Source: Chloroflexota bacterium
GTDB lineage: Bacteria; Chloroflexota; UBA11872
Assembly: GCA_026706485.1 (NCBI GenBank)
Contig: JAPOYR010000010.1
Coordinates: 145,798 to 209,797 of the forward strand
Direction: 5' to 3'
DNA length: 64,000 nucleotides
The notes below the pieces were generated by a model. It was not told the origin of the DNA, made no database searches, and saw only the letters and a program-made list of their open reading frames with translations. Positions 1 to 64,000 of this stretch are shown here, in pieces. Both the position numbers and the translations under genes were made by a program. How positions within the stretch are numbered: the first letter of the stretch is position 1; each line of letters begins with the position of its first letter.

Positions 1-845
1 TCCCGGTTACCCGACTCTTCGAAAAGCTGCTGAGCCCAGCCGAGCAGGAAGCGTGGAAGGCGCCCGATCCGGAGGACGCCGCCGTCTTGAATGCGGTGGA
101 AGCCGGCACGCGTGAAGGCACGATCGACGCCTACGACTCGGCGATGATCGCCAACGTCATCGAGCTCGGCGATCGCGTCGCGCGCCAGGTCATGACGCCG
201 CGGCCCGACATCGTGGCCATGCCGCGGACGGAGCCCCTGCGGACAGCGCTCGCGTTGGCGCACGAACACGGCCTGTCGCGGCTTCCCGTGTACGACGACG
301 ACCTCGATTCCGTAATCGGCATTCTTCACGTCCGCGAGGCGAGCGCCGCGCTGCTGGACGGGCAGCCGCCATCGGACCTCTCATCCCTGGTTCGTCCGCC
401 GCTATTCGTACCGGAGATGCAGCGCGTCGACCTGCTGTTGCGCGAGCTGCGCGCCCGCAACACCCATATGGCCATCGTGGTCAACGAACACGGCGAAACC
501 GAGGGCCTGGTGACGATCGAGGATCTCCTGGAAGAGATCGTCGGCGAGATCGAGGATGAGTTCGACTCGCCCGAGGTCCAGATTGAGCCCATGGGCGCCG
601 GAGTCATCGAGACCGACGCGAGCGTTCTCATCACCGAGGTCAACGAGGCTCTGGGGCTGGAGCTGGCCGCCGATGACGTCGACACGATCGGCGGCCTGGT
701 CTACAACTCGATGGGAGCGGTACCCAACCCGGGCGATTCCGTGGCCGTCGACGGCGCGGCGCTCGAGGTGCTCACCACAAAAGCCAATCGGATCCTGCGC
801 GTGCGGGTGCGCAAGATTCCCGTGGAGCCGGATCATGGAGGCTGA
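1..845 (+). CDS. CNNM/CorC/HlyC-family protein (CBS pair + CorC_HlyC domain), 5'-truncated by window edge
   Basis: Frame 3 is open from position 3 with no stop before 845. The translation contains a CBS-pair followed by a CorC/HlyC transporter-associated C-terminal domain (IEDLLEEIVGEIEDEFD motif), as in paralogs 2 and 3 downstream. Confidence 0.75.
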   Translation, partial: PVTRLFEKLLSPAEQEAWKAPDPEDAAVLNAVEAGTREGTIDAYDSAMIANVIELGDRVARQVMTPRPDIVAMPRTEPLRTALALAHEHGLSRLPVYDDDLDSVIGILHVREASAALLDGQPPSDLSSLVRPPLFVPEMQRVDLLLRELRARNTHMAIVVNEHGETEGLVTIEDLLEEIVGEIEDEFDSPEVQIEPMGAGVIETDASVLITEVNEALGLELAADDVDTIGGLVYNSMGAVPNPGDSVAVDGAALEVLTTKANRILRVRVRKIPVEPDHGG

Positions 846-968
846 CCAGCCTCCCGATCCGGCGCTCGCCGTTGCCTGCCGCATGCCAGTTGCCTGCCGG
901 CGCCGCCGGTTTTGTCGGCCTAGGGTCACGCAGGGAACGCCGCTATAGAAATCCTGGTCGGCCTCGCG

Positions 969-2252
969 GTGTTCGTGGTGCTCATCGCGATCAACGCGCT
1001 ATTCGCCGGAGGCCAGTTTGCGCTCATTGCGGTAGACCGCTATCGCATCGACGATTTGGCCAGCCGCAACGTCCGCGGCGCGCGTCTGGTGCAGCGAGCC
1101 CTGCGGACGCTTTCATTCCAGCTCTCAGGGGCCCAGCTGGGAATCACCATCAGCTCGCTGATCCTGGGCTGGGTTGTCGACGGCGCACTCTCGCCAATAC
1201 TTCGGCCACTGTTGGGCTGGCTGCCGCCGGGGTCTATCGGCGCCGCAACCGCGGCAATCGCGCTGGTGCTTGCGACCGCGCTGCAAATGGTCTTCGGCGA
1301 GCTGGCGCCCAAGAACCTGGCCATTGCACGGCCCGCCCGCACCGCGGTCGTCTTCGTCCCGCCCGTGGTGCTCATCAACACCTTGGCGGGCCCCCTCATC
1401 CGCTTCCTGAACGCGGCGGCCAACTGGTCCATGCAGCGCGTGGGGATTCAGCCGCGCGAGGAGCTCCCCGGCGTCGAGTCGCTCGAGGAGCTCCGGAGCA
1501 CGCTCCGCTGGGCGGCGCTGGAGGGTGAGATCGAGGGTGTCGAGCACACGCTGCTCGACCGGGCGCTCAGCCTGCGCGACCGCGCCGCGCGCGACGTCCA
1601 GGTCCCCCGCTCGTCGGTCGTCTCGCTGGCCGGCGACGCCACCTACGCGGACTTGATCGAGGCGGCGCGGGACACCGGACACTCGCGCTTCCCCATCCAG
1701 GATGTCTACGGCTCGGGATTCGCGGCCATCGCGCACGTGAAGGACGCCCTCCGGGTCGCGGCGGAGGATCGCGCGCGAACGGCGCTTGCGCCCAGCGGCC
1801 AACCGCTGGTCGTAGTCCCGGAGTCCACCGATTTGCACAGCCTGCTCATCGAGCTGCAACGGCAGGGTCAAACCATGGCCATCGTGCTCGACGAGTTCGG
1901 CAACGAATCCGGCATCGTCACCATCGAGGACATCGTGGAAGAGGTGCTGGGCGAAATCGAGGACGAGTACGACCCCCCAGCCGTGCGGCTGGCGACGCCA
2001 ACCGGTACCGGCGTGTATGAAGCGGACGGACGCATTCGGCAACTGGAGCTGCTCGAAGCCACCGGATTCGAAATGCCCGACGGCCGCTATGACACCTTGG
2101 CGGGGCTGTTGATCATGCGCTTCCAGCGAGTGCCCGACGTTGGCGACCGCATTGAAATCGACGGCTGGCGCTTTCAGGTCCTCGAAATGGACGGTCCGCG
2201 CATTGCGCAGGTTCTGCTCACGTCGCCGGCTCGCCTGCGGGGTCGCGCATGA
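969..2252 (+). CDS. hemolysin/CNNM family protein (DUF21 membrane domain + CBS pair + CorC_HlyC)
   Basis: 427-aa ORF with a hydrophobic DUF21-like N-terminus (VLIAINALFAGGQFAL), a CBS pair and a C-terminal IEDIVEEVLGEIEDEYD CorC motif. The start is GTG at 969, and the frame is open from 924, so the exact start is uncertain. Confidence 0.8.
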   Translation: MFVVLIAINALFAGGQFALIAVDRYRIDDLASRNVRGARLVQRALRTLSFQLSGAQLGITISSLILGWVVDGALSPILRPLLGWLPPGSIGAATAAIALVLATALQMVFGELAPKNLAIARPARTAVVFVPPVVLINTLAGPLIRFLNAAANWSMQRVGIQPREELPGVESLEELRSTLRWAALEGEIEGVEHTLLDRALSLRDRAARDVQVPRSSVVSLAGDATYADLIEAARDTGHSRFPIQDVYGSGFAAIAHVKDALRVAAEDRARTALAPSGQPLVVVPESTDLHSLLIELQRQGQTMAIVLDEFGNESGIVTIEDIVEEVLGEIEDEYDPPAVRLATPTGTGVYEADGRIRQLELLEATGFEMPDGRYDTLAGLLIMRFQRVPDVGDRIEIDGWRFQVLEMDGPRIAQVLLTSPARLRGRA

Positions 2253-3580
2253 ACGTCGTGTTTCTCCTCGCGGCGGTGCTGCTGCTCGCCGTGAACGCGT
2301 TCATGGTCGGAGCGGAGGTGGCCATCACCGCGGCCGCCGGACGACGCTCAGCCATCGAGGCTGAGGCCGCGCGGGGTGGCTATCGCGCGCGACTGGCCAG
2401 CACGTCGCTGCGCGAGCTCGCCTTCATGCTCACCGGCGCGCAGTTTGGGATCACCCTGGCCTCGCTGGGACTTGGATTCGTCGCGGAACCGGCCATCGCT
2501 GACTTGATCGTCCACGCGGTGGGCGATCACATCGACATTCCCGAGAACGTGATCCACGTCATTGCGTCGGCCATTGCCCTCACCCTCGTCGTCTTCCTCC
2601 ACATGGTGCTGGGCGAGATGGCGCCCAAAAACATCGCCATTGCGGAGCCAATCCGAACCATGCTCTGGGTCTCGGTGCCGTACCGGGCCTACGCCAACGC
2701 GATTCGACCGGTGCTATGGGTCCTCAACGGCATGGCCAACCTGGTGCTGCGCGCGTTCGGCATTGCCCCGCGCGAAGAGCTGCGGACGCGCTACACGGCG
2801 ACGCAGATCACCGAGATGCTTTCGGCCTTGCGCCGCATCGAGGCCATCGATGTCTCCGACTTTCGGCTGGTGCAAGGCGCGATCGGGCTCGAATCGCGCA
2901 AGGCCCGCGACATCATGCTGCCGCGATCATCGGTCGTGACCGTGCCCGCCACCGCAACCGTTCGCGAGATCGAGGCCCTTGCCGCTGAAACGGGGCATTC
3001 CCGACTGCCCGTGCTCGGCAGCCAACCGGACGACTTTCGGGGATTCGTGCACATCAAGGACCTGCTGACGCGCACCGATCTGCGGCCATCGTCGGCGCTG
3101 CCGGTCGCCATGATTCGCCCGTTGCCGGTGGTGCCCGAGACCGCCACGCTGGGCGCGCTGCTGCTCGATATGCGACGCCGACGCAGCCATATGGTGCTCG
3201 CCATCGACGAGCACGGCAGCCCGGCGGGCGTCGTGGCTCTGGAGGATCTGCTGGAAGAGCTGGTGGGCGAAATCGCCGATGAGTTCGATCGGCAGTCCCA
3301 TCTGCCGTCAGCCCAGCCCGGACGCTTCGTCGTGGCCGGCAGCCTGCGTCCCGCCGATCTCGAGGACCGGACGGGCCTGCAACTGCCCGAAGGTCCCTAT
3401 TCCACGGTCGCCGGGTACGTGATGCAGCAGCTCGGCGCCATGCCCCGCGTCGGACAAATGGTGATTCACGACGGGTGGCGACTCCACGTGCGCCGCATGC
3501 AGGGTCCGCGCGTGGCCGAAATCGAGCTCGTGCCTCCGGAAACGGCCTCGGAGGCGGACGCTGGCGCTGCTCCCGAGTGA
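2249..3580 (+). CDS. hemolysin/CNNM family protein (DUF21 + CBS pair + CorC_HlyC), third tandem paralog
   Basis: 443-aa ORF with the same architecture (LEDLLEELVGEIADEFD). Its start overlaps the previous stop by 4 bp. Confidence 0.8.
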   Translation: MNVVFLLAAVLLLAVNAFMVGAEVAITAAAGRRSAIEAEAARGGYRARLASTSLRELAFMLTGAQFGITLASLGLGFVAEPAIADLIVHAVGDHIDIPENVIHVIASAIALTLVVFLHMVLGEMAPKNIAIAEPIRTMLWVSVPYRAYANAIRPVLWVLNGMANLVLRAFGIAPREELRTRYTATQITEMLSALRRIEAIDVSDFRLVQGAIGLESRKARDIMLPRSSVVTVPATATVREIEALAAETGHSRLPVLGSQPDDFRGFVHIKDLLTRTDLRPSSALPVAMIRPLPVVPETATLGALLLDMRRRRSHMVLAIDEHGSPAGVVALEDLLEELVGEIADEFDRQSHLPSAQPGRFVVAGSLRPADLEDRTGLQLPEGPYSTVAGYVMQQLGAMPRVGQMVIHDGWRLHVRRMQGPRVAEIELVPPETASEADAGAAPE

Positions 3581-3624
3581 CGGCGACCATTGCCCGCGGA
3601 ACTGCCGCCGCTTAGGCTGAGGCC

Positions 3625-4407
3625 ATGCCGGAAATGGGCCGCTCACAAACCTATCGCGCAGAGGGCATCGTGCTCGGTCGGCGCGACCTGGGCGACGCCG
3701 ACCGCATCGTCACGCTCTTTACTCGCGAGTTCGGTCGACGCCGCTTGGTTGCGCGCGGCTCGCGGCGGCCCGCCAGCCACCTGGCGCCCAGTATCGAGCT
3801 CTTCAACCGCGTCCGCATCCTGGGCGTCGTGGGCTCGTCCCTCGACATCCTTTCGCAGGTCGAGGAGCTGGAGTCGCACCCGCGCCTGCGAACCGACCTG
3901 GCGGCCTTCGCCGCGGCGGGGTGGTCCGTCGAGCTACTCGACGGTTTGAGCGAAGACAACGAACCATCGCTCGACGCGTACGACGCGGTACTCACGTTTC
4001 TGCGGGGACTCGACCTGAGCAGCGACCCGCCGGAGCTTTGGCTCACGGCGTTGGCGCTCATCCTCCTGCAAGTGCACGGCTACTCACCCGAGCTAAGCCG
4101 CTGCACCACGTGCGGACAGCCGCTGCAACCCGGCGACCATCGCTTTGCCAGCGCGGCGGGAGGTGTGGTTTGCCGGACCGACAGCCGCGAACATGAATCA
4201 CGGCCCCTGAGCGTCTCGGCACTCAAGGTGCTGCGGTATCTCGCCCGCGAGGGGTTTCACGCCGCCTCGCGCTTGCGGGTGGACGCCGACGTGCGCGCCG
4301 AGGTTCGAGACATCCTGCGGGCCTACTCGTCAACCATCCTCGAACGCGATGTGAAGTCCGCGCGCATGCTAACTCCGGCGGCGCCTGGGAAGCTGGCGGC
4401 ACGCTGA
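3625..4407 (+). CDS. recO: DNA repair protein RecO
   Basis: N-terminal OB-fold region (YRAEGIVLGRRDLGDADRIVTLFTRE) and a C-terminal zinc-finger CTTCGQ...C pattern typical of RecO. 260 aa. Confidence 0.85.
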   Translation: MPEMGRSQTYRAEGIVLGRRDLGDADRIVTLFTREFGRRRLVARGSRRPASHLAPSIELFNRVRILGVVGSSLDILSQVEELESHPRLRTDLAAFAAAGWSVELLDGLSEDNEPSLDAYDAVLTFLRGLDLSSDPPELWLTALALILLQVHGYSPELSRCTTCGQPLQPGDHRFASAAGGVVCRTDSREHESRPLSVSALKVLRYLAREGFHAASRLRVDADVRAEVRDILRAYSSTILERDVKSARMLTPAAPGKLAAR

Positions 4408-4465
4408 CCGGCCTCACGCATGGCGCGACCCGCGGCGGGTCGCTGCCGAATCGGAAGGACTAGCA

Positions 4466-5770
4466 ATGGCTGCGCCCGATCTCGACACCCTGGTCGCTCT
4501 TGCCAAGCGTCGCGGATTCGTATTCGGGAGCTCCGAGATCTACGGCGGGTTCGCCAGCACCTGGGACTACGGACCGCTGGGCGCCGAGTTGATCCGCAAC
4601 GTCAAGGAAGCCTGGTGGCGCCGCGTGGTGATGGCCCGCGAGGACGTGGTGGGCCTGAACGCCTCGATCCTCATGCATCCCCGGGTCTGGGAAGCTTCGG
4701 GACACGTCGAGAACTTCAACGACCCCCTGGTCGAATGTCCCGAGTGCCGCCGCCGCTTTCGCCAGGATGACGTGCCGGACGGCGCGTGCCCGCATGACGG
4801 TGCGGCGCTCACCGATCCGCGCCGCTTCAACACCATGTTCAGCACACAGGTCGGACCGGTCGCGGAGTCGGCGGCCACGGCCTACCTCCGGCCCGAGACG
4901 GCTCAAGCGATCTTCGTCAACTTCAAGAACGTCCTCGACTCAACGCGCGTCCGACTGCCGTTCGGAATCGCCCAGATCGGCAAGGCGTTCCGCAACGAGA
5001 TCACCACGGGAAACTTCATCTTCCGCAGCCGCGAGTTCGAGCAGATGGAGCTGGAATATTTCGTGGAGCCTGGTCAGGACGCGGCCGCCTACCAAGCCTG
5101 GGTCGATGAGCGCTTGGCCTGGTGGCAGGAGTTCGGGCTCGACTCCAGTCGTCTTCGGCTGCGCCCGCACGGCGCCGACGAGCTTTCGCACTACTCGAAG
5201 GGCACCACCGACATCGAGTACGAGTTCCCCTTCGGCTGGGGTGAGCTGGAAGGCATTGCCAACCGCACCGATTTCGACCTCGCGCGGCACGCCGAGGCCA
5301 GCGGGGAGACACTCACGGTGTTCGACGAAGCCTCCAAGTCGCACATCCGGCCCTACGTCGTCGAGCCGGCGAGCGGTGTCGACCGCGCGGCGTTGGCATT
5401 CCTGGCCGACGCCTACACCGAGCAGGAAGTGCGCGGCGAGACGCGAGTCTTCCTGAACCTGGACCCGCGCCTGGCGCCAATCAAGGCCGCCATTTTTCCG
5501 CTGGCGCGCAACAAGCCCGACTTGGTCAAGCTCGCGCGAGACGTTCGAGCGCGTCTGGCCGCGTCGTGGCCGGTCTTCTACGACGCCGGCGGGTCCATTG
5601 GGCGACGCTACGCCCGCCAGGACGAGGCCGGCACGCCATTCGGAATCACCGTGGACTACGACTCGCTGGACGACCACTCCGTGACCGTCCGTCACCGCGA
5701 CACGATGGACCAGGACCGCGTGGCCGTAGACGACCTTCACGGCTTCCTGGCCGAGCGGCTGGCCTGGTAA
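4466..5770 (+). CDS. glyQS: glycine--tRNA ligase (class II, homodimeric GlyQS type)
   Basis: N-terminal RGFVFGSSEIYGGFASTWDYGPLG and class-II aaRS motifs. 434 aa. Confidence 0.9.
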   Translation: MAAPDLDTLVALAKRRGFVFGSSEIYGGFASTWDYGPLGAELIRNVKEAWWRRVVMAREDVVGLNASILMHPRVWEASGHVENFNDPLVECPECRRRFRQDDVPDGACPHDGAALTDPRRFNTMFSTQVGPVAESAATAYLRPETAQAIFVNFKNVLDSTRVRLPFGIAQIGKAFRNEITTGNFIFRSREFEQMELEYFVEPGQDAAAYQAWVDERLAWWQEFGLDSSRLRLRPHGADELSHYSKGTTDIEYEFPFGWGELEGIANRTDFDLARHAEASGETLTVFDEASKSHIRPYVVEPASGVDRAALAFLADAYTEQEVRGETRVFLNLDPRLAPIKAAIFPLARNKPDLVKLARDVRARLAASWPVFYDAGGSIGRRYARQDEAGTPFGITVDYDSLDDHSVTVRHRDTMDQDRVAVDDLHGFLAERLAW

Positions 5771-5772
5771 GC

Positions 5773-6411
5773 ATGGGCGGCGAGGGCGGTCAGCCGGCGG
5801 CCGGATCCTACTCGCGGGCCGAGCGAATCATCCTGGGGCCGTTTCGCCGCGCAATGGCGGTCGTTCTCGCACCGGTGGTGGCTGCGCTGGCCTGGCTCGG
5901 CGTGCCGCCGACGGCTGTGTCGTTGAGCCAGATTCCCATCGGATTCGCCGCCGCCGCGCTCATCATGCACGCGCCGCGCGTGGCCCTGGGGCTATTCGTG
6001 GGCACGCTGCTGCTGGACGCCATCGACGGGGCGCTGGCGCGAAAAACGGGCCGTGCGTCAGCCTTCGGAGCCCTGGCCGACCAGGTTTCCGACCACATCC
6101 GCGAGATCACGTTCGTGGGCGGTCTGGTCGCCGCCGGCGCGATGCGGGGCGAAATCGGCGTGGCCTACGCGCTGTTGTATCCGCTGGTGAACTTCATGCT
6201 CTACGCCGCCAATCGCCACGGCGCCGACGTGCCTCTGGCGATCAAGACTTGGATGTCGTTCTACCCGTTTCTGCTCATCTACCTGGCGTTCGAGATCAAC
6301 TGGCTGGACTATGCCGGCGCGGCGTCCGCCGGATTCATGGCCGCAACGTCGATCACGGCGCTAGTGCTCATGCGGCATCGCATGAATGGCAACAACCTGC
6401 CGACCGACTAG
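5773..6411 (+). CDS. CDP-alcohol phosphatidyltransferase family protein
   Basis: Multi-TM protein carrying the D-G-x2-A-R...G-x3-D-x3-D motif (DAIDGALARKTG...GALADQVSDH). The ATG at 5773 follows the glyQS stop in the same frame as the longer ORF-track call (5566), and the upstream part overlaps glyQS. Confidence 0.7.
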   Translation: MGGEGGQPAAGSYSRAERIILGPFRRAMAVVLAPVVAALAWLGVPPTAVSLSQIPIGFAAAALIMHAPRVALGLFVGTLLLDAIDGALARKTGRASAFGALADQVSDHIREITFVGGLVAAGAMRGEIGVAYALLYPLVNFMLYAANRHGADVPLAIKTWMSFYPFLLIYLAFEINWLDYAGAASAGFMAATSITALVLMRHRMNGNNLPTD

Positions 6412-6488
6412 TACATCGCCATTCCACCGCGACGCTGACTGAAGCCCGGTGATGTAGGCGGCGTCGTTCCGCCAGTCTGAATCTTGGG

Positions 6489-7349
6489 TCAGCCCTCGGG
6501 CCGTTGCCCTCCGGCGGTGTCAACCACCCACTGCCACGGCCGATAGCGTTGAACCGGCGCGTCCGGGTGGGCGCCGTCCCAAATGATGACCAGCGGCGGA
6601 CCGACCCGGTCCAGGGGCGGAAACTGAAACCAGCCGCGCTCGACCGCCCCGGATTCCACCCGCCCGCGCGGCGGCGGCACGCCATGTCCGGTCGGGAACA
6701 CCGCGCGGAACTCGACCTCGCCTCGCTGCACCCGCACTCCCGTACCGATCGCACTGATGGTCTCGTCGCTCCGGTTCTCCACCGCGAACAGGAGCCGGGT
6801 TTCCTCCGCCGCGAACTCGATTCGCTCCAGCGTCACGCGAATATCGACCTGGGTGAGCGTCTGTCCAACATCGACTACCCACACCGCCGGACGAATGCCG
6901 AGCCGGTCGGTGATCGTGAGCGCCGTCACGCGCACGCGAGGGATGAGCGCCTCGCGACCATCCGGATAGGTGTGCGGCTCGCTGCCCTCCACGACGCCGC
7001 GCACGACAACGAACGCGTTCGCCTCGAGCTCCGGCGGCACCCCCTGGATGACAAACGCCGTCGGCAACTCGTCGTTGTCGAAGTCGACCCACACCAGGAA
7101 CGCCGTCTCGTTGCTCTCCGGGAGATCGGCGACGTCAAACACCCAGCCCCGCAGCTCCACCTCGCGACCGACGACTTCGGCGGCGTCCGAGTGCGCCACC
7201 ACCCAGTCGCCGTTCGTAAGCCTCGACTGCGTCGCGGGGGCCGTCGCGGCGCCCGACGCCTCCTCGCCAGCCGATCCGCACCCAGCAAGCAGGGCCACGC
7301 TGGCGGCGAGCCCCGCCAGAACCATGCACGCCGCGCTCCGGCCGGTCAT
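6489..7349 (-). CDS. hypothetical lipoprotein (DUF4352-like beta-sandwich C-terminal region)
   Basis: The internal Met gives a signal peptide with a lipobox (MTGRSAACMVLAGLAASVALLAGCGS). The longer ORF-track start (7400) would overlap the downstream divergent gene. Confidence 0.55.
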   Translation of the reverse strand: MTGRSAACMVLAGLAASVALLAGCGSAGEEASGAATAPATQSRLTNGDWVVAHSDAAEVVGREVELRGWVFDVADLPESNETAFLVWVDFDNDELPTAFVIQGVPPELEANAFVVVRGVVEGSEPHTYPDGREALIPRVRVTALTITDRLGIRPAVWVVDVGQTLTQVDIRVTLERIEFAAEETRLLFAVENRSDETISAIGTGVRVQRGEVEFRAVFPTGHGVPPPRGRVESGAVERGWFQFPPLDRVGPPLVIIWDGAHPDAPVQRYRPWQWVVDTAGGQRPEG

Positions 7350-7387
7350 ACTGCGGCGATTGAGCACCGGCATCTCCAGGAGGCGCC

Positions 7388-8503
7388 ATGGCGCGCACAC
7401 GGGTAGCAGTCATCGGTCTCGGACGTATCGCCAGCACCATCGACGACGAGATTCAGGTCTACGACGGACACTCCCTCCCCTATTCCCACATCGCCTGCTT
7501 TCGGGCTGTTCCCGAGGTCGAGATCGTTGGCATGTCCGACACGTGGGAGGAACAACGCGAGGCCGCACGTCAGCGCTGGGGTTTCGACGCCATCTACGCC
7601 GACTATCGCGCGATGCTCGACGAAACGCGCCCCGACATCGTGAGCGTGTGCACCTCGGCGGAGCCCCGCGCCTCCATCCTCGTCGACGTTGCCAAGGGAG
7701 GGTACGGCGTCAAGGCCATTTGGGCGGAGAAGCCGATCACCATCTCCCTGCAAGAGGCCGACGACGTGGTCAACGCCTGCAACGACGCGGGCATCGCCTT
7801 GGCGGTCAACTGCACCCGTCGCTGGATGAATACCTATACCCAGGCCCTGCGCATGGTCAACGACGGCCTGATCGGCGACGTGCAGCACGTCGTGGCCAGG
7901 GCGCGATCGGGACTTTCGCACAACGGCAGTCACATGCTCACCACGCTCACCATGTTCACCGGCGGTCGCGCCGAGTGGGTCGTGGGCGAGCTGGGGCCCG
8001 ACGAGGATCCTATGAGCGACAACGACTTCACGGCCAGCGGATTCCTGGCGTTTCCCAATGGCGTGCGCGGCTATTTTCGCGCGTTGGACAACGGCCCCAA
8101 CGACCATTCGTACGACATCACCGGCACGACCGGCATGATCCGCATGATGGGCGACGGGCGCCTGAGCGAGTTGTGGACCAGCGAGGCCCCCCTTCCCGGA
8201 CAGCGGAATCCGCAGGCGGCGCGTCGCTTCTTCCCGCCCGAGCGCCAGGTGCGCGCCGGCGCCGTGAACGTGATCTATGACCTGATCCACTGCATCGAGA
8301 CGGGCGACACCCCCAAGTGCAGCGGCGAGGACGCGCGCGAAGCGCTGGAAATCGCCATCGCCACCCGCCAATCGCACCGGCGCGGCAACGTGCGCGTGAA
8401 CCTGCCGGTCGAGGACCGCCGCGAGCGCATCATTTCGGCGGAGGTCGTCAATAGTGGCGGCATTCCACGCGCCATCCAGCGGCAGCGCGACGCCCAAGGC
8501 TAA
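7388..8503 (+). CDS. Gfo/Idh/MocA family oxidoreductase
   Basis: N-terminal Rossmann region (RVAVIGLGRIAS) and the EKP motif (AIWAEKPITISLQEA) typical of the family. 371 aa. Confidence 0.8.
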   Translation: MARTRVAVIGLGRIASTIDDEIQVYDGHSLPYSHIACFRAVPEVEIVGMSDTWEEQREAARQRWGFDAIYADYRAMLDETRPDIVSVCTSAEPRASILVDVAKGGYGVKAIWAEKPITISLQEADDVVNACNDAGIALAVNCTRRWMNTYTQALRMVNDGLIGDVQHVVARARSGLSHNGSHMLTTLTMFTGGRAEWVVGELGPDEDPMSDNDFTASGFLAFPNGVRGYFRALDNGPNDHSYDITGTTGMIRMMGDGRLSELWTSEAPLPGQRNPQAARRFFPPERQVRAGAVNVIYDLIHCIETGDTPKCSGEDAREALEIAIATRQSHRRGNVRVNLPVEDRRERIISAEVVNSGGIPRAIQRQRDAQG

Positions 8504-8527
8504 GCCCGCTCGGCAGCATCGCGGGCC

Positions 8528-9547
8528 TCAGGTGAGCGCGCCGACGTACCACACCGCACTCTCACCCAATCGTGCCAGCGCGTAGCCGCCCTCAAGCACG
8601 TGGAGCGTGGGAATCTCCAGGCGGGCGATCGCGGCGCCGACGCGCGAAAAGTCCTCGCTCTGCAGCGTGAATGACGCAATCGGGTCGTCGGCATGGGTGT
8701 CGAACCCGAGCGACACGATGAGCCGGGCCGGCGCAAAATCCGCAATCCGATTGCACGCGTCCGCCAGCGTTAAGGCGAAGTCGTCGATTGCGGTACCGGG
8801 CCACATCGGAAAGTTGAGGTTGAATCCTTCACCCTCGCCCGACCCGCGTTCCGCGGCAGTTCCGGAGAATCCCGGATAGGCCCAGCGCGGATCGGCATGC
8901 AGCGACACGTAGAGAATGTCGCCCCGGTCGTAGGTGAGGTGTTGCGAGCCGTTGCCGTGGTGATAGTCCACGTCCAGGATCGCTACTCGACCGGCTGAAA
9001 GCAGCTCATGGGCGGCGATCACCGCGTTGTTGAAATAGCAAAACCCACCCATTCGATCGTGCTCGGCGTGGTGACCCGGTGGACGACACAGGGCGAACGC
9101 ATGTGGCGCCCCGTTCTTGACGAGGTCGGCGCCGGTCACGACCACATCCACCGCCGATCGCGCCGCCCGGTAGGTCGCGCGCATCAGCGGCGCGTCGGTG
9201 CCGAAGGCGAAGTAGCTCGCCCGCACTGCCAGGCTGTCGCTGTCTAGGACGGCGGCGTCCGCCGAAACCCCGGCTGGCGCGAGCTGCTCATCGCCGGTCA
9301 GCTCACCGCACGCGTGATCGATGAACTTGCGGTACGCCGGGGCGTGCACGCGATCCACCAGCAGGTCGTCGCAGGGAGCGGCCGGCACCAAGTCGGCAAG
9401 GCCCGCGGCATCCAAGGCCTCCCGGATCAGCCGGGGGCGGGAGGGCACCTCGGGATGCGGATGGTCGACGCCGTCGATGGCCTGCAGCGTGGGTGCATGG
9501 TCCACGTGAGCGTCGGACCACACCACCGGGATTCGGGCGCCGGACAT
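8528..9547 (-). CDS. histone deacetylase-family protein (acetoin utilization AcuC / acetylpolyamine amidohydrolase-like)
   Basis: HDAC signature residues (CRPPGHHAE, DVDYHHGNGSQ, FDTHADDP and the EGGY motif). 339 aa. Confidence 0.8.
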   Translation of the reverse strand: MSGARIPVVWSDAHVDHAPTLQAIDGVDHPHPEVPSRPRLIREALDAAGLADLVPAAPCDDLLVDRVHAPAYRKFIDHACGELTGDEQLAPAGVSADAAVLDSDSLAVRASYFAFGTDAPLMRATYRAARSAVDVVVTGADLVKNGAPHAFALCRPPGHHAEHDRMGGFCYFNNAVIAAHELLSAGRVAILDVDYHHGNGSQHLTYDRGDILYVSLHADPRWAYPGFSGTAAERGSGEGEGFNLNFPMWPGTAIDDFALTLADACNRIADFAPARLIVSLGFDTHADDPIASFTLQSEDFSRVGAAIARLEIPTLHVLEGGYALARLGESAVWYVGALT

Positions 9548-9550
9548 TCG

Positions 9551-10498
9551 CTAGGGCGCCGCTTCGAGCGCGCTGCGCTCCAGGCGGTCCAGTGTGCGCC
9601 ATGACGGCAGCAACTCCGCCACCCCGGTGAGCGGCTCGCGTCCCTCCGTCACCGCGCTCACGAACTCCCGGTTCTGGCGCGGCACGGCCAGCATCTGCTC
9701 CTCCTGCGCCACGACCTCCCCGGCATGGTTGACCAGCGCGTCGTGCAGGAAGGTGAATGTGTCTTCCTCGCAGATGAGCACCGTGCGCGTCGTCACCTTG
9801 TCCACCATCGCGTTGTAGGAGAGCACCAGCGACGCGAGTCCGCCTCCGGGAAAGGCCATCTGCATCGACAGGTCCAACGGCACCTGGTTGGGTCCGCTCG
9901 GCGGGCCGTAGAGCCCGCGGGCGACGTGCGGCTCCTCGCCAAACATCCAGACCGCGTTGTCGACCGCGTGGCCGCCGTGGTGCCACAGGATGTCGTCCAC
10001 CCAGCTGCGCCGCCGCCCGGTCCAGCCAATGTTTTCGCGGCGGAAGAAATGCCAATCCCGATGCAAGTGCAAGGGGCGCAGGCTGCCGCGAGCGATGCGC
10101 TCATGCAACCAAAGGTTGGGCGCGTAGTAACGCTCGGTGTGGCAGATCATCAGCGTGATGCCGGCGGCGCGAGCCGCTCGATCCAGCTCCTCGGCCTGGC
10201 CGAGATCCAAGGTCATGGGAATCTCGAGCAGTACGTGCTTGCCCGCCGCGATGGCCGCCATGGCCTGGTCGTAGTGCATCCGATTCGGCGACGTGATGAG
10301 CACCGCGTCGACGTTTGGGCGCGCCAGCGCCTCCGCCAGGTCCGTCGTGGCGAAGTCGGCGCGGCAAGTTTCGGCAAACTCCTGCGCCGACGGCAACAGC
10401 CGGCTCACGACGCTGTCGATGGCCACGCCTTCCATGTCGAGCAGGGCGTCACGGTGAAACGTCGTAATAGCTCCGGAGCCAACAACACAGAAGCGCAT
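9551..10498 (-). CDS. Gfo/Idh/MocA family oxidoreductase
   Basis: N-terminal MRFCVVGSGAI Rossmann fold and the EIPMTLDL motif. The stop lies 4 bp from the HDAC start on the same strand, so the two are probably co-transcribed. Confidence 0.75.
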   Translation of the reverse strand: MRFCVVGSGAITTFHRDALLDMEGVAIDSVVSRLLPSAQEFAETCRADFATTDLAEALARPNVDAVLITSPNRMHYDQAMAAIAAGKHVLLEIPMTLDLGQAEELDRAARAAGITLMICHTERYYAPNLWLHERIARGSLRPLHLHRDWHFFRRENIGWTGRRRSWVDDILWHHGGHAVDNAVWMFGEEPHVARGLYGPPSGPNQVPLDLSMQMAFPGGGLASLVLSYNAMVDKVTTRTVLICEEDTFTFLHDALVNHAGEVVAQEEQMLAVPRQNREFVSAVTEGREPLTGVAELLPSWRTLDRLERSALEAAP

Positions 10499-10616
10499 AG
10501 GCGGATGATCCTGCGGCGCAAGCGGTTCCCTAAGGTAGCGCGCCGGTCAACGCGTGAGCTACGGACCCGCGAAGCGCTTCAAGCCAGGCGCGGACGCGCC
10601 CTCCGTCATGGTGCTG

Positions 10617-11918
10617 CTAGGCGAACGCGACGTACCGGATCCAGATCCAAGCGGTGGAGATGGCCATGCACACTACCGCGACCGGCACGCCGTACTTCAT
10701 GAACTGCCCAAAGCCGATCTTGTGGCCTTCGCGCTCGGCGATTCCGGCGAGAATCACGTTGGCCGACGCGCCGATGATCGTGGCGTTGCCGCCAAGGTCG
10801 GCACCGAGCGCCAGCGACCACCAGAGGATGTTGTCGGGATTGAGTCCGGCGGCCTCGAGATTCTGCACCACCGGCAGCATCGTGGCGGCAAACGGGATGT
10901 TGTCGACAATGGCCGACGCGATGCCGCTCACCCAGATGGTCAGCGCCGCCGTGGCGAACACGTTGCCCTGGGTCAGGTCGCGAATGAAGTTGGCGACGGC
11001 GTCCAGCACCCCGAGCTCCACCAGGCCGCCGACCATCACGAACAGGCCGACGAAAAACATCACACTGGGCCACTCGACCGCGGCGAAGGCCTTGTGCGGA
11101 TTGGCCCGCATCAGCAACATCCCCAGCGCGGCGCCGCCGAGCGCGATAGTGGCGGGCTCCCAGTTCAGCGCGCCGTGAATCAGAAAGCCGACGACCGTGA
11201 GGCCAAGCACGGCCAGCCCGATCTTCAGGCCGCGGCGGTCCGTGATGTACTCCGCCGGATCCAGCTTGGCCAGCGCGGCGGCGTGCACAGGATCAACCGC
11301 GAGTTGCTTGCCAAACATCCAGCGCAGGCTCACCAGGAACAACGGCAGCATGATCAGAATCGGCGGGGTCATGTGGGCCGCGAACTCCGCGAAGTCGATG
11401 TTTCCGGCGCTGCCGATGAGGATGTTGGGCGGATCGCCGATCAGCGTGGCCGCACCGCCGATGTTTGACGCCAAGATTTCGGCGATGAACAGCGGCACCG
11501 GATTGATGTGCAGCTGGCGCGCCACCACCAACGTAATCGGCGCGATGAGAATGACCGTCGTGACGTTGTCGAGAAACGCGGAGAGCACGGCGGTGATAAC
11601 CGACAGCGTCACCGCCAAATGGAATCCATTGCCGCCCGTGCGTTGCGCGGCGACGATCGCGAGGTACTGAAAGGCGCCCGTCTCGCTGATCAATCCCGCC
11701 AACACCATCATGCCGACGAGCAAAAAGATCACGTTGAGATCGATGTGCTCGAAGCCGTGGTGCTGATCCATGATGCCGATCATGATCATCAGCACGGCGC
11801 CCGCGACGGCTACCGCCGACTTGGGCACGCGGTCGCTGGCAATCGCGGCGTAGGCGAGCACGAAGATCACGATTCCGGCGACGAGGAGCGCGGTGCCGGG
11901 CTCAGCGTGTTCGGTCAT
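10617..11918 (-). CDS. ArsB/NhaD-superfamily anion permease (arsenical pump / citrate transporter-like)
   Basis: 433-aa polytopic membrane protein with the duplicated hairpin motifs of this family (GDPPNILIGSAG..., GGNATIIGASANVILAG). Confidence 0.75.
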   Translation of the reverse strand: MTEHAEPGTALLVAGIVIFVLAYAAIASDRVPKSAVAVAGAVLMIMIGIMDQHHGFEHIDLNVIFLLVGMMVLAGLISETGAFQYLAIVAAQRTGGNGFHLAVTLSVITAVLSAFLDNVTTVILIAPITLVVARQLHINPVPLFIAEILASNIGGAATLIGDPPNILIGSAGNIDFAEFAAHMTPPILIMLPLFLVSLRWMFGKQLAVDPVHAAALAKLDPAEYITDRRGLKIGLAVLGLTVVGFLIHGALNWEPATIALGGAALGMLLMRANPHKAFAAVEWPSVMFFVGLFVMVGGLVELGVLDAVANFIRDLTQGNVFATAALTIWVSGIASAIVDNIPFAATMLPVVQNLEAAGLNPDNILWWSLALGADLGGNATIIGASANVILAGIAEREGHKIGFGQFMKYGVPVAVVCMAISTAWIWIRYVAFA

Positions 11919-12037
11919 GGCGTCCGTTCAGGTCGGGAGCGGCGCGTCGAACGCCGCGGGCGGCACAACGCCAGCCGGCATGCCCGCAGGCACAGACCAG
12001 GCTGGCCAGCGCCATCGTAGCCTGTCGGGAGGCGCTG

Positions 12038-12805
12038 TCACCTCGTCAGCACCTCCAGCACTGGGGGCAGCGCGGCTCGAAGGCCGCCAAGGCCGTCGCC
12101 CAAGTCGCGTCGAAACCGGGCCGCCTCGCCAAGCTCAAGGGGCAGGCGCCACACGTCGAATGCCTGGGGCCACCAGGCCGCGCCATCGAGCCATGCCAGC
12201 GCAGCGACCGAACGGGGCACGCCGCGATCAACCGGATCGGCCACGACGCGCAATGCAGCGGCGGGAACGCTGTGAGCGCTCGCCCGGTCGAGCACGGCAA
12301 ACGACTCAGTGTCGACCGTCAACGCGCCGTCCGCGCCCAGTCGCCGCTTCGCCGCCGCGTCCGCCACACCGTCCATCGTCCAGCCGTCCCCGCGTCGCGC
12401 CTTGACGCCGGCGTTGCCCAGCGCCGAATCCATGGCATCGGCAAGGTTCGAAGCGGCCGCGATGCGGGATTGAAGGGAACACACGGCGTTGAGCACGACG
12501 GATGTTCCGGGCGCAACGTCGGGCTGCAGGCCCCCGGCAATTCCCGCGACCAGTACCGCCGCCGGCCGCCACCGGGCAATTGCCGCTTCCGCCGCGCGCG
12601 CCGCGTTGACCGGACCGATGCCGCACCGCACGGCAACAACGGGTGGAGGCTCACTCTTCAGCGCTCGGCGCCACCTCGACCCATGCCGAACCGACCCGGG
12701 AAGCTGACGCATCTCGGCGCGAAGCGCCATCACCACTAATACCGGGCCCGTCTCGCTCACGCGATCATCGCTTGCGTGGGAACTAGCGCGGGGTCGATGA
12801 TGCAA
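12038..12805 (-). CDS. PNP_UDP_1 phosphorylase-family protein (MTA/SAH nucleosidase- or futalosine hydrolase-like)
   Basis: VLVVMALRAEM...AVRCGIGPVNAARAAEAAIARWRPAAVLVAGIAGGL pattern typical of nucleosidase/phosphorylase family 1. The exact start is uncertain. Confidence 0.6.
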   Translation of the reverse strand: MHHRPRASSHASDDRVSETGPVLVVMALRAEMRQLPGSVRHGSRWRRALKSEPPPVVAVRCGIGPVNAARAAEAAIARWRPAAVLVAGIAGGLQPDVAPGTSVVLNAVCSLQSRIAAASNLADAMDSALGNAGVKARRGDGWTMDGVADAAAKRRLGADGALTVDTESFAVLDRASAHSVPAAALRVVADPVDRGVPRSVAALAWLDGAAWWPQAFDVWRLPLELGEAARFRRDLGDGLGGLRAALPPVLEVLTR

Positions 12806-12837
12806 ACCGTCCCAGACCCTGTGAAAGTCCGGCAGCC

Positions 12838-14040
12838 ATGGCCTCCGCCCACGCTCTCCGCTGGTTCAACGACGCCCGCTTCGGCATGTTCATTCACTGG
12901 GGGCTCTACTCCGTGCTCGCCCGCCACGAGTGGACCATGTACCAGGAGGAAATTCCCAACGAGGAGTACGCCCGCCTGGCCGACCGGTTCACCGCCGCCC
13001 GCTACTCCCCGGACGATTGGGTCGCGCTCGCCCAGGATACGGGCATGCGCTACATGATCCTGACCTCGCGCCATCACGAAGGCTTCGCGCTCTGGGATTC
13101 GAAGGTCTCGAACTTCACGGCGCCCAACTCCGCCGCCGGACGGGACGTATTGGCCGAGTTCGTGGCCGCTTGCCAGAAGCGGCGCATGCCCTATGGCTTC
13201 TACTACTCCCTGCTGGACTGGCGCTGGCCGGAATATTTCCGTGGCCCGCAGGCCGACCCCGACGGCTGGGCGCGGTTTCGGGCCTACGTGCACGCGCAGG
13301 TCGAAGAGCTGTGCACCGACTATGGCGAGCTTGCCGTGCTTTGGTATGACGGCGGCTGGCCGTACACGCCGGAGGCCTGGGACTCCGCGGCGCTCAACGC
13401 CCGCGTCCGCGAGCTGCAGCCGAACATCTTGATCAACGACCGGTCGCTGCTGCCCGAAGATTTCGACACGCCGGAGCAGCACGTCACCGCGTCGCCCCCG
13501 GGCCGCCCCTGGGAGAGCTGCATGACCATGAACACCACCTGGGGCTATTCCACCATCGACCACGAGTGGCGCACGCCGCGGCAGCTGATTCATTTTCTCG
13601 TCACCGCCGCCGCGGGCGGAGGCAACTACCTGCTCAACGTCGGGCCCGAACCGGACGGGCACATCCCGTTCGAGTCCGTGGAGCGGCTGCGGGCCATGGG
13701 CGCTTGGATGCGGGTCAACAGCGAATCGATCTACGGCTCCGAGCGCATGCCCGATCGCCTCATGCGCGTGGGCAGCGTCGGACGGCATCACACCATCAAG
13801 GGCAATACGCTCTACCTGCACTGCTGGCGCTGGCCGGGCCGGGAGATGGTGCTGGGCAATTTGGACGGCACCTTGCTCTCAGCGCGGTTCCTGTATGACG
13901 GCACCCCCATCGACTTCGACCAGCGCCAGAACCGCATCTGGCTGCGCGACCTGCCGGCATTCGCCCCCGACCCCATCGACACCGTCATCGCCCTGGACTT
14001 CGACCGCCGCCCCGGCCTGCGCAATCGGTTCGGAGGGTAG
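12838..14040 (+). CDS. alpha-L-fucosidase (glycoside hydrolase family 29)
   Basis: GH29 N-terminal motifs (FGMFIHWGLYSV, YMILTSRHHEGFALWDS, YGFYYSLLDW). 400 aa. Confidence 0.85.
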   Translation: MASAHALRWFNDARFGMFIHWGLYSVLARHEWTMYQEEIPNEEYARLADRFTAARYSPDDWVALAQDTGMRYMILTSRHHEGFALWDSKVSNFTAPNSAAGRDVLAEFVAACQKRRMPYGFYYSLLDWRWPEYFRGPQADPDGWARFRAYVHAQVEELCTDYGELAVLWYDGGWPYTPEAWDSAALNARVRELQPNILINDRSLLPEDFDTPEQHVTASPPGRPWESCMTMNTTWGYSTIDHEWRTPRQLIHFLVTAAAGGGNYLLNVGPEPDGHIPFESVERLRAMGAWMRVNSESIYGSERMPDRLMRVGSVGRHHTIKGNTLYLHCWRWPGREMVLGNLDGTLLSARFLYDGTPIDFDQRQNRIWLRDLPAFAPDPIDTVIALDFDRRPGLRNRFGG

Positions 14041-14140
14041 GCACGGGATTCAAGCCCGACCGCCGCCAAGCATCCGGCGCGCCTCCAGGTTCGACCGGAC
14101 TGGATTCCGGCTCCCCGGCCTCGGAGACCCTTGCGTAACC

Positions 14141-14300
14141 CTTCGTCATTCCCGCGAAGGCGGGAATCCACCCTTCGTTGAATCTGGGCGCGGAAGCGAT
14201 GCGCACGGTCATCCCAAAGCCCGGCTGGGTCTTGCAATGGTCTCCCTTCGCGGGGACAGGCTCTGCCGGAATGACGGAGAGATAGCGCAAGGATCTTCCT
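14141..14300. repeat. intergenic palindromic repeat element, copy 1 (core ATTCCC-GCGAAGGC-GGGAAT at 14148..14167)
   Basis: Related copies occur at 57071..57130 and 63226..63330, with a partial match at 17823..17858. The shared ~100 bp reads gtcattcccgcgaaggcgggaatccaccc...gcacggtcatcc...tcttgcaa, and this copy has an inverted terminal match (cgtcattcc / ggaatgacg). Confidence 0.7.
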
Positions 14301-14408
14301 TCGCGGAATTGACCGACTCAGCGCAGGCCATTACCGGGAGCACCGGGAATTGCTCGTGGTAAGGTATCCGGGCGCGGTCGTCGGAGTGACGGTCGCGCGG
14401 CGGGAGGC

Positions 14409-15317
14409 ATGGAGCGTCAGTCCGTGCGCCGTGTCTCCGCGGTTCTGTTGGTCGCATTCGTGGTCGGTGTGGGCGTGCAGAGCGCCTGCGCCGGCGACCG
14501 CGTCGAGCAATTCCCGACCGGTCAGACTCTGGTCGTTCCCGCCCCTGGGGCTGCTTGGTTCCGCGTCCCGGAGGCGGCCGCCCTCAGGCCGGCCGTTGAG
14601 CCATTCCACATTCCGGCGGCGGTCGTAACCGCGCCGGTGACTCCCGCGCCGATCGCCGGGTGGTCGAGCACGTCCACACCGGCCGTAGCCGCGCCAGCCA
14701 CTCCAGCGTCGACCGCCGCGCCGGCCCCAGCTCCGCCGCCAGTCGTAACGGCGTCGGCCACTCCCGTAGCGACCGCCGCGCCGACCCGTGCTTCTACGCC
14801 AGCCGTCACCGCGTCGACCACTCCCGCACCAACTGCCGCGCCGTCCCCCACTCCCACGCCAGCCGTAGCCGCGTCGGTCACGCCCGCACCGACCGTCGCT
14901 CCGACTCGCACCCGCGAGCCGGACACCGGTTCACGGGGCCCTGGCTCGCGGGCACCGCGATCGGAGGTTCCAGGGTTAATTCCAGTGCCGGCGCTTGGCA
15001 ACCCCGAGGCGGAGTGCGAAGCCCTGGCGGATACCTACACCGCCGCGCACCAGTTCTATCAGGCCGGCACGGTGACGAGCAGCACGGCTTGGAATGACTA
15101 CCTCACCGCACACAACTCCGGCCAGGTCAGTCAGGCAAGGGTCTCGCGGCTGCAGCAGTCGTATGAACGGCTCTCGGCGAACCTCGATCGCTCGCTCGCG
15201 ACCATGGCTGCCAGCGAGCAAGCCGCGCACGAATTCGAGGCCCAGCAAAGGGGTCGGTGCGATGTCGATCAGGTCGCAGGCCAGCGCTACCGTGGCTTGC
15301 CGCCGCCGCAAGGCTGA
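14409..15317 (+). CDS. secreted hypothetical protein with Pro/Ala/Thr-rich tandem-repeat linker
   Basis: N-terminal signal peptide (VSAVLLVAFVVGVGVQSACAG), then a low-complexity PT/A-rich region encoded by five tandem 60-bp repeats, then a non-repetitive C-terminal domain. Confidence 0.6.
   Translation: MERQSVRRVSAVLLVAFVVGVGVQSACAGDRVEQFPTGQTLVVPAPGAAWFRVPEAAALRPAVEPFHIPAAVVTAPVTPAPIAGWSSTSTPAVAAPATPASTAAPAPAPPPVVTASATPVATAAPTRASTPAVTASTTPAPTAAPSPTPTPAVAASVTPAPTVAPTRTREPDTGSRGPGSRAPRSEVPGLIPVPALGNPEAECEALADTYTAAHQFYQAGTVTSSTAWNDYLTAHNSGQVSQARVSRLQQSYERLSANLDRSLATMAASEQAAHEFEAQQRGRCDVDQVAGQRYRGLPPPQG
14619..14918 (+). repeat. tandem repeat, 5 x ~60 bp (imperfect), in-frame inside CDS 14409..15317
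   Basis: The units are ccRgYcgtMRccgcgYcRgYcacKccc... and encode ~20-aa PAVTAS-TPAPTAAP-type repeats. The five copies can be aligned by eye. Confidence 0.8.
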
Positions 15318-15340
15318 GCGCCCGGCCGGTTTCCCGGAAG

Positions 15341-15784
15341 CTAACCGAGGATGCCCGGCTCTCCGATCCAACGGACATTCCGGGCAGCCTGGCGTGCCGC
15401 GCGGTGGAATCTCTCGTCGGCGGTCCACAGCTCGCAATTGAGCGTCTCGGCCAGAGCTAGGTAGTGGGCGTCGTAGACCGCCCCCTGTTGAAGTTCGGTT
15501 GCCAACGCTAGGGCTCTTGCGTGTAGCTCTACCGACTGGTGCAACTCAAGCCGCGAGCTAAGCAATTGCGAGATCATGCGAGCGGTGTCTCCGACGCTCA
15601 ACTGATTGCGAGTCACCCGTCGATGGAGAGCGTTGGCGACCTCGAAGGGCAACAGGTAGGGAGCGGCCGGTGTGACCTCATCGTCATGCCATGCGCTGAG
15701 AATCACCAAAGCCCTGTCCGTGTGCTCCTCTCGCACCAACCACTTGACGGCCACGCTCGCATCGACGACGACATATCCGCTCAC
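15341..15784 (-). CDS. vapC: type II toxin-antitoxin system VapC-family toxin (PIN domain)
   Basis: PIN-domain N-terminus (VVVDASVAVKWLVREEH) with conserved acidic residues. The GTG start at 15784 overlaps the antitoxin stop (GTGA), and the ORF-track start is 15790. Confidence 0.75.
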   Translation of the reverse strand: MSGYVVVDASVAVKWLVREEHTDRALVILSAWHDDEVTPAAPYLLPFEVANALHRRVTRNQLSVGDTARMISQLLSSRLELHQSVELHARALALATELQQGAVYDAHYLALAETLNCELWTADERFHRAARQAARNVRWIGEPGILG

Positions 15785-16083
15785 ACCCACCGCTCAATCT
15801 CGGTTTCCCTAATCTCACGGGCCTCTCGAATCAGGTCAGCAGAGTTTCCGGGCAAAGTCCTGTCCCCGAGTATCTCGATCTGGAGTTCTGCGAACCGCTC
15901 GTGGTCGGGCTTGTCCGACAACAGTCCGCCCAAGCCGTTGGCCTCGTCCCTTGTCAATTCCCGGTCGATTGCGGCCTGGCAGTACCCACGCATGCTGACG
16001 CCCTTTATCGCGGCCATGACCTTCAGTCGGCGCTGAAAGCCGGGCTCCAGATCCAGGGTGAGTCGCTTCTTCCGGGCAGCCAT
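15781..16083 (-). CDS. vapB: type II toxin-antitoxin system antitoxin (ribbon-helix-helix / plasmid-stability-type)
   Basis: Small protein (MAARKKRLTLDLEPGFQRRLKVMAAIKGVSMRGYCQAAIDRELTRDE) immediately upstream of, and overlapping, the PIN toxin. Local GC is lower than in the flanks. Confidence 0.65.
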   Translation of the reverse strand: MAARKKRLTLDLEPGFQRRLKVMAAIKGVSMRGYCQAAIDRELTRDEANGLGGLLSDKPDHERFAELQIEILGDRTLPGNSADLIREAREIRETEIERWV

Positions 16084-16267
16084 TGGCGTCCCCTCCCGAC
16101 GATTTCGGTCGCCGCCAAGCATAGTGCAAATACGGAAAAGCGTGTTTCCGCAGCAATCCTCGCAAGGGCAGGTACACGACAGCCTCGCCGCTTAGCCCTC
16201 ACGACCCGCCGGATCACTCAGTCTGAGCAACGAATCTGCTCGAAGCTGCGCGGCTACTTGCCTTAGC

Positions 16268-16990
16268 TCAGATCGAAACCTCGGTGATATTCAGCCCGTC
16301 GTCGTTCACGTCCACTACCAGGAATCCCTGATGGGCGTTTACGCTCAGGTTGGCTCGGTCCGGGCCGAGGGTGATCCAGGTCGATGGCGCCGTCTCGCTG
16401 CGGATGCCGCCCACCGTGGCGCTCGTGCGCTGGTGCACGTGCCCCGAGAAGATTCCCAGGACGCGACTGTGATGCTGCAAGACTTCCGCCAACTCGTCGG
16501 CATTCCGCAGGCAAACAGCGTCCAGCCACTCGATGCCGATTGGGTGGCAGTGGTGATGGACGAACACCACGGTTGACTCGCGGTTGCGGGCGGCCAGCGT
16601 GTCATGGAGCCAATCAAGTTGCTCGGCCCCCAAATGACCCCCGCCTGCACCGCCTCCAGGGTTGGAGTTGAGCACCACCAGCTGCACCCCGCGGCGGACG
16701 ACGGCGTAGTAGCCATCGGGCGCGCCCGCCGGCTCGACATCACTCGGAAGCGGGAGCGCGTCGGCCAGCATCGCTCGGTCGTCGTGATTTCCCTGCACGA
16801 AAAGCTGCGGCATCGGCACGTCACGCGTGATGCGGACGAATTCGGCATAGGCCGCTGGGCTGGGCGTGCTCGTCTGGTCGCCAAGATACACGACGAGCTC
16901 CGGCGCCGGACGGATACCGGACAGCCTGCGCACCGCCGCTTCCAGATTGACCCGTGCATCCACCCCGTGCTGCGGCGCCGCGCCGGGCAC
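16268..16990 (-). CDS. metallophosphoesterase (calcineurin-like; CpdA-type cyclic nucleotide phosphodiesterase-like)
   Basis: GNHD, GHVH and related phosphoesterase motifs are present. The first conserved motif (LRFAILSDAHIL) is encoded in-frame upstream of the first ATG/GTG/TTG, and the frame is open to 17098. The probable true start is CTG 17026, which gives 16268..17026. Confidence 0.7.
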   Translation of the reverse strand: MPGAAPQHGVDARVNLEAAVRRLSGIRPAPELVVYLGDQTSTPSPAAYAEFVRITRDVPMPQLFVQGNHDDRAMLADALPLPSDVEPAGAPDGYYAVVRRGVQLVVLNSNPGGGAGGGHLGAEQLDWLHDTLAARNRESTVVFVHHHCHPIGIEWLDAVCLRNADELAEVLQHHSRVLGIFSGHVHQRTSATVGGIRSETAPSTWITLGPDRANLSVNAHQGFLVVDVNDDGLNITEVSI

Positions 16991-17040
16991 AAGGATGTGG
17001 GCGTCGCTCAGGATGGCGAAGCGCAGGTTGCGCGACTCGT

Positions 17041-17667
17041 CTATGGCGCGGCCTCGGGCCCGCGGTCCACGTAATCGCGGTAGAACTCGCGCACCCGGTC
17101 AGGGTCGAAGCTGTCCATGGGCTCCTGCCAGTGCCAGGCGACGAGCATGTACTTGGGCACGAGGCCTGCATAGGGCAGGGCGATCAGCTTCACCTCGCCA
17201 AATGCGGCGTTGGGAAGGTCCGCATAGATATTCTCCAATTCCGGCACTACCTCGTCACAGTCGGTATCACAGCGATACAGCAGCGCGATAGCTCCGTGCT
17301 CCAGGTTGTGCACCCACAGACCTTCCTCGACCGGCCGTTCGTAAACCCCATAGGGGGCGGTGATGGGGTAATGGGTTCCAGACGCCGGCGGGACATTGGC
17401 GTACTCGATGGGCGTCCCCACGGGAACGTGCAGGCGGCCTTCATCGTCGATCCGAACGCGCCGGGCGGCCACTTCGGCGGACGGCGTGTTCGAAACGATC
17501 AAGAGAACGATCAGCGCGGCGACGCCGCCCACCACGAGCAGCACGCCGCCGCTGATCAGCGAGCGGCGAATCCAGCGGCGACGCCGGGCGATTCGCTGCC
17601 GCTCCTGACGAGCCTCGCGACGACGTTCGAGTTTGACCGCCGCCCTGGTCCCGCGTCGCCTCGCCAC
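17041..17667 (-). CDS. DUF3105 domain-containing membrane-anchored protein
   Basis: Arg-rich N-terminal tail, one TM helix (LISGGVLLVVGGVAALIVLLIV), then a domain with the HNLEHG motif typical of DUF3105. Confidence 0.6.
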   Translation of the reverse strand: MARRRGTRAAVKLERRREARQERQRIARRRRWIRRSLISGGVLLVVGGVAALIVLLIVSNTPSAEVAARRVRIDDEGRLHVPVGTPIEYANVPPASGTHYPITAPYGVYERPVEEGLWVHNLEHGAIALLYRCDTDCDEVVPELENIYADLPNAAFGEVKLIALPYAGLVPKYMLVAWHWQEPMDSFDPDRVREFYRDYVDRGPEAAP

Positions 17668-17822
17668 GGCGTCTCCCGTCTGACACTTCGTTCATGCGAT
17701 TGTGCCACCGGCTGCGTGGCCGGCCGGGGCGCGGAAATATGACCGTCCACCAGAGGCGCCCCTACATCGCCCGCCGGGAGATGAAGCCGTGACCCTCGGA
17801 TGGCCACATGCGTGGGCGCCGT

Positions 17823-17858
17823 TCGTGGTGAGCCCTTCGGCGGGCTCAGGACAGGCTC
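17823..17858. repeat. partial copy of the palindromic repeat family (cccttcggcgggctcaggacaggctctgtcg)
   Basis: About 25 of 30 positions match the 14236..14268 segment of copy 1. It lies in the divergent DUF3105/gnd intergenic region. Confidence 0.4.
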
Positions 17859-17959
17859 TGTCGAACCATGACCGGCGCCCTTCGACTTCGCTCAGCGCGA
17901 GCGGATAATGGCGCCAGGCGCCGCCAGTACACCTAACGCTCTGAGAGGACCACCGCGTC

Positions 17960-19411
17960 ATGCCTGCCACCGCCGCCGCCGGATTGATCGGCTTGGGCGT
18001 CATGGGTCGCAACCTCGCCCTGAACATCGCCTCGCGCGGATTCCCGCTCGCGGTCTACAACCGCACCTACAGCCGGACGACGGAATTCCTGGAGCGCGAG
18101 GCGTCCGAAACTGACATTCGGGGTGTCGAGCATCTGGACGATTTCGTCGACGCGTTGGAGCGCCCGCGACGGGTGATCTTGATGGTCGATGCGGGACGCG
18201 CCGTGGACGCCGTGCTGGATCAGCTGATTCCGCTGCTCGATCCCGGCGACACGGTTGTGGACGGCGGGAATTCCTTTTATGTCGACACCGAGCGCCGCAT
18301 CGATGTCGTCGAGGGCGCCCGGATGCGCTACCTGGGAACCGGCATCAGCGGCGGCGAGACGGGCGCGCGCTACGGTCCCTCGATCATGCCCGGCGGCGAC
18401 GAGGATGCTTATGCGCGGCTGGAGCCCATCCTCACCCGGATCGCCGCCCAGGTGGACGACGGCCCATGCGTGACCCATGTGGGGCGCCGAAGCGCCGGGC
18501 ATTATGTCAAGATGGTCCACAACGGCATCGAATATGGCGACATGCAGCTCATCGCCGAGGCCTACAGCTTTCTGGCCGCGGCGGGCTATCGACCCGACGA
18601 ACTTGCCGGCATTTTCTCCGCTTGGAACGAGACCGACCTCGAGTCCTATCTGATTGAAATCACGGCGGACATCTTCAGGGTGCGGGACGCCGACGGCGAC
18701 GGGTTCCTGGTCGACGCCATTCTCGATCAGGCTGGCCAAAAGGGCACCGGCCGCTGGACCTCCCGCGACGCGCTCGACCTGGGCACGCCGATCCCAACCA
18801 TCGACGCCGCCGTGTGGTCGCGCCACATCTCGGCGCTCAAGGATGAACGCGTCGCGGCGGCGCCGCTGCTCCGGCCCGACGGCGCCCCGCGAATCGAACG
18901 CTTCGACGGACTCGTCGAAGCTGTGCGCCTGGCGCTCTATGCGGCCAAGGTGTGCTCCTACGCTCAGGGCATGTCCCTGCTGCGGGCCGCATCCGAGGCC
19001 TACGCCTACGAGCTAGAGCCCGCGGAGCTGGCGCGTATCTGGAAGGGCGGCTGCATCATTCGCGCCCGCCTGCTGGGGGACATCCAACGGGCCTTCGCCT
19101 CGGACCCATTGCTGGTAAATCTCTTGCTGGACGAGGAGTTTCGGTCGCAGCTTGCCGAGGCTGACGAAAGCTGGCGCCGGGTCGTGACCAGCGCCAAGAA
19201 CGCCGGGCTGCCGTTCGCCGCCATGAGCGCCTCGCTGGACTACTACGACGCCTACCGCTCGGACCGTCTGCCGATGAACCTCACGCAGGCCCAGCGGGAC
19301 TACTTCGGCGCGCACACCTACCGGCGCGTCGACCGGCAGGGCGTGTTCCACACGCAATGGGAGCAGGGAGCGGACACCGGCGCGGCCAGCAGCAATCCGG
19401 CTGACGCGTGA
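17960..19411 (+). CDS. gnd: 6-phosphogluconate dehydrogenase (decarboxylating)
   Basis: N-terminal GLIGLGVMGRNLALN NADP-binding fold and conserved 6PGDH core and C-terminal domains. 483 aa. Confidence 0.9.
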   Translation: MPATAAAGLIGLGVMGRNLALNIASRGFPLAVYNRTYSRTTEFLEREASETDIRGVEHLDDFVDALERPRRVILMVDAGRAVDAVLDQLIPLLDPGDTVVDGGNSFYVDTERRIDVVEGARMRYLGTGISGGETGARYGPSIMPGGDEDAYARLEPILTRIAAQVDDGPCVTHVGRRSAGHYVKMVHNGIEYGDMQLIAEAYSFLAAAGYRPDELAGIFSAWNETDLESYLIEITADIFRVRDADGDGFLVDAILDQAGQKGTGRWTSRDALDLGTPIPTIDAAVWSRHISALKDERVAAAPLLRPDGAPRIERFDGLVEAVRLALYAAKVCSYAQGMSLLRAASEAYAYELEPAELARIWKGGCIIRARLLGDIQRAFASDPLLVNLLLDEEFRSQLAEADESWRRVVTSAKNAGLPFAAMSASLDYYDAYRSDRLPMNLTQAQRDYFGAHTYRRVDRQGVFHTQWEQGADTGAASSNPADA

Positions 19412-19564
19412 GGAAGAGGACCGGCGAACCGGCGCCAGCGGTCACCTTCGAGGCCGGCGCCAAGCTGCACAGCATCATGCGGCCTCGTGCTCGCCGTCGC
19501 TAACGGTCGCATCGTGGGCGCATTCCGGGTCGCCAGCCAAAGCCAACGGTTCGCTACAATGCCG

Positions 19565-20075
19565 GACGTGAGCGCCCGCGGGGCGGTGCGGTCCGGCCTG
19601 CTAGCGGAGAGTCGCCACCCCGCGGAACGCCCACGCCCAGCCCATTCATCGTAACGGCACCGGTCATGTGCCCAGATTTGGCCCCTGCTGCGCGGTTCGC
19701 ACGGCCCCGCCCTGAAGGCTCTACTTGCCTGCGCTCGCGTCTCCAATGGCCGACTTCGGAAAGCGCGTGTAGGCGCTAACCGGCACGCCGTAGACCCCGG
19801 CTTGGCCAAGCCCGAGCACCGTCTCCAGCGAACGGTGCGTTAGAATACCGAGCGCCCGCGGGGTGGTCTGGTTGTGAAGGACGTACACCCCGCGGAACGC
19901 CCACGCCCAGCCCGGTCATCGTAGCGGGACCGGCCTTGTACCCAACGGCTGTGCAGGCCCGCGCTGAACGCCCTTCTAACCGCTGCTCGTGTCTACACCT
20001 AGAGAGCCGACTTCGGAAACCGGGCATAGGCGCTCACCGGCACGCCGTATCCGCCGGCCTGGCCAAGCTTCAGGT
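19565..20075. repeat. two tandem ~250-bp imperfect direct repeats (period ~271 bp: unit A 19565..19816, unit B 19846..20075)
   Basis: Both units contain gagcgcccgcgggg...ccccgcggaacgcccacgcccagccc.tcatcgtaRcggSaccgg and gccgacttcggaaaScgSgYgtaggcgctMaccggcacgccgta. Unit B runs into the real 3' end of the acetamidase CDS. Confidence 0.75.
19721..19816 (-). pseudogene. duplicated 3'-terminal fragment of the adjacent acetamidase/formamidase gene
   Basis: The minus-strand translation LGLGQAGVYGVPVSAYTRFPKSAIGDASAGK* matches the true C-terminus of CDS 19999..20901 (LKLGQAGGYGVPVSAYARFPKSAL*), and similarity is lost upstream of it. Confidence 0.65.
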
Positions 20076-20901
20076 CCACCGCCGCACCCGACAGCATCCG
20101 GGCCTGGGTTGGCGTGATGCCCAGGTCGCGCACCAGCCGCTCCTCCATTGCCGCCGTGGCCAGTCGCAGCGCTTCGGTCAGGTCGTCGGCGACGCCCACG
20201 GTCATCACATGCGTCGCCGTCTCGAACCAGGGCCATTCGAGAGACTCAGCGCGCAGCACGTCCAGCGTCACGTCAATCTCGGCAGTGATGTTCACCCCGG
20301 AGTGCGCCTCGGCATCGCCCATGGTGGCGTGGACGTCGCCGATGCCGAACAGCGCCCCTGGCGCGCGCACCGGCAGATACACGGTCGTGCCCGCGGTGAT
20401 CTCGTTGAAGTCCAAATTGCCGCCGTGGTCGCCGAGGCTGAGGGTCATGATGCTGCCCGCGGCCGGCGCTACGCCGATCGTGCCCACCATCGGGCGCGCC
20501 GGCAGAGTGACACGACCCGCGAACTGAACGTCGTCGCCTTCCACGTCGAAGGGCTCGATGCCCGGATCCACCGGTTGATTGCCAAGGATGCCGGTACCCG
20601 GCAGCGCCGCCACGTATCCCCGTGGTGAGAGCCGAATCGCCTCGATCGCCACCCGCAGCGTGTCGCCGGGCGCCGCATCCGTCACGCCGATCGGTCCCGT
20701 GCACGGATTCATGCGACCGGGCGTGCGTCGCCGGGCAAAGGCGTCGACATCGAGATCGTCACAATGCCCGTCGTAGGCGTCGCGGGCCTCGACCGTGAGG
20801 CGAGCGTGCGAAGGAACCCAGACGACCGGCGACGCGTCCGCGTCGAATTCGCAGGTCGCATGACGCGCCGAGATGCGCTGGCGCTCGACTTCTGAATTCA
20901 C
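19999..20901 (-). CDS. acetamidase/formamidase (FmdA_AmdA) family protein
   Basis: The FmdA/AmdA family domain spans the CDS, including an N-terminal FDADASPVVWVPSHARLTVEARDAYDG region. The GTG start at 20901 overlaps the uvrC stop (GTGA) and is preceded by AAGGAGG. The longer ORF-track N-terminus (to 21336) overlaps uvrC and is rejected. Confidence 0.75.
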   Translation of the reverse strand: MNSEVERQRISARHATCEFDADASPVVWVPSHARLTVEARDAYDGHCDDLDVDAFARRRTPGRMNPCTGPIGVTDAAPGDTLRVAIEAIRLSPRGYVAALPGTGILGNQPVDPGIEPFDVEGDDVQFAGRVTLPARPMVGTIGVAPAAGSIMTLSLGDHGGNLDFNEITAGTTVYLPVRAPGALFGIGDVHATMGDAEAHSGVNITAEIDVTLDVLRAESLEWPWFETATHVMTVGVADDLTEALRLATAAMEERLVRDLGITPTQARMLSGAAVDLKLGQAGGYGVPVSAYARFPKSAL

Positions 20902-22775
20902 AGGGCCTCCTTCAGCGCGCGCGCGGCGCTGGCGGTCATGCCGTCGACGGTGGCGAGTTCCGTCGCCGATGCTTGCCGAATCTGCTCGAGCGAGCCGAAG
21001 GCGCGAATCAGGGCCCGCTTGCGCTTCGGGCCGATGCCCGGAATTTCGTCCAGGATCGAGCGCCTTCCCTTCTTGGTGCGCAGCTTGATGTGAAAGCTCA
21101 CCGCGAACCGATGCGCCTCGTCGCGAATCCGTTGCGCGAGTCGCATGCCGTCGCTGTCGTGGGGGAGTCGAATCGGAGCCGGGCGGCCGGGAACGAACAG
21201 CTCCTCGTGCTGTTTGGCGATCGCGGCCAGCGGGATCTCCGCCGGATCGATGGCGAATTCCCGGAACACGTCCAGCGCCGCGCTCAGCTGGCCTTTGCCG
21301 CCGTCGATGAGCACCAGGTCCGGTGCCGAGCCCCATTCGCTGCTCGAGCCCGCCGTCACGTTAGTCGGCGCGGGCAACTCCGTGTCGGGGTCCATTTCCT
21401 GCAGCGGGACCACGGCCAGCGCGCGCCGTCCCAACGTGCCCTCGGCCGCCTCCCGACCGGCGACGACCTCGGTATAGCGCGTAAAGCGGCGCCGCAGCAC
21501 TTCCCGCATGGACTCGAAGTCGTCGTTACCCGGCTGGTTTCGGATCTTGAACCGCCGATACTTGCCTTTCTTGGCCACCCCATCCTCGAAGACCACGAGC
21601 GAGCCCACGACCAACGACCCCTGGATGTGGGAAATGTCGTAGGCCTCGATGCGCCGCGGCAGCCGTTCGAGCCCCAGCGCCGTGCCGATCTCGAGCAGTG
21701 CCTGGCGGAGCTTGCGTCCGGAGTTGAGCCACCGGGCCCGCTCGATCTGCAGCGTGTCACGCACGTTGCGAGCGGCCATGGCCACGAGCTTTCGCTTTTG
21801 GCCGCGCTGCGGGGCGCGGACCTCGACCTTCGCGCCTCGCAGGGTGCCCAGCCATGCGGCCAGAGGCTCCGGATCCGAAAGCCGCGCCGATGTCAGCACC
21901 AGGAGCGGCACTTCGGGCGCGCGGTCGTAGTACTCACGCACGAAGTCGTCGAGCATTTCGCCGTCCGTCTCCTCACCCGTCACCGCCAGCTCGTAGGTGC
22001 CGCGCCCGATCATCTTCCCGCCCCGGATTCGCAGCACGGTTGCCTGCGCCTCGCGTCCCTCGCGGGCCGCGGCGATAACGTCGATCTGACCGCCGCGCAG
22101 GTCCGTGATCTTCTGCTCGGCGACGACCTTGTCAATCGCCTTGAGCCGGTCGCGATGCTTGGCGGCCGATTCGTAGTCGTGGGACTCGGCCGCGCTCCAC
22201 ATTTGGGCCGTGAGGCGCTCCACCACGTGGTCATAGTCGCCGCGCATGAATCCGACAGCGCCGTCGACGACCGCCGCATACTCCTCCACGGTGCAGTGGC
22301 GCGTGCAGGGCGCGATGCACAGTCCGAGGTGAAACTTCAGGCACGGGCGCGGGATCGGAGTGCCCATGTCGATGGTGCACGTGCGATAAGGAAACAGCCG
22401 GTTGAGCAGCTTGAGCGTCTGTCGCACCGACTTGGCGCTGGTAAACGGTCCGAAATAGAGCGCGCCGTCCCGCAGGATGCGACGGGTCGTGCCGACTCGC
22501 GGGTAGGTCTCGTTGATCGTGATCTTGACGTAGAGGTATCCCTTATCGTCGCGAAACGTGACGTTGAACGGCGGACGGTGTTCCTTGATGAGGTTGTTCT
22601 CCAGCAAGAGGGCCTCGACTTCGGAATCGGTGACGATCACCTCCAGATCAACCACTCGCTGCACAAGGGACACCGTCTTGGTCGAATGGTCGCCGCGCCG
22701 GAAATAGCTGCGCACCCGGCTGCGGAGGGAGCGCGCCTTGCCGATGTACAGCACATTGCCCTGCGCACCGCGCAT
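20898..22775 (-). CDS. uvrC: excinuclease ABC subunit C
   Basis: GIY-YIG, UvrBC-interaction, RNase-H-like and HhH domains are present. The conserved N-terminal motif LPDAPGAYLM lies upstream of the first ATG (22775) in an open frame, and the probable start is CTG 22847 or ATT 22856, after AAGGAG at 22857..22862. Confidence 0.85.
   Translation of the reverse strand: MRGAQGNVLYIGKARSLRSRVRSYFRRGDHSTKTVSLVQRVVDLEVIVTDSEVEALLLENNLIKEHRPPFNVTFRDDKGYLYVKITINETYPRVGTTRRILRDGALYFGPFTSAKSVRQTLKLLNRLFPYRTCTIDMGTPIPRPCLKFHLGLCIAPCTRHCTVEEYAAVVDGAVGFMRGDYDHVVERLTAQMWSAAESHDYESAAKHRDRLKAIDKVVAEQKITDLRGGQIDVIAAAREGREAQATVLRIRGGKMIGRGTYELAVTGEETDGEMLDDFVREYYDRAPEVPLLVLTSARLSDPEPLAAWLGTLRGAKVEVRAPQRGQKRKLVAMAARNVRDTLQIERARWLNSGRKLRQALLEIGTALGLERLPRRIEAYDISHIQGSLVVGSLVVFEDGVAKKGKYRRFKIRNQPGNDDFESMREVLRRRFTRYTEVVAGREAAEGTLGRRALAVVPLQEMDPDTELPAPTNVTAGSSSEWGSAPDLVLIDGGKGQLSAALDVFREFAIDPAEIPLAAIAKQHEELFVPGRPAPIRLPHDSDGMRLAQRIRDEAHRFAVSFHIKLRTKKGRRSILDEIPGIGPKRKRALIRAFGSLEQIRQASATELATVDGMTASAARALKEAL
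20906..20912 (-). promoter_or_regulatory. Shine-Dalgarno AAGGAGG for the acetamidase gene, embedded in the last codons of uvrC
   Basis: The minus strand reads AAGGAGGCCCTGTGA, that is SD, a 5-nt spacer, a GTG start and the overlapping TGA stop. Confidence 0.6.
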
Positions 22776-23031
22776 GAGGTAGGCGCCGGGCGCGTCAGGC
22801 AGCCCGGCGAGTTTTTCCTCAACTGCGGCGCTGACCGTGGGGGGCAGCTGGAGAATCTCCTTGTTGGGCGCGCGAGTGCCGGCGCTTCCTGGGTCGATTC
22901 TAGTGCGATGGCATCGCGACCGGCCTTCGGCTCGACCGAAAATCGGTGGGACGGCACCCGGGAAACGCCAGCCGCGCGGGTAGAATGCCGTCTAGTCGAC
23001 CACCTTCGCGGGCATCCAAGCCCGCGCGCGC

Positions 23032-24216
23032 GTGAACTACCTGCGTCTGCGGACGATCCTGCTCGTTCTGGGGATCGTTGTCGCCAGCATTTGGCTCTTG
23101 CAGTTCCTGTGGGGTCTTGTCGGGAACTTCGCGGCCCTGGTGGTGACGCTGCTGCTGGCCTGGATCATCAACCTCATCGCGCTGGAGCCCGTGCGGTTCA
23201 TGCGCCGCTTCCGGATACCGCGATTGCTCGCGGCCACCATCGTCTATCTCGTGATCGCCGGTATCACGGCCCTTTCCGCCTTTTTCATCCTGCCGCCGCT
23301 GTTCGCCGAAATCGGACGGGCAGCCGGCAACCTGTCCGCGGGTACCGCGAACGCCACGCAAATCCTTGAGAATCTGCACGCCCAGCTCCTGCAATGGGGC
23401 GTGCCGCAGGACACCGTGACCGAGGTGGTCACCGGCTTCAATGCGCAGATCATCACCCTCGGCCAGGACATTGCCGCTGGAATCCTGGCGTCGACGGGAG
23501 CGGTTCTCGGCGGGCTTGGTCTGGCCATCCTGACCTTGATCATCTCGTTCTACATCCTGCTGGGATGGGACATGAATTTGCAGCGGCTGCGCCGCGAATT
23601 GCCCGCGGAGTGGCGGGCGCGATTCGACCGGGGCATTCGCTCCGCCGAGCGCACGTTCGGCGGCTGGCTGGGCGGCCAGGCGGTGGCGTCGACCATTTGG
23701 GGCGGTGCGGTGATCCTGATCTTCTTCATCGCCGACATGCCGTTCGGCCTGCTGGTTGCCGTCGCCACGGGCTTGCTCATGTTCATCCCGTTCGTTGGCC
23801 TGGCGGCCGGCATCGGGCTCCCCATCGTGATGGCCCTGACCATTCGCGTCGATCTGGCGATCTGGGTTGGCATCAGCGTGGCGGTGCTCTCGCTCGTCAT
23901 CGAGAACATCGTCAAGCCGCGGGTCATGGGCACCGCCCTCGGGGTCAATCCGCTGGTCGTGATTTTGAGCGTGATCATCGGTGGAGTAGCGGCGGGTTTC
24001 TGGGGCATCGTGTTCGGCATTCCAATCGGCGCCTTGATCTGGACGTTTGTGCGCTGGGGCGCCCTCGAGGTGCTCCACGCGCAAGCCCGCCTGCATGAGC
24101 ACCCGGACGAGGCGGCGCCGCAGCCGGCTGTAGCGGCGGCGGAGGAAGCCGACGGGGCCAACGGCGCGCCGCTGCCCGAAGAGGCCAAAGAGCCTTCGCA
24201 AGGGGTTCGCGCATAA
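23032..24216 (+). CDS. AI-2E family transporter (PerM/UPF0118)
   Basis: 394 aa with eight predicted TM helices, and overall topology and sequence pattern typical of AI-2E/PerM proteins. Confidence 0.7.
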   Translation: MNYLRLRTILLVLGIVVASIWLLQFLWGLVGNFAALVVTLLLAWIINLIALEPVRFMRRFRIPRLLAATIVYLVIAGITALSAFFILPPLFAEIGRAAGNLSAGTANATQILENLHAQLLQWGVPQDTVTEVVTGFNAQIITLGQDIAAGILASTGAVLGGLGLAILTLIISFYILLGWDMNLQRLRRELPAEWRARFDRGIRSAERTFGGWLGGQAVASTIWGGAVILIFFIADMPFGLLVAVATGLLMFIPFVGLAAGIGLPIVMALTIRVDLAIWVGISVAVLSLVIENIVKPRVMGTALGVNPLVVILSVIIGGVAAGFWGIVFGIPIGALIWTFVRWGALEVLHAQARLHEHPDEAAPQPAVAAAEEADGANGAPLPEEAKEPSQGVRA

Positions 24217-24281
24217 GGCCGCTCGTCCGGATTCTGAAATATGTCCGGCCGCATTGGCGATGGGCGCTGCTGTCGCTCGCC

Positions 24282-25985
24282 ATGTGGGGCGTCGCCACCG
24301 CCATGGACCTGCTGATACCCCAGGTCATCGCGCGCGTCATCGACGAGGGCATCGGGGCCGGCGACCGGGCGCGCCTCGCCGCGCTGGTGGGGCTGACCGC
24401 CGCGCTCATCTTCGTGCGCGGTGCCGGGTTCTTCTTCACCCGCATGACCATGCGGGTGTACGAAACGCGGGTGGCGTCCCGCATGCGCCTCGACTTCTAC
24501 GCGCACCTGCAGCGCCTGCCGTTCAGCTACTACGACCGCGTGGACAGCGGCGACATCATCACCCGAGCCGTCAGCGATCTGAACCGCGCCCGAATGTTCG
24601 CCGGCGTGGGCGTGACCGAGACGGTGCGCATTCTCGGGCTTTACATCGCAATCATCGTGGGCATGGCTCTCACCAGCGCCACGCTGACGCTGATGATCGT
24701 TCCCGTGCTCGTGGTCCTGGCGGGCATGTCGGTGTGGTACGGGAGCGTGGTGCGGCCCATGTGGCAGCGCATTCAGCAGCAGCAGGCCGCCGTGACCCGG
24801 GTGCTCTCGGAGAACCTCAACGGCGTGCGGGTGGTGAAGGCATTTGCCAAGGAGAACGCCGAAATCGAGGACTTCGACCGCGCGGCCGGAGGGCTGTTCG
24901 ACCTTTCCATGCGTCCCGCGCGGCTGCGCGCGCGGCTGATGCCGGCCATGCTGGCCGTCGCCGGCATCGGCACGGTCATCGTCCTCGGCGTCGGCGGACG
25001 CCTGGCGCTCGAAGGCACGGTGTCCGTCGGAGTGCTGGTGGCCTTCTACTACTACTTTGCCCGGCTGATTCCACCCACGCAGCAGCTGGGATTCGTGGTG
25101 CAGCGCATCGCCATCGCCATCGCCTCGGGCGGTCGCGTGTTCGAGCTGCTGGATGAACCCGTGCGCATTGCCTCGCCGCCGGACGGTCACGCGCCGGACC
25201 GGGTGGCCGGCCGGGTTGAGCTCGACGGCGTGAATCTCGCCTACGGACGCCGGGAGCCCGTGCTGCGCGATGTCAGCGCCAAGGTGTCGGCAGGCTCGGT
25301 CATCGGGATCGTGGGGCCCACAGGGTCCGGCAAGAGCAGCTTGGTGCAGCTCATTCCGCGTTACTACGACGCGACCACGGGCACGGTGCGCCTCGACGGC
25401 GTCGACGTGCGCCAATTCGACCTGGCAACCCTTCGGCGGCAGGTGGCCATCGTCCCGCAGGACGCCATGCTGTTCTCGGACACCGTGCGAAACAACATCG
25501 CCTTTGGCGATCCCGCGGCCGACACGGATCGCATCGTCGCCGCCGCGCGCGACGCCCAAGCGCTCGATTTCATCGAAGACTTGCCCGAGGGCTTCGACAC
25601 CGTCGTCGGGGAGCGCGGCGTGGGACTCAGCGGCGGCCAGCGGCAGCGGGTGACCATCGCCCGCGCGCTGCTCACCGAGGCGCCGGTGTTGATTCTCGAC
25701 GACGCAACAGCCAGCGTGGACACCGAGACTGAACGCCGCATCCAGGACGCCCTGCGGTCCCGGGCACAGGGGCGCACCACGTTCGTCATTTCCCAGCGAG
25801 TCAGCTCCGTCGAAAGCGCCGATCAGATACTCGTCATCGAGGATGGCCGCGTGACCGACCGCGGCACGCACGACGAGCTGGCCGCCCGCCCAGGCTTCTA
25901 TCGCGGCCTTGTGCAGCGGCAGCGTCGCTCCGCACTCAGTGCCCAAGACTCCCGGCGCGCGGCCGCCGTTACGGACGAGCAGTAG
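24282..25985 (+). CDS. ABC transporter ATP-binding/permease fusion protein (exporter half-transporter 1)
   Basis: TMD followed by NBD, with Walker A GPTGSGKSS, signature LSGGQRQR and Walker B ILILDDATASVD. The in-frame upstream region (RPLVRILKYVRPHWRWALLSLA) looks like the genuine N-terminus, and the probable start is ATT 24231 or CTG 24234. Confidence 0.8.
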   Translation: MWGVATAMDLLIPQVIARVIDEGIGAGDRARLAALVGLTAALIFVRGAGFFFTRMTMRVYETRVASRMRLDFYAHLQRLPFSYYDRVDSGDIITRAVSDLNRARMFAGVGVTETVRILGLYIAIIVGMALTSATLTLMIVPVLVVLAGMSVWYGSVVRPMWQRIQQQQAAVTRVLSENLNGVRVVKAFAKENAEIEDFDRAAGGLFDLSMRPARLRARLMPAMLAVAGIGTVIVLGVGGRLALEGTVSVGVLVAFYYYFARLIPPTQQLGFVVQRIAIAIASGGRVFELLDEPVRIASPPDGHAPDRVAGRVELDGVNLAYGRREPVLRDVSAKVSAGSVIGIVGPTGSGKSSLVQLIPRYYDATTGTVRLDGVDVRQFDLATLRRQVAIVPQDAMLFSDTVRNNIAFGDPAADTDRIVAAARDAQALDFIEDLPEGFDTVVGERGVGLSGGQRQRVTIARALLTEAPVLILDDATASVDTETERRIQDALRSRAQGRTTFVISQRVSSVESADQILVIEDGRVTDRGTHDELAARPGFYRGLVQRQRRSALSAQDSRRAAAVTDEQ

Positions 25986-25989
25986 CACG

Positions 25990-27834
25990 ATGGCCATGAG
26001 CGGCGCGGACGCCCGGGGAACGTTTGCCGAGGAGTCGGCGGAAGTTCCCGGCCTCGGCGCCCGCGTGGCCCGGCGGCTGCTCGGACTGCTGGCCACCGAC
26101 CGCCGGCGCATGAGCATCGCGCTCACGGCGCTCCTTGCGGTCGCCGGGTTTGGCGTGCTGCAGCCCATCATCATCGGGCGCGCGATCGACGACGGCGTTC
26201 TGGCAAACGATGGGAGCGTGCTTCTATTTGCCGTCGTCGCCTATGCGGCGGTGACGCTCGGCCACGGACTCGCCCTCGGCGTCCAGCGTCAGTTGACTGC
26301 GCGCCTGGGGAACCAGCTGCTGCATCGCCTGCGCACGGGGGTCTTTCGACAGTATCAGCGCCTCTCGCTTGGATTCTTCGACCGCCAGATCACCGGACGC
26401 CTGATCAGCCGCGTCGTATCGGACATCGAAGCGATCGGCGAGGTGCTCACCGAAGGCGTGCTTGGCGCCGCGGCCGACGTGGCCATGCTGGTCGGCATCC
26501 TGGTGGCCATGAGCCTGCTGAGCTGGCAGCTCACCCTGCTGTGCCTGGTAGTCACGCCGCTGCTCTACCTCAGCGCCCGGCTCGTGGCCGCCTTGGCGCG
26601 CCGGTGGTACCGAACCATGCGAGCCCGCACGTCCACGCTCAACGGCGTGCTCGCCGAGTCGGTGCTCGGCATGCGCATCACGCAGGCCTTCGCTCGAGAG
26701 GCGGTGAATCTCGAGCGCTTCGACGTGGTCAACCAGTCGCAGCTCCAGGCGCAGTTCCGCACCTTCGCCATCTCCTCCGCCACCGTGCCCGTGGTCGAGG
26801 TGTTCACCGCCGTCGCCACCGGCCTGGTGCTCTGGTTTGGCGGCAGCTTCGTGATCGACGGAGTTGACGGACTGACGGTGGGTCTGGTCGCCACGTTCGC
26901 GCTGTTCATCGAGCGCTTCTTTGCCCCAATCCAGGAGCTCGCCGCACGCTACGAAACGCTGCAGGGCGCCCTGGCCTCGGGTGAGCGCGTCTTCGAGATC
27001 CTGGATATCGAACCGGAGATCACCGACGCCCCCGACGCGCGAGACCTCGGGGTCATCAGGGGCGAGATTCGCTTCAGGCAGGTGAACTTTGGTTACGACC
27101 CCGAGACACCCGTGCTCCACGATTTCGAGCTGCACGCGCGTCCGGGGGACATGATCGCGCTCGTCGGGGCGACCGGCGCCGGCAAGACCACGGCCATCAA
27201 CCTACTGTTTCGCCTCTACGACGTGACGTCAGGCTCGATCACGGTTGACGGTCACGACGTGCGCCACGTCACTCAGCGATCGCTCCGACAGCGCATGGCC
27301 CTGGTGCTACAGGAGCCGACGCTCTTCAGCGGGAGTATCCACGACAACATTGCCTATGGCCGACCGACGGCGTCTCGCAACGAAGTGGTCGCCGCGGCGC
27401 AAGCGGTTGGACTGCACGACTTCGTGGACTCGCTGCCGTTTGGCTATGACACGCAGGTCGAAGAGCGCGGCGGCGGCCTCTCCATTGGGCAGCGGCAACT
27501 GGTGTCGTTCGCTCGAGCGCTGCTGCTGGACCCGCGCGTGCTCGTGTTGGACGAGGCGACCAGCGCCGTGGACGCCCAGACCGAGGCGTACATTCAGCGC
27601 GGCCTCGAGACGCTCATGGCCGGCCGCACGGCCATCGTGATCGCCCACCGCCTCTCAACGGTGCAGCGGGCAACGGAGATCGTCGTGCTGGAACACGGGC
27701 GAATCGTGGAGCGCGGCACGCACGACGAGCTGCTCGATCACGGCGGCTTGTATCACGGCCTGCATACGCTGGGGCTTGGCACGATGGACGAGCTCGACAG
27801 CGCCGCCGCCCGGCGCGCGGCCAGGGGGTCATGA
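25990..27834 (+). CDS. ABC transporter ATP-binding/permease fusion protein (exporter half-transporter 2)
   Basis: TMD plus NBD, with Walker A GATGAGKTT, signature LSIGQRQL and Walker B VLVLDEATSAVD. The ATG at 25990 lies just after the partner's stop, which suggests a heterodimeric exporter pair. Confidence 0.8.
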   Translation: MAMSGADARGTFAEESAEVPGLGARVARRLLGLLATDRRRMSIALTALLAVAGFGVLQPIIIGRAIDDGVLANDGSVLLFAVVAYAAVTLGHGLALGVQRQLTARLGNQLLHRLRTGVFRQYQRLSLGFFDRQITGRLISRVVSDIEAIGEVLTEGVLGAAADVAMLVGILVAMSLLSWQLTLLCLVVTPLLYLSARLVAALARRWYRTMRARTSTLNGVLAESVLGMRITQAFAREAVNLERFDVVNQSQLQAQFRTFAISSATVPVVEVFTAVATGLVLWFGGSFVIDGVDGLTVGLVATFALFIERFFAPIQELAARYETLQGALASGERVFEILDIEPEITDAPDARDLGVIRGEIRFRQVNFGYDPETPVLHDFELHARPGDMIALVGATGAGKTTAINLLFRLYDVTSGSITVDGHDVRHVTQRSLRQRMALVLQEPTLFSGSIHDNIAYGRPTASRNEVVAAAQAVGLHDFVDSLPFGYDTQVEERGGGLSIGQRQLVSFARALLLDPRVLVLDEATSAVDAQTEAYIQRGLETLMAGRTAIVIAHRLSTVQRATEIVVLEHGRIVERGTHDELLDHGGLYHGLHTLGLGTMDELDSAAARRAARGS

Positions 27835-28520
27835 CGGTGCCCGATCGTTGGGATCCTATTCCGGCTCCCCTGGAGCACCTCATCGCCCCGCCGCGGACGG
27901 ATTCCGAATCCTACGCACTGCTCGTGCTCCTACACGGTCGCGGGGCCGATGCGCACGATCTGCTGCCACTGGCCAACGAACTCGGTAGCGCCGACCTGCT
28001 CGTGGTGTCCCCCCAAGCGCCCTACGCGCTCCCCGGTCCGTTCGGCATGGGCTATGCCTGGTATGACATGCACGACATCGGCGACCCAGATCCCTTGACC
28101 TTCGAGCCGAGCCTGATCCGGCTGCGAGAATTCCTGGACGCGGTTGTCGCGGGCTATCCGGTCGATGCGCAACGCGTCGTTCTGCTTGGTTTCAGCCAGG
28201 GCGCGGTGATGTCGCTGGCCACGGCGTCCACCGATCCCAGGCGATTGGCCGGCGTCGTCGCGTTGAGCGGGTATCTGCCCGAGTCGGTGGAGTGCGCCGA
28301 AGGCGGAAGCCTCGACGACCTGCCCATCTTCATCGGACACGGCAATGCCGACCCACTCATCCCCGCGACCGAAGGCCACCACGCCCGCAACATCCTGATC
28401 GCCAAAGGCGCCGACGTGACCTACCGCGAATACTCAGTCGCCCACCGCATCGCTCCCGCGGAGCTGGACGACATTCGTGAGTGGCTCGGCGACCGACTTG
28501 GCGCGGCGCCGCCCCGGTAG
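27831..28520 (+). CDS. alpha/beta hydrolase (phospholipase/carboxylesterase family)
   Basis: GFSQG nucleophile elbow and overall carboxylesterase pattern. Its start overlaps the upstream ABC gene by 4 bp. Confidence 0.65.
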   Translation: MTVPDRWDPIPAPLEHLIAPPRTDSESYALLVLLHGRGADAHDLLPLANELGSADLLVVSPQAPYALPGPFGMGYAWYDMHDIGDPDPLTFEPSLIRLREFLDAVVAGYPVDAQRVVLLGFSQGAVMSLATASTDPRRLAGVVALSGYLPESVECAEGGSLDDLPIFIGHGNADPLIPATEGHHARNILIAKGADVTYREYSVAHRIAPAELDDIREWLGDRLGAAPPR

Positions 28521-28535
28521 CCCGCGGGCCGGCGG

Positions 28536-30365
28536 TTAGTCCGCCGGGGACTCTTCCTGCTCGTCGCGCACCATCAGATGCAGCTCGTCCAACTGCTCAG
28601 GCTCCAGCGGCCCGGGCGCTCCGAGCATGAGGTCGAATCCGGCCTGGTTCTTGGGAAACACGGTGACGTCGCGCAGGTTCTCGGTGCCTCCAAGGAGCAT
28701 CGCCAGCCGATCCACACCCATCGCAATGCCGCCGTGCGGCGGCGCGCCGTAGGTAAACGCGTCCAACATGTGGCCGATGCTGTCGTCAATCTCCGCGTCG
28801 CTGTAGCCCATCACCTGGTAGATGCGCCGCAGGTCCTTGGCGCGATGGGCGCGGATGCTGCCGCCGCCGATCTCGTGCCCGTTGCAAATCAAGTCGTATT
28901 GCTTGGACAAGGCGCGTCCCGGGTCCGTGTAGAGAAGCCCGAACGAGTCGTCGGCCGGAGAGCAAAACGGGTTATGGCTGAACGTGAAGCCCCCCGATTC
29001 CTCGTCGATCTCGAAGAGCGGAAAGTCGATGATCCACACGAAGGCCAGCTGATTCGGCTGAATCAATTCCAGGGCACGGCCCAAGTGCAGGCGCAGGGCC
29101 CCGAGCGCTTCGGCCACAACCGGGGCTGACCCGGCGACGATACAGACGAGATCTCCCTGGTTCGCTCCGGCGTTTCGCGCGGCCGCGCGGAGCGCGTCCT
29201 CGCCGAAAAACCGAGCGAGCGGCGAGCGAATGGAGCCGTCGTCGTTCAATGCGATGGTCGCCATGCCGGCCGCCCCGGCCTCTTGCACGATGTCCTGCAA
29301 CGCGCTCACCTCGCGCCGCGAGTAGCCGGCGATGCCGGGCGCCACCACGGCCTTCACCTGTCCACCGTCGGCGATGGCGTCGTCGAACGCGCGGAATCCA
29401 CGACTGGACACATCCGGAGCCACGTCCACGAGCTCGAGGCCGAAGCGCACGTCCGGCTTGTCGGTGCCGAACCGGCGGATGGCTTCCGCGTGACTGATTC
29501 GCGGGAATGGAACCTCGGCAAGGTCCTGTGACGACAGCTTGCCGACGATGTGGAGGTAGAGCGACTCAATGAGTTCCAGCAGGTCCTCGCGCTCCACGAA
29601 GGCCATCTCGATATCGAGCTGGGTGTGCTCGAATACGCGGTCCGCCCGCAGGTCCTCGTCCCGGTAGCAGCGCGCCAACTGGAAGTAGCGGTCCAGTCCG
29701 GCCACCATGATCAGCTGCTTCATCTGCTGGGGCGACTGCGGCAGGGCGTAGAAGTTCCCTGGATGCAGCCGGCTGGGCACGACGAAGTCGCGCGATCCCT
29801 CGGGCGTGCTGCGGACGAGCGTCGGCGTCTCCAGCTCCAGGAAATCGCGCGCCCACAGATACTCCCGCATCTCGCGCACGACTTTGTGGCGCAGCTCGAT
29901 GAGTTCGCGCAGACCCCGGCGGCGCAGGTCCAAATACCGGTGGCGCAGGCGGACGCTTTCGTCCACATTCGTCTCGGCCGTGATCTCGAACGGCGGCGCC
30001 TTGGACTCCGCCAGCACCGTCACGGCCTGCACGCCCAGCTCGACATCGCCGGTGTTCAGGTCGGGATTGGCGGTGCCTTGCGGCCGCGACCGAACCGATC
30101 CGGACACGCTAAGCACAAATTCGGATCGTGCGCGGCTGGCGGCCGCGTGGGCTTCCGGCGCTTCGTCGCGGTTGATCACGATCTGCGTGATGCCGTAGCG
30201 GTCGCGCAGGTCGATGAAGATCAGCCCGCCCTGGTCGCGTCGGCGGTGCACCCAGCCGTTGAGCGTGACGGCTTGGCTGGCGTGTGCGAGTCGCAATTCG
30301 CCACACGTATGCGTGCGCTGGGGCCACGTGGCGCGCAGCGGGGCGGGTCGTTCAGCGGAGGTCAC
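28536..30365 (-). CDS. aspS: aspartate--tRNA ligase
   Basis: N-terminal OB anticodon-binding domain and class-II catalytic motifs (FRDE..., QSPQ, GGGSIR). 609 aa. Confidence 0.9.
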   Translation of the reverse strand: MTSAERPAPLRATWPQRTHTCGELRLAHASQAVTLNGWVHRRRDQGGLIFIDLRDRYGITQIVINRDEAPEAHAAASRARSEFVLSVSGSVRSRPQGTANPDLNTGDVELGVQAVTVLAESKAPPFEITAETNVDESVRLRHRYLDLRRRGLRELIELRHKVVREMREYLWARDFLELETPTLVRSTPEGSRDFVVPSRLHPGNFYALPQSPQQMKQLIMVAGLDRYFQLARCYRDEDLRADRVFEHTQLDIEMAFVEREDLLELIESLYLHIVGKLSSQDLAEVPFPRISHAEAIRRFGTDKPDVRFGLELVDVAPDVSSRGFRAFDDAIADGGQVKAVVAPGIAGYSRREVSALQDIVQEAGAAGMATIALNDDGSIRSPLARFFGEDALRAAARNAGANQGDLVCIVAGSAPVVAEALGALRLHLGRALELIQPNQLAFVWIIDFPLFEIDEESGGFTFSHNPFCSPADDSFGLLYTDPGRALSKQYDLICNGHEIGGGSIRAHRAKDLRRIYQVMGYSDAEIDDSIGHMLDAFTYGAPPHGGIAMGVDRLAMLLGGTENLRDVTVFPKNQAGFDLMLGAPGPLEPEQLDELHLMVRDEQEESPAD

Positions 30366-30399
30366 GGCGCGGCTGTGTCGGGAAGCTGGGGAGCGCTGC

Positions 30400-30966
30400 C
30401 TAGGCTCGCCCGCTCGGCGCCATGATCACGCTGAGCACCCGGCCGTCCTGCTCGGGCATGATGTCCCGCTCGACCACCCCGCAATCGGCCAGCGTCTGCT
30501 TGACGCGCTCGAGAATGCGGACCCCGAACTCGGGATGGATTCGTTCGCGAGCCCGAAACCGAACCGTGGCCTTCACCTTATTGCCATCCTTAAGGAAGCG
30601 TTCCAGCCGGCGGATGAGGAACTCGAGGTCGTGCTCACGCGTGGCCGGACGAAATCGAACTTCCTTGACCGTGCCGGCCTTTTGGCGTTTCTTGCCTTCT
30701 CCCTGCTTGCGTGTTTGGTGGTATTTGAATTTGCCGTAGTCAAGGATCTTCGTGACCGGCGGATGGGCGTCCGGCGAAACTTCCACCAAGTCGAGTCCAC
30801 GCCCGCGCGCCACTGCCAGGGCCTGCTCTGTCGGAACTATTCCGATCTGCTGACCGTCTTCGTCAATCAAGCGAACTTCGCGGATCCGGATTTCATCGTT
30901 GACCCGGGGGCCCTTGGGTCGGGTCCGCGGTTCCGCAAATCGATTGTGGGGGGCTCGCAGAGACAA
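30400..30966 (-). CDS. infC: translation initiation factor IF-3
   Basis: NDEIRIREVRLIDEDGQQIGIV and the conserved C-domain. The listed TTG start directly abuts AAGGAG with zero spacing. An in-frame CTG at 30960 sits 6 nt after the SD, and infC genes commonly use atypical start codons. Confidence 0.85.
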   Translation of the reverse strand: MSLRAPHNRFAEPRTRPKGPRVNDEIRIREVRLIDEDGQQIGIVPTEQALAVARGRGLDLVEVSPDAHPPVTKILDYGKFKYHQTRKQGEGKKRQKAGTVKEVRFRPATREHDLEFLIRRLERFLKDGNKVKATVRFRARERIHPEFGVRILERVKQTLADCGVVERDIMPEQDGRVLSVIMAPSGRA

Positions 30967-31099
30967 CTCCTTGCGCCGAGGCGCGTCACGTCAACCAGCA
31001 CTTCGATTAACGCTAGCATATGAGGACCGGGGTACTTAGCAACCGCAGGATCGGCCGCTTGGCGCGCCCGGTCCCACGGCTCGAAGGAAAACGCTGCGC

Positions 31100-33583
31100 T
31101 TGGTTGACACTGGCCAGGCAAGCCTGAGAGGCGGCACACCCCGCCACGATAGCCCCCGAATCCAGGTTGCCCGCGCGCCGACGGCCCAAGCCGCTCTCGG
31201 GGACCTCTACGTCGTGGTGCAAGGCGGCACGGACCGCCAGGGACGCGCCTTCGTCAGCGCTGCAACCACCACCTACTACGCAGGTGAGTCCGATGACATT
31301 GCCGCGGCGTTGGTCAGCAGCATGCGACAAGCGTCCTACAGCGTCACCGTGTCGGCCGATCCGGGTGAGGCGGCGGCGATCGTCGGCGCCACGGGAGCCG
31401 TCATCGCCGACGGCACCGTCTACATCGCCCAAGTCATGCCAACGCAAGTCTTTTTCCTGCGTAACGGCACGATCAATGCCCTCCCGAACGAGCCCGATTT
31501 CGACTCCGCCTACCAATCCAGTCTTGACGTCGAGCAGGAGATCGACCTGTTTCGCGCGCAGCTTCAGGACGGTGACTGCTTGGTGCTGGCGTCAACGGAC
31601 CTTCGTCATGAACTCACGGAACGTGAAATCCGCGGCATGCTGCGCCGGCGCTCGGCCCAGGAAGCGGCGTACGACATGTGCGCCCTCATCGCCCAGCGCG
31701 GCGGGCAACAGTGCGAAGTCCTGGTCGTGAAATTCGCGAACGTCTCGGCCCGCGGAGTCCCGACGGATGGCAGGCATCCGCCCGCAGCCACGGACACGAC
31801 ATCCGTCGGTTCCCTGGACGACGGAGACCCGGAGCTCGCCTATCAGGACGAGTCGGTGAGCCAGTCGCACCCCGCCAGCCTGCAGTCGCCGCGGCAAGAT
31901 GACCCGCGTCTCGGCAGGCGCGTTCAAACCGGTGGAGCCTACGCCGACGAGACCTGGTCCGACCTTTCTCGAAATCGGGCAGCGCCGGCGCAACGGAAGT
32001 CATTGGCACAGCGGATCATCTCGCTGCCCGTTACGCTGATCACACTCGTTGTTGTGCTGCCGATGGTGGTGGTGCGTGCGCTCGTGGATCTCGTTACCGG
32101 CAGAGGTCGCAACCGGCGCGTTCGGCCGCAAGCCACCGCACCCGAGCCGCCGTCCGACCGGCTCGACGACGACTGGGACAGCCTGCGTGACCTTCGGGCC
32201 GCAGGTCCCGGCGACCAGCGGTCCCCGGTCGATGCCGCGCCGCCCGCGCGCCCGCTCGAATACGTAGGCGCCGATTTGCAGGGACACCGCGATCCGCTGC
32301 TGGTCCGCCGCCGGCGCTCGTTCCCAGGGCCGGGCACCCTCCTCTTCGGCTTGTCGCTGGCGTTGCTCGTGGTCATGGCGGTGGTGCTGATCCTGCGAAA
32401 CTCGCCCGCGCCGGCTGAGAGCGACCTCGTCGAAACGCCCGCGCTCGACGGTCCGTCGCCGACTGCGACAACCGGCCCGGGCGATTTCGAACCCGTTGAG
32501 TCAAGCTCACGGGCCACGGAGCTGCTGACGCAGGCCGAGGATCTGTTCCGCGAAGCGCAAGACCGCGGACCCGAGGAAGGCCGCGCCGCCACGCTGTTGA
32601 TGCTGCGCGATGCCGAAGACTTGGCCAATCAAGCGCTGTCGGCGGACACTGCCCGGCTGCTCGCGCAGGACATCAACCGTCTCCTCGACGACATCACGCG
32701 CGAGGAAGAACGCATCAATCGCGTCTACAAAATCGTCCCAAGCTCAACCATCGACGAGTTCGATAGCGCAGGCATCGGCAGCGCGGTGGAAGCCCTCGAT
32801 GTTCGACTGGACTCGAAGTATGTGATCGATGCTATTTCAGATCAGCTGTTGTCCTATGAGACCGCGCGCCAGGGCGTGTCGTTGCTGAGGAAGGGCGACG
32901 TCGTCGGCTCGGTGACCGTTCAGGATCTGATCGCCGTCATCGACCGATCGTTGAGCCCGATCGTCATCGACAATCGATACAACATCTTCAGCATCGATGA
33001 GAGCGATACGGCGCGCCTGCTGCGCATCACCGGCACTGAGGAGTGGCGGACCCCGGTGGCGTTCGACAACTTCAACAACAATCTCTACGTGCTTGACCCG
33101 GGGGCGAACACGATCTTCAAATACCAATGGACCGCCGGCGGCTACGAGCTGGGGCCAACGAGCTATTTGGACGCTCGGGATGAGATTGACCTCTCAACGG
33201 CCATTGATTTCGCGATCGACGGCGACATCTACGTCCTGTTCGAGGACGGATCGATCCTGAGATTCCGCGGCGGCTCCCAGATCGGCTTCACCATCGCTGG
33301 GCTCGAGGGCGACGCGCTGCGCGCGTCCCGGATATTCACCGACGCCGAGTCGGAGAGCCTCTTCCTGGCCGACGTTTCCAACAAGCGCATCGTCGAAATC
33401 GACAAGCGCGAGGGAACCGCGGGAGCCTTCGTCCGACAATTCAAATACGCCGGCTCGGATGATTTTTTCGGCGATATTCGCGGGCTCTGGGTCAGTGAAA
33501 TCGACGGGCGCATGATCGTGCTTGGCAAGGACAGGCTGCGTCAGTTCGTCCTGCCGCGGCTCGCCGACGGCACAGGCGCCTAG
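31100..33583 (+). CDS. large membrane protein: N-terminal PP2C-like (possibly degenerate) phosphatase-like domain, two TM helices, C-terminal beta-propeller-like repeat domain
   Basis: 827 aa. Residues ~30-230 resemble PPM/PP2C (LYVVVQGGTDRQG in place of the DGHGG motif, and CLVLASTDL...CEVLVVKF). Two hydrophobic helices follow (IISLPVTLITLVVVLPMVVV and LLFGLSLALLVVMAVVLIL), and the C-terminus repeats LYVLD / IYVLFEDG / LFLADVSN / LWVSEIDG blades. Confidence 0.55.
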   Translation: MVDTGQASLRGGTPRHDSPRIQVARAPTAQAALGDLYVVVQGGTDRQGRAFVSAATTTYYAGESDDIAAALVSSMRQASYSVTVSADPGEAAAIVGATGAVIADGTVYIAQVMPTQVFFLRNGTINALPNEPDFDSAYQSSLDVEQEIDLFRAQLQDGDCLVLASTDLRHELTEREIRGMLRRRSAQEAAYDMCALIAQRGGQQCEVLVVKFANVSARGVPTDGRHPPAATDTTSVGSLDDGDPELAYQDESVSQSHPASLQSPRQDDPRLGRRVQTGGAYADETWSDLSRNRAAPAQRKSLAQRIISLPVTLITLVVVLPMVVVRALVDLVTGRGRNRRVRPQATAPEPPSDRLDDDWDSLRDLRAAGPGDQRSPVDAAPPARPLEYVGADLQGHRDPLLVRRRRSFPGPGTLLFGLSLALLVVMAVVLILRNSPAPAESDLVETPALDGPSPTATTGPGDFEPVESSSRATELLTQAEDLFREAQDRGPEEGRAATLLMLRDAEDLANQALSADTARLLAQDINRLLDDITREEERINRVYKIVPSSTIDEFDSAGIGSAVEALDVRLDSKYVIDAISDQLLSYETARQGVSLLRKGDVVGSVTVQDLIAVIDRSLSPIVIDNRYNIFSIDESDTARLLRITGTEEWRTPVAFDNFNNNLYVLDPGANTIFKYQWTAGGYELGPTSYLDARDEIDLSTAIDFAIDGDIYVLFEDGSILRFRGGSQIGFTIAGLEGDALRASRIFTDAESESLFLADVSNKRIVEIDKREGTAGAFVRQFKYAGSDDFFGDIRGLWVSEIDGRMIVLGKDRLRQFVLPRLADGTGA

Positions 33584-33603
33584 GCACGCCGCTGCGCTGA
33601 CAG

Positions 33604-33677
33604 TGGAGCGGGGAACGGGAATCGAACCCGCGTTTTGGGCTTGGGAAGCCCACGTTGGGCCACTCAACTATCCCCGC
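33604..33677 (-). tRNA. tRNA-Gly (anticodon CCC)
   Basis: The minus strand reads GCGGGGATAGTTGAGTGG...TGGGCTTCCCAAGCCC...GGGTTCGATTCCCGTTCCCCGCTCCA. There is a 7-bp acceptor stem (GCGGGGA/TCCCCGC), a TPsiC loop TTCGATT, an anticodon loop TTCCCAA and an encoded CCA. Confidence 0.85.
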
Positions 33678-33808
33678 CGGGAGCGCATCCGCCCGGCGCC
33701 CCAAGCTTCACGCGCGTCCGAACCGGCGTCAACCGGGGCCGCTTCGGGTATAGTGCGGCTCGCTGGCTTGGCGCGGGCGGGACCAGCCCCTACGTGAGCG
33801 AGCACCAC

Positions 33809-34756
33809 ATGGATGACATCGGCACAGTTGCGCAGCGCGTCTCCGATAGCGTCAATCAGGTCATTGTCGGCAAGCGCGACGCCGTCGAACTTACCGTCGT
33901 TGCCCTGCTAAGCAACGGGCACATCCTGATCGAGGATGTGCCGGGAGTCGGGAAGACCACGCTGGCCAAGGCCATGGCCCAGTCGCTTGGCCTCACGTTC
34001 AGCCGCGTGCAGTTCACGCCGGACATGCTGCCCAGCGACGTGACCGGCGTGACGATCTACAACCAGAAGTCGCAGGAGTTCGAATTCCGCGCCGGCCCGG
34101 TGATGTCACAGATCCTGCTGGCGGATGAGGTGAATCGCGCCACGCCGAAAACGCAATCATCGCTGCTGGAGGCCATGGAAGAACGCCAAATCACCGTGGA
34201 CGGCGTGACTCACACCCTGCCCAGCCCGTTCCTGGTCATGGCCACGCAAAACCCCATCGAGTACGAGGGCACCTTCCCGCTGCCGGAGGCCCAGCTCGAC
34301 CGCTTCTTTCTGCGCGTGAATTTGGGCTACCCGGATCGATCGGACGAGGTTGAAGTCCTCGGCGCCCAGCAGCACACCCACCCGCTGACCGCCGTGCGGC
34401 AAGTGGCCGACGTCGACACGATCCTGGCTGCGCAAGCGGCCGTGCGGGAGGTCTACATCGATCAACTGGTGCACGAGTACATCGTCGATCTCGTGCGGGC
34501 CACCCGCGACCATGGCGAGGTCTACCTGGGAGCCAGTCCGCGCGGCAGCCTGTTTCTCTACCGCGGCAGCCAGGCGCTGGCGGCGATGCGCGGCCGGGAC
34601 TACGTGATTCCCGACGACGTGAAGAACCTGGCCGTGGCGGTGCTGTCCCACCGGGTGATCGTGAGCCCGGCCGCCCGCATCCGCAGCGTCGACACCCGCG
34701 ACGTGGTGCGGGAGGTGCTGGATACACTGCCAGTCCCGGGAGCCAGCGCCGCCTGA
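33809..34756 (+). CDS. MoxR-family AAA+ ATPase
   Basis: Walker A GVGKTT, Walker B LLADEVNR and the MoxR-type AAA_3 pattern. The ATG at 33809 was chosen, because the longer ORF-track start (33635) would overlap the tRNA. Confidence 0.8.
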
Positions 34757-34760
34757 CCAC

Positions 34761-35372
34761 ATGACCGACGGTTTCCTCGAGTTCGCCCTCGCCGTCAGGA
34801 CCATCGATGGCTGGGGATGGTGCGGCGTCGCGGCCAGCGAGGTTGGGCTGGTGGGCGCGACGTTGGCACACAGCCGCGAAGCGGCTTGCGTCACCGCCCT
34901 GCAGCGGACGTCAAGCGCCGCGCGCACCCGGTCACGCGGGGCGCAGCGCTCGCGCCGCCGGCGCGCCGAGCATGACCAGTGGCCGGTCGCCGGACGCGCC
35001 GCCTACCAGACCGCGGGCCAAGCGCTCGAAGAGCTGTGGGAGTACCTCACGTCCGGGCGCCAGCGTCTGGACGTTGCCCTCGACCACCGCGCAGGCACCG
35101 ACTTTCAGCGCCGCACCTGGGACGCGATCCGCAACGTGCCCTTCGGCGAAACCCGCAGCTATGCCTGGCTGGCCCGAGCGGTCGGCAGTCCCCATGCCAC
35201 CCGGGCCATCGGCCGAGCCGTCGGCTCGAGCCCAAACCTCATCTTCGTCCCCTGCCACCGCATTGTCGGCTCACGCGGTCTGGGCGGCTATGTCCGCGGC
35301 ACCGACGTGAAGCAGAAGCTGCTCGATCACGAAGCGGCCTGGCCGCGCATGCAGCCAATGCTCGGCGCGTAG
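34761..35372 (+). CDS. ogt: methylated-DNA--protein-cysteine methyltransferase
   Basis: C-terminal IPCHRV active-site motif (VPCHRIVGSRGLGGY) and a helix-turn-helix. Confidence 0.8.
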   Translation: MTDGFLEFALAVRTIDGWGWCGVAASEVGLVGATLAHSREAACVTALQRTSSAARTRSRGAQRSRRRRAEHDQWPVAGRAAYQTAGQALEELWEYLTSGRQRLDVALDHRAGTDFQRRTWDAIRNVPFGETRSYAWLARAVGSPHATRAIGRAVGSSPNLIFVPCHRIVGSRGLGGYVRGTDVKQKLLDHEAAWPRMQPMLGA

Positions 35373-35388
35373 GGGCGACCGCCGGGCC

Positions 35389-36231
35389 CTAGAAGTCCAG
35401 CCCGATATCGATGGCGCGGGCCGAGTGCGTGAGCGCTCCGACCGAGATGTCGTGGACGCCAGTCTCGGCATATTCCCGCACGTTCGACAGGGTCACCCCG
35501 CCCGTGACCTCCAAGCGCACGTCGCCGGCCACACGCCCCACGGCGCGCTCAACCTCGGCCACCGGCATGTTGTCGAACAGCAGGGCATGCGCGCCCGCGG
35601 AAACGGCCGCCGCCGCCTCGTCGCAAGTTTCGACCTCGACCTGGATCGCCATGCCGGCCGGAGCTCCACGCCGAGCGCGCGCGATGGCCCGGGCCACATC
35701 TCCCGCGGCCGCAATGTGGTTGTCCTTGATCAAGATCGCGTCGTAGAGCCCGGCGCGATGATTGGCGCCGCCGCCCACGCGTACGGCGTATTTCTCCAAG
35801 GCCCGCAGCGTCGGGGTGGTCTTTCGCGTATCGAGGATGCGCACCCCGGTCCCTTGCACGGCATCCACAAAGGCCCGCGTCAGGGTGGCGACGCCGCTGA
35901 GGCGTTGCAGGAAGTTGAGCGCGACGCGCTCGCCCGTGAGCATGGCCTGGGTTCGAGCGCGCACCACGGCCGCAGTTTCGCCGGCCGCGATCCGCGTCCC
36001 GTCGGCCGCCACGGCCTCCACCTCGGCCGCGTCGTCCAGCTGAGCAAATACCTCGCGCGCCACGTCCAATCCCGCCACGATGCCGAGTTCGCGGAACACG
36101 ATTGGCGCCTTCACGGCGCCATGCGCATCGACCACGGCGTTGGTCGTCACGTCACCCGTGCCGATGTCCTCGGCCAACGCGCGGCGAACGGTCGCTTGAA
36201 CCGTTTCGGCTGACAATTCAGGCGGCGGCAT
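35389..36231 (-). CDS. nadC: nicotinate-nucleotide pyrophosphorylase (carboxylating)
   Basis: QPRTase N- and C-terminal domain pattern (LDTRKTTP, ILIKDNH). 280 aa. Confidence 0.85.
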   Translation of the reverse strand: MPPPELSAETVQATVRRALAEDIGTGDVTTNAVVDAHGAVKAPIVFRELGIVAGLDVAREVFAQLDDAAEVEAVAADGTRIAAGETAAVVRARTQAMLTGERVALNFLQRLSGVATLTRAFVDAVQGTGVRILDTRKTTPTLRALEKYAVRVGGGANHRAGLYDAILIKDNHIAAAGDVARAIARARRGAPAGMAIQVEVETCDEAAAAVSAGAHALLFDNMPVAEVERAVGRVAGDVRLEVTGGVTLSNVREYAETGVHDISVGALTHSARAIDIGLDF

Positions 36232-36380
36232 CGGTGGCTGGGCGATCGAGTGGCCGGCGAACGAGCAATCCTAGCCGGATCCGCGGGCCGTCCGTCGCGA
36301 ACGTGAGAAAGCCCGCGATTCCCGCCAATCGTCGGTGCTAGCCTCGACCGAAGATTCCCGGAGCGCCTGAGGGAAGGGTC

Positions 36381-37691
36381 ATGAATCTCCGGCGATTTGT
36401 CCTGACGCTTGCAATCGCCGCCGGCCTCGCGCTGACCGTCGCCGCGTGCGACGGCGATAGCCTGGCGCCCGAAATCTCAACTGGCGGCCCCACGGCGAGC
36501 CTTGTCGCGACCACGGCGACCGCAAGCCTTCCCGCGCCGACGGCGGGGGTGGCAATCCCCAGCCCGACGGCGACTGCCCCGGCGGTGTCCAACACGCCAA
36601 CCGCCGCCGGCCAGGCACCGACGGCGACGTCGACGCCGGAGGCGGCTGATTTCACTCTCGCCGGCGAAGACCTGCGACGTGCCGTGACGATTCCGGACCT
36701 CGTCGATCTCGCGCGCCCGTCGGTCGTCCATATCGCGACCGAGGTCGCCACGAGCGATACCAGTGGACCGGCCAGGCCCGGCGGCGGCGTTGGCACCGGG
36801 TTCATCATCAGCGCCGACGGCTATATCGTCACCAACAACCACGTGGTGGCGGGCGCCGATCGCGTCGTGGTGACGTTCCCGCCTCCCGAAGCCGCAGCGA
36901 CTGACGCAAGCGAAACGAATGGTACGCCAGGCGCGAATCGCCGCCACCTCGACCATGCAGCGGATGCGGAAATCGTCGGACGCGATCCGCAGACGGACCT
37001 GGCCGTGCTTCGCGTCGACGTGGAAGGGCTCACGCCGCTGGCGCTGGGCACCTCGGCGGATCTGCGAATCGGTGAAGTCGTGGTTGCCATTGGCCACGCA
37101 CTGGACCTTCCCGGCGGACCCACCGTCACAGCTGGGGTCGTCAGTGCCATTGGACGGGTGCTCACCAACATCGGACCGCAACGCCTCACCCTCAGCGATC
37201 TCATCCAGACCGACGCCTCGATCAATCCAGGCAACAGCGGCGGGCCGCTGCTGAATCTCTACGGCGAGGTCGTCGGCGTGAATTCGGCGGGCGCGGGCGC
37301 CGCCGAGGGAATCGGATTCGCCATCGCTATCGACAACGCCAAGCTGGTGATCGACACCTTGATCGAGGACGGCGTGGTCACGCGGGGCTTCATGGGCATT
37401 CGGTCAGCCACCATTACGCCCGCCATTGCGCGACAGTTCGACCTGCCGGTCAACCATGGCTTGTACATCCAGGCCATCACCGTGGGCTCTGGCGCGGACC
37501 AATCCGACCTGGAGCCCGGCGACATCATCGTCGGCATCAACGATGAATCCGTCGGCGACATCGGCGAACTGGGTCGAATTCTGGCAAAGTACGGACCTGG
37601 CAGTACCGTGACGGTCTGGTACCTGAGGACGGACGCGGGAGACGATCCCCAACGAACCGAAGTCACGCTGGGCGAGCGGCCCGATCGCTAA
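36381..37691 (+). CDS. HtrA/DegP-family trypsin-like serine protease with C-terminal PDZ domain, lipoprotein signal
   Basis: Lipobox LTVAAC, catalytic triad context (TNNHVV, DLAVLRVD, GNSGGPL) and a PDZ domain at the C-terminus. 436 aa. Confidence 0.85.
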   Translation: MNLRRFVLTLAIAAGLALTVAACDGDSLAPEISTGGPTASLVATTATASLPAPTAGVAIPSPTATAPAVSNTPTAAGQAPTATSTPEAADFTLAGEDLRRAVTIPDLVDLARPSVVHIATEVATSDTSGPARPGGGVGTGFIISADGYIVTNNHVVAGADRVVVTFPPPEAAATDASETNGTPGANRRHLDHAADAEIVGRDPQTDLAVLRVDVEGLTPLALGTSADLRIGEVVVAIGHALDLPGGPTVTAGVVSAIGRVLTNIGPQRLTLSDLIQTDASINPGNSGGPLLNLYGEVVGVNSAGAGAAEGIGFAIAIDNAKLVIDTLIEDGVVTRGFMGIRSATITPAIARQFDLPVNHGLYIQAITVGSGADQSDLEPGDIIVGINDESVGDIGELGRILAKYGPGSTVTVWYLRTDAGDDPQRTEVTLGERPDR

Positions 37692-37742
37692 ACGCCGCCG
37701 ATAGCCGAACAGGTCGTCCTCGGCAGGCGTCTATTCCGCGGC

Positions 37743-39113
37743 TTGCACCTGCCAATGGCTGACGATCTATTCCAACACGCCTCGCGCGAGGCCATCGAGG
37801 CCGAAGCCCCGCTCGCGGCACGCATGCGGCCGCGCAGACTTGAGGAGATTGTCGGTCAGCGCCACCTGCTGGCGCCCGAGTCGTCGCTGCGTGCGTCGAT
37901 CGAGCGCGACGCCATATGGTCCGCCATCCTCTGGGGACCACCAGGGTCCGGCAAGACCACCCTGGCGCGGCTTGCGGCCTCGGCCACCCGCCGGCGCTTC
38001 GTCCAACTCAGCGCGGTTACCTCGGGCGTCCGGGACCTTCGCGACGCCGTCGTCGAGGCCCGCGAGCAGCGGGCCTTGCACCAGCGCCGCACCGTCGTGT
38101 TCATCGACGAGATCCACCGCTTCAACAAGGCCCAGCAGGATGCGCTGCTGCCCCACGTTGAAGACGGCACCATCGTCCTCTGGGGCGCGACCACAGAGAA
38201 TCCCTACACCAGCGTCAATGCGCCCCTGCTTTCGCGCGTTCGGGTGCTGCGACTGGAGCCGCTCTCACGCGACGACTTGCGCGCCATCGTGCAACGGGCC
38301 GTCGAGGACGACGATCGCGGTCTCGGGGAGTCCGGGCTCACTTTCGATCCGACGGCCGTCAATGCCATCGTCGCGGGCGCCGGCGGCGACGCGCGGACCG
38401 CGCTGAATTGGACCGAGGCCGCCGCCTTGCACGCCACGATGCTGGGCGAGGCCACCGTGGACGCCACAACCGTTCGCCAAGCCGTGCTGGAGCGGGGCGT
38501 CCGCTACGACCGCGCCGGCGACGACCACTACGACACGATCTCCGCCTTCATCAAGAGCGTCCGCGGATCCGATCCGGACGCCGCGATTCTCTGGCTCGCC
38601 AAGATGCTGCGAGCCGGCGAGGCGCCCGAGTTCATTGCGCGGCGACTGGTAATTCTGGCCTCGGAGGACATCGGCAACGCCGATCCGCACGGACTCCCGA
38701 TCGCAACCGCCGCCGCGGCCGCGGTTGAGCGCGTGGGATTGCCCGAAGGTCGCTACGCGCTGGCGCAGGCGACGATCTATCTCGCCTGCGCGCCCAAGAG
38801 CAACGCCGCCGGACGCGCCCTCGACGCCGCCGAGGACGCGATCGCCGCGGGCGCGGACCTCGAAGTCCCCGCGCACTTGCGCAACACGCCACCGCGGGGG
38901 CCGCACGAGGTGGACGCGAACTACCTATTTCCGCACGATTATCCGGGAAATTATGTCAAGCAGTCGTACGCGCCGCCCTCAATGCGGGAACATCGCTTCT
39001 ACGACGGCCGCGGCTCAGGTCGCGAGTCGGAGCTTTGGCGACGCCTACGAAACCGTCGCGACGACGACTCCGACGACGATCCGGACGAAAGCGTGCCGGA
39101 CCCGTCGCCCTAG
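37743..39113 (+). CDS. rarA: replication-associated recombination protein A (AAA+ ATPase, MgsA/WRNIP1 family)
   Basis: Walker [10 protein letters not shown], Walker [17 protein letters not shown], and the MgsA lid and tetramerisation C-domains. 456 aa. Confidence 0.85.
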
Positions 39114-39122
39114 ACGCTGCCG

Positions 39123-41075
39123 CTACCCCGCAACGGCCGCCGGATCGTCAATCCGCCACACCTCGCCATGGATAGTGGCGACCAGCAGCACCTGACCACC
39201 GGCGGCATCACGCGCGACGGCCACCGACTCGATCGGGACACCGTCGAGCTCGGGAACGAGCGGGTACCACAGGCGTCCGCGGTCGGAAGACCGGAGCAAT
39301 CCGGCGCTCGTCCCCACGAATAGCGTGTTGTCGTCCGCAAAGTCGAGCGAGGCGACCACCGTGCGAATCGCCGTCTCCAGGCTGCTGGGATACAGCGCGT
39401 TCCAGTGACCGACCACGGTTCCGCTCGGCCGCAGCACGTACGGTCCGGTCGCCAGGCTGAAGAATTCTTCGCCGTCGGCGGGTTCGGCGTCTGGGATCGT
39501 GAGCGACGCCCAGTGGTAGGCGCCGTCCTGCTGCACATAGCGAGACCACGACGCGCCGCGATCCGTGGAGCGGTAGACGGCGACCACACCCTCGCCGGTC
39601 GTTGCGGCGAGGATCGTTCCGTTCTCGGCGAACCGCGGCGAGAACGCCACCTCCACCACCGCGGATCCGCGAAACCGCTCCGCGGAAGTCGTCCACGTTT
39701 GCCCGGCATCGTGGCTGATCAGTACGTAGCCTCCATAGCAGCCGAGCGCAATCAGCCCATCGTCGGCGAACGCGGGCGAAAACGCCGCCGCCATGACCGG
39801 ATACTCGGCCGACACGCTGTACATCAGTTCCCAGGTCTCGCCGGAATCGGACGTACCGATCAGAAAGTCCGCCGACAAGGCAAAGGCGACACCGTCTTCG
39901 GCGAACGCCGGTGAAAGCGCCAAACTGAGCACCGTAGGTTCGGGGAACCCCCTGGTCACCTCGGACCAATGCCGACCGCCGTCACGAGAAACCAGCACGC
40001 CCTCGCTGGCCGTTCCGGCCAGAATCACGCCGTCGCGGGCGAAGTCCGGCGACGGCTGCAGGGAAAGGATGGGCAGGCTCGTCAGGCCGTTGCTGCTCGC
40101 CGCCCACTTCTGGCCGCCGTTGGCGGAGCGAATCACGCCGGCGCCGTTGACCCCGGCGAGCACGACCCCGTCGCCCGCGCCGGCAAGGGCCAGGAGCGAC
40201 GCGCTCCGCGCTCCCCGTAGGCGCACGCGATTCCAGGTCGCGCCGTCGTCCTGCGAGCGCCAAAGCGTATTGCCGGCAACCGCAATCGCCGCCCCGTCGG
40301 CGCCCCCAACGACGGTGACGGCGTTGATGGGACGGTTCGACGGCACTTCGTCCACGGCGGACCACGTCGTGCCGTGATCCCGCGTCCGAAAGAGGCCGTA
40401 CGCTTCCGTGCCGGCAAGCGCCAGCCCGTCGTCGAGGAACGTGGGTGACATGGCAATGCCCAAGACCGTCGCGTCGCCGGGAAGGCCGACGCCAGCCGAC
40501 CAGGATCGCGCCTGGTCGACGCTGCGCATGATCCCAGCTTCGACCGCGCCCGCGAGCAGCACGTCGGCGGAGTGCGGCGCCACCGCCAGCGCCGTGATCT
40601 GCGCGTCGGCCAATTCGGGACCGTAGCCATTCCACGACCCACCACGGTTGTCGGAGATATAGACGCCGCGCCCGTCGGTTCCGGCGGCGATGGTCTCGTC
40701 GTCGGCGTAGAAGGGCGAAAACGCCAGGGCCGTCACCGTTGGGTGCTCGCCCCAGAACATCCGGCGCTCCCAGCGCTCGCCGCCGTCATACGTCATGTGC
40801 AGCCCGGAGTCAGTCGTTCCGGCGACCGCCGTCCGGTCGTTGGCGAAGTCCGGCGACACGGCCACGGCTTCGATGAACGGACTGCGCAACGCGCTCGTCG
40901 GGGCCCAGCTCAGACCGGCGTCGTCGGATCGAAAGACGCCGGTCAGCGTGCCGGCGAACACCGTGGTCGTGCCGTCCGCGCCCACGACGCTGGACAGCGA
41001 CGTGACCGTTCCGCCTTCCCGCGCCGAAAGGCGCTGGGCGGATGGCATGTGATCGGACTCAGTCATCGGCGGCAA
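39123..41075 (-). CDS. BNR/Asp-box repeat beta-propeller protein (Ycf48/sialidase-like fold), no obvious signal peptide
   Basis: 650 aa with more than 10 repeats of the S-x-D-x-G-x-T/S-W Asp-box (for example SDDAGLSW, TYDGGERW, SDNRGGSW, SQDDGATW, SRDGGRHW, SHDAGQTW, STDRGASW). Confidence 0.65.
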   Translation of the reverse strand: MPPMTESDHMPSAQRLSAREGGTVTSLSSVVGADGTTTVFAGTLTGVFRSDDAGLSWAPTSALRSPFIEAVAVSPDFANDRTAVAGTTDSGLHMTYDGGERWERRMFWGEHPTVTALAFSPFYADDETIAAGTDGRGVYISDNRGGSWNGYGPELADAQITALAVAPHSADVLLAGAVEAGIMRSVDQARSWSAGVGLPGDATVLGIAMSPTFLDDGLALAGTEAYGLFRTRDHGTTWSAVDEVPSNRPINAVTVVGGADGAAIAVAGNTLWRSQDDGATWNRVRLRGARSASLLALAGAGDGVVLAGVNGAGVIRSANGGQKWAASSNGLTSLPILSLQPSPDFARDGVILAGTASEGVLVSRDGGRHWSEVTRGFPEPTVLSLALSPAFAEDGVAFALSADFLIGTSDSGETWELMYSVSAEYPVMAAAFSPAFADDGLIALGCYGGYVLISHDAGQTWTTSAERFRGSAVVEVAFSPRFAENGTILAATTGEGVVAVYRSTDRGASWSRYVQQDGAYHWASLTIPDAEPADGEEFFSLATGPYVLRPSGTVVGHWNALYPSSLETAIRTVVASLDFADDNTLFVGTSAGLLRSSDRGRLWYPLVPELDGVPIESVAVARDAAGGQVLLVATIHGEVWRIDDPAAVAG

Positions 41076-41158
41076 ACCTTAGACGCTGACGGGTCACGGG
41101 CGTTCTCCTTGGACAAGGTCGTTGTTCGACGCACTACCGAAGCGGTAATCCTAACGAT

Positions 41159-42166
41159 CTACGCAAAGTATGGCGCGGCGTGCTCACGCAGCCAGTCCAG
41201 GCTGGCGACGATCCACGCTTCGGCGTCGTGCTCGGGTGGCGCGAGCACCTCCACGCAGTGCTGCAGATTGTCGGGGTCCGGGGCGCCCTTCTGCAGCACC
41301 TCGAGGATTTCGAGCACCGGCACGTCGCCTTCCCCGATGGGCGAGTTGAAGAACCTGGGCTCGCCGATCAGCGTGTAGGGCTGCACGCGCATGTCCTTGA
41401 TGTGCGTCATCACGGTGTAGGGCGCGGCCAGCCGCGCGGCGTCGAGCGGATCCTCAACGACGGAAATCGAGTTGGCGAAGTCGAAGTTGTGGCGCAGCCA
41501 GGGCGACGCGACGGCCTCCATCACCTGTACGTAGTCGGCGACACGGTAGTCCATGTGCGATTCGGTGGTCAGGACGATGCCTAGCTCTTCGGCAATGGGG
41601 ATGAGCGACGTCAGGTTGCGAATCATCGCGTCGATCTGCTGGGCCAGCGGCGGGTCGTCGATGAACCGGTGGCGCAACCCGGCCTCGCGGTGGACCACGT
41701 TGACGATGGTCGCCCCCGCGGCCGCGGAAAGCTCGATGGCCCGCACGCACCGCTGAAACTCGGTGCCACCAGTCCATCCATTTGCCGTCTCGGCCAGCCG
41801 GTAGGACGTCGCGTCGCGGGCGCCGCGCCGCGCGGCCATGTCCGTGGCGCCCCAGGCGTCGGCGTCGGCCGGGAGATCCGGAACGGCGATGCCGAAATAC
41901 TCGATTCCCGCGTCGCGCATGGTTTCGCCAATGCGGCGGGCGCCGGCCTCGTCGCCGAACCAGCCGGGGTCCATGTAGAGCGCCGTAAGCCCGTGCACGC
42001 ACGCCCGCTCGATCATCCAGGTGGGCAAATCACCTGCCGTCTCCGGCGGGTCCAGCGACTCGAAATAGGGCAAACGGCCAGTCGAGTACCGGTAGGTCGC
42101 GCTGTCGGTTCGCAGCCAGGGATACGCCACCCAGCGATAGCTTGCTTGGGAGAGTCCGAGCTTCAT
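41159..42166 (-). CDS. sugar phosphate isomerase/epimerase (xylose-isomerase-like TIM barrel), paralog 1
   Basis: MKLGLSQASYRW N-terminus, HMDYR and LDVFHxxD-like metal-binding pattern shared with the three paralogs below. 335 aa. Confidence 0.7.
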   Translation of the reverse strand: MKLGLSQASYRWVAYPWLRTDSATYRYSTGRLPYFESLDPPETAGDLPTWMIERACVHGLTALYMDPGWFGDEAGARRIGETMRDAGIEYFGIAVPDLPADADAWGATDMAARRGARDATSYRLAETANGWTGGTEFQRCVRAIELSAAAGATIVNVVHREAGLRHRFIDDPPLAQQIDAMIRNLTSLIPIAEELGIVLTTESHMDYRVADYVQVMEAVASPWLRHNFDFANSISVVEDPLDAARLAAPYTVMTHIKDMRVQPYTLIGEPRFFNSPIGEGDVPVLEILEVLQKGAPDPDNLQHCVEVLAPPEHDAEAWIVASLDWLREHAAPYFA

Positions 42167-43095
42167 GTCGACTCGAACAAGTGCCCGCGCTCAGCGCGCA
42201 GCCACTCGATGCTGGCCCGCACCCACACGTCGGGATCGTGGTCCGGCGGCGGCGCAACCTCGACGCACACCGGCATGTTGTCCGGGTCCGCCGCCTCGGC
42301 TTGCACCAGGTCGAGAATCTCGAGAATCGGGACGTGACCGCGTCCCAGTGGGGCCCAGGACACCTGCGCCTCACCGGTGCCGGTGGCCGGCTGGATGCGC
42401 ATGTCCTTGAGGTGCATGTTCACGGCGTACTTGGCCGCCAGCCGCGCGCCGTCCATCGGGTCCTCGATCACGGCGATGGGGTTGGCCGTATCGAGATTGA
42501 TTCGCAGCCACGGCGAGTCGATGGCCTCGACCACCTGCACGACCTCGGACAGGCGATAGTCGATGTGGTTTTCCCAGGCCAGCACCACGCCGTACTCGGC
42601 GCAAACCGGCAGCAGCGATCGGAAGTTGGCTTCCGCCCGCTCCAGTTGGACCTCGATCGGCGGGTCCTTGGTGAAGTGGTTGTGCCGCACCGCCTGGTTG
42701 TGCACCGCCGCCGCCACCGTGGCGCCGCCCCAGGCACTGCGCCAGATTTGCTGGATGGTGGAGTGATACTCCCCGCCCTCCCACTCTTCGGCGCTGGCGG
42801 CGACGTTGAAGGCCGCGTTGCCCACGAACATCACCCCGGCGGACTCTGCGCGTTCGCGAAAGGCCTGCGCCGCCGCGCGCCCGGCAAACGTTCGCGACGC
42901 CACATACAGCGACTCCACGCCCAGGGACTCCACTCGATCCAGGAGCCAGTTCTCGATGGGCTCGTCCGGGTCCGGCGGGTCCAGCGTTTGCAGGTAAGGC
43001 AGCCGCCACTCGTCCTGGAGGAAGATCGGGCGGTCACGGCGCATGTCCGGATAGGCCATCCACCGATAGCACGCCTGCGAGATGCCGAGCTTCAT
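42163..43095 (-). CDS. sugar phosphate isomerase/epimerase (xylose-isomerase-like TIM barrel), paralog 2
   Basis: MKLGISQACYRW N-terminus, ~40% identical to paralog 1 by eye. The stop overlaps the downstream start by 4 bp. Confidence 0.7.
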   Translation of the reverse strand: MKLGISQACYRWMAYPDMRRDRPIFLQDEWRLPYLQTLDPPDPDEPIENWLLDRVESLGVESLYVASRTFAGRAAAQAFRERAESAGVMFVGNAAFNVAASAEEWEGGEYHSTIQQIWRSAWGGATVAAAVHNQAVRHNHFTKDPPIEVQLERAEANFRSLLPVCAEYGVVLAWENHIDYRLSEVVQVVEAIDSPWLRINLDTANPIAVIEDPMDGARLAAKYAVNMHLKDMRIQPATGTGEAQVSWAPLGRGHVPILEILDLVQAEAADPDNMPVCVEVAPPPDHDPDVWVRASIEWLRAERGHLFEST

Positions 43096-43105
43096 GGGCG
43101 ACTCG

Positions 43106-44077
43106 TCACGAGGTTTCGCGCAGCGCGCGCCACACGAGCTCCTGGGTGTCGAGGATGTCGTTGCGGCCCATCGCGTCGGCCAACGCCTCGGCGTCGATCG
43201 CGTCGAGCACGCGCAACAGGTAGTTGGTGTTGGACACGAACTGCTGGGCGCTGCGGATGGGCTCCTCGCGCGTCCAGACCACGTCCATGCCCAGGTAGTA
43301 CGGATAGTCGGCCTCGCGCAGCCAGTGCAGCATCTCCAGCGACTCCCACAGGTGGCTGCTGGCGAAGATGGTCGACAGGTCCTGCGGCAGCTGCGTGTCG
43401 TTGAGGTGCACGTGATAGAGCAAGCCGCGTCGGGCAGCCTCCCAGGCCGCTTGCGCCGCGTTCTCGCCGCTCATGAAGGTGTGGCTTACCTCCAGCTGCG
43501 CGCCGAGGTTGGGGAGGTTCAGCTCGCCGATGATCTCCAGGGTCTTGCTCATCGAGCCCACCGTCGCCCAGCCGCGCGGCAGGTAGGGCCGAAACTCGAG
43601 CGCCACCTTCAGGTCGCCGGCGGCCTCGCAGATCTCGCGCAGGGCGTCCAGCGTGCGCTCGCGCGCCGCGCGAAAGTCTTGCTGAAACGGGTAGTCGGCC
43701 CCGTCCATGGGCGTGAACACATAGACGCCCAGGCCGTCGAGCGCGCGCGCCACCTCGACGGCGTGCAGGCACATGTCGATGGCCTCGCGCCGCTCGGCCG
43801 CATCCGGTGAGGTATAGGCGGCCCAGGGGAACGAGCCGCGAATGTAGGGCTCGCCGTGGTGAATCATGGAGCATTGCAGCCCGCGGTCGTCGAGCCGCTG
43901 CTTCACCTGGTGCGCGTTGTCCAGCGTGACGCAGGTGCCGCTGAAGAACTCGATGCCCGCCAGGTCGGGAATCCGGTCGACGGCGCGGAAGGCCTCGTCG
44001 ATCTGGTCCACCGATGGACCGTCGACCATCCCCAGATGGTGATACAGACCCACGGAGTATCGCGGCGCCCAGTCCAT
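43106..44077 (-). CDS. sugar phosphate isomerase/epimerase (xylose-isomerase-like TIM barrel, more divergent)
   Basis: 323-aa ORF from ATG 44077, with GGAG 8 nt upstream. The longer ORF-track call to 45091 runs antisense through the enolase-family gene and is rejected. Confidence 0.65.
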   Translation of the reverse strand: MDWAPRYSVGLYHHLGMVDGPSVDQIDEAFRAVDRIPDLAGIEFFSGTCVTLDNAHQVKQRLDDRGLQCSMIHHGEPYIRGSFPWAAYTSPDAAERREAIDMCLHAVEVARALDGLGVYVFTPMDGADYPFQQDFRAARERTLDALREICEAAGDLKVALEFRPYLPRGWATVGSMSKTLEIIGELNLPNLGAQLEVSHTFMSGENAAQAAWEAARRGLLYHVHLNDTQLPQDLSTIFASSHLWESLEMLHWLREADYPYYLGMDVVWTREEPIRSAQQFVSNTNYLLRVLDAIDAEALADAMGRNDILDTQELVWRALRETS

Positions 44078-44088
44078 ATCCGCTGCTC

Positions 44089-45249
44089 CTAGTAGTAGCC
44101 GAAGCCGCCGTCGGCCTTCGCCGGCACGGGGCGCCGCCACGATTGGTAGGGGTGCTGCTCCACGAGTGCCTCGTTGAGCGTCACGCCCCAGCCCGGACCC
44201 TGCGGCAGTTTGACATAGCCGTCCTCGATCTCGATGCCGCCGTGCAGAAAGCTGTGGCGCAGCGCGCTTGCCTGGGCTCGCGGCCCCACGGTCTGCGGCG
44301 ACTCCATGATGAGGAAATTGGGCGTCGCCGCGCCGAAATGCGCCGTGGCCACGGACGATAGCCCGCCAAACGGATTGTGCGGCGCCAGCGACAGCATGTG
44401 CGCCTCGGCCAGCGCCGCGATCTTGCGAATCTCGGTCATGCCGCCGCAAAGCAGGATGTCGGGCTGCAGCAGGTCGGCGCCCTGCGCCTCGATCAGCGCC
44501 TGGAACTCGTGCTTGCCGTACAGGCTTTCGCCGGTCGCCACGGGCAGATTCATCGCCCGCCGCGCCTCGGCCATCACCGTGTGGCTGCCGGGCCGGATCG
44601 GCTCCTCGATGAACATCGGCCGGAAGGGCTCGATGGCCCGGGCCAACTCGGCAGCCTTCGCCGGCTCCTCCAGTTTGGCGTGGAAGTCGACGCCGATTTC
44701 CGCGGAATCGCCGACCGCCGCGCGCACGGCCTCCACGCGCTCCGTCACCAGCCGGATGGCCTGTTGCCAGGGCAGGCGGTCGTCCTCCGGCGAATAGGGG
44801 AAGAGCTTGAACGCCGTGAATCCGTGGTCGCTCGCCATGGCCTTGGCTTCCTCGGCCATGTCCGCCGGATCGCCGGTCACTACGTCGAAGTAGACCCACA
44901 CGCGGTCGCGGTAGGGGCCGCCGAGCAGCTGATAGACCGGCTGATCGGCCAGCTTGCCCGCCAGGTCCCACAGCGCCAGGTCGATGCCGCTGATGGCCGC
45001 CCAGCCCACCGCGCCCGCCGGAAAGCGCAACCCGCGGTAGCAGAGGTGCCAGAGTCGCTCGCGGCGCGTGGCGTCCTGCCCCACCAGCCACTCGCCGAGA
45101 TAGCGCACCGTCTCGGCCACCGCGAGGTCCGGACCGGCGGCGTACGCCTCACCGAGGCCCACCAACCCCGACTCCGTCGTGATCGTGACGTAGTTCGCGT
45201 TGTGGTGCGTGTCCGAGGCCGTGCGCACCTCGACACTTTGGATGCGCAC
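44089..45249 (-). CDS. enolase-superfamily dehydratase (mandelate racemase/muconate lactonizing enzyme family; sugar-acid dehydratase-like)
   Basis: MR/MLE N-terminal capping domain plus barrel metal ligands (D...E...D pattern around VDFHAKLE / IEEP). 386 aa. Confidence 0.8.
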   Translation of the reverse strand: MRIQSVEVRTASDTHHNANYVTITTESGLVGLGEAYAAGPDLAVAETVRYLGEWLVGQDATRRERLWHLCYRGLRFPAGAVGWAAISGIDLALWDLAGKLADQPVYQLLGGPYRDRVWVYFDVVTGDPADMAEEAKAMASDHGFTAFKLFPYSPEDDRLPWQQAIRLVTERVEAVRAAVGDSAEIGVDFHAKLEEPAKAAELARAIEPFRPMFIEEPIRPGSHTVMAEARRAMNLPVATGESLYGKHEFQALIEAQGADLLQPDILLCGGMTEIRKIAALAEAHMLSLAPHNPFGGLSSVATAHFGAATPNFLIMESPQTVGPRAQASALRHSFLHGGIEIEDGYVKLPQGPGWGVTLNEALVEQHPYQSWRRPVPAKADGGFGYY

Positions 45250-45502
45250 CTAGTCCCGCCTCACAAACTCCACAACGCGCGCGAGCCTAGTCTGTGCGCT
45301 TTGGGCCGTCCAGCCAGACGGCCCCGCAATGGGCGCGCCGGATGCACATCGGCGCTGTCCATTCACTCCCTCGTGATCAGGGAACGGTCACCTGCATACA
45401 TGGAACGTTTTCGAAACGTCGCGCGTAGTATCTAGCGGAACACTTGGTGTCCGACGCCATAACCACACGGGAAACGGCCTCCTGAGTCACCATCGCCCGA
45501 CG

Positions 45503-45577
45503 TTGAACTCGACCGCTGTTCTAGTGGCTGTGATGGTGATCGCGATGAGCCTGGCGAGTTGCGGGCCCGATGAACCT
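45503..45577 (+). other. lipoprotein signal peptide coding segment (MNSTAVLVAVMVIAMSLASCGPDEP), out of frame with the downstream beta-propeller body
   Basis: Canonical n-h-c regions and lipobox LASC. The frame continues into implausible low-complexity sequence, while the beta-propeller frame opens at 45574. Confidence 0.5.
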
Positions 45578-45747
45578 GCCGCAGGAGGCCACCCGCGCCT
45601 GCGGCCTCGCCTGGGGAACGAGCCCTCTCTCTTGCGGCTACCCAGTCGCCGCCGGCCTCAGCGCTGCCAGCAAGAAAAAGGCCCCAGATCGTTCATCGGT
45701 CCGGAGCCCACGTCCACATCCAAACGCCTTGCTTTGGTGGCATCTCG

Positions 45748-47403
45748 TTGCCGAGGGCCCACTTCATTCGGTGGAGTCCCGATGACTCGGCCGTGTTCTT
45801 CAACCAAGGCAGCAATCTCTACCGAGTTTCGACCGACGGCACTGCGCCGCTCCGGATCGTTCCGGACCGCAAGTTGCGCCTGGAGGTCGGGCCAATGACC
45901 GCATTTGATGTCTCGCCCGATGGGACGCAGGTTGTCTATTCCAGCTGCGCTTTGCCCATGCAGCCCTGGATCGAACACGGTCCGTCGATCACTCGCGAGA
46001 CCGACCCCGAGGGCAACGAGATCGTCGTGATCAGTGAGTGGAGGGATGGTCATCCCCCTTATCCATCCACCTATGAGCTCGCGCGCATAAACATCGACGG
46101 TACGGAGTCGGAGCGGTTGACCGACAACGGGTCCTACGACAATTTCCCAGCATGGTCTCCCGACGGCACTCGAATTGCCTTTGTATCCAAGTCCGGGTTG
46201 TACGTCTTAGCTGCTGACGGCGCGCGGGTTCTGCCTCACGAGGTCCAGGCAGTCGTATCGGTCCAACAACCGCGACTGCCGGTGGAGTTGGAGGTGGTGG
46301 CTTTGCATCCGCCCGCGTGGTCTCCGGACGGCGCGCGTCTCGCCTTCGTGGGCTGGGGGCTTCCCACACAACCGACAGAACCCGTGGCAGCTAAATTTGA
46401 TATCTACACAGTAGGCGCGGACGGCGCAAACCTGCAGCGGCTAACAGGCACGGTGAGTGAACCCTCGTGGTCGCCGGACGGGCAGCGCATCGCCTTTGCC
46501 AAACCCGACGGCGACGACGTGGCGCTCTATACCATTTCCGCCGACGGCTCGGACCTCAAGCGGGTCACGACCATCACGGGCTGGCACCCGCAGTATGGGG
46601 AGCCGGATCCGGCGCGCGCCTGGATTGAGAACGTTGCATGGTCACCCGACGGCTCGAAGATCCTCTACACCTGCGGTTGGATCTGCGTGGTCAGCGTGGA
46701 CGGCAAGCCAGTCAATGACACGCCACTACGCGGAATCATCGCCGCCTGGTCTCCGGACGGCTCGCGCATCGCGGTGGCGGGAGTATTGCGCGATGTTCGC
46801 AGCATGGCCCCTGACGGCAGTGACGTGCGCAGCCTGCCGATTCCAGGTGCCACGGCCACGACCATCGGTCGTGCGGCCCCCAGCGGTCCAGGGTCGGGTC
46901 CGTGCACGGCGGGATTCGTCGTGGCGGCTCCCGCGGCGAACCCCGGGTTGGTGCAGGACTGCGAGACATTGCTGGAAGTGCTACCCGCGCTGTTTGGGCA
47001 GGGGCTCGATCGCTGGCTCCGAGAGTCGCCAATAGAGATATGGCCGGGCATCAGAGTCACCGGCACGCCCCCGAGGGTAACGGCGTTGACGCTTTTGGGG
47101 CATGAGCTGGACGGGACCATACCCGTCGAACTTGGGGCACTGACCCACTTACAGACTCTGGACCTTTCCTTCAACCAGCTCACCGGCCCAATCCCGGCTG
47201 AACTGGCGAAGCTGACTCGGCTTTTGAATCTGGACCTGTCCTGGAACGAACTCAGCGGACCGATTCCAGCAGAGATGGGCCACCTAGCCGACCTTGAACT
47301 GCTTTGGCTTGAGGGCAACCCGCTGACGGGCTGCATCCCGACAACTCTACGGAGCATCCCGGAAAATGACCTTCCGGGCCTCGGTCTGCCGGATTGCGAG
47401 TAA
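45748..47403 (+). CDS. PD40 (TolB-like) beta-propeller protein with C-terminal plant-type leucine-rich repeats, probably frameshifted from its signal peptide
   Basis: Repeated WSPDG..IAF PD40 blades (AWSPDGTRIAFV, AWSPDGARLAFV, SWSPDGQRIAFA, AWSPDGSKILYT, AWSPDGSRIAVA), followed by LxxLxLSxNxLTGPIPxEL LRRs. The in-frame region upstream of TTG 45748 is open back to 45574. Confidence 0.7.
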   Translation: MPRAHFIRWSPDDSAVFFNQGSNLYRVSTDGTAPLRIVPDRKLRLEVGPMTAFDVSPDGTQVVYSSCALPMQPWIEHGPSITRETDPEGNEIVVISEWRDGHPPYPSTYELARINIDGTESERLTDNGSYDNFPAWSPDGTRIAFVSKSGLYVLAADGARVLPHEVQAVVSVQQPRLPVELEVVALHPPAWSPDGARLAFVGWGLPTQPTEPVAAKFDIYTVGADGANLQRLTGTVSEPSWSPDGQRIAFAKPDGDDVALYTISADGSDLKRVTTITGWHPQYGEPDPARAWIENVAWSPDGSKILYTCGWICVVSVDGKPVNDTPLRGIIAAWSPDGSRIAVAGVLRDVRSMAPDGSDVRSLPIPGATATTIGRAAPSGPGSGPCTAGFVVAAPAANPGLVQDCETLLEVLPALFGQGLDRWLRESPIEIWPGIRVTGTPPRVTALTLLGHELDGTIPVELGALTHLQTLDLSFNQLTGPIPAELAKLTRLLNLDLSWNELSGPIPAEMGHLADLELLWLEGNPLTGCIPTTLRSIPENDLPGLGLPDCE

Positions 47404-47477
47404 CCACCAAAAGCCCTCAGTTGCCTGTAGACGACCGCGAGGTCACCGGAGACCTGCTGCTCGCTCGGCCGAGACTC

Positions 47478-48575
47478 TTAGCCCGCCGACGCTCCGTTCG
47501 CGGCCATGGGCAGGGCGCCGCCCTTGGCCTCGATGTCATCCCAGAAGTGGCAGGACACGAAGTGGCCGTCACCGACGTCTCTGAGCTCCGGCTCTTCCGT
47601 CGCGCAGCGATCTTCCGCCCACGGGCACCGCGGGTGGAAGCGACAGCCTGAGGGCGGGTTCACCGGACTCGGCACGTCGCCGGTGAGGATGATGCGTTCG
47701 CGCTTGGCTTCCAGGTCCGGATCCGGCACCGGCACCGCTGACAGCAGACATCGCGTGTACGGATGCAGCGGGCGCAGATAGAACTGCTCGCTGGGCGCCA
47801 TCTCGACGATTTGGCCGAGGTACATCACCGCGATGCGGTGGCTGATCTGCCGCACGACCTTGAAGTCGTGGGAGATGAACAGGTAGGCCACGCCCAGCTG
47901 CTGCTGCAGGTCCAGCAGCAGGTTCATGATCTGCGCCTGGATCGACACGTCCAGCGCGGACACCGGCTCGTCGCAGACGATGAACGACGGCTGCACCGCC
48001 AGCGCGCGGGCGAAGGCAATGCGCTGACGCTGTCCGCCGGAGAACTCGTGCGGGTAGCGGCTCGAGAAGCGCGGATCGAGCCCCACCAATTCCAGCAGCT
48101 CGCGCACGCGCTGGCGACGCTCGTCGCGGCTCTCGTAGAGATCGTGCACCTGCAGCGGCTCTTCGATGATCCGCCCGACCGACATCCGCGGGTTCAGCGA
48201 GCCGTACGGGTCTTGGAAGATCATCTGCATCTTCCGCCGCGCGCGCCGCTGGTCGTCGCGCGAGAGCTGGACGAGGTCGTTGCCCTCGAAGATCACCTCG
48301 CCCGCCGTCGGCGGCTCGAGCTGCATGATCGTATTGCCGGTGGTGGTCTTGCCGCACCCGGACTCGCCGACCAGGCCCAGGGTCTCGCCCGCGTTCAGCT
48401 CGAAGCTGATGCCGTCAACCGCCCGCACCAGCCCGGACTGGCGGCGAATGATGAATCCGCGCATCACGGGGAAGTATTTGGTGAGCCCGTTGACCGTCAG
48501 CAGCGTTTCGCCATTGGCGGAGCCGTTGCGGCTCGAAGCGCTCGTCATCGTCTCGCCGGCCCTCGCGTCGCTCAT
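47478..48575 (-). CDS. ABC transporter ATP-binding protein, OppF/DppF type (with oligopeptide-ABC C-terminal extension)
   Basis: Walker [10 protein letters not shown], signature FSGGQRQR, and a C-terminal HPYTRCLL...GCRFHPRCP region. 365 aa. Confidence 0.85.
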
Positions 48576-49636
48576 CGCAACTCACCCGTATCCACGTCCA
48601 CCCAGCAGCGGAGCGACCGGCCGTCGTCGATCGTCTCCACGGGCGGCATTTCCTCTATGCACTTGTCCTTCACGAACCGGCAGCGCGGCGCGAATGGGCA
48701 CCCGACCGGGAGATTGGTCATGTCCGGCGGCGCGCCAGGGATGGCGCTCAGCCGGTCGCCGCGTGCCGCGGAGATGCTGGGCATGGATTCCAGCAGGCCA
48801 ATCGTGTACGGGTGTTTCGGCGTATAGAAGATGTCACGGCCCGATGCGCGTTCGACGATGTACCCGCCGTACATCACCACGATCTCCTGGCAGAACCCGG
48901 CGACCAGCGCCAGGTCGTGCGTGATCAGGATGGCGGCCATGCCCAGCTCTTCGCGCAGGCTCGAAATGAGCTCGATAACCTGCGCTTGAATCGTCACGTC
49001 CAGCGCCGTCGTCGGCTCGTCGGCGATGAGCAATTGCGGCTGACAAGAGATCGCCATCGCAATCATGGCCCGCTGCTGCATGCCACCCGAGAGCTGGTGC
49101 GGATAGTCGTTGGCGCGCTCGGCGGGCGAGGGAATTCCCACCCGATCCAGAAGCTCGACGGTGTGCGCGCGCGCCTCGTCCTTGCTCACGCCCAGGTGCA
49201 GCCGCTGCGCCTCGTCGATCTGGCGACCGACCGTCAGCACCGGATTGAGTGAGCTCATCGGGTCCTGGAAGATCATGGAGATCTTCCCGCCGCGAATCCC
49301 CCGCATCTCGTTGGGCGGAATCTGCAGCAGGGAGACGCGGCCGGCGCGCGTCTCAATGATCTCCTCGGGATCGATGTCCATCACGTTGGTGTCGCCGAAC
49401 ATGACCTCGCCACCGGTGATTTGACCGGCGGGCTGAGGAATCAGCCGCAGCAGGGCCAGCGAGCTGACGCTCTTGCCGCTGCCCGACTCGCCCACGATGC
49501 CGAGCGAGCCGCCCGCCGCAAGCTCGTAGGCGATGCCGTTGACCGCGCGAACGATGCCCTCGTCCGTCTTGAATTGGACGGCGAGATCCTTGACCTCGAG
49601 CAAGTGGCCGTTGTCGCTCATGCCGTTCTCGCTCAT
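48572..49636 (-). CDS. ABC transporter ATP-binding protein, OppD/DppD type (with oligopeptide-ABC C-terminal extension)
   Basis: Walker [10 protein letters not shown], signature LSGGMQQR, and C-terminal KHPYTIGLL...[10 protein letters not shown]. The ATG overlaps the hyuB stop (ATGA), and the stop overlaps the oppF-type start. Confidence 0.85.
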
Positions 49637-51681
49637 GTCGCCTGCTCAATCACTTGGTCCGCATGCCTCGGCAGCCAGTAGTCGTGATACCGATCATCGC
49701 ACTCCACGGAGCAGAAGCGCATCCCGCCGGCGCTCACCCACACGTCGCGCGGGACCACCTGGCCGCATAGCTGGCAATTCGTGACGCTAGTTTGCCACCA
49801 ATCGCCCTTGTGCTCCTCCCAGTGCCCGCCAGTCTCGGACCGGGGCGCGACAGCGACGGGCTCGCGCGTTTCGTCGGTGACGGTCGGCACCGCGGGAGCC
49901 GGCACATCGGCGCGGAGCCTCGCCGTCTCGTCGGCGTCGATCGTCAGCGTTCCGTTGAGCCGCTCCAAGGCGACGCCGTAGATCTCGCGCGCGGCCGTTT
50001 CCGACACGAATCCCTCCAAGACATCCCGGCGCACGGCTTCCGCGGCGCGTGTCCTCGGGTCGCCGTAGCCTCCCCCGCCGGGACTCGCGAGCATAACCTG
50101 ATCGCCCTCTTTCAGCACAATGTTGGCCACGCGCGAGTTGCTGGCCGTGCCGTACTCCTCGCGGAAGGTCACGAACGTGTCTTCCCCGGCGCGCTTCACG
50201 AGCAGCGCCGATCGCTGCCCATCCTCGCCGCCAAAGAGGCCCCAGGCGCCCGACACCATGCGGTCGAACAGCGCCGACACGGTGATCTCGGGCGCCCGCA
50301 CCTCGAGGATCCGCTCCGAGCCAAGCCCGCCCCGCTGCGCCCCGGCGCCGCCGGAGTCCTGCCGCAGGCGATAGGACCGCTCGAGGAATGGATAGCGCGT
50401 CTCGAAGATCTCCACCGGCGTCGACGGGCAGTTGCCGTTGGGGATCACCTGGTTGCTGTTGCCGTCGGCGTTGGCGCGCCCACCCCAGCCCACGCCGTCG
50501 AAGTGGTAGTGCACGTAGTAGCGGTCGGTGTCCGGGTGCGTGCCGCCGAAGAGGAAGTTGCAGGAGGTGCCGCCGGTGTCCGCGGAGACCCGGTCCGGCA
50601 CGGCCTTGGAGAGCGCGCCGATCACAATGCCCCACACGCGCGGGTGCGTCTCGGTGTTGCCGCCAACGCAAGGCCCGGGATGGACGACGTTGGTGAGCGT
50701 GCCCGGCGTGGCAATCACCGTGATGGGCCGATAGGCGCCGTCGTTGTGGGGCACGTTGTTGTCGGCAAAGTGGAACACGGCGTTGTAGGTGCCCGAGGCC
50801 GTCACGCCGTAGGTGCAGTTCAGCACGTGCTCCGCCTGCGGATCGCTCTCACTGAAGTCGGCGACCAGACTTCCGTCGGAAACGACAAGCCGCAGCCGAA
50901 TCCAGTCGTGCAAGGGCACCTCGCGGGCGTCCTCCATGTGGCCCTCGAAGGTGTACTCGCCGTCGGGAATGGCGCGAATCTCGTCCCGCATCCACCGCTC
51001 GGCATAGTCGAGCAGCTCGTCGCTCACCTGGGTGATGCGCTCGACGCCGTAGGCGTCCAGCAGCTCGTGGGTGCGCTGCTCGGCCACGTTCAACGACGCC
51101 ATCATGGCGTGCAGGTCGCCCCACGTGTATCGCGGCGCGCGGTGGTTGGACATCATGATGCGCCACACGTCTTCGTTGTATTCGCCGCCGCGCATCAGCC
51201 ACACCGGCGGCAGGCGCAGGCCCTCCTGGTAGATCTCGGTGGCAGTGGCCGCGAACCCGCCGACGGCCAGGCCGCCGATCTCAACCAGGTGCGCGATGTT
51301 CGAGACGTAGCCGAAGATTTCGCCGTCGTAGAACACGGGCTTGATGACCACGTGCTCCGGCATGTGCACGCCGCCGCGATAGGGATCGTTGTGCACGATG
51401 ATGTCGCCTTCGCGGACGTTCTCCTCGCCGATTTCGGCGATGAGCCACTTGACCACGAAGCGGATCGCGCCCACCTGCGCGGGGCAGAACTCGGTTTGCG
51501 CGAGCATGCGCCCGTGGCGGTCGAAGAGGACGCACGAAAAGTCGCGGCTCTCGCTGAAGATCGGCGAGTAGGCCGTGCGCATCATCGTGGTGCCCATCTC
51601 GCGGCAAATGCCGACGAGGCGGTTGTAGACCACGTTGAGCGTGACCAGATCGACGCTGGATGGGGCGCTGGACGTTGTCAT
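49633..51681 (-). CDS. hydantoinase B/oxoprolinase-family protein with C-terminal Cys4 zinc-ribbon-like extension
   Basis: HyuB core (NDPYRGG..., DFSCVLFD) over ~600 aa, then a ~70-aa tail containing CQLCGQ...CSVEC. ATG 51681 with GGGAG upstream was chosen, because the ORF-track start 51750 overlaps hyuA. Confidence 0.8.
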   Translation of the reverse strand: MTTSSAPSSVDLVTLNVVYNRLVGICREMGTTMMRTAYSPIFSESRDFSCVLFDRHGRMLAQTEFCPAQVGAIRFVVKWLIAEIGEENVREGDIIVHNDPYRGGVHMPEHVVIKPVFYDGEIFGYVSNIAHLVEIGGLAVGGFAATATEIYQEGLRLPPVWLMRGGEYNEDVWRIMMSNHRAPRYTWGDLHAMMASLNVAEQRTHELLDAYGVERITQVSDELLDYAERWMRDEIRAIPDGEYTFEGHMEDAREVPLHDWIRLRLVVSDGSLVADFSESDPQAEHVLNCTYGVTASGTYNAVFHFADNNVPHNDGAYRPITVIATPGTLTNVVHPGPCVGGNTETHPRVWGIVIGALSKAVPDRVSADTGGTSCNFLFGGTHPDTDRYYVHYHFDGVGWGGRANADGNSNQVIPNGNCPSTPVEIFETRYPFLERSYRLRQDSGGAGAQRGGLGSERILEVRAPEITVSALFDRMVSGAWGLFGGEDGQRSALLVKRAGEDTFVTFREEYGTASNSRVANIVLKEGDQVMLASPGGGGYGDPRTRAAEAVRRDVLEGFVSETAAREIYGVALERLNGTLTIDADETARLRADVPAPAVPTVTDETREPVAVAPRSETGGHWEEHKGDWWQTSVTNCQLCGQVVPRDVWVSAGGMRFCSVECDDRYHDYWLPRHADQVIEQAT

Positions 51682-51709
51682 CGATGGCGTCTCCCTACAC
51701 ACCTGGCGT

Positions 51710-53767
51710 TCATGCGGACCCCTCGGTCCACTCGAGCACGGCCGTGCCATGCGGGCTGACGGTCAGCAACTGACCGGGGTGGACGACGGTCGTTGAGTCG
51801 AGCTCTTCGATGATGGCCGGCCCGGTGATGCGATCGGCGGGCGAAAGGTCTTCGCGGGAGTAGACGGGGCAATCGACGGGACCGTCCGACGCGAACCAGA
51901 CCTGGCGCGTTCCCGCCGGTTCGGCGGGGGATCCCTCCGGCAACACCGGCAATTCCGGCTTGGCGGTGTCCCCAAACACGGTGACGTTGAACTGCACCAG
52001 CTCAATGATTTCGTCGGGGATGCGGTAGCCGTAGGTTGCCTCGTAGTGCGTCTCAAACGCCGCGAGCAACTGGACCAGCGATTCAGCCGTGACTTCGCCG
52101 CCGGGGATCGGAATCTCCTCTTCATAGTTCTGGCCGAGGTAGCGCATGTTCACCGACCGCTGAATCTGCGGCGTGCCCGCGAATCCCTCGTGCTCCAGAT
52201 CGGCCGTGGCCTCCGCCACGAGCTCGTTGAGCCGCGCGTCGATGGACGGCGCGTCCAGTCGATCCGACCGCAGAATGTGCGTCCAGGTCTTGTCCACGCG
52301 CATGTCGGCCAGCAGCGTGCCGAACGCGGAGCAGAGGCCTGGATGCGGCGGAATCAGCACCCGCCGGGCACCGATCACCTTGGCGATGGCCGCCGCGTGC
52401 AGCGGGCCGGCGCCACCAAATGCCACCAGGCTGAACTGCCGCGGGTCCAGGCCGCGCCGCACGGTGAGCAGGCGCATGGCCTCCGCGATGTTCTCGACGG
52501 CGATATCCAGCACGGCCTGAGCGGTGGCCTCCGGACTGAGGCCGAGCGTGCCGCCAAGATCGGATAGGGCGCGGTGTGCGAGGTCGGCATTCAGCCGAAC
52601 CTCGCCGCCAAGGAAGTTTTCGGGATTGAGCCGGCCAAGCACCACGTTGGCGTCCGTGACCGTCGGCTCGGCGCCGCCCTGCGCGTAGCACACCGGGCCC
52701 GGCACGGCGCCGGCGCTCTGGGGCCCGGCCTGGAGCAATCCGCCGCGGTTGACCCAGGCAATGGACCCGCCACCGGCGCCCATGGTCGTCATCTCGATGA
52801 ACGGCGCCGCGACCGGCAGGCCGAATTCGATCTCCCACGCCGTGGTGTAGCCGATGGCTCCGTCGTCCACCACGCCGACATCCGTGCTGGTGCCGCCCAT
52901 GTCGAAGCTGATGATGTTGTCGTCGTTGAGCGATTCGGCGTAGTACTTCGCCGCGATGATCCCGCCCGGCAGGCCGGATAGCACCGTCTGCGCCGGCCGG
53001 TCGGCCGCGGATTCCGCCAGCATCTGGCCGCCGTTGGACTTCATCACCGCCCACGAGCGAGTGTTCCCCCACGCCGCAAGTCCGTCGTCCAACGCGTGGA
53101 TGAACCCTTGCAAGAGCGGCCGGATGTAGGCATCCGCGATGGTCGTGCTGGCCCGGTCGTACTCCCGCCAGATCGGCGCGACCTCGTGCGACAGCGAAAT
53201 CGACAGCTCGGGGAACTCGCCGGCCAGGTACTCGCGGATCATGCGCTCGTGGTCGGGCTTGACGTACGAGAACAAGCAATTGACCGCCACCGCCACAGCC
53301 CCGTTGGTGCGTTCGTCCAGCCGCTCGCGCAGCATGTCGCCGAGACTGCCGAGGGCTTCCGGCGTCAACGGGTCCACGACGGCGCCCATGTAGTCGAGCC
53401 GCTCCGCCACGCCCAGGCAATCGCGCCGCGTGACCAAGGGCTCCGGTCGCTCCCAGTCGAGGTCGTAGTGGAATTTGCGATCGACCCGCTGCAGGAACGG
53501 CACGTCCTCGAATCCGGACGTCGTCACATAGAGCACCCGGGCGCCCTTGCGCTGCAGCAGCGCGTTCACGCCGACCGTCGTGCCAAGCACGAAATAGCTG
53601 ACCGCGTCGGCGGGGATTCCGCTGTGCTCGATCGCGTCGAATATCGCGTCGCTGGGGGAGTCGGGCGTCGAAGGCCGCTTGACGACCTGCGCTTCCCCCG
53701 ATTCCTCATCGAGGGCGACGAAGTCGGTGAAGGTCCCGCCCGTGTCGATACCGATGCGAATGGCCAA
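51710..53767 (-). CDS. hydantoinase A/oxoprolinase-family protein
   Basis: N-terminal IGIDTGGTFTDFV ASKHA-fold motif and full-length HyuA pattern. 685 aa. Confidence 0.85.
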   Translation of the reverse strand: MAIRIGIDTGGTFTDFVALDEESGEAQVVKRPSTPDSPSDAIFDAIEHSGIPADAVSYFVLGTTVGVNALLQRKGARVLYVTTSGFEDVPFLQRVDRKFHYDLDWERPEPLVTRRDCLGVAERLDYMGAVVDPLTPEALGSLGDMLRERLDERTNGAVAVAVNCLFSYVKPDHERMIREYLAGEFPELSISLSHEVAPIWREYDRASTTIADAYIRPLLQGFIHALDDGLAAWGNTRSWAVMKSNGGQMLAESAADRPAQTVLSGLPGGIIAAKYYAESLNDDNIISFDMGGTSTDVGVVDDGAIGYTTAWEIEFGLPVAAPFIEMTTMGAGGGSIAWVNRGGLLQAGPQSAGAVPGPVCYAQGGAEPTVTDANVVLGRLNPENFLGGEVRLNADLAHRALSDLGGTLGLSPEATAQAVLDIAVENIAEAMRLLTVRRGLDPRQFSLVAFGGAGPLHAAAIAKVIGARRVLIPPHPGLCSAFGTLLADMRVDKTWTHILRSDRLDAPSIDARLNELVAEATADLEHEGFAGTPQIQRSVNMRYLGQNYEEEIPIPGGEVTAESLVQLLAAFETHYEATYGYRIPDEIIELVQFNVTVFGDTAKPELPVLPEGSPAEPAGTRQVWFASDGPVDCPVYSREDLSPADRITGPAIIEELDSTTVVHPGQLLTVSPHGTAVLEWTEGSA

Positions 53768-53779
53768 TGCGCGCCTGCC

Positions 53780-54754
53780 TCAGATCACCCGATGTTGGGG
53801 CTCGTCGCCGAGCAGGATACGACGCACCTCGGCCACTGCCGCAAGTTCGCAGTCCAACGCCGCGGTTTCCGACTTCCAGGCAATGTGGGGCGTGACGATG
53901 AGGCTGGACTCGCGAAGGAGTGGATGGTCGAAGTCCGGCGGCTCGGTCTCGAACACGTCCAGACCAGCCCCGCCCAGGGCGCCAGAGGCCAGCGCACGCT
54001 GCAACGTATGGTGATCGATGATGCCGCCGCGAGACACGTTGATCAGCAGCGCGCCGCGGCGCATGCGAGCGAACTCCGGCGCGCCGAGCATCTCCCGCGT
54101 GTCGTCGGTGAGCGGCACGTGCACCGTGAGCGCATCCACCGACTGCAACAGATCATCGAGATCGCTCGCCACGCGCATCTCCGCACCCGACGGCGGCGTC
54201 AGCCGATCCGCCGGAAGGAAGGGGTCGAAGACCACCAGCCGCATGCCGAACCCGGCGGCCAGCGCCGCCGTTGCCCGGCCGATGCGCCCGTAGCCCAACA
54301 CGCCAAGCGTCGAACCGCGCAGACGACGCGGTTGAAACGTGTCGTCGTAGGTCCGCCACAGGTGCCGCTCGCGCACGTCGGCATCCGAATCCGTGACACA
54401 GCGCGCCAGCGCCAGCAGCAGCGCGATGGCGTGCTCGGCGACTTCCGACGTGAATGCGTCGGGCGTATGCGCCACCACGACGCCGCGCTCCTTCGCCGCG
54501 ATCAAGTCGACTTTCTCCGTGCCCACGCCGTACACCACGACGCCGCGCAGCTTCGGCGCGTGATCCAGCAGATCGCCATCCACCGGCGTCAGCTCGGTCA
54601 ACATCACGTCAGCCTCCGCCACGGCGTCGTAAAGCTCGTCGCGGGGCGGCGCGCCCAGGAACACCATGTCCGCGATGTCGGCCAGCACCTCCACTTCGCG
54701 ATCGTGATGCGGCAGCCCTGCGCCCGCGGAGACCACGCGAAACCGACGGCTCAT
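53780..54754 (-). CDS. D-isomer-specific 2-hydroxyacid dehydrogenase (NAD-binding)
   Basis: GxGxxG (LGVLGYGRIGRA) and the catalytic R/E/H pattern. It sits 12 nt upstream of hyuA on the same strand. Confidence 0.8.
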   Translation of the reverse strand: MSRRFRVVSAGAGLPHHDREVEVLADIADMVFLGAPPRDELYDAVAEADVMLTELTPVDGDLLDHAPKLRGVVVYGVGTEKVDLIAAKERGVVVAHTPDAFTSEVAEHAIALLLALARCVTDSDADVRERHLWRTYDDTFQPRRLRGSTLGVLGYGRIGRATAALAAGFGMRLVVFDPFLPADRLTPPSGAEMRVASDLDDLLQSVDALTVHVPLTDDTREMLGAPEFARMRRGALLINVSRGGIIDHHTLQRALASGALGGAGLDVFETEPPDFDHPLLRESSLIVTPHIAWKSETAALDCELAAVAEVRRILLGDEPQHRVI

Positions 54755-54791
54755 CGCGGGACGTCAACCACTCGGCTGCCGAACACCTGCC

Positions 54792-55769
54792 TCACGCGCT
54801 GGCAAACCGCTTGGGGAAGTACTGCGCGCAGTTCTGCTCCAGCCACTCGACGGTCAGCTTCATCCACAGCTGCGGGTCGTATTGCGGCAGGCAGCACGTC
54901 TCGATGCAATGGGGCAGGTAGTCGGGGTCCGGCGCGTTTTGCTGCAGGATCTCCATGATCTCGAGAACCTCCACGCTGCCGTAGCCGACCGGTGCGTGGA
55001 AAAACTTCGGCTCGCCGGTCGTGGTGATGGACTGCACCCGCATGTCCTTCAGATGCGTCATCACGGTGTAGGGCGCGGCCATGTGGGCGGCATCGACCTG
55101 GTCTTCAACGACCGAGTAGCTGTTGGCGAAGTCGTAGTTGATCCGCAGCCACGGCGACGCGACGCCCTCCACCACCTGCACGATCTCGCTGATCCGGTAG
55201 TCCATGTGGTTCTCGAAGGCGAGGACGATGCCGCACTTCTCGGCGTCGACCACCAGTTTCGACAGGTTGTCGATCATGCGGTCGATTTGCACGCCGATTG
55301 GCGTCTCGGTGCTGAAGTGCCCGAACCGCAGCCCCCCGTTGGGCATGGGCTGACCGGGAGGGCCGGGCGGGTCGGCGTTGACCATGGCGCTGGTTCGCAC
55401 GCCGCCGGCCTGCATCCACTCCAGGTGCATGGCGGCGCGCTCGTGAACCGGCGACCACTCGTCGCGGTCGACGGCCCAGGCGCCGTTGACGGAGCCAACC
55501 CACTCGATGCCGTTCTCGGCCAGCAGGCGACCATTAGCAGCGGCCGCCTCCTTGCCATCCAAGAGCGACGCCGCCGTATAGAGGTTGTCAAAACCCCACT
55601 CGCTGCAGCGTTCGATCCACCACTCCAGCGCCCCGTCCAGCTCCTCGGGCGGCTCGGTGGTGGTGCCATAGGGATATTCCAAGCCGCGAAAGCCGTACTC
55701 GGGTTGATCGATGCGCAACCCCGGGTAGGACACCCAGCGATAGGCCGCCTGTGAAAGGCCGAGTCTCAT
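54792..55769 (-). CDS. sugar phosphate isomerase/epimerase (xylose-isomerase-like TIM barrel), paralog 4
   Basis: From the internal Met MRLGLSQAAYRW, matching the N-termini of paralogs at 41159 and 42163 (FENHMDYRISE, MTHLKDMRVQ). Confidence 0.7.
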   Translation of the reverse strand: MRLGLSQAAYRWVSYPGLRIDQPEYGFRGLEYPYGTTTEPPEELDGALEWWIERCSEWGFDNLYTAASLLDGKEAAAANGRLLAENGIEWVGSVNGAWAVDRDEWSPVHERAAMHLEWMQAGGVRTSAMVNADPPGPPGQPMPNGGLRFGHFSTETPIGVQIDRMIDNLSKLVVDAEKCGIVLAFENHMDYRISEIVQVVEGVASPWLRINYDFANSYSVVEDQVDAAHMAAPYTVMTHLKDMRVQSITTTGEPKFFHAPVGYGSVEVLEIMEILQQNAPDPDYLPHCIETCCLPQYDPQLWMKLTVEWLEQNCAQYFPKRFASA

Positions 55770-55843
55770 GTCAACGCTCCCTGGTCCACCGGCAATCGCG
55801 CGCCGCCCAAGTATGACCCAAATGCGCCCGGCGCACGCGCGCA

Positions 55844-57043
55844 TTGCCTACCATGGCGATCACCCCGCCTGGGTCGGCGCCGCCGCACCGGAATAGAGGT
55901 CATACCGTGGAGCAACCGCGAGCCATCGTGCTGGGCACGGGCGTGATCGGGCGCGTGCACATCGACGCCCTGCGCCGCAACAACGTCGACATCGTGAGCG
56001 TGGTGGCGAGCAGCGAGTCGCGGAGCGTCGCCGCCGCGGCCGACTTCGGCGTCCCTCGCGGCGACCCGGACTTGACCACTGCGCTGCGCGAAACCAATCC
56101 GGATGTGGTTCACGTCTGCACGCCCGACACGTTGCACCTCGAACAGGCCAGCGAGGCGCTCGACGCGGGCGCGCACGTCGTGTGCGAGAAGCCTCTCACC
56201 ACCGACGCCGGATCGGCCGGCGAGCTCTACCGGCGCGCGGCGGACTCGGGCCGCGTGCACGCCATCTGCTTCAACAATCGCTTCTACACGCTGGTGCAGG
56301 AGTTGGCCGCCCGCCGGCGGCTGGGCACGCTCGACCGCGTCATGCTCGTCCGGGCCTCAGTCGCCGACGACACGTTCTGGCTCGAAACCGATTGGGACTG
56401 GCGCCTGCTCCCCGAAATGGGCGGCCCCACCATCGTCACCTCGACCACCGGCAGCCACCTGCTCGATCTCACCAGCTTCGTCATCGGCAGCCGCGTCGTC
56501 GAAGTTTGCGCGGATTTCCTCACGGCGCACGATGTCCGCAAACGACCGCGCCCCGACGGGGGGATGGATGACTATCACGCGCCCGGCGAGGATGTCTCGA
56601 ACCTGCTAGTCCACTGGGAAAACGGCGCCCGCGGCGTGCTCTCGTTGTCGCACGTGGCCGTGGGGCATCCCTACCGCATCCGCGTCGAGATCGACGCCAC
56701 GGCCATGGGCGTGAGCTGGGACTCGGAGCGGCCAAACGAGCTCTGGCTCGGACACCGCACCGAGCCCAACGAGATCGTCCTGCCGGACCCGCGGCAAGCC
56801 ACGGAAGAAGGCGGCCGGTTCATGGACAACCCCGGCGCCTACCGCGAGGGCTTCGGCGACACGTTCCGCCTGCTGTTCCGCGAGGTCTACCGCGCCGTCG
56901 CCGACGGCGGTCAGCCCGACGCGCCGACCTACCCGACGTTCCAGGACGGCTACGGCATCCAGATCGTGCACGACGCCGCCCTGCAGAGCTTCCAGGAACG
57001 CCGCTGGGTCGACGTCGACTGGTCGGCATTCGACGGAAGCTAG
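55844..57043 (+). CDS. Gfo/Idh/MocA family oxidoreductase
   Basis: AIVLGTGVIGRVHIDAL Rossmann fold and the CEKPLT motif. The true start may be an internal GTG near 55906 (VEQPRAIVLG). Confidence 0.7.
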   Translation: MPTMAITPPGSAPPHRNRGHTVEQPRAIVLGTGVIGRVHIDALRRNNVDIVSVVASSESRSVAAAADFGVPRGDPDLTTALRETNPDVVHVCTPDTLHLEQASEALDAGAHVVCEKPLTTDAGSAGELYRRAADSGRVHAICFNNRFYTLVQELAARRRLGTLDRVMLVRASVADDTFWLETDWDWRLLPEMGGPTIVTSTTGSHLLDLTSFVIGSRVVEVCADFLTAHDVRKRPRPDGGMDDYHAPGEDVSNLLVHWENGARGVLSLSHVAVGHPYRIRVEIDATAMGVSWDSERPNELWLGHRTEPNEIVLPDPRQATEEGGRFMDNPGAYREGFGDTFRLLFREVYRAVADGGQPDAPTYPTFQDGYGIQIVHDAALQSFQERRWVDVDWSAFDGS

Positions 57044-57070
57044 ACCCGGACGGAGGCCCCTGCGCAACCG

Positions 57071-57130
57071 GCCCGTCATTCCCGCGAAGGCGGGAATCCA
57101 CCCCTCATTGAACCTGGGGGCGCGCCGGAC
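57071..57130. repeat. palindromic repeat element, copy 2 (core ATTCCCGCGAAGGCGGGAAT at 57078..57097)
   Basis: Identical core and flanks (gtcattcccgcgaaggcgggaatccaccc.tc.ttgaa.ctggg) to copies 1 and 3. Confidence 0.7.
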
Positions 57131-57149
57131 GCTCAGCGTCGGTAGGGGC

Positions 57150-57245
57150 CGGTTTCCAACCGGCCCGTCCGCGGGCGCCAATCGCCCGGCGGGCATCCAC
57201 GCCATCCCGACGGGCGGGTCTCCGACCCGCCCCTACCGGAGTTTG
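57150..57245. repeat. cluster of nested GC-rich inverted repeats in a convergent intergenic region
   Basis: Palindromes ggccggtt-tcc-aaccggcc, cgggcgcc-aat-cgcccg and gggcgggtc-tcc-gacccgccc are enclosed by ggtaggggc...gcccctacc. Confidence 0.5.
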
Positions 57246-57280
57246 CAGGGGACTCCGAAGACGGGAATTCAGCAGCCGCC

Positions 57281-58267
57281 CTACTCCGGCTCGAACAACG
57301 ACTTGGGCGGCTCGCCCCGAAGCACCCGCGCGACCTCCGCCGCGGCCTCGCGGCGCAGGATGCGAATCGACGTCCGCGAATAAAAGCCGCTATGCGGCGT
57401 GATGATGACGTTGGGCGCCTCCCGCAGCGGTGAGTCCATCGGCAGCGGCTCTTCTTCCATCACGTCCAGGCCCGCGCCGGCGATCCGCCCGTCCTTGAGC
57501 GCCCGCGCCAGCGCGGCGTTGTCGACGACCGCCCCGCGGGCCGTGTTGATCAAGAACACGCTGGGCTTCATCAAGTCGATCTCGGCCTCACCGATCAGGT
57601 GGTGCGTCTGCGCCCGCAACGGCGTGTGCACCGACACGAAGTCGGATTGCCGCAAGAGATCGTCCAGCGGCACACGCTCGACTTGCGACGCCTCGAATGC
57701 GGAATCCGGCGCACGCGGCGAGTGCCCGATCGCCCGCAATCCAAAGGCCCGCGCCCGCGCCGCCACGGCCTGCGCCGTCTGCCCCAGTCCGATCAGCCCA
57801 AGCGTCTGCCCCTCGACGCGCTCCATCCGCTCGGGAACACCGCCGCTGGCGTCCCAGACTCCGGCGCGCACGTCGTCGTTGTAGACCACGATGTGGCGGG
57901 CCAGGGCTAGCAGAAAACCCATCGTGTGGTCCGCGACCTCGCCGACCTGGTAGTCGCGCACGTTGCAGACCACGATGCCCTTGGCCGTCGCCGCCGCCAC
58001 GTCGATCGGGTCCATGCCGGTGCCGTAGCGCACGATCACCTTGCAGCGCTCCAGGGCATCCACGACGCGTGCCGTGATTGGCGCGTACTGTTCGAGCAAA
58101 CCGTCGGCGTCGGCCACCTTCTCGATCAGCGCGTCTTCCGTGAAGCATTGCTCCACGACCAGCTCGGCGCCGATGGGATCGAGCTCGGCCTGCTCGATCA
58201 CCGGCGGCATCTCGAAATCGCAGTCGGTGATCACGACCCGGAAGCGGGGCTCGGTCATTGGCGCCAT
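57281..58267 (-). CDS. D-isomer-specific 2-hydroxyacid dehydrogenase (second copy)
   Basis: GLIGLGQTAQAVA NAD-binding motif and the 2-HADH catalytic domain. 328 aa. Confidence 0.8.
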   Translation of the reverse strand: MAPMTEPRFRVVITDCDFEMPPVIEQAELDPIGAELVVEQCFTEDALIEKVADADGLLEQYAPITARVVDALERCKVIVRYGTGMDPIDVAAATAKGIVVCNVRDYQVGEVADHTMGFLLALARHIVVYNDDVRAGVWDASGGVPERMERVEGQTLGLIGLGQTAQAVAARARAFGLRAIGHSPRAPDSAFEASQVERVPLDDLLRQSDFVSVHTPLRAQTHHLIGEAEIDLMKPSVFLINTARGAVVDNAALARALKDGRIAGAGLDVMEEEPLPMDSPLREAPNVIITPHSGFYSRTSIRILRREAAAEVARVLRGEPPKSLFEPE

Positions 58268-58316
58268 CCAATCACGGGGCAGTCACCACGCCTGAGCGCG
58301 GACCAACGTCGCCTGG

Positions 58317-58985
58317 CTACAGAATGCCGTATTCCTTGAAGACCTCGCCCACGTCGCGACCGGTCGCCAGAATCTCGCGCACGTTGGATTCACCCCGTCC
58401 CTTGGCCTCGGCGCGGTCCAGCACTTCGGCCGCGGCCTCGCCCGGAACTACCACGACGCCCATGTCGTCGCCGACGATCACGTCGCCGTATTCAACCCGC
58501 GCCCCGGCGCAGTCGATGGGCTGGCCCCACTCGATGCCCTCGCAACGGCCCTCGGAGTCAACCGCACTTTGGCCGACCGCGAACACCGGAAAGTCGATCT
58601 CCTCGATCTCATGCACGTCGCGAGTCAAGCCGTCGATCACGCAGCCCACCGCGCCCCGCGTCTGCGCCGAGGTGCTCAGCAGGCCGCCCCACACGCCCGA
58701 CTCGTAGTGGCCCGTCGTGGTGATGACCAGCACGTCGTTGGGCCGCATGGCGCGAAACGCCTCGAACAGCACCTCGTACGGTTCGTCCGGCGGCCGGTAG
58801 ACCGCCGTCTGCAAAAGCGGCAGCGCCCGGCCCACGATGCGGGCGCCCGGATACATCGGGCGCACGTCGTGCCGCATGGCTTGCACCGGCACGCCCATGC
58901 GGTCGAGGCTGTCGGCGATCAGGGCGGAGTGCAGCGCCTGGAATCGCTGCCGCGTGGCATCGTCGAACTCGGGCGCCTGGCTCAT
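58317..58985 (-). CDS. RraA-family protein (RNase E regulator RraA / 4-hydroxy-4-methyl-2-oxoglutarate aldolase-like)
   Basis: RraA/MenG-like fold motifs (GDVLVITTTG, VIDGLTRD). Its start overlaps the hyuB2 stop by 4 bp. Confidence 0.7.
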   Translation of the reverse strand: MSQAPEFDDATRQRFQALHSALIADSLDRMGVPVQAMRHDVRPMYPGARIVGRALPLLQTAVYRPPDEPYEVLFEAFRAMRPNDVLVITTTGHYESGVWGGLLSTSAQTRGAVGCVIDGLTRDVHEIEEIDFPVFAVGQSAVDSEGRCEGIEWGQPIDCAGARVEYGDVIVGDDMGVVVVPGEAAAEVLDRAEAKGRGESNVREILATGRDVGEVFKEYGIL

Positions 58986-60784
58986 TCCGCGGCTCCATTG
59001 GCAGTGCGGCGCTGGTCCGTTTCGACGAGCTCGGCGCGGCCAGCCGCCACGTTGACGGCCACACCGTACATTTCACGGGCATCCTCGGGTTCGAGCAGCA
59101 AATCCCGTACGTCTTCGAGCACCAGCGCCGGGTCACGCTCACGCGGATCGCCGTAGCCGCCTCCGCCGGGCGTGCGCAACAGGATCTGGTCGCCGATGTC
59201 AAGCACGACGTTCGAGAACTTTCCATCGGAGATGGTGTCGAACATCTCGCGAGCCGTCCGCCACTCGGTTTCCCCGGCGCGTCGGAAAAGCAGCGCCGTC
59301 GTGCCGCCCTCCGCCCCACCGTGCAATCCCCACGGCCGGTTGGACGTGCGGTTGAGATGCGCGCTCACGGTGATCGGCAAGAGGCAGGTCCAGGTGCGTT
59401 GCACGCCATGGCCGCCGCGATAGGCCCCCGCGCCCGCGCCGCCCTCGGCAATCGAGTACTCGTCCAATCGCACCGGGTAGCGCGTCTCCCACACTTCGCA
59501 CGGCGCGTTGAGGCAGTTGCCGTTCTTCACGATCTGAGCGTCGTTGCCGTCGGCGTCGCGCCGGCCGCCCCAGCCCATGCCCTCGTGATGCAGGATGACG
59601 AAGGGTTCGCCCGTGTCGATGTTCGTGCCGTAGAACCCCAGCAGGCCGCAGGTGCCGCCGTCCGCCGCCGAGCTGCGATCGCTGGCCTGTGCGAAGGCGG
59701 CCAAAAGGATGTCCACCGTCGTGGGATAGGTATCGGAGTTCCCGCCCACGCACGAGCCGGGATAGTTCACATTCACGATTGACCCCGGCGGCGCCACGAT
59801 GGCAATGGGCCGGTAGGCGCCGTGATTCCACGGAATGGCGTTGTCGATCATGTGGAAGATGCCGGCATAGGTCGCCGACGCCGTGGTGCCGAACGACTGG
59901 TTGATCGCCCCGGCCGCCTGCGGGTCCGACCCGGTGTAGTCGACGATCACCTCGTCGCCGCGGATCACCACCGTGGCCCGGATTTTCCAGGGACGATCGG
60001 GAATCACGCCGTCGTCCTCCAGGAAGCCCTCGGCGGTGTAGGCGCCATCCGGCAGCCGGTCGAGCGCCTGGCGCATCAGCACTTCCGACACATCCTTGAT
60101 CTGGCCCGAAAGCTCGCGAAATCGCTCGACGCCAAGCTTCTCCACCAGGCCCACGATGCGGCGTTCGGCCAGGTAGGTCGAGCCCACCATCGCCATCAGG
60201 TCGCCGCGCGAGACCTTGGGCGTGCGCACGTTCGACGTGATGATGGCGAAGATATCTTCGACCGGCTCGTCGTCCTGGTAGATCTTGATCGGCGGCAGCC
60301 GCAGGCCCTCCTGGAAGATGTTGCGCGTGTCGCCAAAGGCCGCCGGCACCATGCCGCCGATATCCGTCATGTGCGCGATGTTGGCCGCGTAGGCCACCAC
60401 CGCGCCCTCGTAGAAGCAGGGCTTCAACGTCATGAACTCGGGCAGGTGACAGCCGCCGCGATAGGGGTCGTTGTGGAGGATCACGTCGCCCGGGTGCATG
60501 TTGTCCGGCCCGACCTCTTTGATCGCCCACTCGACGGTGTGCACGATGGCGCCGATGTGCGCCGGGCAGAAGTCGCCCTGCGCGATCATCTCGCCCTGTG
60601 CGTCGAAGACGACGCACGAGAAGTCGCGCGCCTCGTTGAACATGGTCGAGTAGGAGGTGCGCAGCATGGCTACGCCCATCTCCTCGCAGATGCCCACCAG
60701 GCTGTTGCGTGTGACCTCCAGCTCCACCGGATCGTCGATGTGCAGGTCGGCGACGCTGCGTTTCGGATCGGTATCTCGGGCCAT
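58982..60784 (-). CDS. hydantoinase B/oxoprolinase-family protein (second copy, no zinc-ribbon tail, no adjacent HyuA)
   Basis: 600 aa, clearly paralogous to 49633..51681 (for example DFSCVVFD, HNDPYRGGCHLPE). Confidence 0.8.
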   Translation of the reverse strand: MARDTDPKRSVADLHIDDPVELEVTRNSLVGICEEMGVAMLRTSYSTMFNEARDFSCVVFDAQGEMIAQGDFCPAHIGAIVHTVEWAIKEVGPDNMHPGDVILHNDPYRGGCHLPEFMTLKPCFYEGAVVAYAANIAHMTDIGGMVPAAFGDTRNIFQEGLRLPPIKIYQDDEPVEDIFAIITSNVRTPKVSRGDLMAMVGSTYLAERRIVGLVEKLGVERFRELSGQIKDVSEVLMRQALDRLPDGAYTAEGFLEDDGVIPDRPWKIRATVVIRGDEVIVDYTGSDPQAAGAINQSFGTTASATYAGIFHMIDNAIPWNHGAYRPIAIVAPPGSIVNVNYPGSCVGGNSDTYPTTVDILLAAFAQASDRSSAADGGTCGLLGFYGTNIDTGEPFVILHHEGMGWGGRRDADGNDAQIVKNGNCLNAPCEVWETRYPVRLDEYSIAEGGAGAGAYRGGHGVQRTWTCLLPITVSAHLNRTSNRPWGLHGGAEGGTTALLFRRAGETEWRTAREMFDTISDGKFSNVVLDIGDQILLRTPGGGGYGDPRERDPALVLEDVRDLLLEPEDAREMYGVAVNVAAGRAELVETDQRRTANGAAE

Positions 60785-60888
60785 GCGACCACCGTGGGCT
60801 GGCGACGGGACACTCCCGCCACCTCGGTATCATAAGGTCCCCGCCGCGCCGCCACGCCGAGCCGGCGCCCCTGAAGCGAGGCCGCCAG

Positions 60889-61224
60889 ATGCGAACCGCC
60901 CAAGAGGTGTTCGACCATCACTGGGACGCGATTATGGCCGGCGACATGGATCGCCTGCTTTCCGACTACGCCGACGACGCGCTGTTCGTGCGACCGGGTC
61001 AGGTGGCCCAGGGACACGCGGAGATCACCGCGTTCTTCGAAGACATCGGCGGCGCGCTGGACGGTTTCGCCGTCGAGCAGGTGTCCGTGACCACCGCCGA
61101 GCCGATCGTGGTGCTGGAATGGCAGGGCGGTCACGCCGACGGCCGCAGCGCGTCGGGCACCGACACCTTCATCATCGAAGACGACAAGATTCGGCACCAA
61201 ACGCTCGTCTTCAGCGTGAGCTAG
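60889..61224 (+). CDS. nuclear transport factor 2 (SnoaL-like/DUF4440) family protein
   Basis: 111 aa with an NTF2-like pattern (VFDHHWDAIMAGDMDRLLSDYADDALFV). Confidence 0.55.
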   Translation: MRTAQEVFDHHWDAIMAGDMDRLLSDYADDALFVRPGQVAQGHAEITAFFEDIGGALDGFAVEQVSVTTAEPIVVLEWQGGHADGRSASGTDTFIIEDDKIRHQTLVFSVS

Positions 61225-61270
61225 CTGCACTGGACGACGCCCAAGCAGTCATTACGGAGGTCCTAATCCC

Positions 61271-62011
61271 ATGAAATCGGTCCAGATCGACTTTCTCGGC
61301 CACGCGTCGTTCCGCTTCACGGCCCCGACCGGCGAGGTCATCTACTTCGATCCCTGGCTCGACGACAACCCCGTCTGCTCGGAGGGCTTGGCCGACGTCG
61401 ACCGCGCCGACGTGGTGTGCGTGTCGCACGGACACGTCGACCACCTCGGCGACGCCATCGCCATCGTCCAGAAGACCGGCGCCACCCTGATCGGCAGCCC
61501 GGAGGTGGCCGGCTACGCCGACACCCACGGCATCGGCTTCGACACCGACTCCTGCCCCCTCAACATCGGCGGCACCGCCAAGCTGGGCGGCGTGGCCTAC
61601 ACCATGGTGCGCGCCGACCACTCCACCGGCATGCACGGCCAGGCCTATCGCGAAGGCGCCGTATACGCGGAGCCCGACGGCAGCGTCTGCGGCTTCGTGC
61701 TGACCTTCGACGACGGGCCGGTGATCTACGACACCGCCGACACCGGCGTCTTCGGCGACATGGCGCTCATCAGCCAGCTCTACGCGCCCGACCTGGTGAT
61801 CATGCCGGCCGGCGGCAAGTACACCATGGGTGTCAAGGAAGCGGCCATGGCCGCCGCGCTGACGCGCCCGCGCGCCGTCATCCCCTGCCACTACGACACG
61901 TTCCCCAACCAGGCGGCGGATATCGACGACCTGCGGCGGCGCATCGCGGACCTGACACCCCGTACGAGCGTCATCGAGCTCAAGCCGGGCGAGTCCGTCA
62001 GCTACCCGTAG
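61271..62011 (+). CDS. MBL-fold metal-dependent hydrolase (UPF0173 family)
   Basis: HxHxDH motif (VSHGHVDHLG) and the overall UPF0173 pattern. 246 aa. Confidence 0.75.
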   Translation: MKSVQIDFLGHASFRFTAPTGEVIYFDPWLDDNPVCSEGLADVDRADVVCVSHGHVDHLGDAIAIVQKTGATLIGSPEVAGYADTHGIGFDTDSCPLNIGGTAKLGGVAYTMVRADHSTGMHGQAYREGAVYAEPDGSVCGFVLTFDDGPVIYDTADTGVFGDMALISQLYAPDLVIMPAGGKYTMGVKEAAMAAALTRPRAVIPCHYDTFPNQAADIDDLRRRIADLTPRTSVIELKPGESVSYP

Positions 62012-62021
62012 CCCCACCGCA

Positions 62022-63179
62022 GTGAAGATCGCCAGCGTCCAAGCGGTCGCCCTCGATTTCGGTGAGCGGCGCGCCACGAGCAAGCCCCGCGCGTCGTGGA
62101 CGGAGGACGCGCGCGTGGGCTCGCCCATGGCCCGCTATCCGCGCTACGCGGAGGTGCGATCGAGCTGGACGCCGAACTGGCCCGGCGTGGGCGTGGTCGT
62201 CACCGCCGAGGACGGCACACAGGGCCTGGGAATTGGCGCGCTCGGCCGGCCCATGGCCGCCCTGGTGGACGACTATCTCGGCCCGCGCATCGTCGGCGAG
62301 CCGGCGCTGGCGACGGAGCGCATCTACGACATGATGCTGCGGCTGTGCTCGCCCTTCGGCGCCACGGGACTGGCCTCGTACGCGGTGAGCGCCATCGATC
62401 TCGCGCTGTGGGACCTCAAGGGCAAGGTGCTGGATCGACCGGTCTACGAGCTGATGGGCGGCCCCGCGCGCGACGAAATCGTCTGCTACGCCACCGGGCC
62501 GCAGCACGAGTGGCACTTGGAGCTTGGGTTCACCGCCACCAAGCACCCCTGCCGCTACGGCCCGCCGGACGGCCTGGACGGCCTGCGCCACAACGTCGAC
62601 GACATCGCCGCCCTGAGGGATCTCGTCGGCCCCGACGTCGAGCTGATGCTCGATTGCTGGATGTCCCTCGACGTGGAGTACGCCGTGCGCCTGATCGAGG
62701 AGCTGCGGCCGTTCAAGCTCAAGTGGATCGAGGAAGTGCTGCGGTCCGAGGACATGGACAGCCACGCCGCGCTGCGCGAGCGCGTGCCCTGGCAGACGCT
62801 CGCCACCGGCGAGCACTGGTATACCCCGACGCCGTTCCAGCACGCCGCCAGCCGCCGCCTGGTCGACATCCTGCAGCCCGACATCATGTGGGTGGGCGGC
62901 ATCACGGCCCTGATGCGCATCTGCGCCATCGCCGACGCGGCCGGACTCGCGGTCATCCCCCACGCCGGCGTCAACGAGCCCTACGGCCAGCATGCCTGCT
63001 GCGCGCTGCCCGGCATTCCCTGGGGCGAGTATTTCGTCGCCTCCGGCCCCGGAACCGACCTCGCCGACGCCGTCTCGGTCCCCGGCGCGTCCCACCCCGT
63101 CAACGGCCGCCTGCGCCCCTCCGACGCCCCCGGATTCGGCATCGAAATCGACCTTGCGACGCTGCAACCCTACGGCTAG
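62022..63179 (+). CDS. enolase-superfamily protein (mandelate racemase/muconate lactonizing enzyme family), second copy
   Basis: MR/MLE capping domain plus barrel (DLALWDLKGK, MLDCWMS, IEEVLRSED). 385 aa. Confidence 0.75.
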   Translation: MKIASVQAVALDFGERRATSKPRASWTEDARVGSPMARYPRYAEVRSSWTPNWPGVGVVVTAEDGTQGLGIGALGRPMAALVDDYLGPRIVGEPALATERIYDMMLRLCSPFGATGLASYAVSAIDLALWDLKGKVLDRPVYELMGGPARDEIVCYATGPQHEWHLELGFTATKHPCRYGPPDGLDGLRHNVDDIAALRDLVGPDVELMLDCWMSLDVEYAVRLIEELRPFKLKWIEEVLRSEDMDSHAALRERVPWQTLATGEHWYTPTPFQHAASRRLVDILQPDIMWVGGITALMRICAIADAAGLAVIPHAGVNEPYGQHACCALPGIPWGEYFVASGPGTDLADAVSVPGASHPVNGRLRPSDAPGFGIEIDLATLQPYG

Positions 63180-63189
63180 CCGTTCGGTT

Positions 63190-63210
63190 CCCTCTCCCTT
63201 GGGGAGAGGG
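63190..63210 (+). terminator. perfect 9-bp stem / 3-nt loop hairpin (CCCTCTCCC-TTG-GGGAGAGGG) 11 nt after the enolase-family stop
   Basis: Palindrome read directly from the sequence. There is no following T-tract, so calling it an intrinsic terminator is tentative. Confidence 0.4.
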
Positions 63211-63225
63211 TCAGGGTGAGGGGGT

Positions 63226-63330
63226 CCGTCACTCCCGCGAAGGCGGGAATCCACCCTTCGGCAATCCCGGGCACGCATGGGATTCGCACGGTCATCCTTC
63301 GCCTCACCGCGTCTTGCAAGAGACTCACAT
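63226..63330. repeat. palindromic repeat element, copy 3 (variant core ACTCCCGCGAAGGCGGGAAT at 63231..63250)
   Basis: Over ~100 bp the element matches copy 1 (gtcaYtcccgcgaaggcgggaatccacccttcg..aatc.ggg...gcacggtcatcc....c...tcttgcaa). Confidence 0.7.
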
Positions 63331-63554
63331 GGGAGAACGCGACGGTGAGCAGGTCCGGTGGCCCGCGCTGCGTGCAGCGTGGGACGGCCGCGGCTGAATC
63401 TCCCAGGCTGCGCGCAGCCTGGGCCACCGGGCAGGGCTGCACGTACAAGACCCATTTCCGAGGAGGGGCGCCCCGTGTAAGCGCCCTTCCTTTCGCCGTC
63501 CCGGCCCGCTGGTAGGCTCGCCGCAGCACCGCGCGTCGTCCATCGGAGGACTCC

Positions 63555-64000
63555 TTGCAACGTCAACCCGCCGTCGTGGTCCAGGGCCTGGAAAAGACCT
63601 ATCCCGGCGGTACCCGCGCCATCGACGGCATTGATTTCACCGTCGAGCAGGGCGAGTTCTTCGGCTTCCTCGGACCCAACGGCGCCGGCAAGACCACCAC
63701 CATCAAGATCCTGGCCACGCTGCTGCCCAAGAGCGCCGGCCGCGTCCACGTCGCCGGTATCGACGTCGACCGGGACGCGCGTGGCGTCCGGGCATCCATC
63801 GGCGTCGCCCTGCAAGAGGTCGGCCTGGACGATCTTTCGAAGGGACGCGACTTCCTGGTCTTGCAGGGGCGCCTCTACGGCGTCGGGCGCGCCGAGGCCA
63901 ACCGCCGCGCCGATGAGCTGCTGGAGCTGGTAGGACTCTCGGGCGTCGGGAAGCGCAAGATCGGTTCCTACTCCGGCGGCATGCGGCGCCGCATCGACCT
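63555..64000 (+). CDS. ABC transporter ATP-binding protein (ABC-2/DrrA-like), 3'-truncated by window edge
   Basis: TTG start 5 nt after GGAGGA. Walker A GPNGAGKTT and an incomplete signature (YSGGMRRR, departing from the usual LSGG) are present. Confidence 0.75.
   Translation, partial: MQRQPAVVVQGLEKTYPGGTRAIDGIDFTVEQGEFFGFLGPNGAGKTTTIKILATLLPKSAGRVHVAGIDVDRDARGVRASIGVALQEVGLDDLSKGRDFLVLQGRLYGVGRAEANRRADELLELVGLSGVGKRKIGSYSGGMRRRID

Follow-up and report, generated by a model that had tools for sequence, protein, structure and literature searches.

The window analyzed is a 64,000-nucleotide stretch of a Chloroflexota bacterium (GCA_026706485.1 JAPOYR010000010.1:145798-209797), and all window positions are counted from its first letter. 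Three intergenic spacers of the window contain a repeat that lies on the plus strand in 3/3 cases. Copy 1 is located downstream of an alpha-L-fucosidase gene (12838-14040, plus strand). Copy 2 begins 9 nt past the stop codon of a Gfo/Idh/MocA gene (to 57043, plus strand) and occupies the spacer between this gene and a convergent 2-hydroxyacid dehydrogenase gene (57281-58267, minus strand). Copy 3 follows an MR/MLE-type dehydratase gene (62022-63179, plus strand) and precedes an ABC ATPase gene that starts at about 63555. The 20-mer ATTCCCGCGAAGGCGGGAAT is found exactly at 14148-14167 and 57078-57097 and with one mismatch at 63231-63250; these three matches (at most one mismatch) compare with 0.01 expected from shuffles. 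An nhmmer profile made from 25 complete copies in related genomes matches the window at exactly three places, which are copies 1, 2, and 3. A previous sequence-only reading of the window had named these three copies and called them always intergenic. The copies and their placement stand, but the extents assigned to them (14141..14300, 57071..57130, and 63226..63330) were misplaced.

Copy 1 (14124-14244, plus strand) is a complete 121-nt element, which we call X (nhmmer model 1-121, E = 5.6e-35; aligned with 37 other complete copies). Its left terminal repeat, GAGACCCTTGC, is at 14124-14134 and its right terminal repeat, GCAATGGTCTC, is at 14234-14244, both on the plus strand. The core, CGTCATTCCCGCGAAGGCGGGAATCCAC (14144-14171, plus strand), contains a hairpin at 14148-14167 with an 8-bp stem and a GAAG loop (single-stranded DNA fold, -8.9 kcal/mol, z = -3.15). 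The left flank GCCTCG (14118-14123) and the right flank CCTTCG (14245-14250) match at 4/6 bases and resemble an imperfect target-site duplication, and copy 1 is the only window copy with such a flanking repeat pair. Positions 14245-14300 are host sequence outside copy 1.

Copy 2 (57053-57255, plus strand) has both ends (GGAGGCCCCTGCG ... GCAGGGGACTC) and is not the 60-nt unit described earlier. The profile matches model positions 2-87 at 57054-57140 (E = 1.5e-16), and the right terminal repeat at 57245-57255 was read from the sequence beyond this match. Its core is at 57074-57101 (plus strand), and its middle is swapped for two GTAGGGGC-type palindromes at 57142-57169 (plus strand) and 57210-57236 (minus strand). 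Variants that resemble copy 2 are present in the related loci L064 and L088. Judged against the right flanks seen at complete copies (CGAAGGCGGGAATCCA), the right flank of copy 2, CGAAGACGGGAATTCA (57256-57271, plus strand), looks like the loop and right arm of a split host hairpin of the core type. Copy 3 (63225-63326, plus strand; nhmmer model 19-120 at 63225-63325, E = 4.9e-16) consists of the core and the right module without the left 18-nt module, and its right terminal repeat is TTGCAAGAGACTC. Its core (63227-63254, plus strand) is an ACTCCC variant. As single-stranded DNA, the cores of copies 1 and 2 form a stem of 8 bp and a loop of 4 nt (-8.9 kcal/mol, z about -3.2), and the stem of copy 3 is only 6 bp because of the ACTCCC change. 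The 20-mer described as a perfect hairpin is thus one in copies 1 and 2 but not in copy 3. Copy 3 abuts a different palindromic repeat, CCCTCTCCCTTGGGGAGAGGG + TCAGGGTGAGGG (63190-63222). Elsewhere X has two common host families, and this repeat belongs to one of them.

Copy 1 is itself surrounded by an older, diverged, inverted copy, X'. The right part of X' (14041-14123, minus strand) aligns with copy 2 and with positions 6228-6345 of L127, a locus from a near-conspecific genome. It reads GCCGGAATCC AGTCCGGTC GAACCTGGAGGCGCGCCGG... on the minus strand, and the inverted match between 14055-14092 and 57110-57147 is 84% complementary. The left part of X' (14251-14285, minus strand) comprises the variant core arm CCGTCATTCCGGC and the small palindrome arm CAGAGCCTGTCCCCG. 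Positions 14251-14285 together with 14104-14123 form the hairpin that encloses copy 1, and the enclosing older hairpin ATTCCGGC..GCCGGAAT extends over 14104-14272. The layers at copy 1 are a young X (plus strand) in a small palindrome, which is in turn in the X' variant hairpin GTCATTCCGGC..GCCGGAATCC. The pair cgtcattcc / ggaatgacg, earlier taken as an inverted terminal match of copy 1, joins the X core to an arm of the older enclosing hairpin. In L127 the X' hairpin is uninterrupted (GTCATTCCGGC-GGAG-GCCGGAATCC) and its orientation is opposite to that in the window. The two segments compared, window 14041-14285 and L127 6228-6345, both lie downstream of the fucosidase, and the adjacent gene is about 96% identical. 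X' is inverted between the two, and its hairpin holds an insertion in the window but none in L127; the repeats thus mark inversion sites as well as insertion sites.

Other repeats share the window. A repeat of about 95 nt at 17821-17915 (plus strand; GTGGTGAGCCCTTCGGCGGGCTCAGGACAGGCTCTGTCGAACCATGACC...CCCTTCGACTTCGCTCAGCGCGAGCGG) belongs to another family and has no X profile match. GGCGCC direct repeats (17815-17820 and 17910-17915) bracket it, and the orthologous DUF3105/6PGD spacer of L122 does not contain it, which suggests a second mobile repeat family. The partial copy of X proposed at 17823..17858 gave no profile match and resembles only the host sequence that encloses copy 1 (GGACAGGCTCTG.CG). 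At least three further palindromic families share the spacers with X (63190-63222, 63361-63384, 63402-63423, 57142-57169, and 57210-57236); they are CCCTCTCCC..GGGAGAGGG+TCAGGGTGAGGG, CCCGCGCTGCGTGCAGCGTGGGA / CCCAGGCTGCGCGCAGCCTGGG, and GTAGGGGC-headed REP-like hairpins. The CTGCGTGCAGCGTGGGA palindrome is kept at the orthologous site in L125. A DDE transposase gene (PF13701/PF01609, 441 aa) is located at L123 40-1725, and the inverted ends that border it (..AAATCCACCGA / TCGGTGGAT..) are its own. Because the loop region of a CCCTCTCCC..GGGAGAGGG palindrome holds this gene, it seems that insertions land in hairpin loops generally in the lineage. The transposase was considered as the mobilizer of X and rejected because its termini are different.

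The gene neighborhood has repeats and variable segments of its own. A long ORF at 14409-15317 contains, at 14679-14918, four 60-nt repeats in tandem with 67-73% identity to the reference copy. The public gene call covers only the last 110 codons of this ORF (14985-15317), and a 298-aa homologue is present in L134. A PIN-domain toxin gene with a small upstream partner (15341-16122) lies between the fucosidase and metallophosphoesterase genes. The pair is missing in L128 and present in L127 and L134, which defines a small variable island beside copy 1. Three tandem paralogous CNNM/CBS/CorC-type genes at 434-3288 form the 132-nt repeat family D2 with 64-71% identity.

The core of the repeat corresponds to a known nuclease target. 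The Neisseria Transformation Sequence (NTS) is a 28-nt repeat with the consensus CGTCATTCCCGCGMAVGCGGGAATCYRG that contains dRS3, and a degenerate Ssn-related motif (SRM) is likewise defined as HGTCWYN(0-2)YYVSBRHN(0-5)WNVSBRGN(0-2)RNCYNB (PMC11893778). SsnA, a single-domain GIY-YIG protein of 94 aa assigned to CDD family cd10448, binds and cuts the NTS hairpin in single-stranded DNA only and on one strand only, and it does not act on RNA (PMC11893778). Cutting depends on the three bases 5' of the palindrome and binding on the C just 3' of it (PMC11893778). The ssn genes are typically bracketed by the NTS/SRM repeat, the repeats are seldom within genes, and NTS copies were searched for with at most one mismatch to the consensus (PMC11893778). 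Copies 1 and 2 differ from the NTS consensus at one position (last G to C) and copy 3 differs at two. The SRM motif is matched by 3/3 copies, compared with a mean of 0.58 and a maximum of 3 matches in dinucleotide shuffles of the window. The strict dRS3 pattern ATTCCC-N8-GGGAAT is matched by copies 1 and 2; copy 3 (ACTCCC) fails. CGTC and the trailing C are kept in 3/3 window copies, and the core thus retains both the GTC on the 5' side (cutting) and the C on the 3' side (binding) that are critical in the published system (PMC11893778). Based on sequence, the core belongs to the NTS/SRM repeat class of the Ssn nuclease system. The dRS3 likeness, which had been put down to possible convergence, reflects membership in this class because the core matches the NTS, the single-stranded DNA target of the Ssn GIY-YIG nucleases, and a hairpin-flanked GIY-YIG gene is present in near relatives (see below).

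The distribution of the repeat was determined by scanning species-representative genomes with the 24-mer TCCCGCGAAGGCGGGAATCCACCC from the core, which gave at least 120 matching 8-kb stretches. The matches listed were mostly from Chloroflexota/Dehalococcoidia MAGs, several with bin names from sponge studies. We take these names to suggest that the relatives are sponge symbionts. Among the matches listed, the exact 24-mer was also present in Alpha-, Beta-, and Gammaproteobacteria, in Auribacterota, and in bins labeled cyanobacterial, Spirochaetales, and Coriobacteriales. Sorting by downstream sequence showed that about 49 of the at least 120 matches are alike well beyond the core. The X consensus derived from them is about 121 nt (GAGACCTTTGCGTAACCCTTC-GTCATTCCCGCGAAGGCGGGAATCCACCC-TTCATTGAACCTGGGGGCGGACAGGATGCGCCCGGTCATCCCCAAGCCCGGCTGGATTCTGCAAAGGTCTC), and the length was 120-122 nt in 24/26 copies in a strict scan. 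The profile found 264 matches in about 1 Mb of fetched loci, which bears out the earlier description of a dispersed, palindromic, MITE- or REP-like intergenic family. These comprise 43 complete X elements, 25 copies with the core and right module ('19-121', the form of copy 3), 11 with the left module and core, and 127 solo cores (about 35 nt). The fetched copies overstate how conserved the core is, because a 24-mer from the core was used to fetch them. The X-specific modules, all outside the core, are almost confined to one group of Chloroflexota MAGs, and the solo core is the part common to several phyla. About 90% of the matches are intergenic (with a crude gene call, 214/239 in GC-rich loci are outside genes). 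Spacers are more often convergent than divergent (43 vs 17), and there is a mild bias toward the same orientation as flanking tandem genes (50 same, 31 opposite).

Several individual loci illustrate the range of arrangements. A complete X at L043 4920-5041 is on an 11-kb contig binned as Alphaproteobacteria, from a sample series shared with an X-rich Chloroflexota bin; a mistake in binning is more probable here than transfer between phyla. In other taxa the core forms head-to-tail arrays (L115 about 2260-2760, L076 about 975-1100, and L099 about 5650-5800). An array in a Dehalococcoidia MAG has 50-nt units made of the core and an identical 21-nt linker, and near-contiguous cores are found in a Halieaceae genome and a cyanobacterial bin. 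These arrays are not CRISPR-like because their spacers are identical or absent. L132 has at 600-700 three tandem left core halves (CCGTCATTCCCGCACCCC) followed by a complete hairpin upstream of ssn, and half-core arrays are also present in L075, L090, and L099.

X has an 18-nt left module, a hairpin core of about 30 nt, and a right module of about 73 nt, is non-coding, and ends in 11-bp terminal inverted repeats, GAGACCTTTGC/GCAAAGGTCTC. With its terminal inverted repeats, small size, lack of an ORF, and many copies, it has the features of a MITE. The 11-bp termini pair in 83.5% of the cells in 38 copies and show no compensatory change, and 235/500 shuffles pair as well as the terminal stem. 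Pairing without compensatory change is more in keeping with DNA ends recognized by a protein than with an RNA helix under selection. Complete copies sit between the two halves of other palindromes, which are broken at the loop. One host type is an NTS hairpin (cattcccg CGAAGG [X] CGAAGG cgggaat) and the other is the CCCTCTCC...GGAGAGGG hairpin (cctctcac TCGAT [X] TCGAT gggagagg), and X is found in both orientations relative to the host palindrome. X nests within itself, as its own hairpin is of the target type, and nested copies are seen in L002 and at window copy 1.

The target-site duplications that had been proposed as a check appear as direct repeats enriched at X flanks in the related genomes, but they vary between 5, 6, and 7 bp and are perfect at 12/42 complete copies (about 30%). 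A perfect 5-bp pair flanks 4/42 copies (mismatched control 0.1%), a 6-bp pair 6/42 (control 3.3%), and a 7-bp pair 2/42 (control 0.3%). The flanks of many other copies are decayed or chimeric. The GAGACC/GGTCTC ends were also considered as outward-facing BsaI/Eco31I-type sites, where a 1/5 cut exposes the 4-nt loop. This was set aside as coincidence because it fits the 6-bp duplications only and not those of 5 or 7 bp. Relatives with 89-96% nucleotide identity do not have X at any of the three orthologous sites that were examined. The alignment is good in the bordering genes and in the promoter-proximal DNA, and the orthologous spacers hold other palindromes. No clean empty site was found among the orthologous spacers of six relatives; the spacers have been rebuilt from other palindromes, so X is absent but there is no exact excision or insertion footprint. 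A search of about 1 Mb of loci, biased to core-containing blocks, did not detect a longer element with X termini 260-5000 bp apart around a gene.

A motif and tblastn screen did not detect a small GIY-YIG ORF in the 64-kb window. The same screen of the fetched loci found two small GIY-YIG ORFs adjoining NTS copies in the Auribacterota MAG L112 and a 95-aa single-domain GIY-YIG ORF in the Chloroflexota contig CBDEVI010000002.1 (L013 286-573, PF01541 E = 7e-14). The genome of CBDEVI010000002.1 is nearly conspecific with that of the window; its fucosidase is 96.4% identical in nucleotide sequence and 98.75% in protein sequence, and the gene order is the same. The 95-aa protein has 3990 relatives at E<=1e-10. 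The gene was compared in six loci, from the near-conspecific genome and five relatives, and its position is AhpC-ssn-ADC-PEPCK in 6/6. In 6/6 loci, the distance from the end of a perfect upstream 27-nt NTS to the ATG is 21 nt. A perfect inverted NTS lies 3-115 nt past the stop codon in 5/6, and in the sixth nhmmer found a more diverged one. At the level of sequence, the NTS-ssn-NTS locus of the near relatives reproduces the published architecture. Its conserved location suggests that ssn is a vertically kept, domesticated gene. The ssn homologues that were looked up (n = 5) all come from samples other than that of the window. The protein has no NCBIfam match, and a PDB sequence search gave a marginal UPF0213 match only. 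Its AF2 model has low confidence (pLDDT 64), and the Foldseek comparison with the PDB was uninformative.

The explanation that we favor, with a probability of about 0.7, is that X is a Chloroflexota-specific, non-coding, mobile mosaic element of about 121 bp that carries an NTS/SRM core. We infer cutting of the core by the Chloroflexota GIY-YIG protein and an enzyme that moves X. When the DNA is single-stranded during replication, repair, or DNA uptake, a hairpin would form on the strand reading CGTCATTCCC. The genome's own putative 95-aa Ssn homologue would nick a few bases 5' of this hairpin, and the nicks may modulate recombination around these sites. X would insert into the loops of existing palindromes, including other NTS hairpins, in either orientation, would leave 5-7-bp direct repeats, and would nest. 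Insertion of X into loops would thus distribute the nuclease target over intergenic DNA, with a preference for gene 3' ends. A more speculative form of this model, for which the odds are long, is that the Ssn-NTS pair itself constitutes a mobile system based on GIY-YIG, from which X is derived as a non-autonomous form, and that the nuclease, alone or with host repair, drives copy-in at extruded loops. If true, this would be a GIY-YIG-based route unlike DDE, HUH, serine, or tyrosine transposition or homing, and it would explain the multiplication of dRS3/NTS-type repeats across phyla.

An alternative that we regard as unlikely, yet worth serious weight, is that X does not transpose and that the mosaic is produced solely by slippage and recombination, homologous or illegitimate, between the many identical NTS hairpins. 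This would be NIME/BIME-like shuffling, possibly started by Ssn nicks, and the 'terminal repeats' would be another palindrome module. Such shuffling would account for the breakpoints of partial forms, which cluster at the core edges (model starts 16-21 and ends 46-55), for the chimeric flanks in which the left and right host halves differ (L002, L036, and L005), and for the inversion of X' between near-conspecific genomes. The core-edge breakpoints are also consistent with insertion into an NTS host followed by deletion between core halves in direct repeat. The exact duplication of the non-palindromic loops CGAAGG, TCGAT, TTGAT, CTTTCG, and CCTGGTG at the GAGACC/GGTCTC ends argues for insertion. 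These duplications occur at unrelated host palindromes and in both orientations, and recombination between cores does not predict them. No transposase was found in the loci, the duplication length is not fixed, the flanks of many copies are decayed or chimeric, and no exact empty site was found; the recombination alternative therefore remains live.

Two further alternatives have much lower probabilities. The element might act as RNA, as a structured small RNA, an mRNA 3'-end stabilizer, or a terminator. We consider this very unlikely, even though 3/3 window copies follow a co-oriented gene, the orientation of flanking tandem genes is somewhat favored (50 vs 31), and the element can fold into a long stem. 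Both orientations are common, and scans of all three sites found neither a T-run terminator nor a sigma-70-like promoter. Rfam 15 at the gathering score detected only tRNA in the whole window, and hits over copy 1 at E<=10 were noise (E>=1). The RNA fold that had been suggested as a check gave no conserved structure beyond the invariant 8-bp hairpin, which is all that RNAalifold retains. The terminal stem lacks covariation (235/500 shuffles pair as well), the whole-element fold has a z-score of -1.1, and SsnA does not act on RNA (PMC11893778). Least probable of all is that the hairpins are classical REP/REPIN sequences spread by RAYT rather than Ssn targets. They are intergenic and GC-rich, inverted doublets occur among the proteobacterial matches, and GTAG-headed palindromes of the classical REP type are also present in the window. 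However, the head of the core is GTCA and not GTAG, and the core is the experimentally defined Ssn target (PMC11893778). A tblastn search with E. coli RayT of 1.1 Mb of hairpin loci, with limited sensitivity for distant RAYTs, gave a single match at E<=1, which is at chance level (E = 0.8), and the loci screened for RayT yielded GIY-YIG genes flanked by the hairpin.

As a mobile mosaic element, X would add to a system that is already known. The Ssn-NTS pair is established, and its core is here in a phylum that is not named in the main text of the Nat Commun 2025 report (PMC11893778). The characterization of the nuclease family that targets the hairpin dates only from 2025. The 121-nt carrier element appears to be undescribed; a literature search with element-specific strings returned no description of it. 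X differs between genomes that are about 96% identical in one flanking gene, which provides a concrete, datable record of repeat spread. Several near-complete close relatives are available in which insertion, inversion, and loss can be counted. The core and the GIY-YIG protein would also offer a natural substrate-enzyme pair, with a CCAC tail in place of CYRG, for the study of Ssn specificity.

The closest known system is NTS/SRM-Ssn. The cores agree at 27/28 positions, among them the oriented 5' CGTC and the 3' C, both sets of repeats occur in many intergenic copies, and the near relatives have a single-domain GIY-YIG gene of about 95 aa bracketed by inverted repeat copies. The high copy number in a symbiont-type lineage is also shared, and the same is noted for other taxa (PMC11893778). 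The differences are the Chloroflexota host, the 3' tail (CCAC rather than CYRG), and the location of many cores inside a 121-nt element that has terminal repeats and is flanked by duplications; such an element is not described there (PMC11893778). Neisserial dRS3 repeats and NIMEs share with X the ATTCCC-N8-GGGAAT pattern (copies 1 and 2, but not copy 3) and intergenic arrays that are mosaic, modular, and quick to turn over between close relatives. In NIMEs, dRS3 copies flank RS units. This feature is absent from the window, where each element has one core inside the unit and different terminal repeats outside it, and X, unlike NIMEs, splits other hairpins at their loops. In this comparison, no link to a filamentous phage or an IS110-type recombinase was seen. 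REP/BIME and REPIN-RAYT systems likewise consist of short extragenic hairpins that cluster into mosaics, and their enzyme gene likewise looks domesticated, is single-copy, and has its own repeats on both sides. Their enzyme is HUH-Y1, whereas here it is GIY-YIG, no RAYT was found in the 1.1 Mb searched, and the core lacks the GTAG head.

Insertion sequences that target hairpin loops provide the last comparison. IS1397 and ISKpn1 insert into the palindromic units of E. coli and Klebsiella; IS1397 duplicates 3-4 bp, and Correia elements, which are bacterial MITEs, duplicate TA. X resembles them in its insertion into the loops of extragenic palindromes with short duplications, and in being a small, many-copy element with terminal inverted repeats and no coding capacity. 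It differs in that no related autonomous element was found, its duplications are 5-7 bp, and it bears its own target-type hairpin and so nests within itself.

Follow-up and report, generated by a model that had tools for sequence, protein, structure and literature searches.

A one-base deletion parts the signal peptide from the body of a PD40 and leucine-rich repeat lipoprotein gene in a Chloroflexota bacterium, probably creating a young pseudogene

A gene for a surface lipoprotein in the DNA analysed here (a stretch of 64,000 nucleotides from a Chloroflexota bacterium, called the window in the following) has lost one C shortly after its signal peptide. The signal peptide is now in one reading frame, and the body of the protein, a PD40 beta-propeller followed by plant-type leucine-rich repeats (LRRs), in another. 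The most likely interpretation, and one in which we have good confidence, is a recent and strain-specific loss-of-function frameshift, that is a young pseudogene, and not recoding.

One C has been lost in this strain from GCCGCC, between 45582 and 45583, and translation from the signal (at TTG 45503 or CTG 45482) would run on in frame 2 to stop at 45898; counted from TTG 45503, the product would have 131 aa, a lipid-anchor signal fused to nonsense. The propeller-LRR body, which lacks an export signal and in its own frame meets no start codon until 45748, would be made only from internal starts, and these two properties are the reason for regarding the allele as a recent strain-specific loss of function. 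The protein is presumably no longer made or exported.

Reading frames, signal peptide and start codons

The features of the 5' part of the locus are the following.

45418..45440, + strand: near-invariant 23-nt upstream element GTCGCGCGTAGTATCTAGCGGAA, kept in nine of nine aligned orthologous upstream regions, with one substitution in L009
45482..45484, + strand: CTG where orthologues start with GTG, in frame with the signal peptide (orthologue alignment)
45503..45562, + strand: lipoprotein signal peptide MNSTAVLVAVMVIAMSLAS-C in frame 2, from the TTG start to the lipobox Cys
45503..45898, + strand: frameshift-derived frame-2 ORF, signal peptide plus an Arg-rich stretch of about 105 residues read out of frame; the TGA at its end overlaps ATG 45895 (ATGA)
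45582..45583, + strand: one-base deletion, a C absent between these two bases (CCTGCCGCCAGGAGG in L001/L002, CCTGCCGCAGGAGG in the window)
45583..45747, + strand: frame-1 coding stretch without a start codon, a Pro/Ala-rich tether and the conserved segment ALPARKRPQIVHRSGAHVHIQTPCFGGIS, aligning in frame 1 to the relative P0006 and to all orthologues

A lipoprotein was taken to begin with a hydrophobic h-region followed, close to the N-terminus, by a lipobox of the form [LVI][ASTVI][GAS]C. The original prediction of such a signal from 45503 in frame 2 is borne out. The frame-2 ORF begins MNSTAVLVAVMVIAMSLASCGPDEP, encodes 131 aa and has its stop codon at 45896-45898; its hydrophobic core leads into the lipobox LASC (AVLVAVMVIAMS-LASC), and the Cys codon at 45560-45562 is residue 20 counted from TTG 45503. 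The motif ...LAMSLASCGPD... is N-terminal also in the intact orthologues and in many family members. Past 45583 the residues of this ORF have no counterpart in the orthologues, and a Pfam search with the ORF gave no match.

In frame 1 the last stop before the body is the TGA at 45571-45573; from 45574 the frame is open to 47403, and both frame translation and Pfam place the PD40/LRR body in it, as had been proposed. The earliest ATG, GTG or TTG of the open frame is TTG 45748, and the body ORF is otherwise undamaged, with 551 codons and zero stops. Signal peptide and mature body should share one frame in a lipoprotein gene; in the window copy they are in frame 2 and frame 1, respectively, and passing from the one to the other requires a -1 frame change, which is equal to one base absent from the DNA. 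Over most of the stretch 45583..45747 (model residues 1-23 and 25-31) the structural model has a pLDDT below 50, as expected of a tether.

The n-region is uncharged when counted from TTG 45503 (MNST) and contains one Arg when counted from CTG 45482 ((M)SHHRPTLN). The latter position is a GTG with GGGAGG just 5' of it in L003, L005 and L009, and P0006 is called from this GTG; a CTG is found at the equivalent position in five of eight loci (the window, L001, L004, L007 and L010). Gene callers have shortened the N-termini of intact orthologues as well, which makes start-site usage in the clade uncertain. The upstream element GTCGCGCGTAGTATCTAGCGGAA, which may be a promoter -10 region or a leader, lies in intergenic DNA that varies across the orthologous upstream regions. 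A scan of 45200-47600 for the strict sigma-70 promoter and intrinsic terminator consensus gave no match.

Location of the deletion

The original prediction called for a one-base shift between about 45575 and 45745. The alignment with orthologues agrees and narrows the shift to the C missing between 45582 and 45583. Eight syntenic loci (L001, L002, L003, L004, L005, L007, L009 and L010) were collected from the DNA of the seven closest homologues; they have a mandelate-racemase-family (MR_MLE) gene upstream and, where the contig extends that far, two oligopeptide-type ABC ATPase genes downstream. L004 has an N gap at the deletion site and was left out of the junction reading. In all seven readable loci (L001, L002, L003, L005, L007, L009 and L010) alignment and three-frame translation give one continuous frame for signal and body, and the window is short of exactly one C; among the explanations first offered this supports the pseudogene.

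The deletion lies 20 nt past the lipobox cysteine codon and turns GCCGCC into GCCGC; on the scale of a heptamer, CCGCCAGG in the nearest relative has become CCGCAGG in the window. When the C is restored in silico the product reads ...LASCGPDEPAARRPPAPAASPGERAL... / ...LASCGPDEPAARRPPAPAASPGERALSLAATQSPPASALPARKRPQIVHRSGAHVHIQTPCFGG..., identical to the L001 protein. Aligned with L001 over 7,507 bases, the window shows just two gaps, each of 1 nt: the gap at 45351 is intergenic, and the second is the missing C at 45582/45583, which is the sole coding-sequence indel in these 7.5 kb.

Homology in frame 1 to P0006 and other orthologues reaches upstream of every frame-1 start, to about 45590-45660, and the intact homologues have a lipobox. 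This speaks against homologues that truly begin at the equivalent of TTG 45748 without a signal, a possibility raised together with the original prediction.

A conserved frameshift in the close homologues P0001-P0005 and P0007, which have short N-termini, was considered and rejected: their DNA is single-frame through the signal and the short N-termini are start-calling artefacts. A search for paralogues within the window found none.

Reality of the deletion

Public assemblies were queried for exact copies of two proteins, the upstream neighbour and the 502-aa product that starts at ATG 45895. The deletion is present in the ENA scaffold SHAF22-1_SAMEA7723698_scaffold_11 (341,868 bp) and in Logan contigs of SRR10996932, ERR5003471 and ERR5002192; it is carried by L011, L012, L013, L016, L017, L018 and L019, and every retrieved contig that covers the site has it. 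The four deletion-bearing assemblies stem from two pipelines and three run accessions, which are not necessarily separate samples, and agree with the window at every base over 3.5-6.2 kb. A Logan contig of ERR5004221 was also found and ends short of the deletion site; all contigs match the window at 100% identity, over lengths of 1.5-6.2 kb. Exact-pattern scans for the junction, with and without the extra C, gave zero matches in genome contigs, and the junction scan of JGI metagenome contigs gave zero matches too; hence no intact allele was found on the window's own haplotype. Taken together, these data show that the deletion is genuine, private to this lineage and reproduced in independent assemblies.

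One could still suppose that the genome truly reads CCGCCAGG, that the gene is intact and that the base was lost in sequencing or assembly. The nearest relatives L001/L002 do have the extra C together with a nearly identical gene body, the region is GC-rich, and metagenome assemblies may hold indels (the MR_MLE gene of L009, a long-read style contig, is split in two). The original prediction accordingly listed an assembly indel in a GC-rich homopolymer. The deletion site is, however, a CC dinucleotide within GCCGCC, and the interval 45500-45900 has no run longer than 5 nt. Moreover, an error is unlikely because the two pipelines and three runs agree on the deletion without a mismatch over several kilobases, and no further coding indel separates the window from L001. 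We consider an error very improbable.

Recoding and phase variation

Programmed -1 ribosomal frameshifting or transcriptional slippage, also among the explanations first offered, would join the signal to the body, and full-length lipoprotein would still be produced. The shift needed is indeed -1, the two frames overlap over 45574-45898, and the tether, being variable, would probably accept a shift at any point; an SD-like AGGAGG occupies 45583-45588, and single-tRNA-Lys slippage would be possible on an A5 run (45675-45679). But the shift is private to this strain and absent from all readable orthologues (0 of 7 loci), which means that there is no selection for it, and both the AGGAGG and the A5 run are shared with L001, whose gene reads through without a shift. 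Heptamers of the form X XXY YYZ occur only twice (at 45563 and 45755), both in the wrong phase, and homopolymers do not exceed 5 nt. The RNA fold of 45560-45700 is not unusually stable (minimum free energy z=-0.85 against shuffles), and an Rfam scan of 45200-45950 found no frameshift element, its one match being a chance-level sRNA (E=0.38). We therefore give recoding next to no credence. In a weaker variant, low-level non-canonical -1 slippage in the tolerant tether could still give some full-length protein.

A phase-variable contingency gene was rejected as well, the GCCGCC site having no homopolymer or short tandem repeat tract that is long enough.

The propeller and the leucine-rich repeats

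The body consists of two modules.

45748..46905, + strand: PD40 (TolB-like) beta-propeller of about seven blades (Pfam, motifs, AF2 model, Foldseek)
46906..47403, + strand: plant-type LRR module, in order a helical N-cap with Cys, a degenerate LRR, three canonical LRRs, a Cys cap at the C-terminus and the stop (Pfam, regex, phmmer, model)

In Pfam the propeller matches PD40 (PF07676) with E=7e-27 and 93.1 bits against a cut-off of 20.9, and DPPIV_N with E=8e-15; six blade motifs of the type W-S-P-D-G/D are found in the body. Structure prediction with AlphaFold2 from an alignment of 50 sequences gave a model with a mean pLDDT of 79.4, in which about seven four-stranded blades are followed by a helical cap and then a short solenoid of LRRs. 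The best Foldseek matches to the propeller are TolB and S9-peptidase propellers, with E about 1e-14.

The LRR module matches LRR_1 and LRR_8 above their Pfam cut-offs. The pattern L..L..L.L..N.L.G.IP has three exact matches, at aa 465, 489 and 513, with a period of 24 residues, and one degenerate unit lies upstream of them. When the last 165 residues were compared with PDB sequences by phmmer, the top matches were all ectodomains of plant LRR receptor kinases (GSO1, FLS2, MIK2, PEPR1, ERL, BRI1). Residues 5-151 of GSO1 are aligned, taking in its N-terminal cap, on which query residues 11-60 fall; the cap LRRNT_2 (PF08263) itself gave no Pfam match at E<=0.1. The model has helices at 428-454 (the cap) followed by a solenoid of short strands. 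As far as sequence comparison can tell, the assignment to the plant-specific (PS) class with the consensus LxxLxxLxLxxNxLxGxIPxxLxx holds, because the PDB matches are led by plant LRR receptor-kinase ectodomains and the GSO1 alignment runs from the N-cap. The earlier description as five plant-type units thus stands with respect to type, by phmmer and motif, and fails with respect to number, which is one degenerate and three canonical units followed by a Cys cap. The cysteine pairs of the LRR caps are invariant, which suggests an extracytoplasmic, oxidising location of the protein.

The lipoprotein family

The original prediction called the combination of PD40 blades with plant-type LRRs uncommon in bacteria; for the Chloroflexota this is wrong. 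A protein search found 6,187 homologues at E<=1e-5, and all 120 of the matches listed have both PD40 and LRR Pfam domains. The few named members among these 120 all come from Chloroflexi/Chloroflexota MAGs, as do two relatives in species-representative genomes. A lipobox lies inside the first 45 residues in at least 41 of the 120 listed members (e.g. MRGHRLAWRAAVALLAALGLAVSLVSCGPD), and many of the others are obviously truncated gene calls. P0006 is 69% identical to the query over 96% of the query. The family is thus large, very common in Chloroflexota and uncharacterised. Its members normally begin with a Sec/lipobox signal and a tether rich in Pro and Ala, continue with a PD40 propeller that has about seven blades, and end in a plant-type LRR module, and the intact protein is probably a ligand-binding protein of the cell surface.

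LRR genes have been described in the genomes of Caldilineae and SAR202 bacteria from sponges, where they were proposed to take part in interaction with the host (Bayer et al., 2018, PMC6306507). Literature searches with the run, sample and MAG accessions, made with regard to habitat, found nothing, and searches on plant-specific LRRs in bacteria found nothing bearing directly on the PD40+LRR family.

Selection and recombination

The orthologues have dN/dS values of 0.26-0.41, i.e. they are under purifying selection. The gene body of the window is about 99.5% identical to that of L001; of the eight substitutions that separate the two genes, six are non-synonymous and two synonymous. When these were polarised with six further loci, five non-synonymous changes and one synonymous change were private to the window, in addition to the deletion; one non-synonymous change was private to L001, and one synonymous site was ambiguous. 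Among the private changes of the window is a G to D change that turns the first WSPDG motif into WSPDD. Finding at least five non-synonymous changes among six under the family dN/dS has P about 0.07 (binomial), a value that rests on six substitutions; the excess fits, suggestively, relaxed constraint after inactivation.

The similarity to L001 is confined to a tract.

45542..47534, no strand: tract of about 2 kb nearly identical to L001 (8 substitutions and 1 indel), seen in the mismatch profile, with flanks that are 5-15% divergent

In the comparison with L001, dS is 0.004 for this gene and 0.19-0.30 for four flanking genes, that is about 50-fold lower in the tract. On this pattern of divergence the tract 45542..47534 looks like a recent recombination tract that carried the gene.

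The allele might have become functional anew, either as a cytoplasmic body made from TTG 45748, GTG 45796 or ATG 45895, or in the sense that loss of the surface protein is adaptive, for example by hiding the cell from a host or phage, and went to fixation. The allele is unchanged in several runs, which suggests fixation in a successful clone, and selection for diversity or for loss of function typically acts on surface repeat proteins. The ATGA stop/start overlap at 45895-45898 could couple ATG 45895 to the frame-2 stop, and a GGTGG lies 9 nt upstream of TTG 45748. However, the ATGA and the internal starts also occur in intact orthologues, which makes them by-products of the coding sequence, and the invariant cysteine pairs of the LRR caps suggest an oxidising extracytoplasmic location. 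The five private non-synonymous changes, one of them in a blade motif, further point to relaxed and not to new constraint. We consider a new function or an adaptive loss unlikely. A more specific version, in which an adaptive loss of a eukaryote-like LRR surface lipoprotein was fixed in one clone of a host-associated population just after recombination from a sister population of about 95% ANI, is a doubtful one as well; if true, it would mean that such ELP genes are both exchanged and discarded fast under host or phage pressure.

The preferred reading, a young pseudogene, is by itself an ordinary event: one copy of a common lipoprotein has become a probable pseudogene, and the frameshift alone has little significance. 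For annotation it means that the locus should be marked as frameshifted and that the calls of 502-551 aa are truncated. Of wider interest is that lipoproteins with PD40 and plant-type LRRs form a large family in the phylum, that gene finders often mis-call their N-termini, and that the tract of about 2 kb with low dS is a small clean case of what appears to be a recent exchange by recombination, between related populations, of a gene with a putative role in host interaction.

Comparison with known systems

The protein resembles TolB in its PD40 repeats, TolB structures are at the top of the Foldseek list, and TIGR02800 is matched with E=1.5e-21. The match has only 76.8 bits, far under the 343-bit equivalog cut-off, and TM scores are low (0.3-0.45). 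In contrast to TolB the protein has no TolB N-terminal domain and ends in an LRR module, and its gene lies outside a tol-pal context. Identity with TolB was rejected on the sub-cut-off TIGR02800 score, the missing N-terminal domain and the missing tol-pal context.

The ectodomains of plant LRR receptor kinases and receptor-like proteins (GSO1, FLS2, PEPR1, BRI1) and the PGIP-type LRRs have the 24-residue repeat in common with the protein studied here. Unlike the plant LRR-RLKs, however, it has only about four repeats and neither a transmembrane helix nor a kinase, and its LRR module is part of a fusion with a lipoprotein signal and a bacterial propeller. The Xanthomonas type III effectors XopAC/AvrAC, XopAE and XopL are other bacterial proteins with plant-like LRRs. 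NCBIfam gives weak matches to them over the LRR region, to XopAC with 9e-8 and 31 bits against a cut-off of 450, to XopAE with 4e-6 and 26 bits against 600, and to XopL below threshold. In contrast to these effectors there is no Fic or E3-ligase domain, and export would follow the Sec/lipoprotein route and not type III secretion. Identity with a Xanthomonas LRR effector or with a plant receptor was therefore rejected; the protein only shares modules with each.

Sponge-associated bacteria have eukaryotic-like repeat proteins (ANK, TPR, LRR). The window gene is likewise one for an LRR protein, in a Chloroflexota MAG lineage.

The closest counterparts are the PD40+LRR lipoproteins of Chloroflexota (P0006, P0041, P0042, P0059), which share the lipobox (...LASCGPD...), the tether, the PD40 blades, the Cys cap and the 24-residue LRRs, and which, if named at all in their sources, are labelled 'hypothetical protein', 'leucine-rich repeat domain-containing protein' or 'DPP IV N-terminal domain-containing protein'. 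In many members of the family the LRR units are more numerous than in the window protein, and some have cadherin domains. An in-frame tether segment of 105 nt in L003, L005, L007 and L010 is absent in both the window and L001. What sets the window copy apart from these relatives is the 1-nt deletion that uncouples the signal from the body.

A near-identical tract shared with the nearest relative

The PD40+LRR gene lies in a tract of about 2 kb (45542-47534) which differs from the corresponding segment of the nearest relative, L001 (2646-4640), by 8 substitutions besides the one-base deletion, with a dS of 0.004 for the gene. The four genes flanking the tract have dS values of 0.19-0.30 in the same comparison, and the intergenic DNA adjoining it shows a divergence of about 15%. 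The pattern has the look of a recent homologous recombination by which a surface-protein gene would have been transferred between two populations that are about 95% identical. The left edge of the tract, at 45542, is just 40 nt upstream of the deletion.

Directly abutting the upstream side of this tract there are five substitutions private to the window within 11 nt (45531-45541), in the h-region of the signal peptide. They turn VAALGLAM into VAVMVIAM, every change replacing one hydrophobic residue with another. The cluster may be the signature of a recombination junction, or it may be derived from a donor which has not been sampled.

The PD40+LRR family is multi-copy within genomes. Four of its proteins (P0012, P0096, P0100 and P0106) are paralogues on a single 3.28-Mb Chloroflexota chromosome, and in one related genome a second paralogue of more than 702 aa is found immediately upstream of the orthologue (L003, 1-1882). 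No PD40+LRR paralogue was found elsewhere in the 64-kb window.

Tether length

Between the lipobox and the propeller the orthologous proteins carry a tether rich in Pro, Ala, Thr and Gln, and the alignment has a gap here at about 45640. The window and L001/L002 (the nearest relative) lack a segment which is present in the orthologous loci L003, L004, L005, L007 and L010; in L003, L005 and L010 this segment measures 105 nt (35 codons, in frame), in L004 and L007 90 nt. The tether of L009 is shorter still. Tether length is evidently free to vary.

It should be noted that indel quality is unequal among the compared assemblies. A reminder of this is the neighbouring MR_MLE gene of L009 (1625-2546; ctg794276_2x_l, a long-read style contig), which is annotated in two pieces (224 and 92 aa), probably through a frameshift error or a mutation in that assembly.

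Upstream element, start codon and stop/start overlap

One stretch is kept in all the orthologous upstream regions, with a single substitution in L009, while the intergenic sequence around it diverges:

45418-45440: 23-nt conserved stretch, GTCGCGCGTAGTATCTAGCGGAA

This stretch could serve as a leader element or as the -10 region of a promoter; a scan with the strict sigma-70 consensus gave no match, and none was found in Rfam.

At the position of 45482-45484 the orthologues L003, L005 and L009 have GTG preceded by GGGAGG, and GTG is the ancestral start codon. The window, L001, L004, L007 and L010 have CTG, with the Shine-Dalgarno sequence weakened to GGGAAA or GGGGAA. Since the CTG-bearing genes are still under purifying selection they must initiate either at this CTG or, seven codons further downstream, at the TTG. 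Most of these orthologous proteins have been shortened by 80-130 residues by gene callers.

The TGA which ends the out-of-frame ORF (frame 2) created by the deletion forms an ATGA (45895-45898) with an overlapping ATG that is in frame with the body. Such a stop/start overlap is the classic arrangement for coupling; here it is probably coincidental, because the intact orthologues have the ATGA too.

Follow-up and report, generated by a model that had tools for sequence, protein, structure and literature searches.

Hydantoinase-linked OppDF ATPases of uncultured Chloroflexota as probable energy subunits of a split Opp/Dpp-type importer

Why should two ATPases of the oligopeptide-transporter type be encoded in overlap with an ATP-dependent hydantoinase, in a stretch of DNA that contains no gene for a transporter membrane protein? 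This question is raised by a six-gene run on the minus strand of a 64-kb stretch of Chloroflexota DNA, which was analyzed as a whole and is referred to here as the window. The genes of the run (Table 1) are separated by gaps of 37, 12, and 28 bp, followed by 4-bp ATGA overlaps at the hyuB/oppD and oppD/oppF junctions. An earlier reading of the DNA, made from the letters alone (the sequence-only reading), had described the same run with these gaps and overlaps; the open reading frames and junctions agreed with it, its gene calls were correct, and each of the six assignments was confirmed by Pfam. For the first gene, the 325-aa form starting at position 55769 is the version called in relatives, with 325-aa orthologues in loci L003–L005. 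The 2-hydroxyacid dehydrogenase had only NCBIfam best matches below the cut-off, and the place of its gene before hyuA is kept in L003–L005, in L010, and in a contig from JGI. The third-position GC content of the six genes (0.84–0.90) fits real genes in a genome with 67% GC. Scans for promoters and terminators gave no signal above the shuffled expectation.

Table 1. Features of the window, numbered from its first nucleotide
Feature	Position	Strand	Basis of assignment
TIM-barrel protein, xylose-isomerase-like (AP_endonuc_2), first of the six genes	54792–55769	−	Pfam PF01261, E = 7e−17
2-Hydroxyacid dehydrogenase, D-isomer-specific	53780–54754	−	Pfam PF02826 and PF00389
HyuA (hydantoinase/oxoprolinase A; ATP-binding subunit of ATP-dependent lactamase-type enzyme)	51710–53767	−	Pfam Hydant_A_N, Hydantoinase_A, Hydant_A_C
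HyuB (hydantoinase B subunit, 682 aa)	49633–51681	−	Pfam PF02538 (Hydantoinase_B), E = 1e−171
FCS-type zinc-finger module of HyuB	about 49636–49850		
OppD/DppD-type ABC ATPase	48572–49636	−	ABC_tran and oligo_HPY
OppF/DppF-type ABC ATPase	47478–48575	−	ABC_tran and oligo_HPY
PD40/LRR gene, inserted between oppF and MR_MLE	45748–47403	+ (opposite strand)	
MR_MLE, enolase superfamily	44089–45249	−	Pfam
Three AP_endonuc_2 genes	about 43106–44077, 42163–43095, 41159–42166	−	Pfam
BNR/sortilin-like protein	39123–41075		
ABC ATPase fragment	63516–63998		

Both ATPases were said by the sequence-only reading to carry an oligopeptide-type C-terminal extension, and the Pfam domain oligo_HPY (PF08352) was indeed found in each, with E-values of 5.5e−20 for OppD and 1.7e−18 for OppF. 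The Walker A, Q-loop, signature, Walker B/D-loop, and H-loop motifs and the C-terminal four-Cys motif are intact in both proteins. When compared with solved structures, OppD scored 421 bits against Mycobacterium tuberculosis OppD (8J5Q), 312 bits against Escherichia coli OppD (8Z21), and 305 bits against 8Z1V, and only 101 bits against PhnK, a soluble ABC ATPase of the C-P lyase system. OppF clears the cut-off of the NCBIfam model NF008453, “dipeptide ABC transporter ATP-binding protein” (425.7 versus 408 bits), and the top NCBIfam match of OppD is the OppD subfamily model, at a score below the cut-off of that model. Judging from these domains and scores, OppD and OppF most likely form the nucleotide-binding pair of a conventional ABC importer of the Opp/Dpp family (peptide/opine/nickel type). 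That they are the decaying remains of a transporter operon that broke apart, as the absence of nearby membrane genes in the window's subclade might suggest, is scarcely credible: their reading frames are intact, with a third-position GC content of 0.87–0.90, all catalytic motifs are preserved, and the conservation of the block in related genomes, with identities of 60–99% and preserved overlaps over 32 species, already contradicts decay.

The membrane partners of such an importer are missing from the window, as the sequence-only reading had claimed. Pfam scans of approximately 47 of its open reading frames found no BPD_transp_1 or SBP_bac_5 domain, and a tblastn search with 11 queries from related genomes, representing Opp-type binding proteins, OppB, and OppC, gave no hit to the window with E ≤ 1e−3. 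Throughout the window's subclade, no membrane gene was found within about 8 kb of hyuAB-oppDF. The ABC ATPase fragment at the far edge of the window was considered as a possible beginning of the absent transporter; it shares only 35% identity with OppF, and because the window stops within it, it is unclassifiable.

We then turned to related genomes, in which the linkage proved to recur. The hyuA-hyuB-oppD-oppF block was found in 32 species-level Chloroflexota representatives, with identities of 60–99% and with the overlaps preserved, and the linkage is therefore real. At the far end of these relatives, OppD and OppF show 63–71% identity and HyuA and HyuB 63–73%; the two pairs have diverged equally fast, and nothing in this points to an altered function. 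In the JGI contig, the block forms part of a longer co-directional cluster in the order OppC, SBP_bac_5, OppB, two AP_endonuc_2 proteins, 2-Hacid_dh, HyuA, HyuB, OppD, OppF, and MR_MLE, and equivalent co-directional clusters occur in L010 and L082. Because none of these three full clusters contains an ATPase gene other than oppD and oppF, their permeases must use this OppDF pair. Other relatives are rearranged: in L009 and 15 further species representatives, oppB is located some 8.4 kb downstream of oppF and in the opposite orientation, accompanied in L009 by a binding protein gene, and in L025, oppC lies upstream. The sequence-only reading had named permease and binding protein genes in a rearranged relative as evidence against it, and such genes do occur near the block in relatives, in the full clusters as well as in L009 and the 15 other representatives; the linkage, on the other hand, is not unique to this genome. 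The sequence-only reading had called the coupling of hyuAB to transporter ATPases unexpected; an ancestral operon with catabolic genes between its membrane and ATPase genes accounts for it.

The same comparison showed that the cluster extends beyond the six genes. On the 3′ side of oppF, past the oppositely oriented PD40/LRR gene, the minus strand resumes with MR_MLE and three AP_endonuc_2 genes. In L010, oppF, MR_MLE, and the three AP_endonuc_2 genes are contiguous and co-directional in the same order as in the window, and in L003–L005, the MR_MLE and AP_endonuc_2 genes likewise lie 3′ of oppF, past a variable spacer. On the basis of this shared order, the minus-strand genes at 41159–45249 are a continuation of the same ancestral cluster. 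A 651-aa protein without a Pfam match, encoded 3′ of oppF in L006–L008, was considered as a novel membrane partner and rejected because it is 46% identical to the BNR/sortilin-like protein of the window.

For the missing membrane half, the sequence-only reading had left a choice: either the partners are encoded elsewhere, or the ATPases have taken on a soluble role. In the latter case, OppDF would be a part or a regulator of a HyuAB complex, much as PhnK and PhnL serve the C-P lyase core with no membrane partner, and PhnK, a detectable distant relative, shows that an ABC ATPase can be recruited in this way. Several features of the locus would suit this reading, namely, the invariance of the 4-bp hyuB/oppD and oppD/oppF overlaps in the clade, the persistence of the four-gene block in three different genomic contexts, and the lack of a membrane gene both in the 64 kb of the window and within about 8 kb of the block in the subclade. 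The hyuB/oppD overlap persists in every lineage, even where the membrane genes are distant, and such invariance would also be compatible with a direct functional link. However, oppC, binding protein, and oppB genes stand in the clusters of relatives without other ATPase genes, and the scores of OppD against bona fide OppD/DppD proteins are about four times that against PhnK. Furthermore, the enzyme needs no OppDF, given that HyuAB homologues with 50–58% identity occur without OppDF in Actinomycetota, as does the HyuAB pair of another Chloroflexota locus, L012. Finally, the same genomes contain ATPase-less Opp modules, conserved at 92–94% identity, which require an energizer. A soluble role is consequently very improbable; the cognate membrane genes in relatives argue against it, and these clusters, together with the distant module described below, favor the other branch of the choice, namely, that the partners are encoded elsewhere.

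A close relative with a long contig (2,070,653 bp; OppD and HyuB 86% and 93% identical to those of the window) indicates where the membrane genes may have gone. In this contig, hyuAB-oppDF lies at 568.5–589.5 kb, and an SBP-OppB-OppC module, L011, lies at 717.7–738.7 kb, about 145 kb away, with no ATPase gene within 10 kb. L011 is the closest match to the membrane genes of the full clusters (OppB 74–77%, OppC 71%, and binding protein 64–67% identity), whereas paralogous binding proteins share only 40–45% with the full-cluster binding protein. By these identities, the L011 module is orthologous to the full-cluster membrane genes. Its gene order, SBP-B-C, differs from the C-SBP-B order of the full clusters, and so the split was not a simple cut. 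A second ATPase-less module on the same 2.07-Mb contig, L012, joins another HyuAB pair to another Opp module and has no OppD/F match within 8–10 kb, and a third (L013/L014) was found in another lineage. A contig of 3,193,867 bp on record encodes close counterparts of the OppB proteins from both ATPase-less modules (94% and 92% identity), and L017, whose OppD is 99% identical to that of the window, is also on a contig of 3,193,867 bp. The distant module is thus seen in relatives with proteins 85–99% identical, not in the window's own genome.

We therefore consider it likely that OppDF are the energy subunits of a split Opp/Dpp-type importer, the membrane half of which is encoded elsewhere in the window's lineage. 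The six genes would represent the distal part of a catabolic cluster of uncultured Chloroflexota, whose ancestral order, kept in some relatives, was probably oppC, binding protein, oppB, TIM barrels, dehydrogenase, hyuA, hyuB, oppD, oppF, and more enzymes. The position of oppDF directly after hyuB would then reflect operon history and co-regulation, not an action on the enzyme. A rearrangement in the window's lineage would have parted the membrane half (binding protein, oppB, and oppC) from the enzyme/ATPase half, and the former would now lie about 145 kb away, as in the closest long contig. That OppDF pair physically with the products of the L011 module is suggested by the orthology and by the absence of adjacent ATPases, although these genomes may also encode further Opp-type ATPase pairs at a greater distance. 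According to this scheme, the binding protein would capture a substrate, probably one bearing a cyclic amide, which OppBC, energized by OppDF, would import; HyuAB would open the lactam ring at the expense of ATP, and the dehydrogenase, TIM-barrel, and enolase-type enzymes would process the ring-opened product. Judging by the neighboring enzymes, the substrate is probably not a plain peptide.

The presence, in the genome of a relative, of at least two Opp-type membrane modules without ATPase genes of their own makes it probable that the OppDF pair serves more than one importer. Taken to its extreme, this sharing would make the linkage a mere historical remnant, in which OppDF serve unrelated housekeeping Opp-type importers, several ATPase-less modules for different substrates, and are tied to HyuAB by co-transcription only. 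Such a remnant is rather unlikely. It would agree with the presence of at least two ATPase-less modules on one contig with divergent binding proteins (about 40% identity), with documented cases of shared ATPases, and with the observation that, among the matches listed, there are several OppB-type cluster representatives for a given contig size (e.g., 2070653, 3193867, and 3313960 bp) and OppD relatives only once each. Nevertheless, an orthologue of the full-cluster binding protein has been retained in the window's lineage, so that the original pairing of transporter and pathway probably persists, and the connection of another HyuAB pair with another Opp module in L012 suggests a functional theme that recurs rather than a coincidence. 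Moreover, the remnant overlaps with the split-importer explanation and differs from it in emphasis only. A more specific possibility, which is plausible but which we hold to be somewhat short of probable, is that a single OppDF pair inside a lactamase operon energizes several Opp-type importers that have no ATPases themselves, of which at least one (L012) has HyuAB-type genes of its own. If this is true, the multitask-ATPase principle, known from sugar importers and from the Listeria Ctp/Opp systems, would be extended to peptide-type importers in an uncultured phylum, and the expression of a shared motor would be tied to one particular pathway.

The enzyme itself belongs nearer to the hydrolase branch of its family than to the carboxylase branch. 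Against PDB entries, HyuA scored 422 bits with N-methylhydantoinase and 358 bits with the caprolactamase alpha subunit, compared with 304 and 230 bits with carboxylases (230 for acetone carboxylase beta); HyuB scored 287 bits with N-methylhydantoinase and 274 bits with the caprolactamase beta subunit, compared with 129 and 88 bits with carboxylases (88 for acetone carboxylase). Both subunits missed the 1000-bit cut-off of the caprolactamase NCBIfam equivalogs (HyuA, 495.8 bits; HyuB, 346.9 bits), and on these scores, they are not orthologues of caprolactamase or of another characterized enzyme. The C terminus of HyuB carries a fused FCS-type zinc-finger module (C-x2-C-G ... F-C-S-x2-C), which matches Pfam zf-FCS_1 weakly (E = 7e−4) and is present in all members of the clade. 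A role of the HyuB tail as a docking element for OppDF was rejected, because loci that lack OppDF encode the same module in a small ORF of its own downstream of hyuB; such loci are L059–L085 of Actinomycetota, L012, and a Sulfitobacter plasmid. The cluster also draws attention to a small zinc-finger partner of HyuB that has escaped annotation.

The locus is instructive mainly as a caution: transporter ATPase genes may look like enzyme-linked orphans in a single window and yet form the end of an importer operon that has been split, and a look at related genomes quickly resolves such cases. The locus also documents a conserved catabolic cluster of Chloroflexota, with the genes of an Opp-type importer on either side of those for an ATP-dependent lactamase and sugar-type enzymes, and the substrate of this pathway could be worth finding. 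It further offers a candidate for an OppDF pair that is shared between importers.

Among known systems, the Opp/Dpp importers (TC 3.A.1.5), such as M. tuberculosis OppABCD and E. coli OppABCDF and DppABCDF, are alike in having two different ATPases with ABC_tran and oligo_HPY domains and a four-Cys motif, in the high similarity of solved OppD/DppD proteins to the protein described here, and in the SBP_bac_5 and OppB/OppC proteins of the relatives' cluster. The present system differs in that catabolic genes lie between the membrane and ATPase genes and in that the membrane genes of the window's lineage are about 145 kb away. PhnK and PhnL, which are soluble, are similarly ABC ATPases in an enzyme operon and distant kin of the same group of transporter ATPases, but the similarity is weak (OppD, 101 versus 421 bits), and in the present case, relatives encode a cognate permease and binding protein. 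With the hydantoinase/oxoprolinase lactamases (N-methylhydantoinase, caprolactamase CapAB, and the HyuAB-like proteins of Ti plasmids), the window HyuAB shares the full HyuA/HyuB Pfam architecture and scores far above those with acetone/acetophenone carboxylases, as well as genes that often lie beside those for ABC importers of various families; it differs in falling below the caprolactamase cut-offs and in the zinc-finger tail fused to HyuB. On Ti plasmids, HyuA/B-like genes lie beside opine ABC transporters for lactam opines (PMC6733357); literature searches for agropinic-acid aga genes with a hydantoinase and for sponge Chloroflexi with a hydantoinase found nothing. Separately encoded and shared ATPases are already known: MsmX of Bacillus subtilis and MsmK of Streptococcus pneumoniae are orphan multitask ATPases (PMC7658222), and Listeria OppDF energize the ATPase-less Ctp module (bioRxiv 10.1101/2023.10.16.562582). 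Our case resembles these in that the ATPases are encoded apart from modules without an ATPase of their own and in that there is more than one such module per genome, here in a relative. However, MsmX is free-standing and Listeria OppDF belong to a complete opp operon, whereas here the ATPase pair, which would be shared in a similar way, lies inside a catabolic operon.

The six-gene minus-strand order proposed by the sequence-only reading, and the oligopeptide-type C-terminal extensions of both ATPases, were borne out by Pfam assignments; the claimed junctions were exact, with gaps of 37, 12, and 28 bp followed by two 4-bp overlaps, both ATGA. Third-position GC in these six ORFs (47478–55769) was 0.84–0.90, as in real genes, and the GC content of the window was 67%. 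That reading had also reported no permease or binding-protein gene in the window. This held: a Pfam scan of approximately 47 window ORFs returned no BPD_transp_1 permease or SBP_bac_5 binding protein, and tblastn with 11 Opp-type binding-protein, OppB, and OppC queries from related genomes gave no match in the window at E ≤1e−3. The cluster extends further than the reading had placed it, past oppF on the minus strand, to an enolase-superfamily gene and three further TIM-barrel genes.

Features of the extended cluster and of other genes in the window
Feature	Position	Strand	Basis
Xylose-isomerase-like TIM barrel (AP_endonuc_2)	54792–55769	minus	Pfam
D-2-hydroxyacid dehydrogenase	53780–54754	minus	Pfam
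HyuA (Hydant_A_N, Hydantoinase_A, Hydant_A_C)	51710–53767	minus	Pfam
HyuB (Hydantoinase_B)	49633–51681	minus	Pfam
Cys4 module of HyuB (residues ~610–682)	49636–49850	minus	
OppD-type ABC ATPase (ABC_tran, C-terminal oligo_HPY)	48572–49636	minus	Pfam
OppF-type ABC ATPase (ABC_tran, C-terminal oligo_HPY)	47478–48575	minus	Pfam
PD40/LRR gene, after oppF	45748–47403	plus	Pfam
Enolase-superfamily gene (MR_MLE)	44089–45249	minus	Pfam
Three further TIM-barrel genes	41159–44077	minus	Pfam
Second Hydantoinase_B gene (600 aa)	58982–60784	minus	
RraA-like aldolase/decarboxylase	58317–58985	minus	
2-Hydroxyacid dehydrogenase	57281–58267	minus	
827-aa ORF	31100–33583	plus	
MoxR-type AAA ATPase	33635–34756		
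ABC ATPase gene start (ABC_tran)	63516–63998	plus	

In the related locus L010, the enolase-type gene and three TIM barrels directly follow oppF, matching the window's order beyond the PD40/LRR gene. This opposite-strand gene encodes a PD40 beta-propeller with leucine-rich repeats, and the spacer in which it lies differs among close relatives: it holds an MFS transporter and an fn3 protein in L004, PD40/LRR gene fragments in L005, and no called gene in L003, and is absent altogether in L010. The site is apparently a hotspot for insertion and breaks up the ancestral cluster. Elsewhere in the window, the 827-aa ORF upstream of the MoxR-type gene had a gene-like third-position GC (0.78) and no Pfam match.

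OppD-type homologues were gathered and their contigs read for gene neighborhood, and one genome per species was scanned with a HyuB alignment, with loci annotated by tblastn. Representatives of 32 species, without exception uncultured Chloroflexota, had the hyuA-hyuB-oppD-oppF block, which answers in the affirmative whether the linkage recurs in other genomes. The window belongs to this group because the HyuB of one member (L015) is 99% identical to its own. L003–L005 (OppD 94% and 86% identical) carry the same island. Actinomycetota HyuB relatives (50–58% identity) have hyuA-hyuB without oppDF, which marks the block as a conserved trait of a single Chloroflexota clade, not a chance adjacency. 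In a lineage with 70% OppD identity (L006–L008), the block has other surroundings, with the TIM-barrel and dehydrogenase genes replaced by a creatininase-family amidohydrolase gene (4860–5711) directly before hyuA. Another gene of this family (L011, 16859–17596) is close to the binding-protein, OppB, and OppC module that lies far from the block in a close relative, and these genes hint at cyclic-amide substrates.

Both ATPases retain the Walker A, Q-loop, signature, Walker B/D-loop, H-loop, and C-terminal four-Cys motifs, and their divergence across relatives keeps pace with that of HyuA and HyuB. OppD scored 421 bits against Mycobacterium tuberculosis OppD (8J5Q), 312 against Escherichia coli OppD, 305 against E. 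coli DppD, and only 101 against PhnK, and OppF passed the NCBIfam dipeptide-transporter ATPase cut-off. The OppDs of the window (354 aa) and of the 94% relative have five additional N-terminal residues and an 18-residue insertion between Walker A and the Q-loop (residues ~85–105), both lacking in the remaining OppDs of the clade (331 aa).

On one strand of a relative's 375-kb JGI contig, genes for an OppC-type permease, SBP_bac_5, an OppB-type permease, two TIM barrels, a 2-hydroxyacid dehydrogenase, HyuA, HyuB, OppD, OppF, and MR_MLE were found in this order, and L010 and L082 have the same arrangement. Because none of these full clusters contains a further ATPase gene, OppDF must be the motor of their importer. 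In L009, a binding-protein gene and oppB lie ~8–9 kb downstream of oppF on the opposite strand, oppB has the same position in 15 further species representatives, and L025 has oppC upstream of the block; in the window's own subclade (L015–L024), no membrane gene was found within flanks of roughly 8 kb. On a 2,070,653-bp contig of a close relative (OppD 86%, HyuB 93%), the block is at 568.5–589.5 kb, and the L011 module (SBP_bac_5, OppB, and OppC, then an opposite-strand DegV gene) is at 717.7–738.7 kb, with ~145 kb between the oppF end and the binding-protein gene start and no tblastn match to OppD or OppF in the module locus. For all three proteins, this module matches the full-cluster membrane genes best (OppB 74–77%, OppC 71%, and binding protein 64–67%), whereas paralogous binding proteins share only 40–45% identity with those of the full clusters, which makes the module the orthologous set of partners.

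A second module on this contig (L012, 55–72 kb), again without ATPases, encodes in order OppC, two binding-protein paralogues, two opposite-strand genes, OppB, HyuA, a 600-aa HyuB, and a 64-aa zinc-finger protein. The 70%-identity lineage has an ATPase-less OppC, binding protein, and OppB module 778 kb from its block. ATPase genes are absent from all three membrane modules inspected. L017 (OppD 99% identical to that of the window) is on a contig of 3,193,867 bp, and a contig of this same length is recorded with OppBs that share 94% and 92% identity with those of the L011 and L012 modules; we infer that these are one contig. Among the cluster representatives listed, several OppB-type permeases occurred on contigs of one same size, and OppD relatives one per size. 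Such a pattern points to sharing of the OppDF pair between importers, without proving it. The ABC ATPase gene running off the window end is 35% identical to OppF over 161 residues.

Of the two alternatives offered by the sequence-only reading, membrane partners encoded elsewhere is thus supported by the full clusters and the distant orthologous module. Recruitment of OppDF to a soluble role is not supported because relatives hold membrane genes within the cluster, HyuAB occurs elsewhere without OppDF, and the ATPases resemble ordinary transporter subunits. The best-supported interpretation is a split Opp-family importer that feeds a catabolic pathway. The ancestral operon had the enzyme genes between the membrane and ATPase genes, and in the lineage of the window a rearrangement has separated off the membrane half. 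The OppDF pair would bind the distant OppBC, and probably the L012-type module as well. HyuAB would open a cyclic amide in the compound imported, after which the dehydrogenase, TIM-barrel, and enolase-type enzymes would process a moiety that is sugar-like or a hydroxy acid.

HyuA and HyuB are closest to N-methylhydantoinase and caprolactamase, with acetone and acetophenone carboxylases much further, and both fall below the NCBIfam caprolactamase equivalog cut-offs; judged by sequence, HyuAB is best described as a putative, uncharacterised ATP-dependent lactam hydrolase. The HyuB C-terminus has a conserved Cys4 module (C-x2-C-G-Q ... F-C-S-x2-C) that weakly matches Pfam zf-FCS_1 (E = 7e−4). The module is a separate 60–120-codon ORF just downstream of hyuB in Actinomycetota loci (L059–L085), in the relative's second HyuAB locus (L012, 13031–13225; 64 aa), and on a Sulfitobacter plasmid (L096, 10702–10896; 64 aa, with a hypothetical-protein annotation). 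It resembles a small third subunit of many HyuAB enzymes that has gone unannotated and that in the window is fused to HyuB. It is reminiscent of acetone carboxylase, whose gamma subunit binds zinc, and is independent of OppDF. The window's second Hydantoinase_B is 44% identical to the first, and its gene has no adjoining HyuA gene (tblastn found only one HyuA in the window) and is followed by the RraA-like and 2-hydroxyacid dehydrogenase genes. Seven more HyuB genes with no adjacent HyuA gene were found (L050–L056), and on a Neorhizobium plasmid (H23) a HyuB gene adjoins one annotated "oxaloacetate decarboxylase."

ATPase genes encoded apart from, and common to, several modules are well documented in sugar importers (MsmX and MsmK; PMC7658222), and within the Opp family the ATPase-less Ctp module of Listeria is energised by OppDF (10.1101/2023.10.16.562582). 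HyuAB-type genes commonly adjoin ABC importer genes on plasmids, and on Ti plasmids they are proposed to open lactam opines (PMC6733357). Both parts of this case, an Opp-type importer that is split and possibly shared and an uncharacterised lactamase of the HyuAB type, are therefore of kinds already known, and the finding is an ordinary one.

Follow-up and report, generated by a model that had tools for sequence, protein, structure and literature searches.

The window analysed here is a 64,000-nucleotide stretch of DNA from a Chloroflexota bacterium. On its minus strand lies an operon in which the gene of a 682-aa hydantoinase B subunit (hyuB, ORF 49633..51681) ends in a linker and a cysteine module. 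The longest version of this ORF reaches 51750; the ATG at 51681 is backed by homologs of 682 aa. The hyuA gene lies 28 nt upstream of hyuB, an order also found in the orthologous loci L066 and L067, and on the other side the ATG of a DppD-like gene overlaps the hyuB stop codon (ATGA). The features are the following, where "kept" refers to L066 and L067:

54792..55844, minus strand: xylose-isomerase-like TIM-barrel gene, the first of the conserved cluster; kept
53780..54754, minus strand: D-2-hydroxyacid dehydrogenase gene, upstream of hyuA; kept
51710..53767, minus strand: hyuA, the ATP-binding Hydantoinase_A partner subunit (PF05378, PF01968, PF19278)
49909..51681, minus strand: catalytic core of HyuB (residues 1-591), which has the Hydantoinase_B fold and a metal site of its own, D47/H106/E109/H131
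49831..49908, minus strand: flexible linker, HyuB residues 592-617 (26 residues, Pro/Ala/Val/Thr-rich), DVPAPAVPTVTDETREPVAVAPRSET
49636..49830, minus strand: putative Zn-finger module, HyuB residues 618-682, motif GxW...WW.T...C636xxC639G..PR..W...FC657xxxC661..RY..YWLPRH
49633-49635, minus strand: hyuB stop codon
48572..49636, minus strand: DppD-like ABC ATPase gene (ABC_tran and oligo_HPY); kept
47478..48575, minus strand: second ABC ATPase gene in this operon, DppF-like; synteny kept

The cysteines of the tail are arranged as C636-x2-C639-x17-C657-x3-C661 (codons at 49774-6, 49765-7, 49711-3 and 49699-701), and the sequence around them reads CQLC-x17-FCSVEC. A CxxC...CxxxC tail at the C-terminus of HyuB was the starting point of the original prediction; indeed, the ORF reads through it, and the span proposed for the tail, 49633-49850, brackets the conserved module (49636-49830) well. 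The paralog at 58982..60784 does lack the tail, as had been noticed: its product of 600 aa, 47% identical to the tailed HyuB, ends before any such extension. A six-frame HMM scan found no second copy of the module in the window, including near the paralog.

The core belongs to the Hydantoinase B/oxoprolinase family (PF02538), which it matches at full length (572 bits, profile positions 1-519), with the metal ligands present and hyuA adjacent. Residues D47, H106, E109 and H131 align with the CapB ligands D41, H99, D102 and H124 (PMC8453981) and are invariant in 67 homologs. As the catalytic ligands of HyuB are intact, the Cys4 site is additional and not a replacement. The nearest solved chains are N-methylhydantoinase (7hk5, 287 bits) and caprolactamase B (6yra_B, 274 bits), and the acetophenone and acetone carboxylase subunits score 129 and 88 bits; judged by these scores, the core belongs on the side of N-methylhydantoinase and caprolactamase rather than that of the carboxylases. 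It falls below the cut-off of the caprolactamase beta equivalog NF050157 (346.8 vs 1000 bits) but is a member of the same branch. CapAB (6YRA) and N-methylhydantoinase (7HK5/9H03) align with the core end to end at these 274-287 bits, with conserved metal ligands and an adjacent hyuA; however, in both of them the small alpha/beta domain at the C-terminus is the last part and a third component is absent, whereas the HyuB described here continues into a linker and a Zn finger, and its relatives have a separate small ORF.

Other HyuB proteins share the extension: among the 120 best homologs, 34 have this tail with its four Cys complete, at identities as low as 48%. Across an alignment of 35 fused tails, all four ligands (C19, C22, C40 and C44 in tail-alignment numbering) are invariant, together with G23, W4 and W31. 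Indels in the loop from the knuckle to the third ligand make the spacer vary by up to 5 residues across the family, whose pattern is CxxC-x14-22-Cxxx(C/H). In the small homologs, the four ligand positions read CCCC in 104 sequences, CCCH in 15, CCHC in one and CCHH in one, so that 121 of the 124 have nothing but Cys or His there; this restriction is the signature of a Zn site, and the metal of the module is predicted to be Zn. An ortholog with 83% identity to HyuB retains 76% identity in the module and 23% in the preceding linker, whose length and sequence differ among homologs. Against a 93% identical ortholog, dN/dS is 0.10 for the module and 0.07 for the core. The module is under purifying selection and the linker is free to vary; the tail is a real, conserved module rather than a chance occurrence.

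The AF2 model of the tail is confident (pLDDT 86) and has the build of a treble clef: a knuckle and a beta-hairpin, and a helix whose N-terminus bears the last two ligands. In monomer predictions, pLDDT in the tail hardly differs whether the core is included or left out; the linker averages 67, 47 and 64 over residues 591-600, 601-610 and 611-620. Profile searches with the tail match FCS fingers, eL24 and YacG, and the best matches in both sequence and fold are eL24 and the FCS fingers of PHC1/L3MBTL2. The scores against zf-FCS_1 (PF21319; 21.9 bits, cut-off 26.6) and zf-FLZ (PF04570; 20.4, cut-off 23.4) are below threshold, and the best E-values across 35 fused members to FCS-type models range from 4e-5 to 7e-6. 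No Pfam or NCBIfam family is matched above threshold by fused or free members, the sub-threshold matches being to FCS, TRASH and DUF models. The tail carries the FCS/TRASH signature, C-x2-C...C-x3-C with an 'FCS'-like third ligand; the TRASH consensus of Ettema et al. 2003 is reportedly C-x2-C-x19-22-C-x3-C. With FCS/MYM/FLZ fingers (zf-FCS PF06467 etc.), TRASH, eL24 and YacG, the module has in common CxxC...FCSxxC and a knuckle followed by helix-borne ligands; unlike them, it has an N-terminal GxW strand and a C-terminal YWLPRYG, and occurs exclusively in a HyuAB context. By these comparisons, its kinship to FCS/TRASH-type fingers is at the superfamily level only.

The module is far commoner as a free-standing ORF of 56-100 aa than in the fused form. 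A genome scan with the motif [YF]xxYWLPRYG alone gave 55 loci, and in every one of them the module is fused to hyuB or directly adjoins hyuB or hyuA, in the orders hyuA-hyuB-ZnF, hyuB-ZnF-hyuA and ZnF-hyuA-hyuB. Nine more loci, retrieved by other routes, have the same linkage. Across all 64 loci, hyuA and hyuB are the only common partners; the other neighbours differ by locus (ABC ATPases, RraA, RidA, IclR, cupin, GFO oxidoreductase). In close HyuB relatives that lack the tail (72% and 61% identity), the module is encoded by the adjoining ORF. Every fusion seen is to HyuB and never to HyuA, C-terminal in about 18 genomes and N-terminal in the fragment P0212; HyuB as the sole fusion partner provides a Rosetta-stone argument for contact with HyuB. 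In the roughly 18 species-level genomes, an in-frame linker of 70-118 nt joins hyuB and the module. An assembly or frameshift artefact was rejected as the source of the fusion, given the in-frame linkers and an architecture of 682-691 aa in dozens of independent assemblies; the apparent fusions at L063 and L064 are ambiguous, as these assemblies are frameshift-ridden. A search for annotated relatives of the module in the plasmid collection gave no match, and literature searches returned no account of such a small partner for HyuAB. The tail marks a new variant of the HyuB family, as had been suggested, with a conserved Cys4 module that also exists split off as a small gene beside hyuA/hyuB. 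It is the fused form of a small partner protein, probably a third subunit, of one HyuA/HyuB clade in the hydantoinase/oxoprolinase/lactamase branch.

In the carboxylases, a small Zn subunit binds the C-terminal arm of the HyuB-type subunit; this gamma subunit is considered structural and is thought to sit far from the active site (PMC5214803, PMC5543143, PMC8453981). The hydantoinase/oxoprolinase/lactamase branch has been described as two-subunit, without the small Zn subunit of the carboxylases (PMC5214803, PMC8453981). In the original prediction, the fused tail could mark a carboxylase-like member of the family; on that reading, it would be a fused homolog of gamma and the enzyme a ketone carboxylase. 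AcxC (5SVB_C/5M45_C) and the acetophenone carboxylase small subunit (5L9W_C) share with our module a small size, a Cys-rich Zn site and genes that accompany those of HyuA/HyuB type, as is the case for the module in 55 of 55 loci. In hhalign, gamma shows a weak local likeness to the module in its C-terminal half (W..CxxCG..W..F.PD..Y..WL; P=0.0046, a single comparison). However, the gamma subunits (PF08882, Yippee-like) have 129-168 aa against about 60 in the module, and their Zn ligands (Acx Cys74/76/124/127, Apc Cys22/25/75/78) lie on two knuckles about 50 residues apart (PMC5543143, PMC5214803), whereas the tail has x17 spacing and, in its model, a treble clef with the last ligands at a helix N-terminus. 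Profile searches found no PF08882 match at E<=1 for the tail and 35 fused homologs, none at E<=0.01 for a set of 24 free or fused modules, and no gamma chain in the PDB at E<=10 for the tail. The hhalign probability is 4.1% for the tail versus AcxC and 7.6% versus a 32-sequence gamma profile. By profile comparison, then, the module is unrelated to acetone/acetophenone carboxylase gamma, with no detectable homology. Gamma belongs to the carboxylase branch and the module to the hydrolase-like branch, to which the core is also nearer; the carboxylase idea is largely refuted, and we give it hardly any weight.

In the model toward which we lean, the tail forms a Zn-binding treble-clef finger on a tether, a dedicated HyuA/HyuB partner in fused form, and docks either on HyuB itself or where HyuA and HyuB meet. 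HyuA would activate a cyclic amide-type substrate at the expense of ATP, as is expected from caprolactamase, and the reaction would then be finished at the Asp/His/Glu/His metal site of HyuB. The module would hold a second, structural Zn through Cys636, Cys639, Cys657 and Cys661, fold back by means of the 26-residue linker and dock with the surface formed by its conserved aromatics (GxW, WW, W648, Y..YWLPR[YH]). Docked in this way, it would serve structure or assembly, either steadying the complex or completing it; the role would be analogous to that of carboxylase gamma but independently evolved.

Other roles for the finger have to be considered. As a TRASH-like module, it could act as a built-in metallochaperone that captures, senses or delivers Zn/Mn to the Asp/His/Glu/His site of HyuB; Ettema et al. 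2003 are said to have proposed that TRASH-type domains handle metals and are not purely structural. The Cys-to-His swaps and the buried-looking treble clef of the model are, however, typical of structural Zn, many conserved non-ligand residues (GxW, WW, YWLPRYG) resemble a protein interface, and characterised HyuAB enzymes load their metal without such a domain (PMC8453981), which makes a chaperone unlikely. FCS, FLZ, MYND and YacG fingers serve mostly in contacts between proteins (PMC4047054, PMC4083091), and the DppD-like ATPase gene in the window begins in overlap with the hyuB stop; thus, the finger might instead be a switch that responds to redox state or Zn, or an adaptor for a protein other than HyuAB, for instance one of the co-transcribed ABC ATPases or an enzyme of the pathway. 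Considering that hyuA and hyuB alone accompany the module throughout the 64 loci and the remaining neighbours vary, we regard this as quite unlikely. It is very improbable that the finger binds nucleic acid in the manner of eL24 or FCS-like RNA binding, for example in autoregulation of the operon mRNA: eL24 and the PHC1/L3MBTL2 FCS fingers do contact RNA or DNA, but the module is slightly acidic on average (mean net charge -1, range -9 to +4), its conserved residues are aromatic rather than basic, and it is fused to an enzyme subunit.

Beyond the docked partner that we favor, it is possible, and we offer it tentatively, that this large HyuA/HyuB clade, with members in Chloroflexota, Actinomycetota and a handful of further phyla, consists of three-component enzymes with an obligatory Zn-finger subunit of about 60 aa, fused or free and not recognised before, which was recruited independently of gamma and is convergent with it. 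If so, the module might mark a functional subclass with a new substrate or chemistry. If the partner is real, heterologous expression of many environmental HyuAB enzymes, of interest for the hydrolysis of lactams and nylon monomers, may fail or underperform without the small ORF, which is annotated as 'hypothetical' or left uncalled. It would also bring into annotation a new family of small proteins, clearly marked by its genomic setting, and would mean that Zn-ribbon accessory subunits were recruited independently in two branches of one superfamily. Zn may be dispensable in some members, as in P0089, a fused homolog, only one of the four Cys is left but the aromatic and YWLPRY motifs are kept.

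The hyuB1 gene, on the minus strand, has its ATG at 51681 and its stop codon at 49633-49635 and encodes a 682-aa product. A start at 51750 would give a longer ORF (705 aa) overlapping hyuA by 41 nt; because of this overlap, and because the orthologs are 682 aa long, the ATG at 51681 was taken as the start. The Pfam Hydantoinase_B match (572 bits) covers residues 34-565 of the 705-aa ORF, about 11-542 in the 682-aa numbering, and no Pfam match above threshold lies past it. The C-terminal extension consists of two parts:

Residues 592-617, window 49831-49908, minus strand: linker of 26 residues, rich in Pro, Ala, Val and Thr
Residues 618-682, window 49636-49830, minus strand: Cys module of 65 residues, C636-x2-C639-x17-C657-x3-C661

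The Cys-rich tail noticed in the original prediction is confirmed, with C-terminal residues identical to those quoted, and so is its absence from the paralog hyuB2 (58982-60784), which is 600 aa long, 47% identical, and ends directly after the HyuB fold. A six-frame HMM scan found no second copy of the module in the window.

The module is conserved under purifying selection and is not a chance extension. It is present in 34 of the 120 best HyuB homologs, from 93% down to 48% identity, and all of these keep the four Cys residues, contrary to the concern that the Cys might prove unconserved; one Gly and two Trp are also invariant, and linker length and sequence differ freely among homologs. In comparison with the 93%-identical ortholog, the core has a dN/dS of 0.07, the module 0.10 and the linker 0.18; the ortholog at 83% identity matches HyuB1 at 88% of core, 76% of module and 23% of linker amino acids.

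Nor does the tail appear unstructured: the AlphaFold2 prediction of the module is confident (mean pLDDT per block 80-91 in the full-length model, 86 for the module alone; linker 47-67). In the model, short strands flank the CxxC knuckle, a strand precedes the third Cys, and the fourth is in the first helix turn; thus, the predicted fold is a treble clef. The Pfam matches of the HyuB1 module are below threshold (zf-FCS_1, 21.9 bits, cut-off 26.6; zf-FLZ, 20.4, cut-off 23.4), and weak matches to zf-FCS_1, DUF7576, DUF2116 ("probable treble clef"), zf-FCS, zf-FLZ and the TRASH model recur over 35 fused members. A PDB profile search returned FCS fingers, from PHC1 (2l8e, E 7.5e-5) and L3MBTL2 (2w0t, E 1.2e-4), then eL24 and YacG; no NCBIfam family covers the module. 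Among 124 small homologs, the ligand positions read CCCC in 104, CCCH in 15, CCHC in 1 and CCHH in 1, with 3 off-pattern. This restriction of substitutions to Cys and His argues strongly, at the sequence level, for a Zn site. The sole CCHC variant is the free module at L010:5090-5308, which follows a hyuB of 61% identity and has its third Cys replaced by His (VFHSPEC).

Searches with the tail profile returned chiefly free-standing proteins of 61-87 aa that start exactly at the GxW motif. A library of 1.84 billion representatives gave 660 matches at E<=1e-3, 117 of them at E<=1e-10, and the 145 top matches that could be classified are distributed as follows:

Forms of the module among 145 classified matches
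98: stand-alone proteins of <=100 aa
10: fusions of the module with a HyuB fragment, in one of which (P0212) the module is N-terminal to HyuB
27: FCS proteins with multiple repeats, from other families
10: longer proteins or proteins left unclassified, among them gene-call fragments of fused forms

In the 199-aa fragment P0212, the N-terminal module is followed by the start of the HyuB domain, the fusion order opposite to that of HyuB1.

In every context looked up, the small module gene touches hyuA or hyuB. Two loci (L001, L009) read hyuA-hyuB(599 aa)-ZnF(81 aa) with stop/start overlap, and L004 reads hyuB-ZnF-hyuA; in L003 and L006, ZnF precedes a fused hyuAB of 1272-1278 aa, and a second ZnF follows a second hyuB. 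In tail-less HyuB relatives of 72% and 61% identity, the module is the next ORF. The HyuB homolog P0021 (L008:5001-6788), 75% identical to HyuB1, is encoded by a hyuB that stands alone, lacking both hyuA and the module, next to MR_MLE and GFO_IDH_MocA genes. As an independent test, GTDB species genomes were scanned for [YF]xxYWLPRYG as the only peptide pattern; each of the 55 loci found has the module either in fusion with hyuB or directly adjoining hyuB or hyuA. Counted over 64 module-carrying loci (L008 carries none), the 66 module copies are arranged as follows:

Arrangement of 66 module copies
About 18: clear in-frame C-terminal fusions, all in Chloroflexota
2: ambiguous fusions in frameshift-ridden assemblies
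38: separate ORF just downstream of hyuB
6: separate ORF just upstream of hyuA
2: module at the locus end

The association with hyuA/hyuB is invariable through three gene orders and two fusion orders, and HyuB is the partner in all fusions observed. We regard the module, with high confidence, as a dedicated Zn-finger partner of HyuAB. The original prediction of a new family variant stands as far as the accessory Zn module is concerned, which also occurs separately, as a small subunit; its proposed kinship to the carboxylase gamma subunit and its carboxylase assignment do not.

For gamma, AcxC is Yippee-like and binds Zn through Cys74/76/124/127, the Apc small subunit has Cys22/25/75/78, and "Hyd" enzymes are reported without a gamma-type subunit (PMC5543143, PMC5214803, PMC8453981). 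With an AcxC query checked against 5SVB_C, BLASTP found no match to the module, and hhalign gave probabilities of 4.1% with AcxC and 7.6% with a profile of 32 gamma sequences. The short alignment (module residues 8-52, AcxC 113-158) covers the second knuckle and C-terminal helix of gamma and shares the pattern W..CxxCG..W..F.PD..Y..WL, which is not conserved in the Apc small subunit; this weak local likeness to the C-terminal half of AcxC is probably chance. The module did not match PF08882, and gamma chains were absent from the PDB profile search and the listed fold matches. Homology to gamma is essentially refuted. The HyuB1 core itself scores 287 bits with N-methylhydantoinase (7hk5) and 274 with caprolactamase B (6yra_B), whereas the Apc and Acx subunits reach 129 and 88; in NCBIfam, caprolactamase beta scores 346.8 (cut-off 1000) and ApcD 118. 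By sequence, the core belongs with the hydrolases rather than with a carboxylase-like member. The catalytic metal ligands of the core, D47/H106/E109/H131, correspond in the alignment to D41/H99/D102/H124 of CapB and do not vary among 67 homologs; with this site intact, the Cys4 site is additional.

The HyuA/HyuB pair is intact, with a complete catalytic metal site. We propose that the module binds a structural Zn, that its conserved aromatic residues would dock it on HyuB or at the HyuA/HyuB junction, and that it may act as an assembly or stability subunit of HyuAB; we give this structural-docking role close to an even chance. It would be functionally analogous to gamma in carboxylases, which likewise lies on the C-terminal arm of the HyuB-type subunit and is regarded as non-catalytic (PMC5214803, PMC8453981). 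Rival roles are metal delivery or sensing of the TRASH-like kind and a regulatory or adaptor function; nucleic-acid binding is unlikely, because the mean net charge of the module is -1. The 675-aa fused homolog P0089 has lost three of the four module Cys (YCDLTGK...QFSDIRAA) and keeps the aromatic and YWLPRY motifs; it may be a degenerate form that does without Zn, a hint that the metal is less important than the docking surface, or may reflect a sequencing error in this single sequence.

The 55 scan loci come from Chloroflexota (29), Actinomycetota (Gaiellales, Thermoleophilia and relatives; 21), Acidobacteriota (2), Spirochaetia (1), Gammaproteobacteria (1) and an unclassified source (1). 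All are from MAGs, probably the reason that the module has escaped description so far; the literature searched yielded no description of such a HyuAB partner. Source records name the fused form "hydantoinase B/oxoprolinase family protein" and the free form "hypothetical protein". The module forms an uncurated small-protein family, and the module-bearing HyuAB are a variant on a known kind of enzyme; this is useful to specialists in HyuAB enzymes and to annotators, and changes no paradigm.

The window resembles a Chloroflexota genome: its GC content is 67%, and its closest proteins come from Chloroflexota MAGs. The conserved cluster, kept in orthologous loci at 93% and 83% identity (L066, L067), comprises a divergent GFO/IDH/MocA oxidoreductase, a xylose-isomerase-like TIM barrel, a D-2-hydroxyacid dehydrogenase, hyuA, hyuB-ZnF, and DppD-like and DppF-like ATPases. 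Other module-bearing loci have different neighbours (cupin, RraA, RidA, NicX, IclR, TPP enzyme), so the substrate of module-bearing HyuAB probably varies. The DppD/DppF-type ABC ATPase pair (47478-49636, minus strand) is translationally coupled to hyuB1 via an ATGA overlap; neither a permease gene nor a binding-protein gene adjoins the pair in the window, and in L066 and L067, which keep the arrangement, an MFS transporter or MR_MLE gene comes next. On the opposite strand, just downstream of the hyuB1 operon, a 551-aa ORF (45748-47403, plus strand) has both PD40/WD40-like beta-propeller repeats and, at the C-terminus, leucine-rich repeats.

Elsewhere, two module-bearing HyuAB systems stand side by side (L003:5327-12204, L006:5345-12219), one with an RraA-like gene, ZnF and fused HyuAB, the other with hyuB, then a ZnF with Cys3His ligands; RidA/YjgF and D-Ser-dehydratase-like genes lie between them, and NicX and a peptide ABC transporter nearby. 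Gaiellales/Thermoleophilia (Actinomycetota) MAGs have two convergent hyuAB operons ~2 kb apart (L043, L046-L048, L052, L053, L057-L059, L061, L062, L065; L053 and L061 share a contig, as do L052 and L065), and those with a readable far end have unlike gene orders, hyuA-hyuB-ZnF vs ZnF-hyuA-hyuB. In the window, hyuB2 (58982-60784, minus strand) is an orphan between genes at 57281-58985 (minus) and 61271-63179 (plus), with no hyuA upstream or elsewhere in the 60.7-64 kb stretch; its neighbours encode an RraA-like aldolase, a D-2-hydroxyacid dehydrogenase, an MBL-fold protein and an MR/MLE enolase-family member, and it is solitary like the hyuB of P0021.
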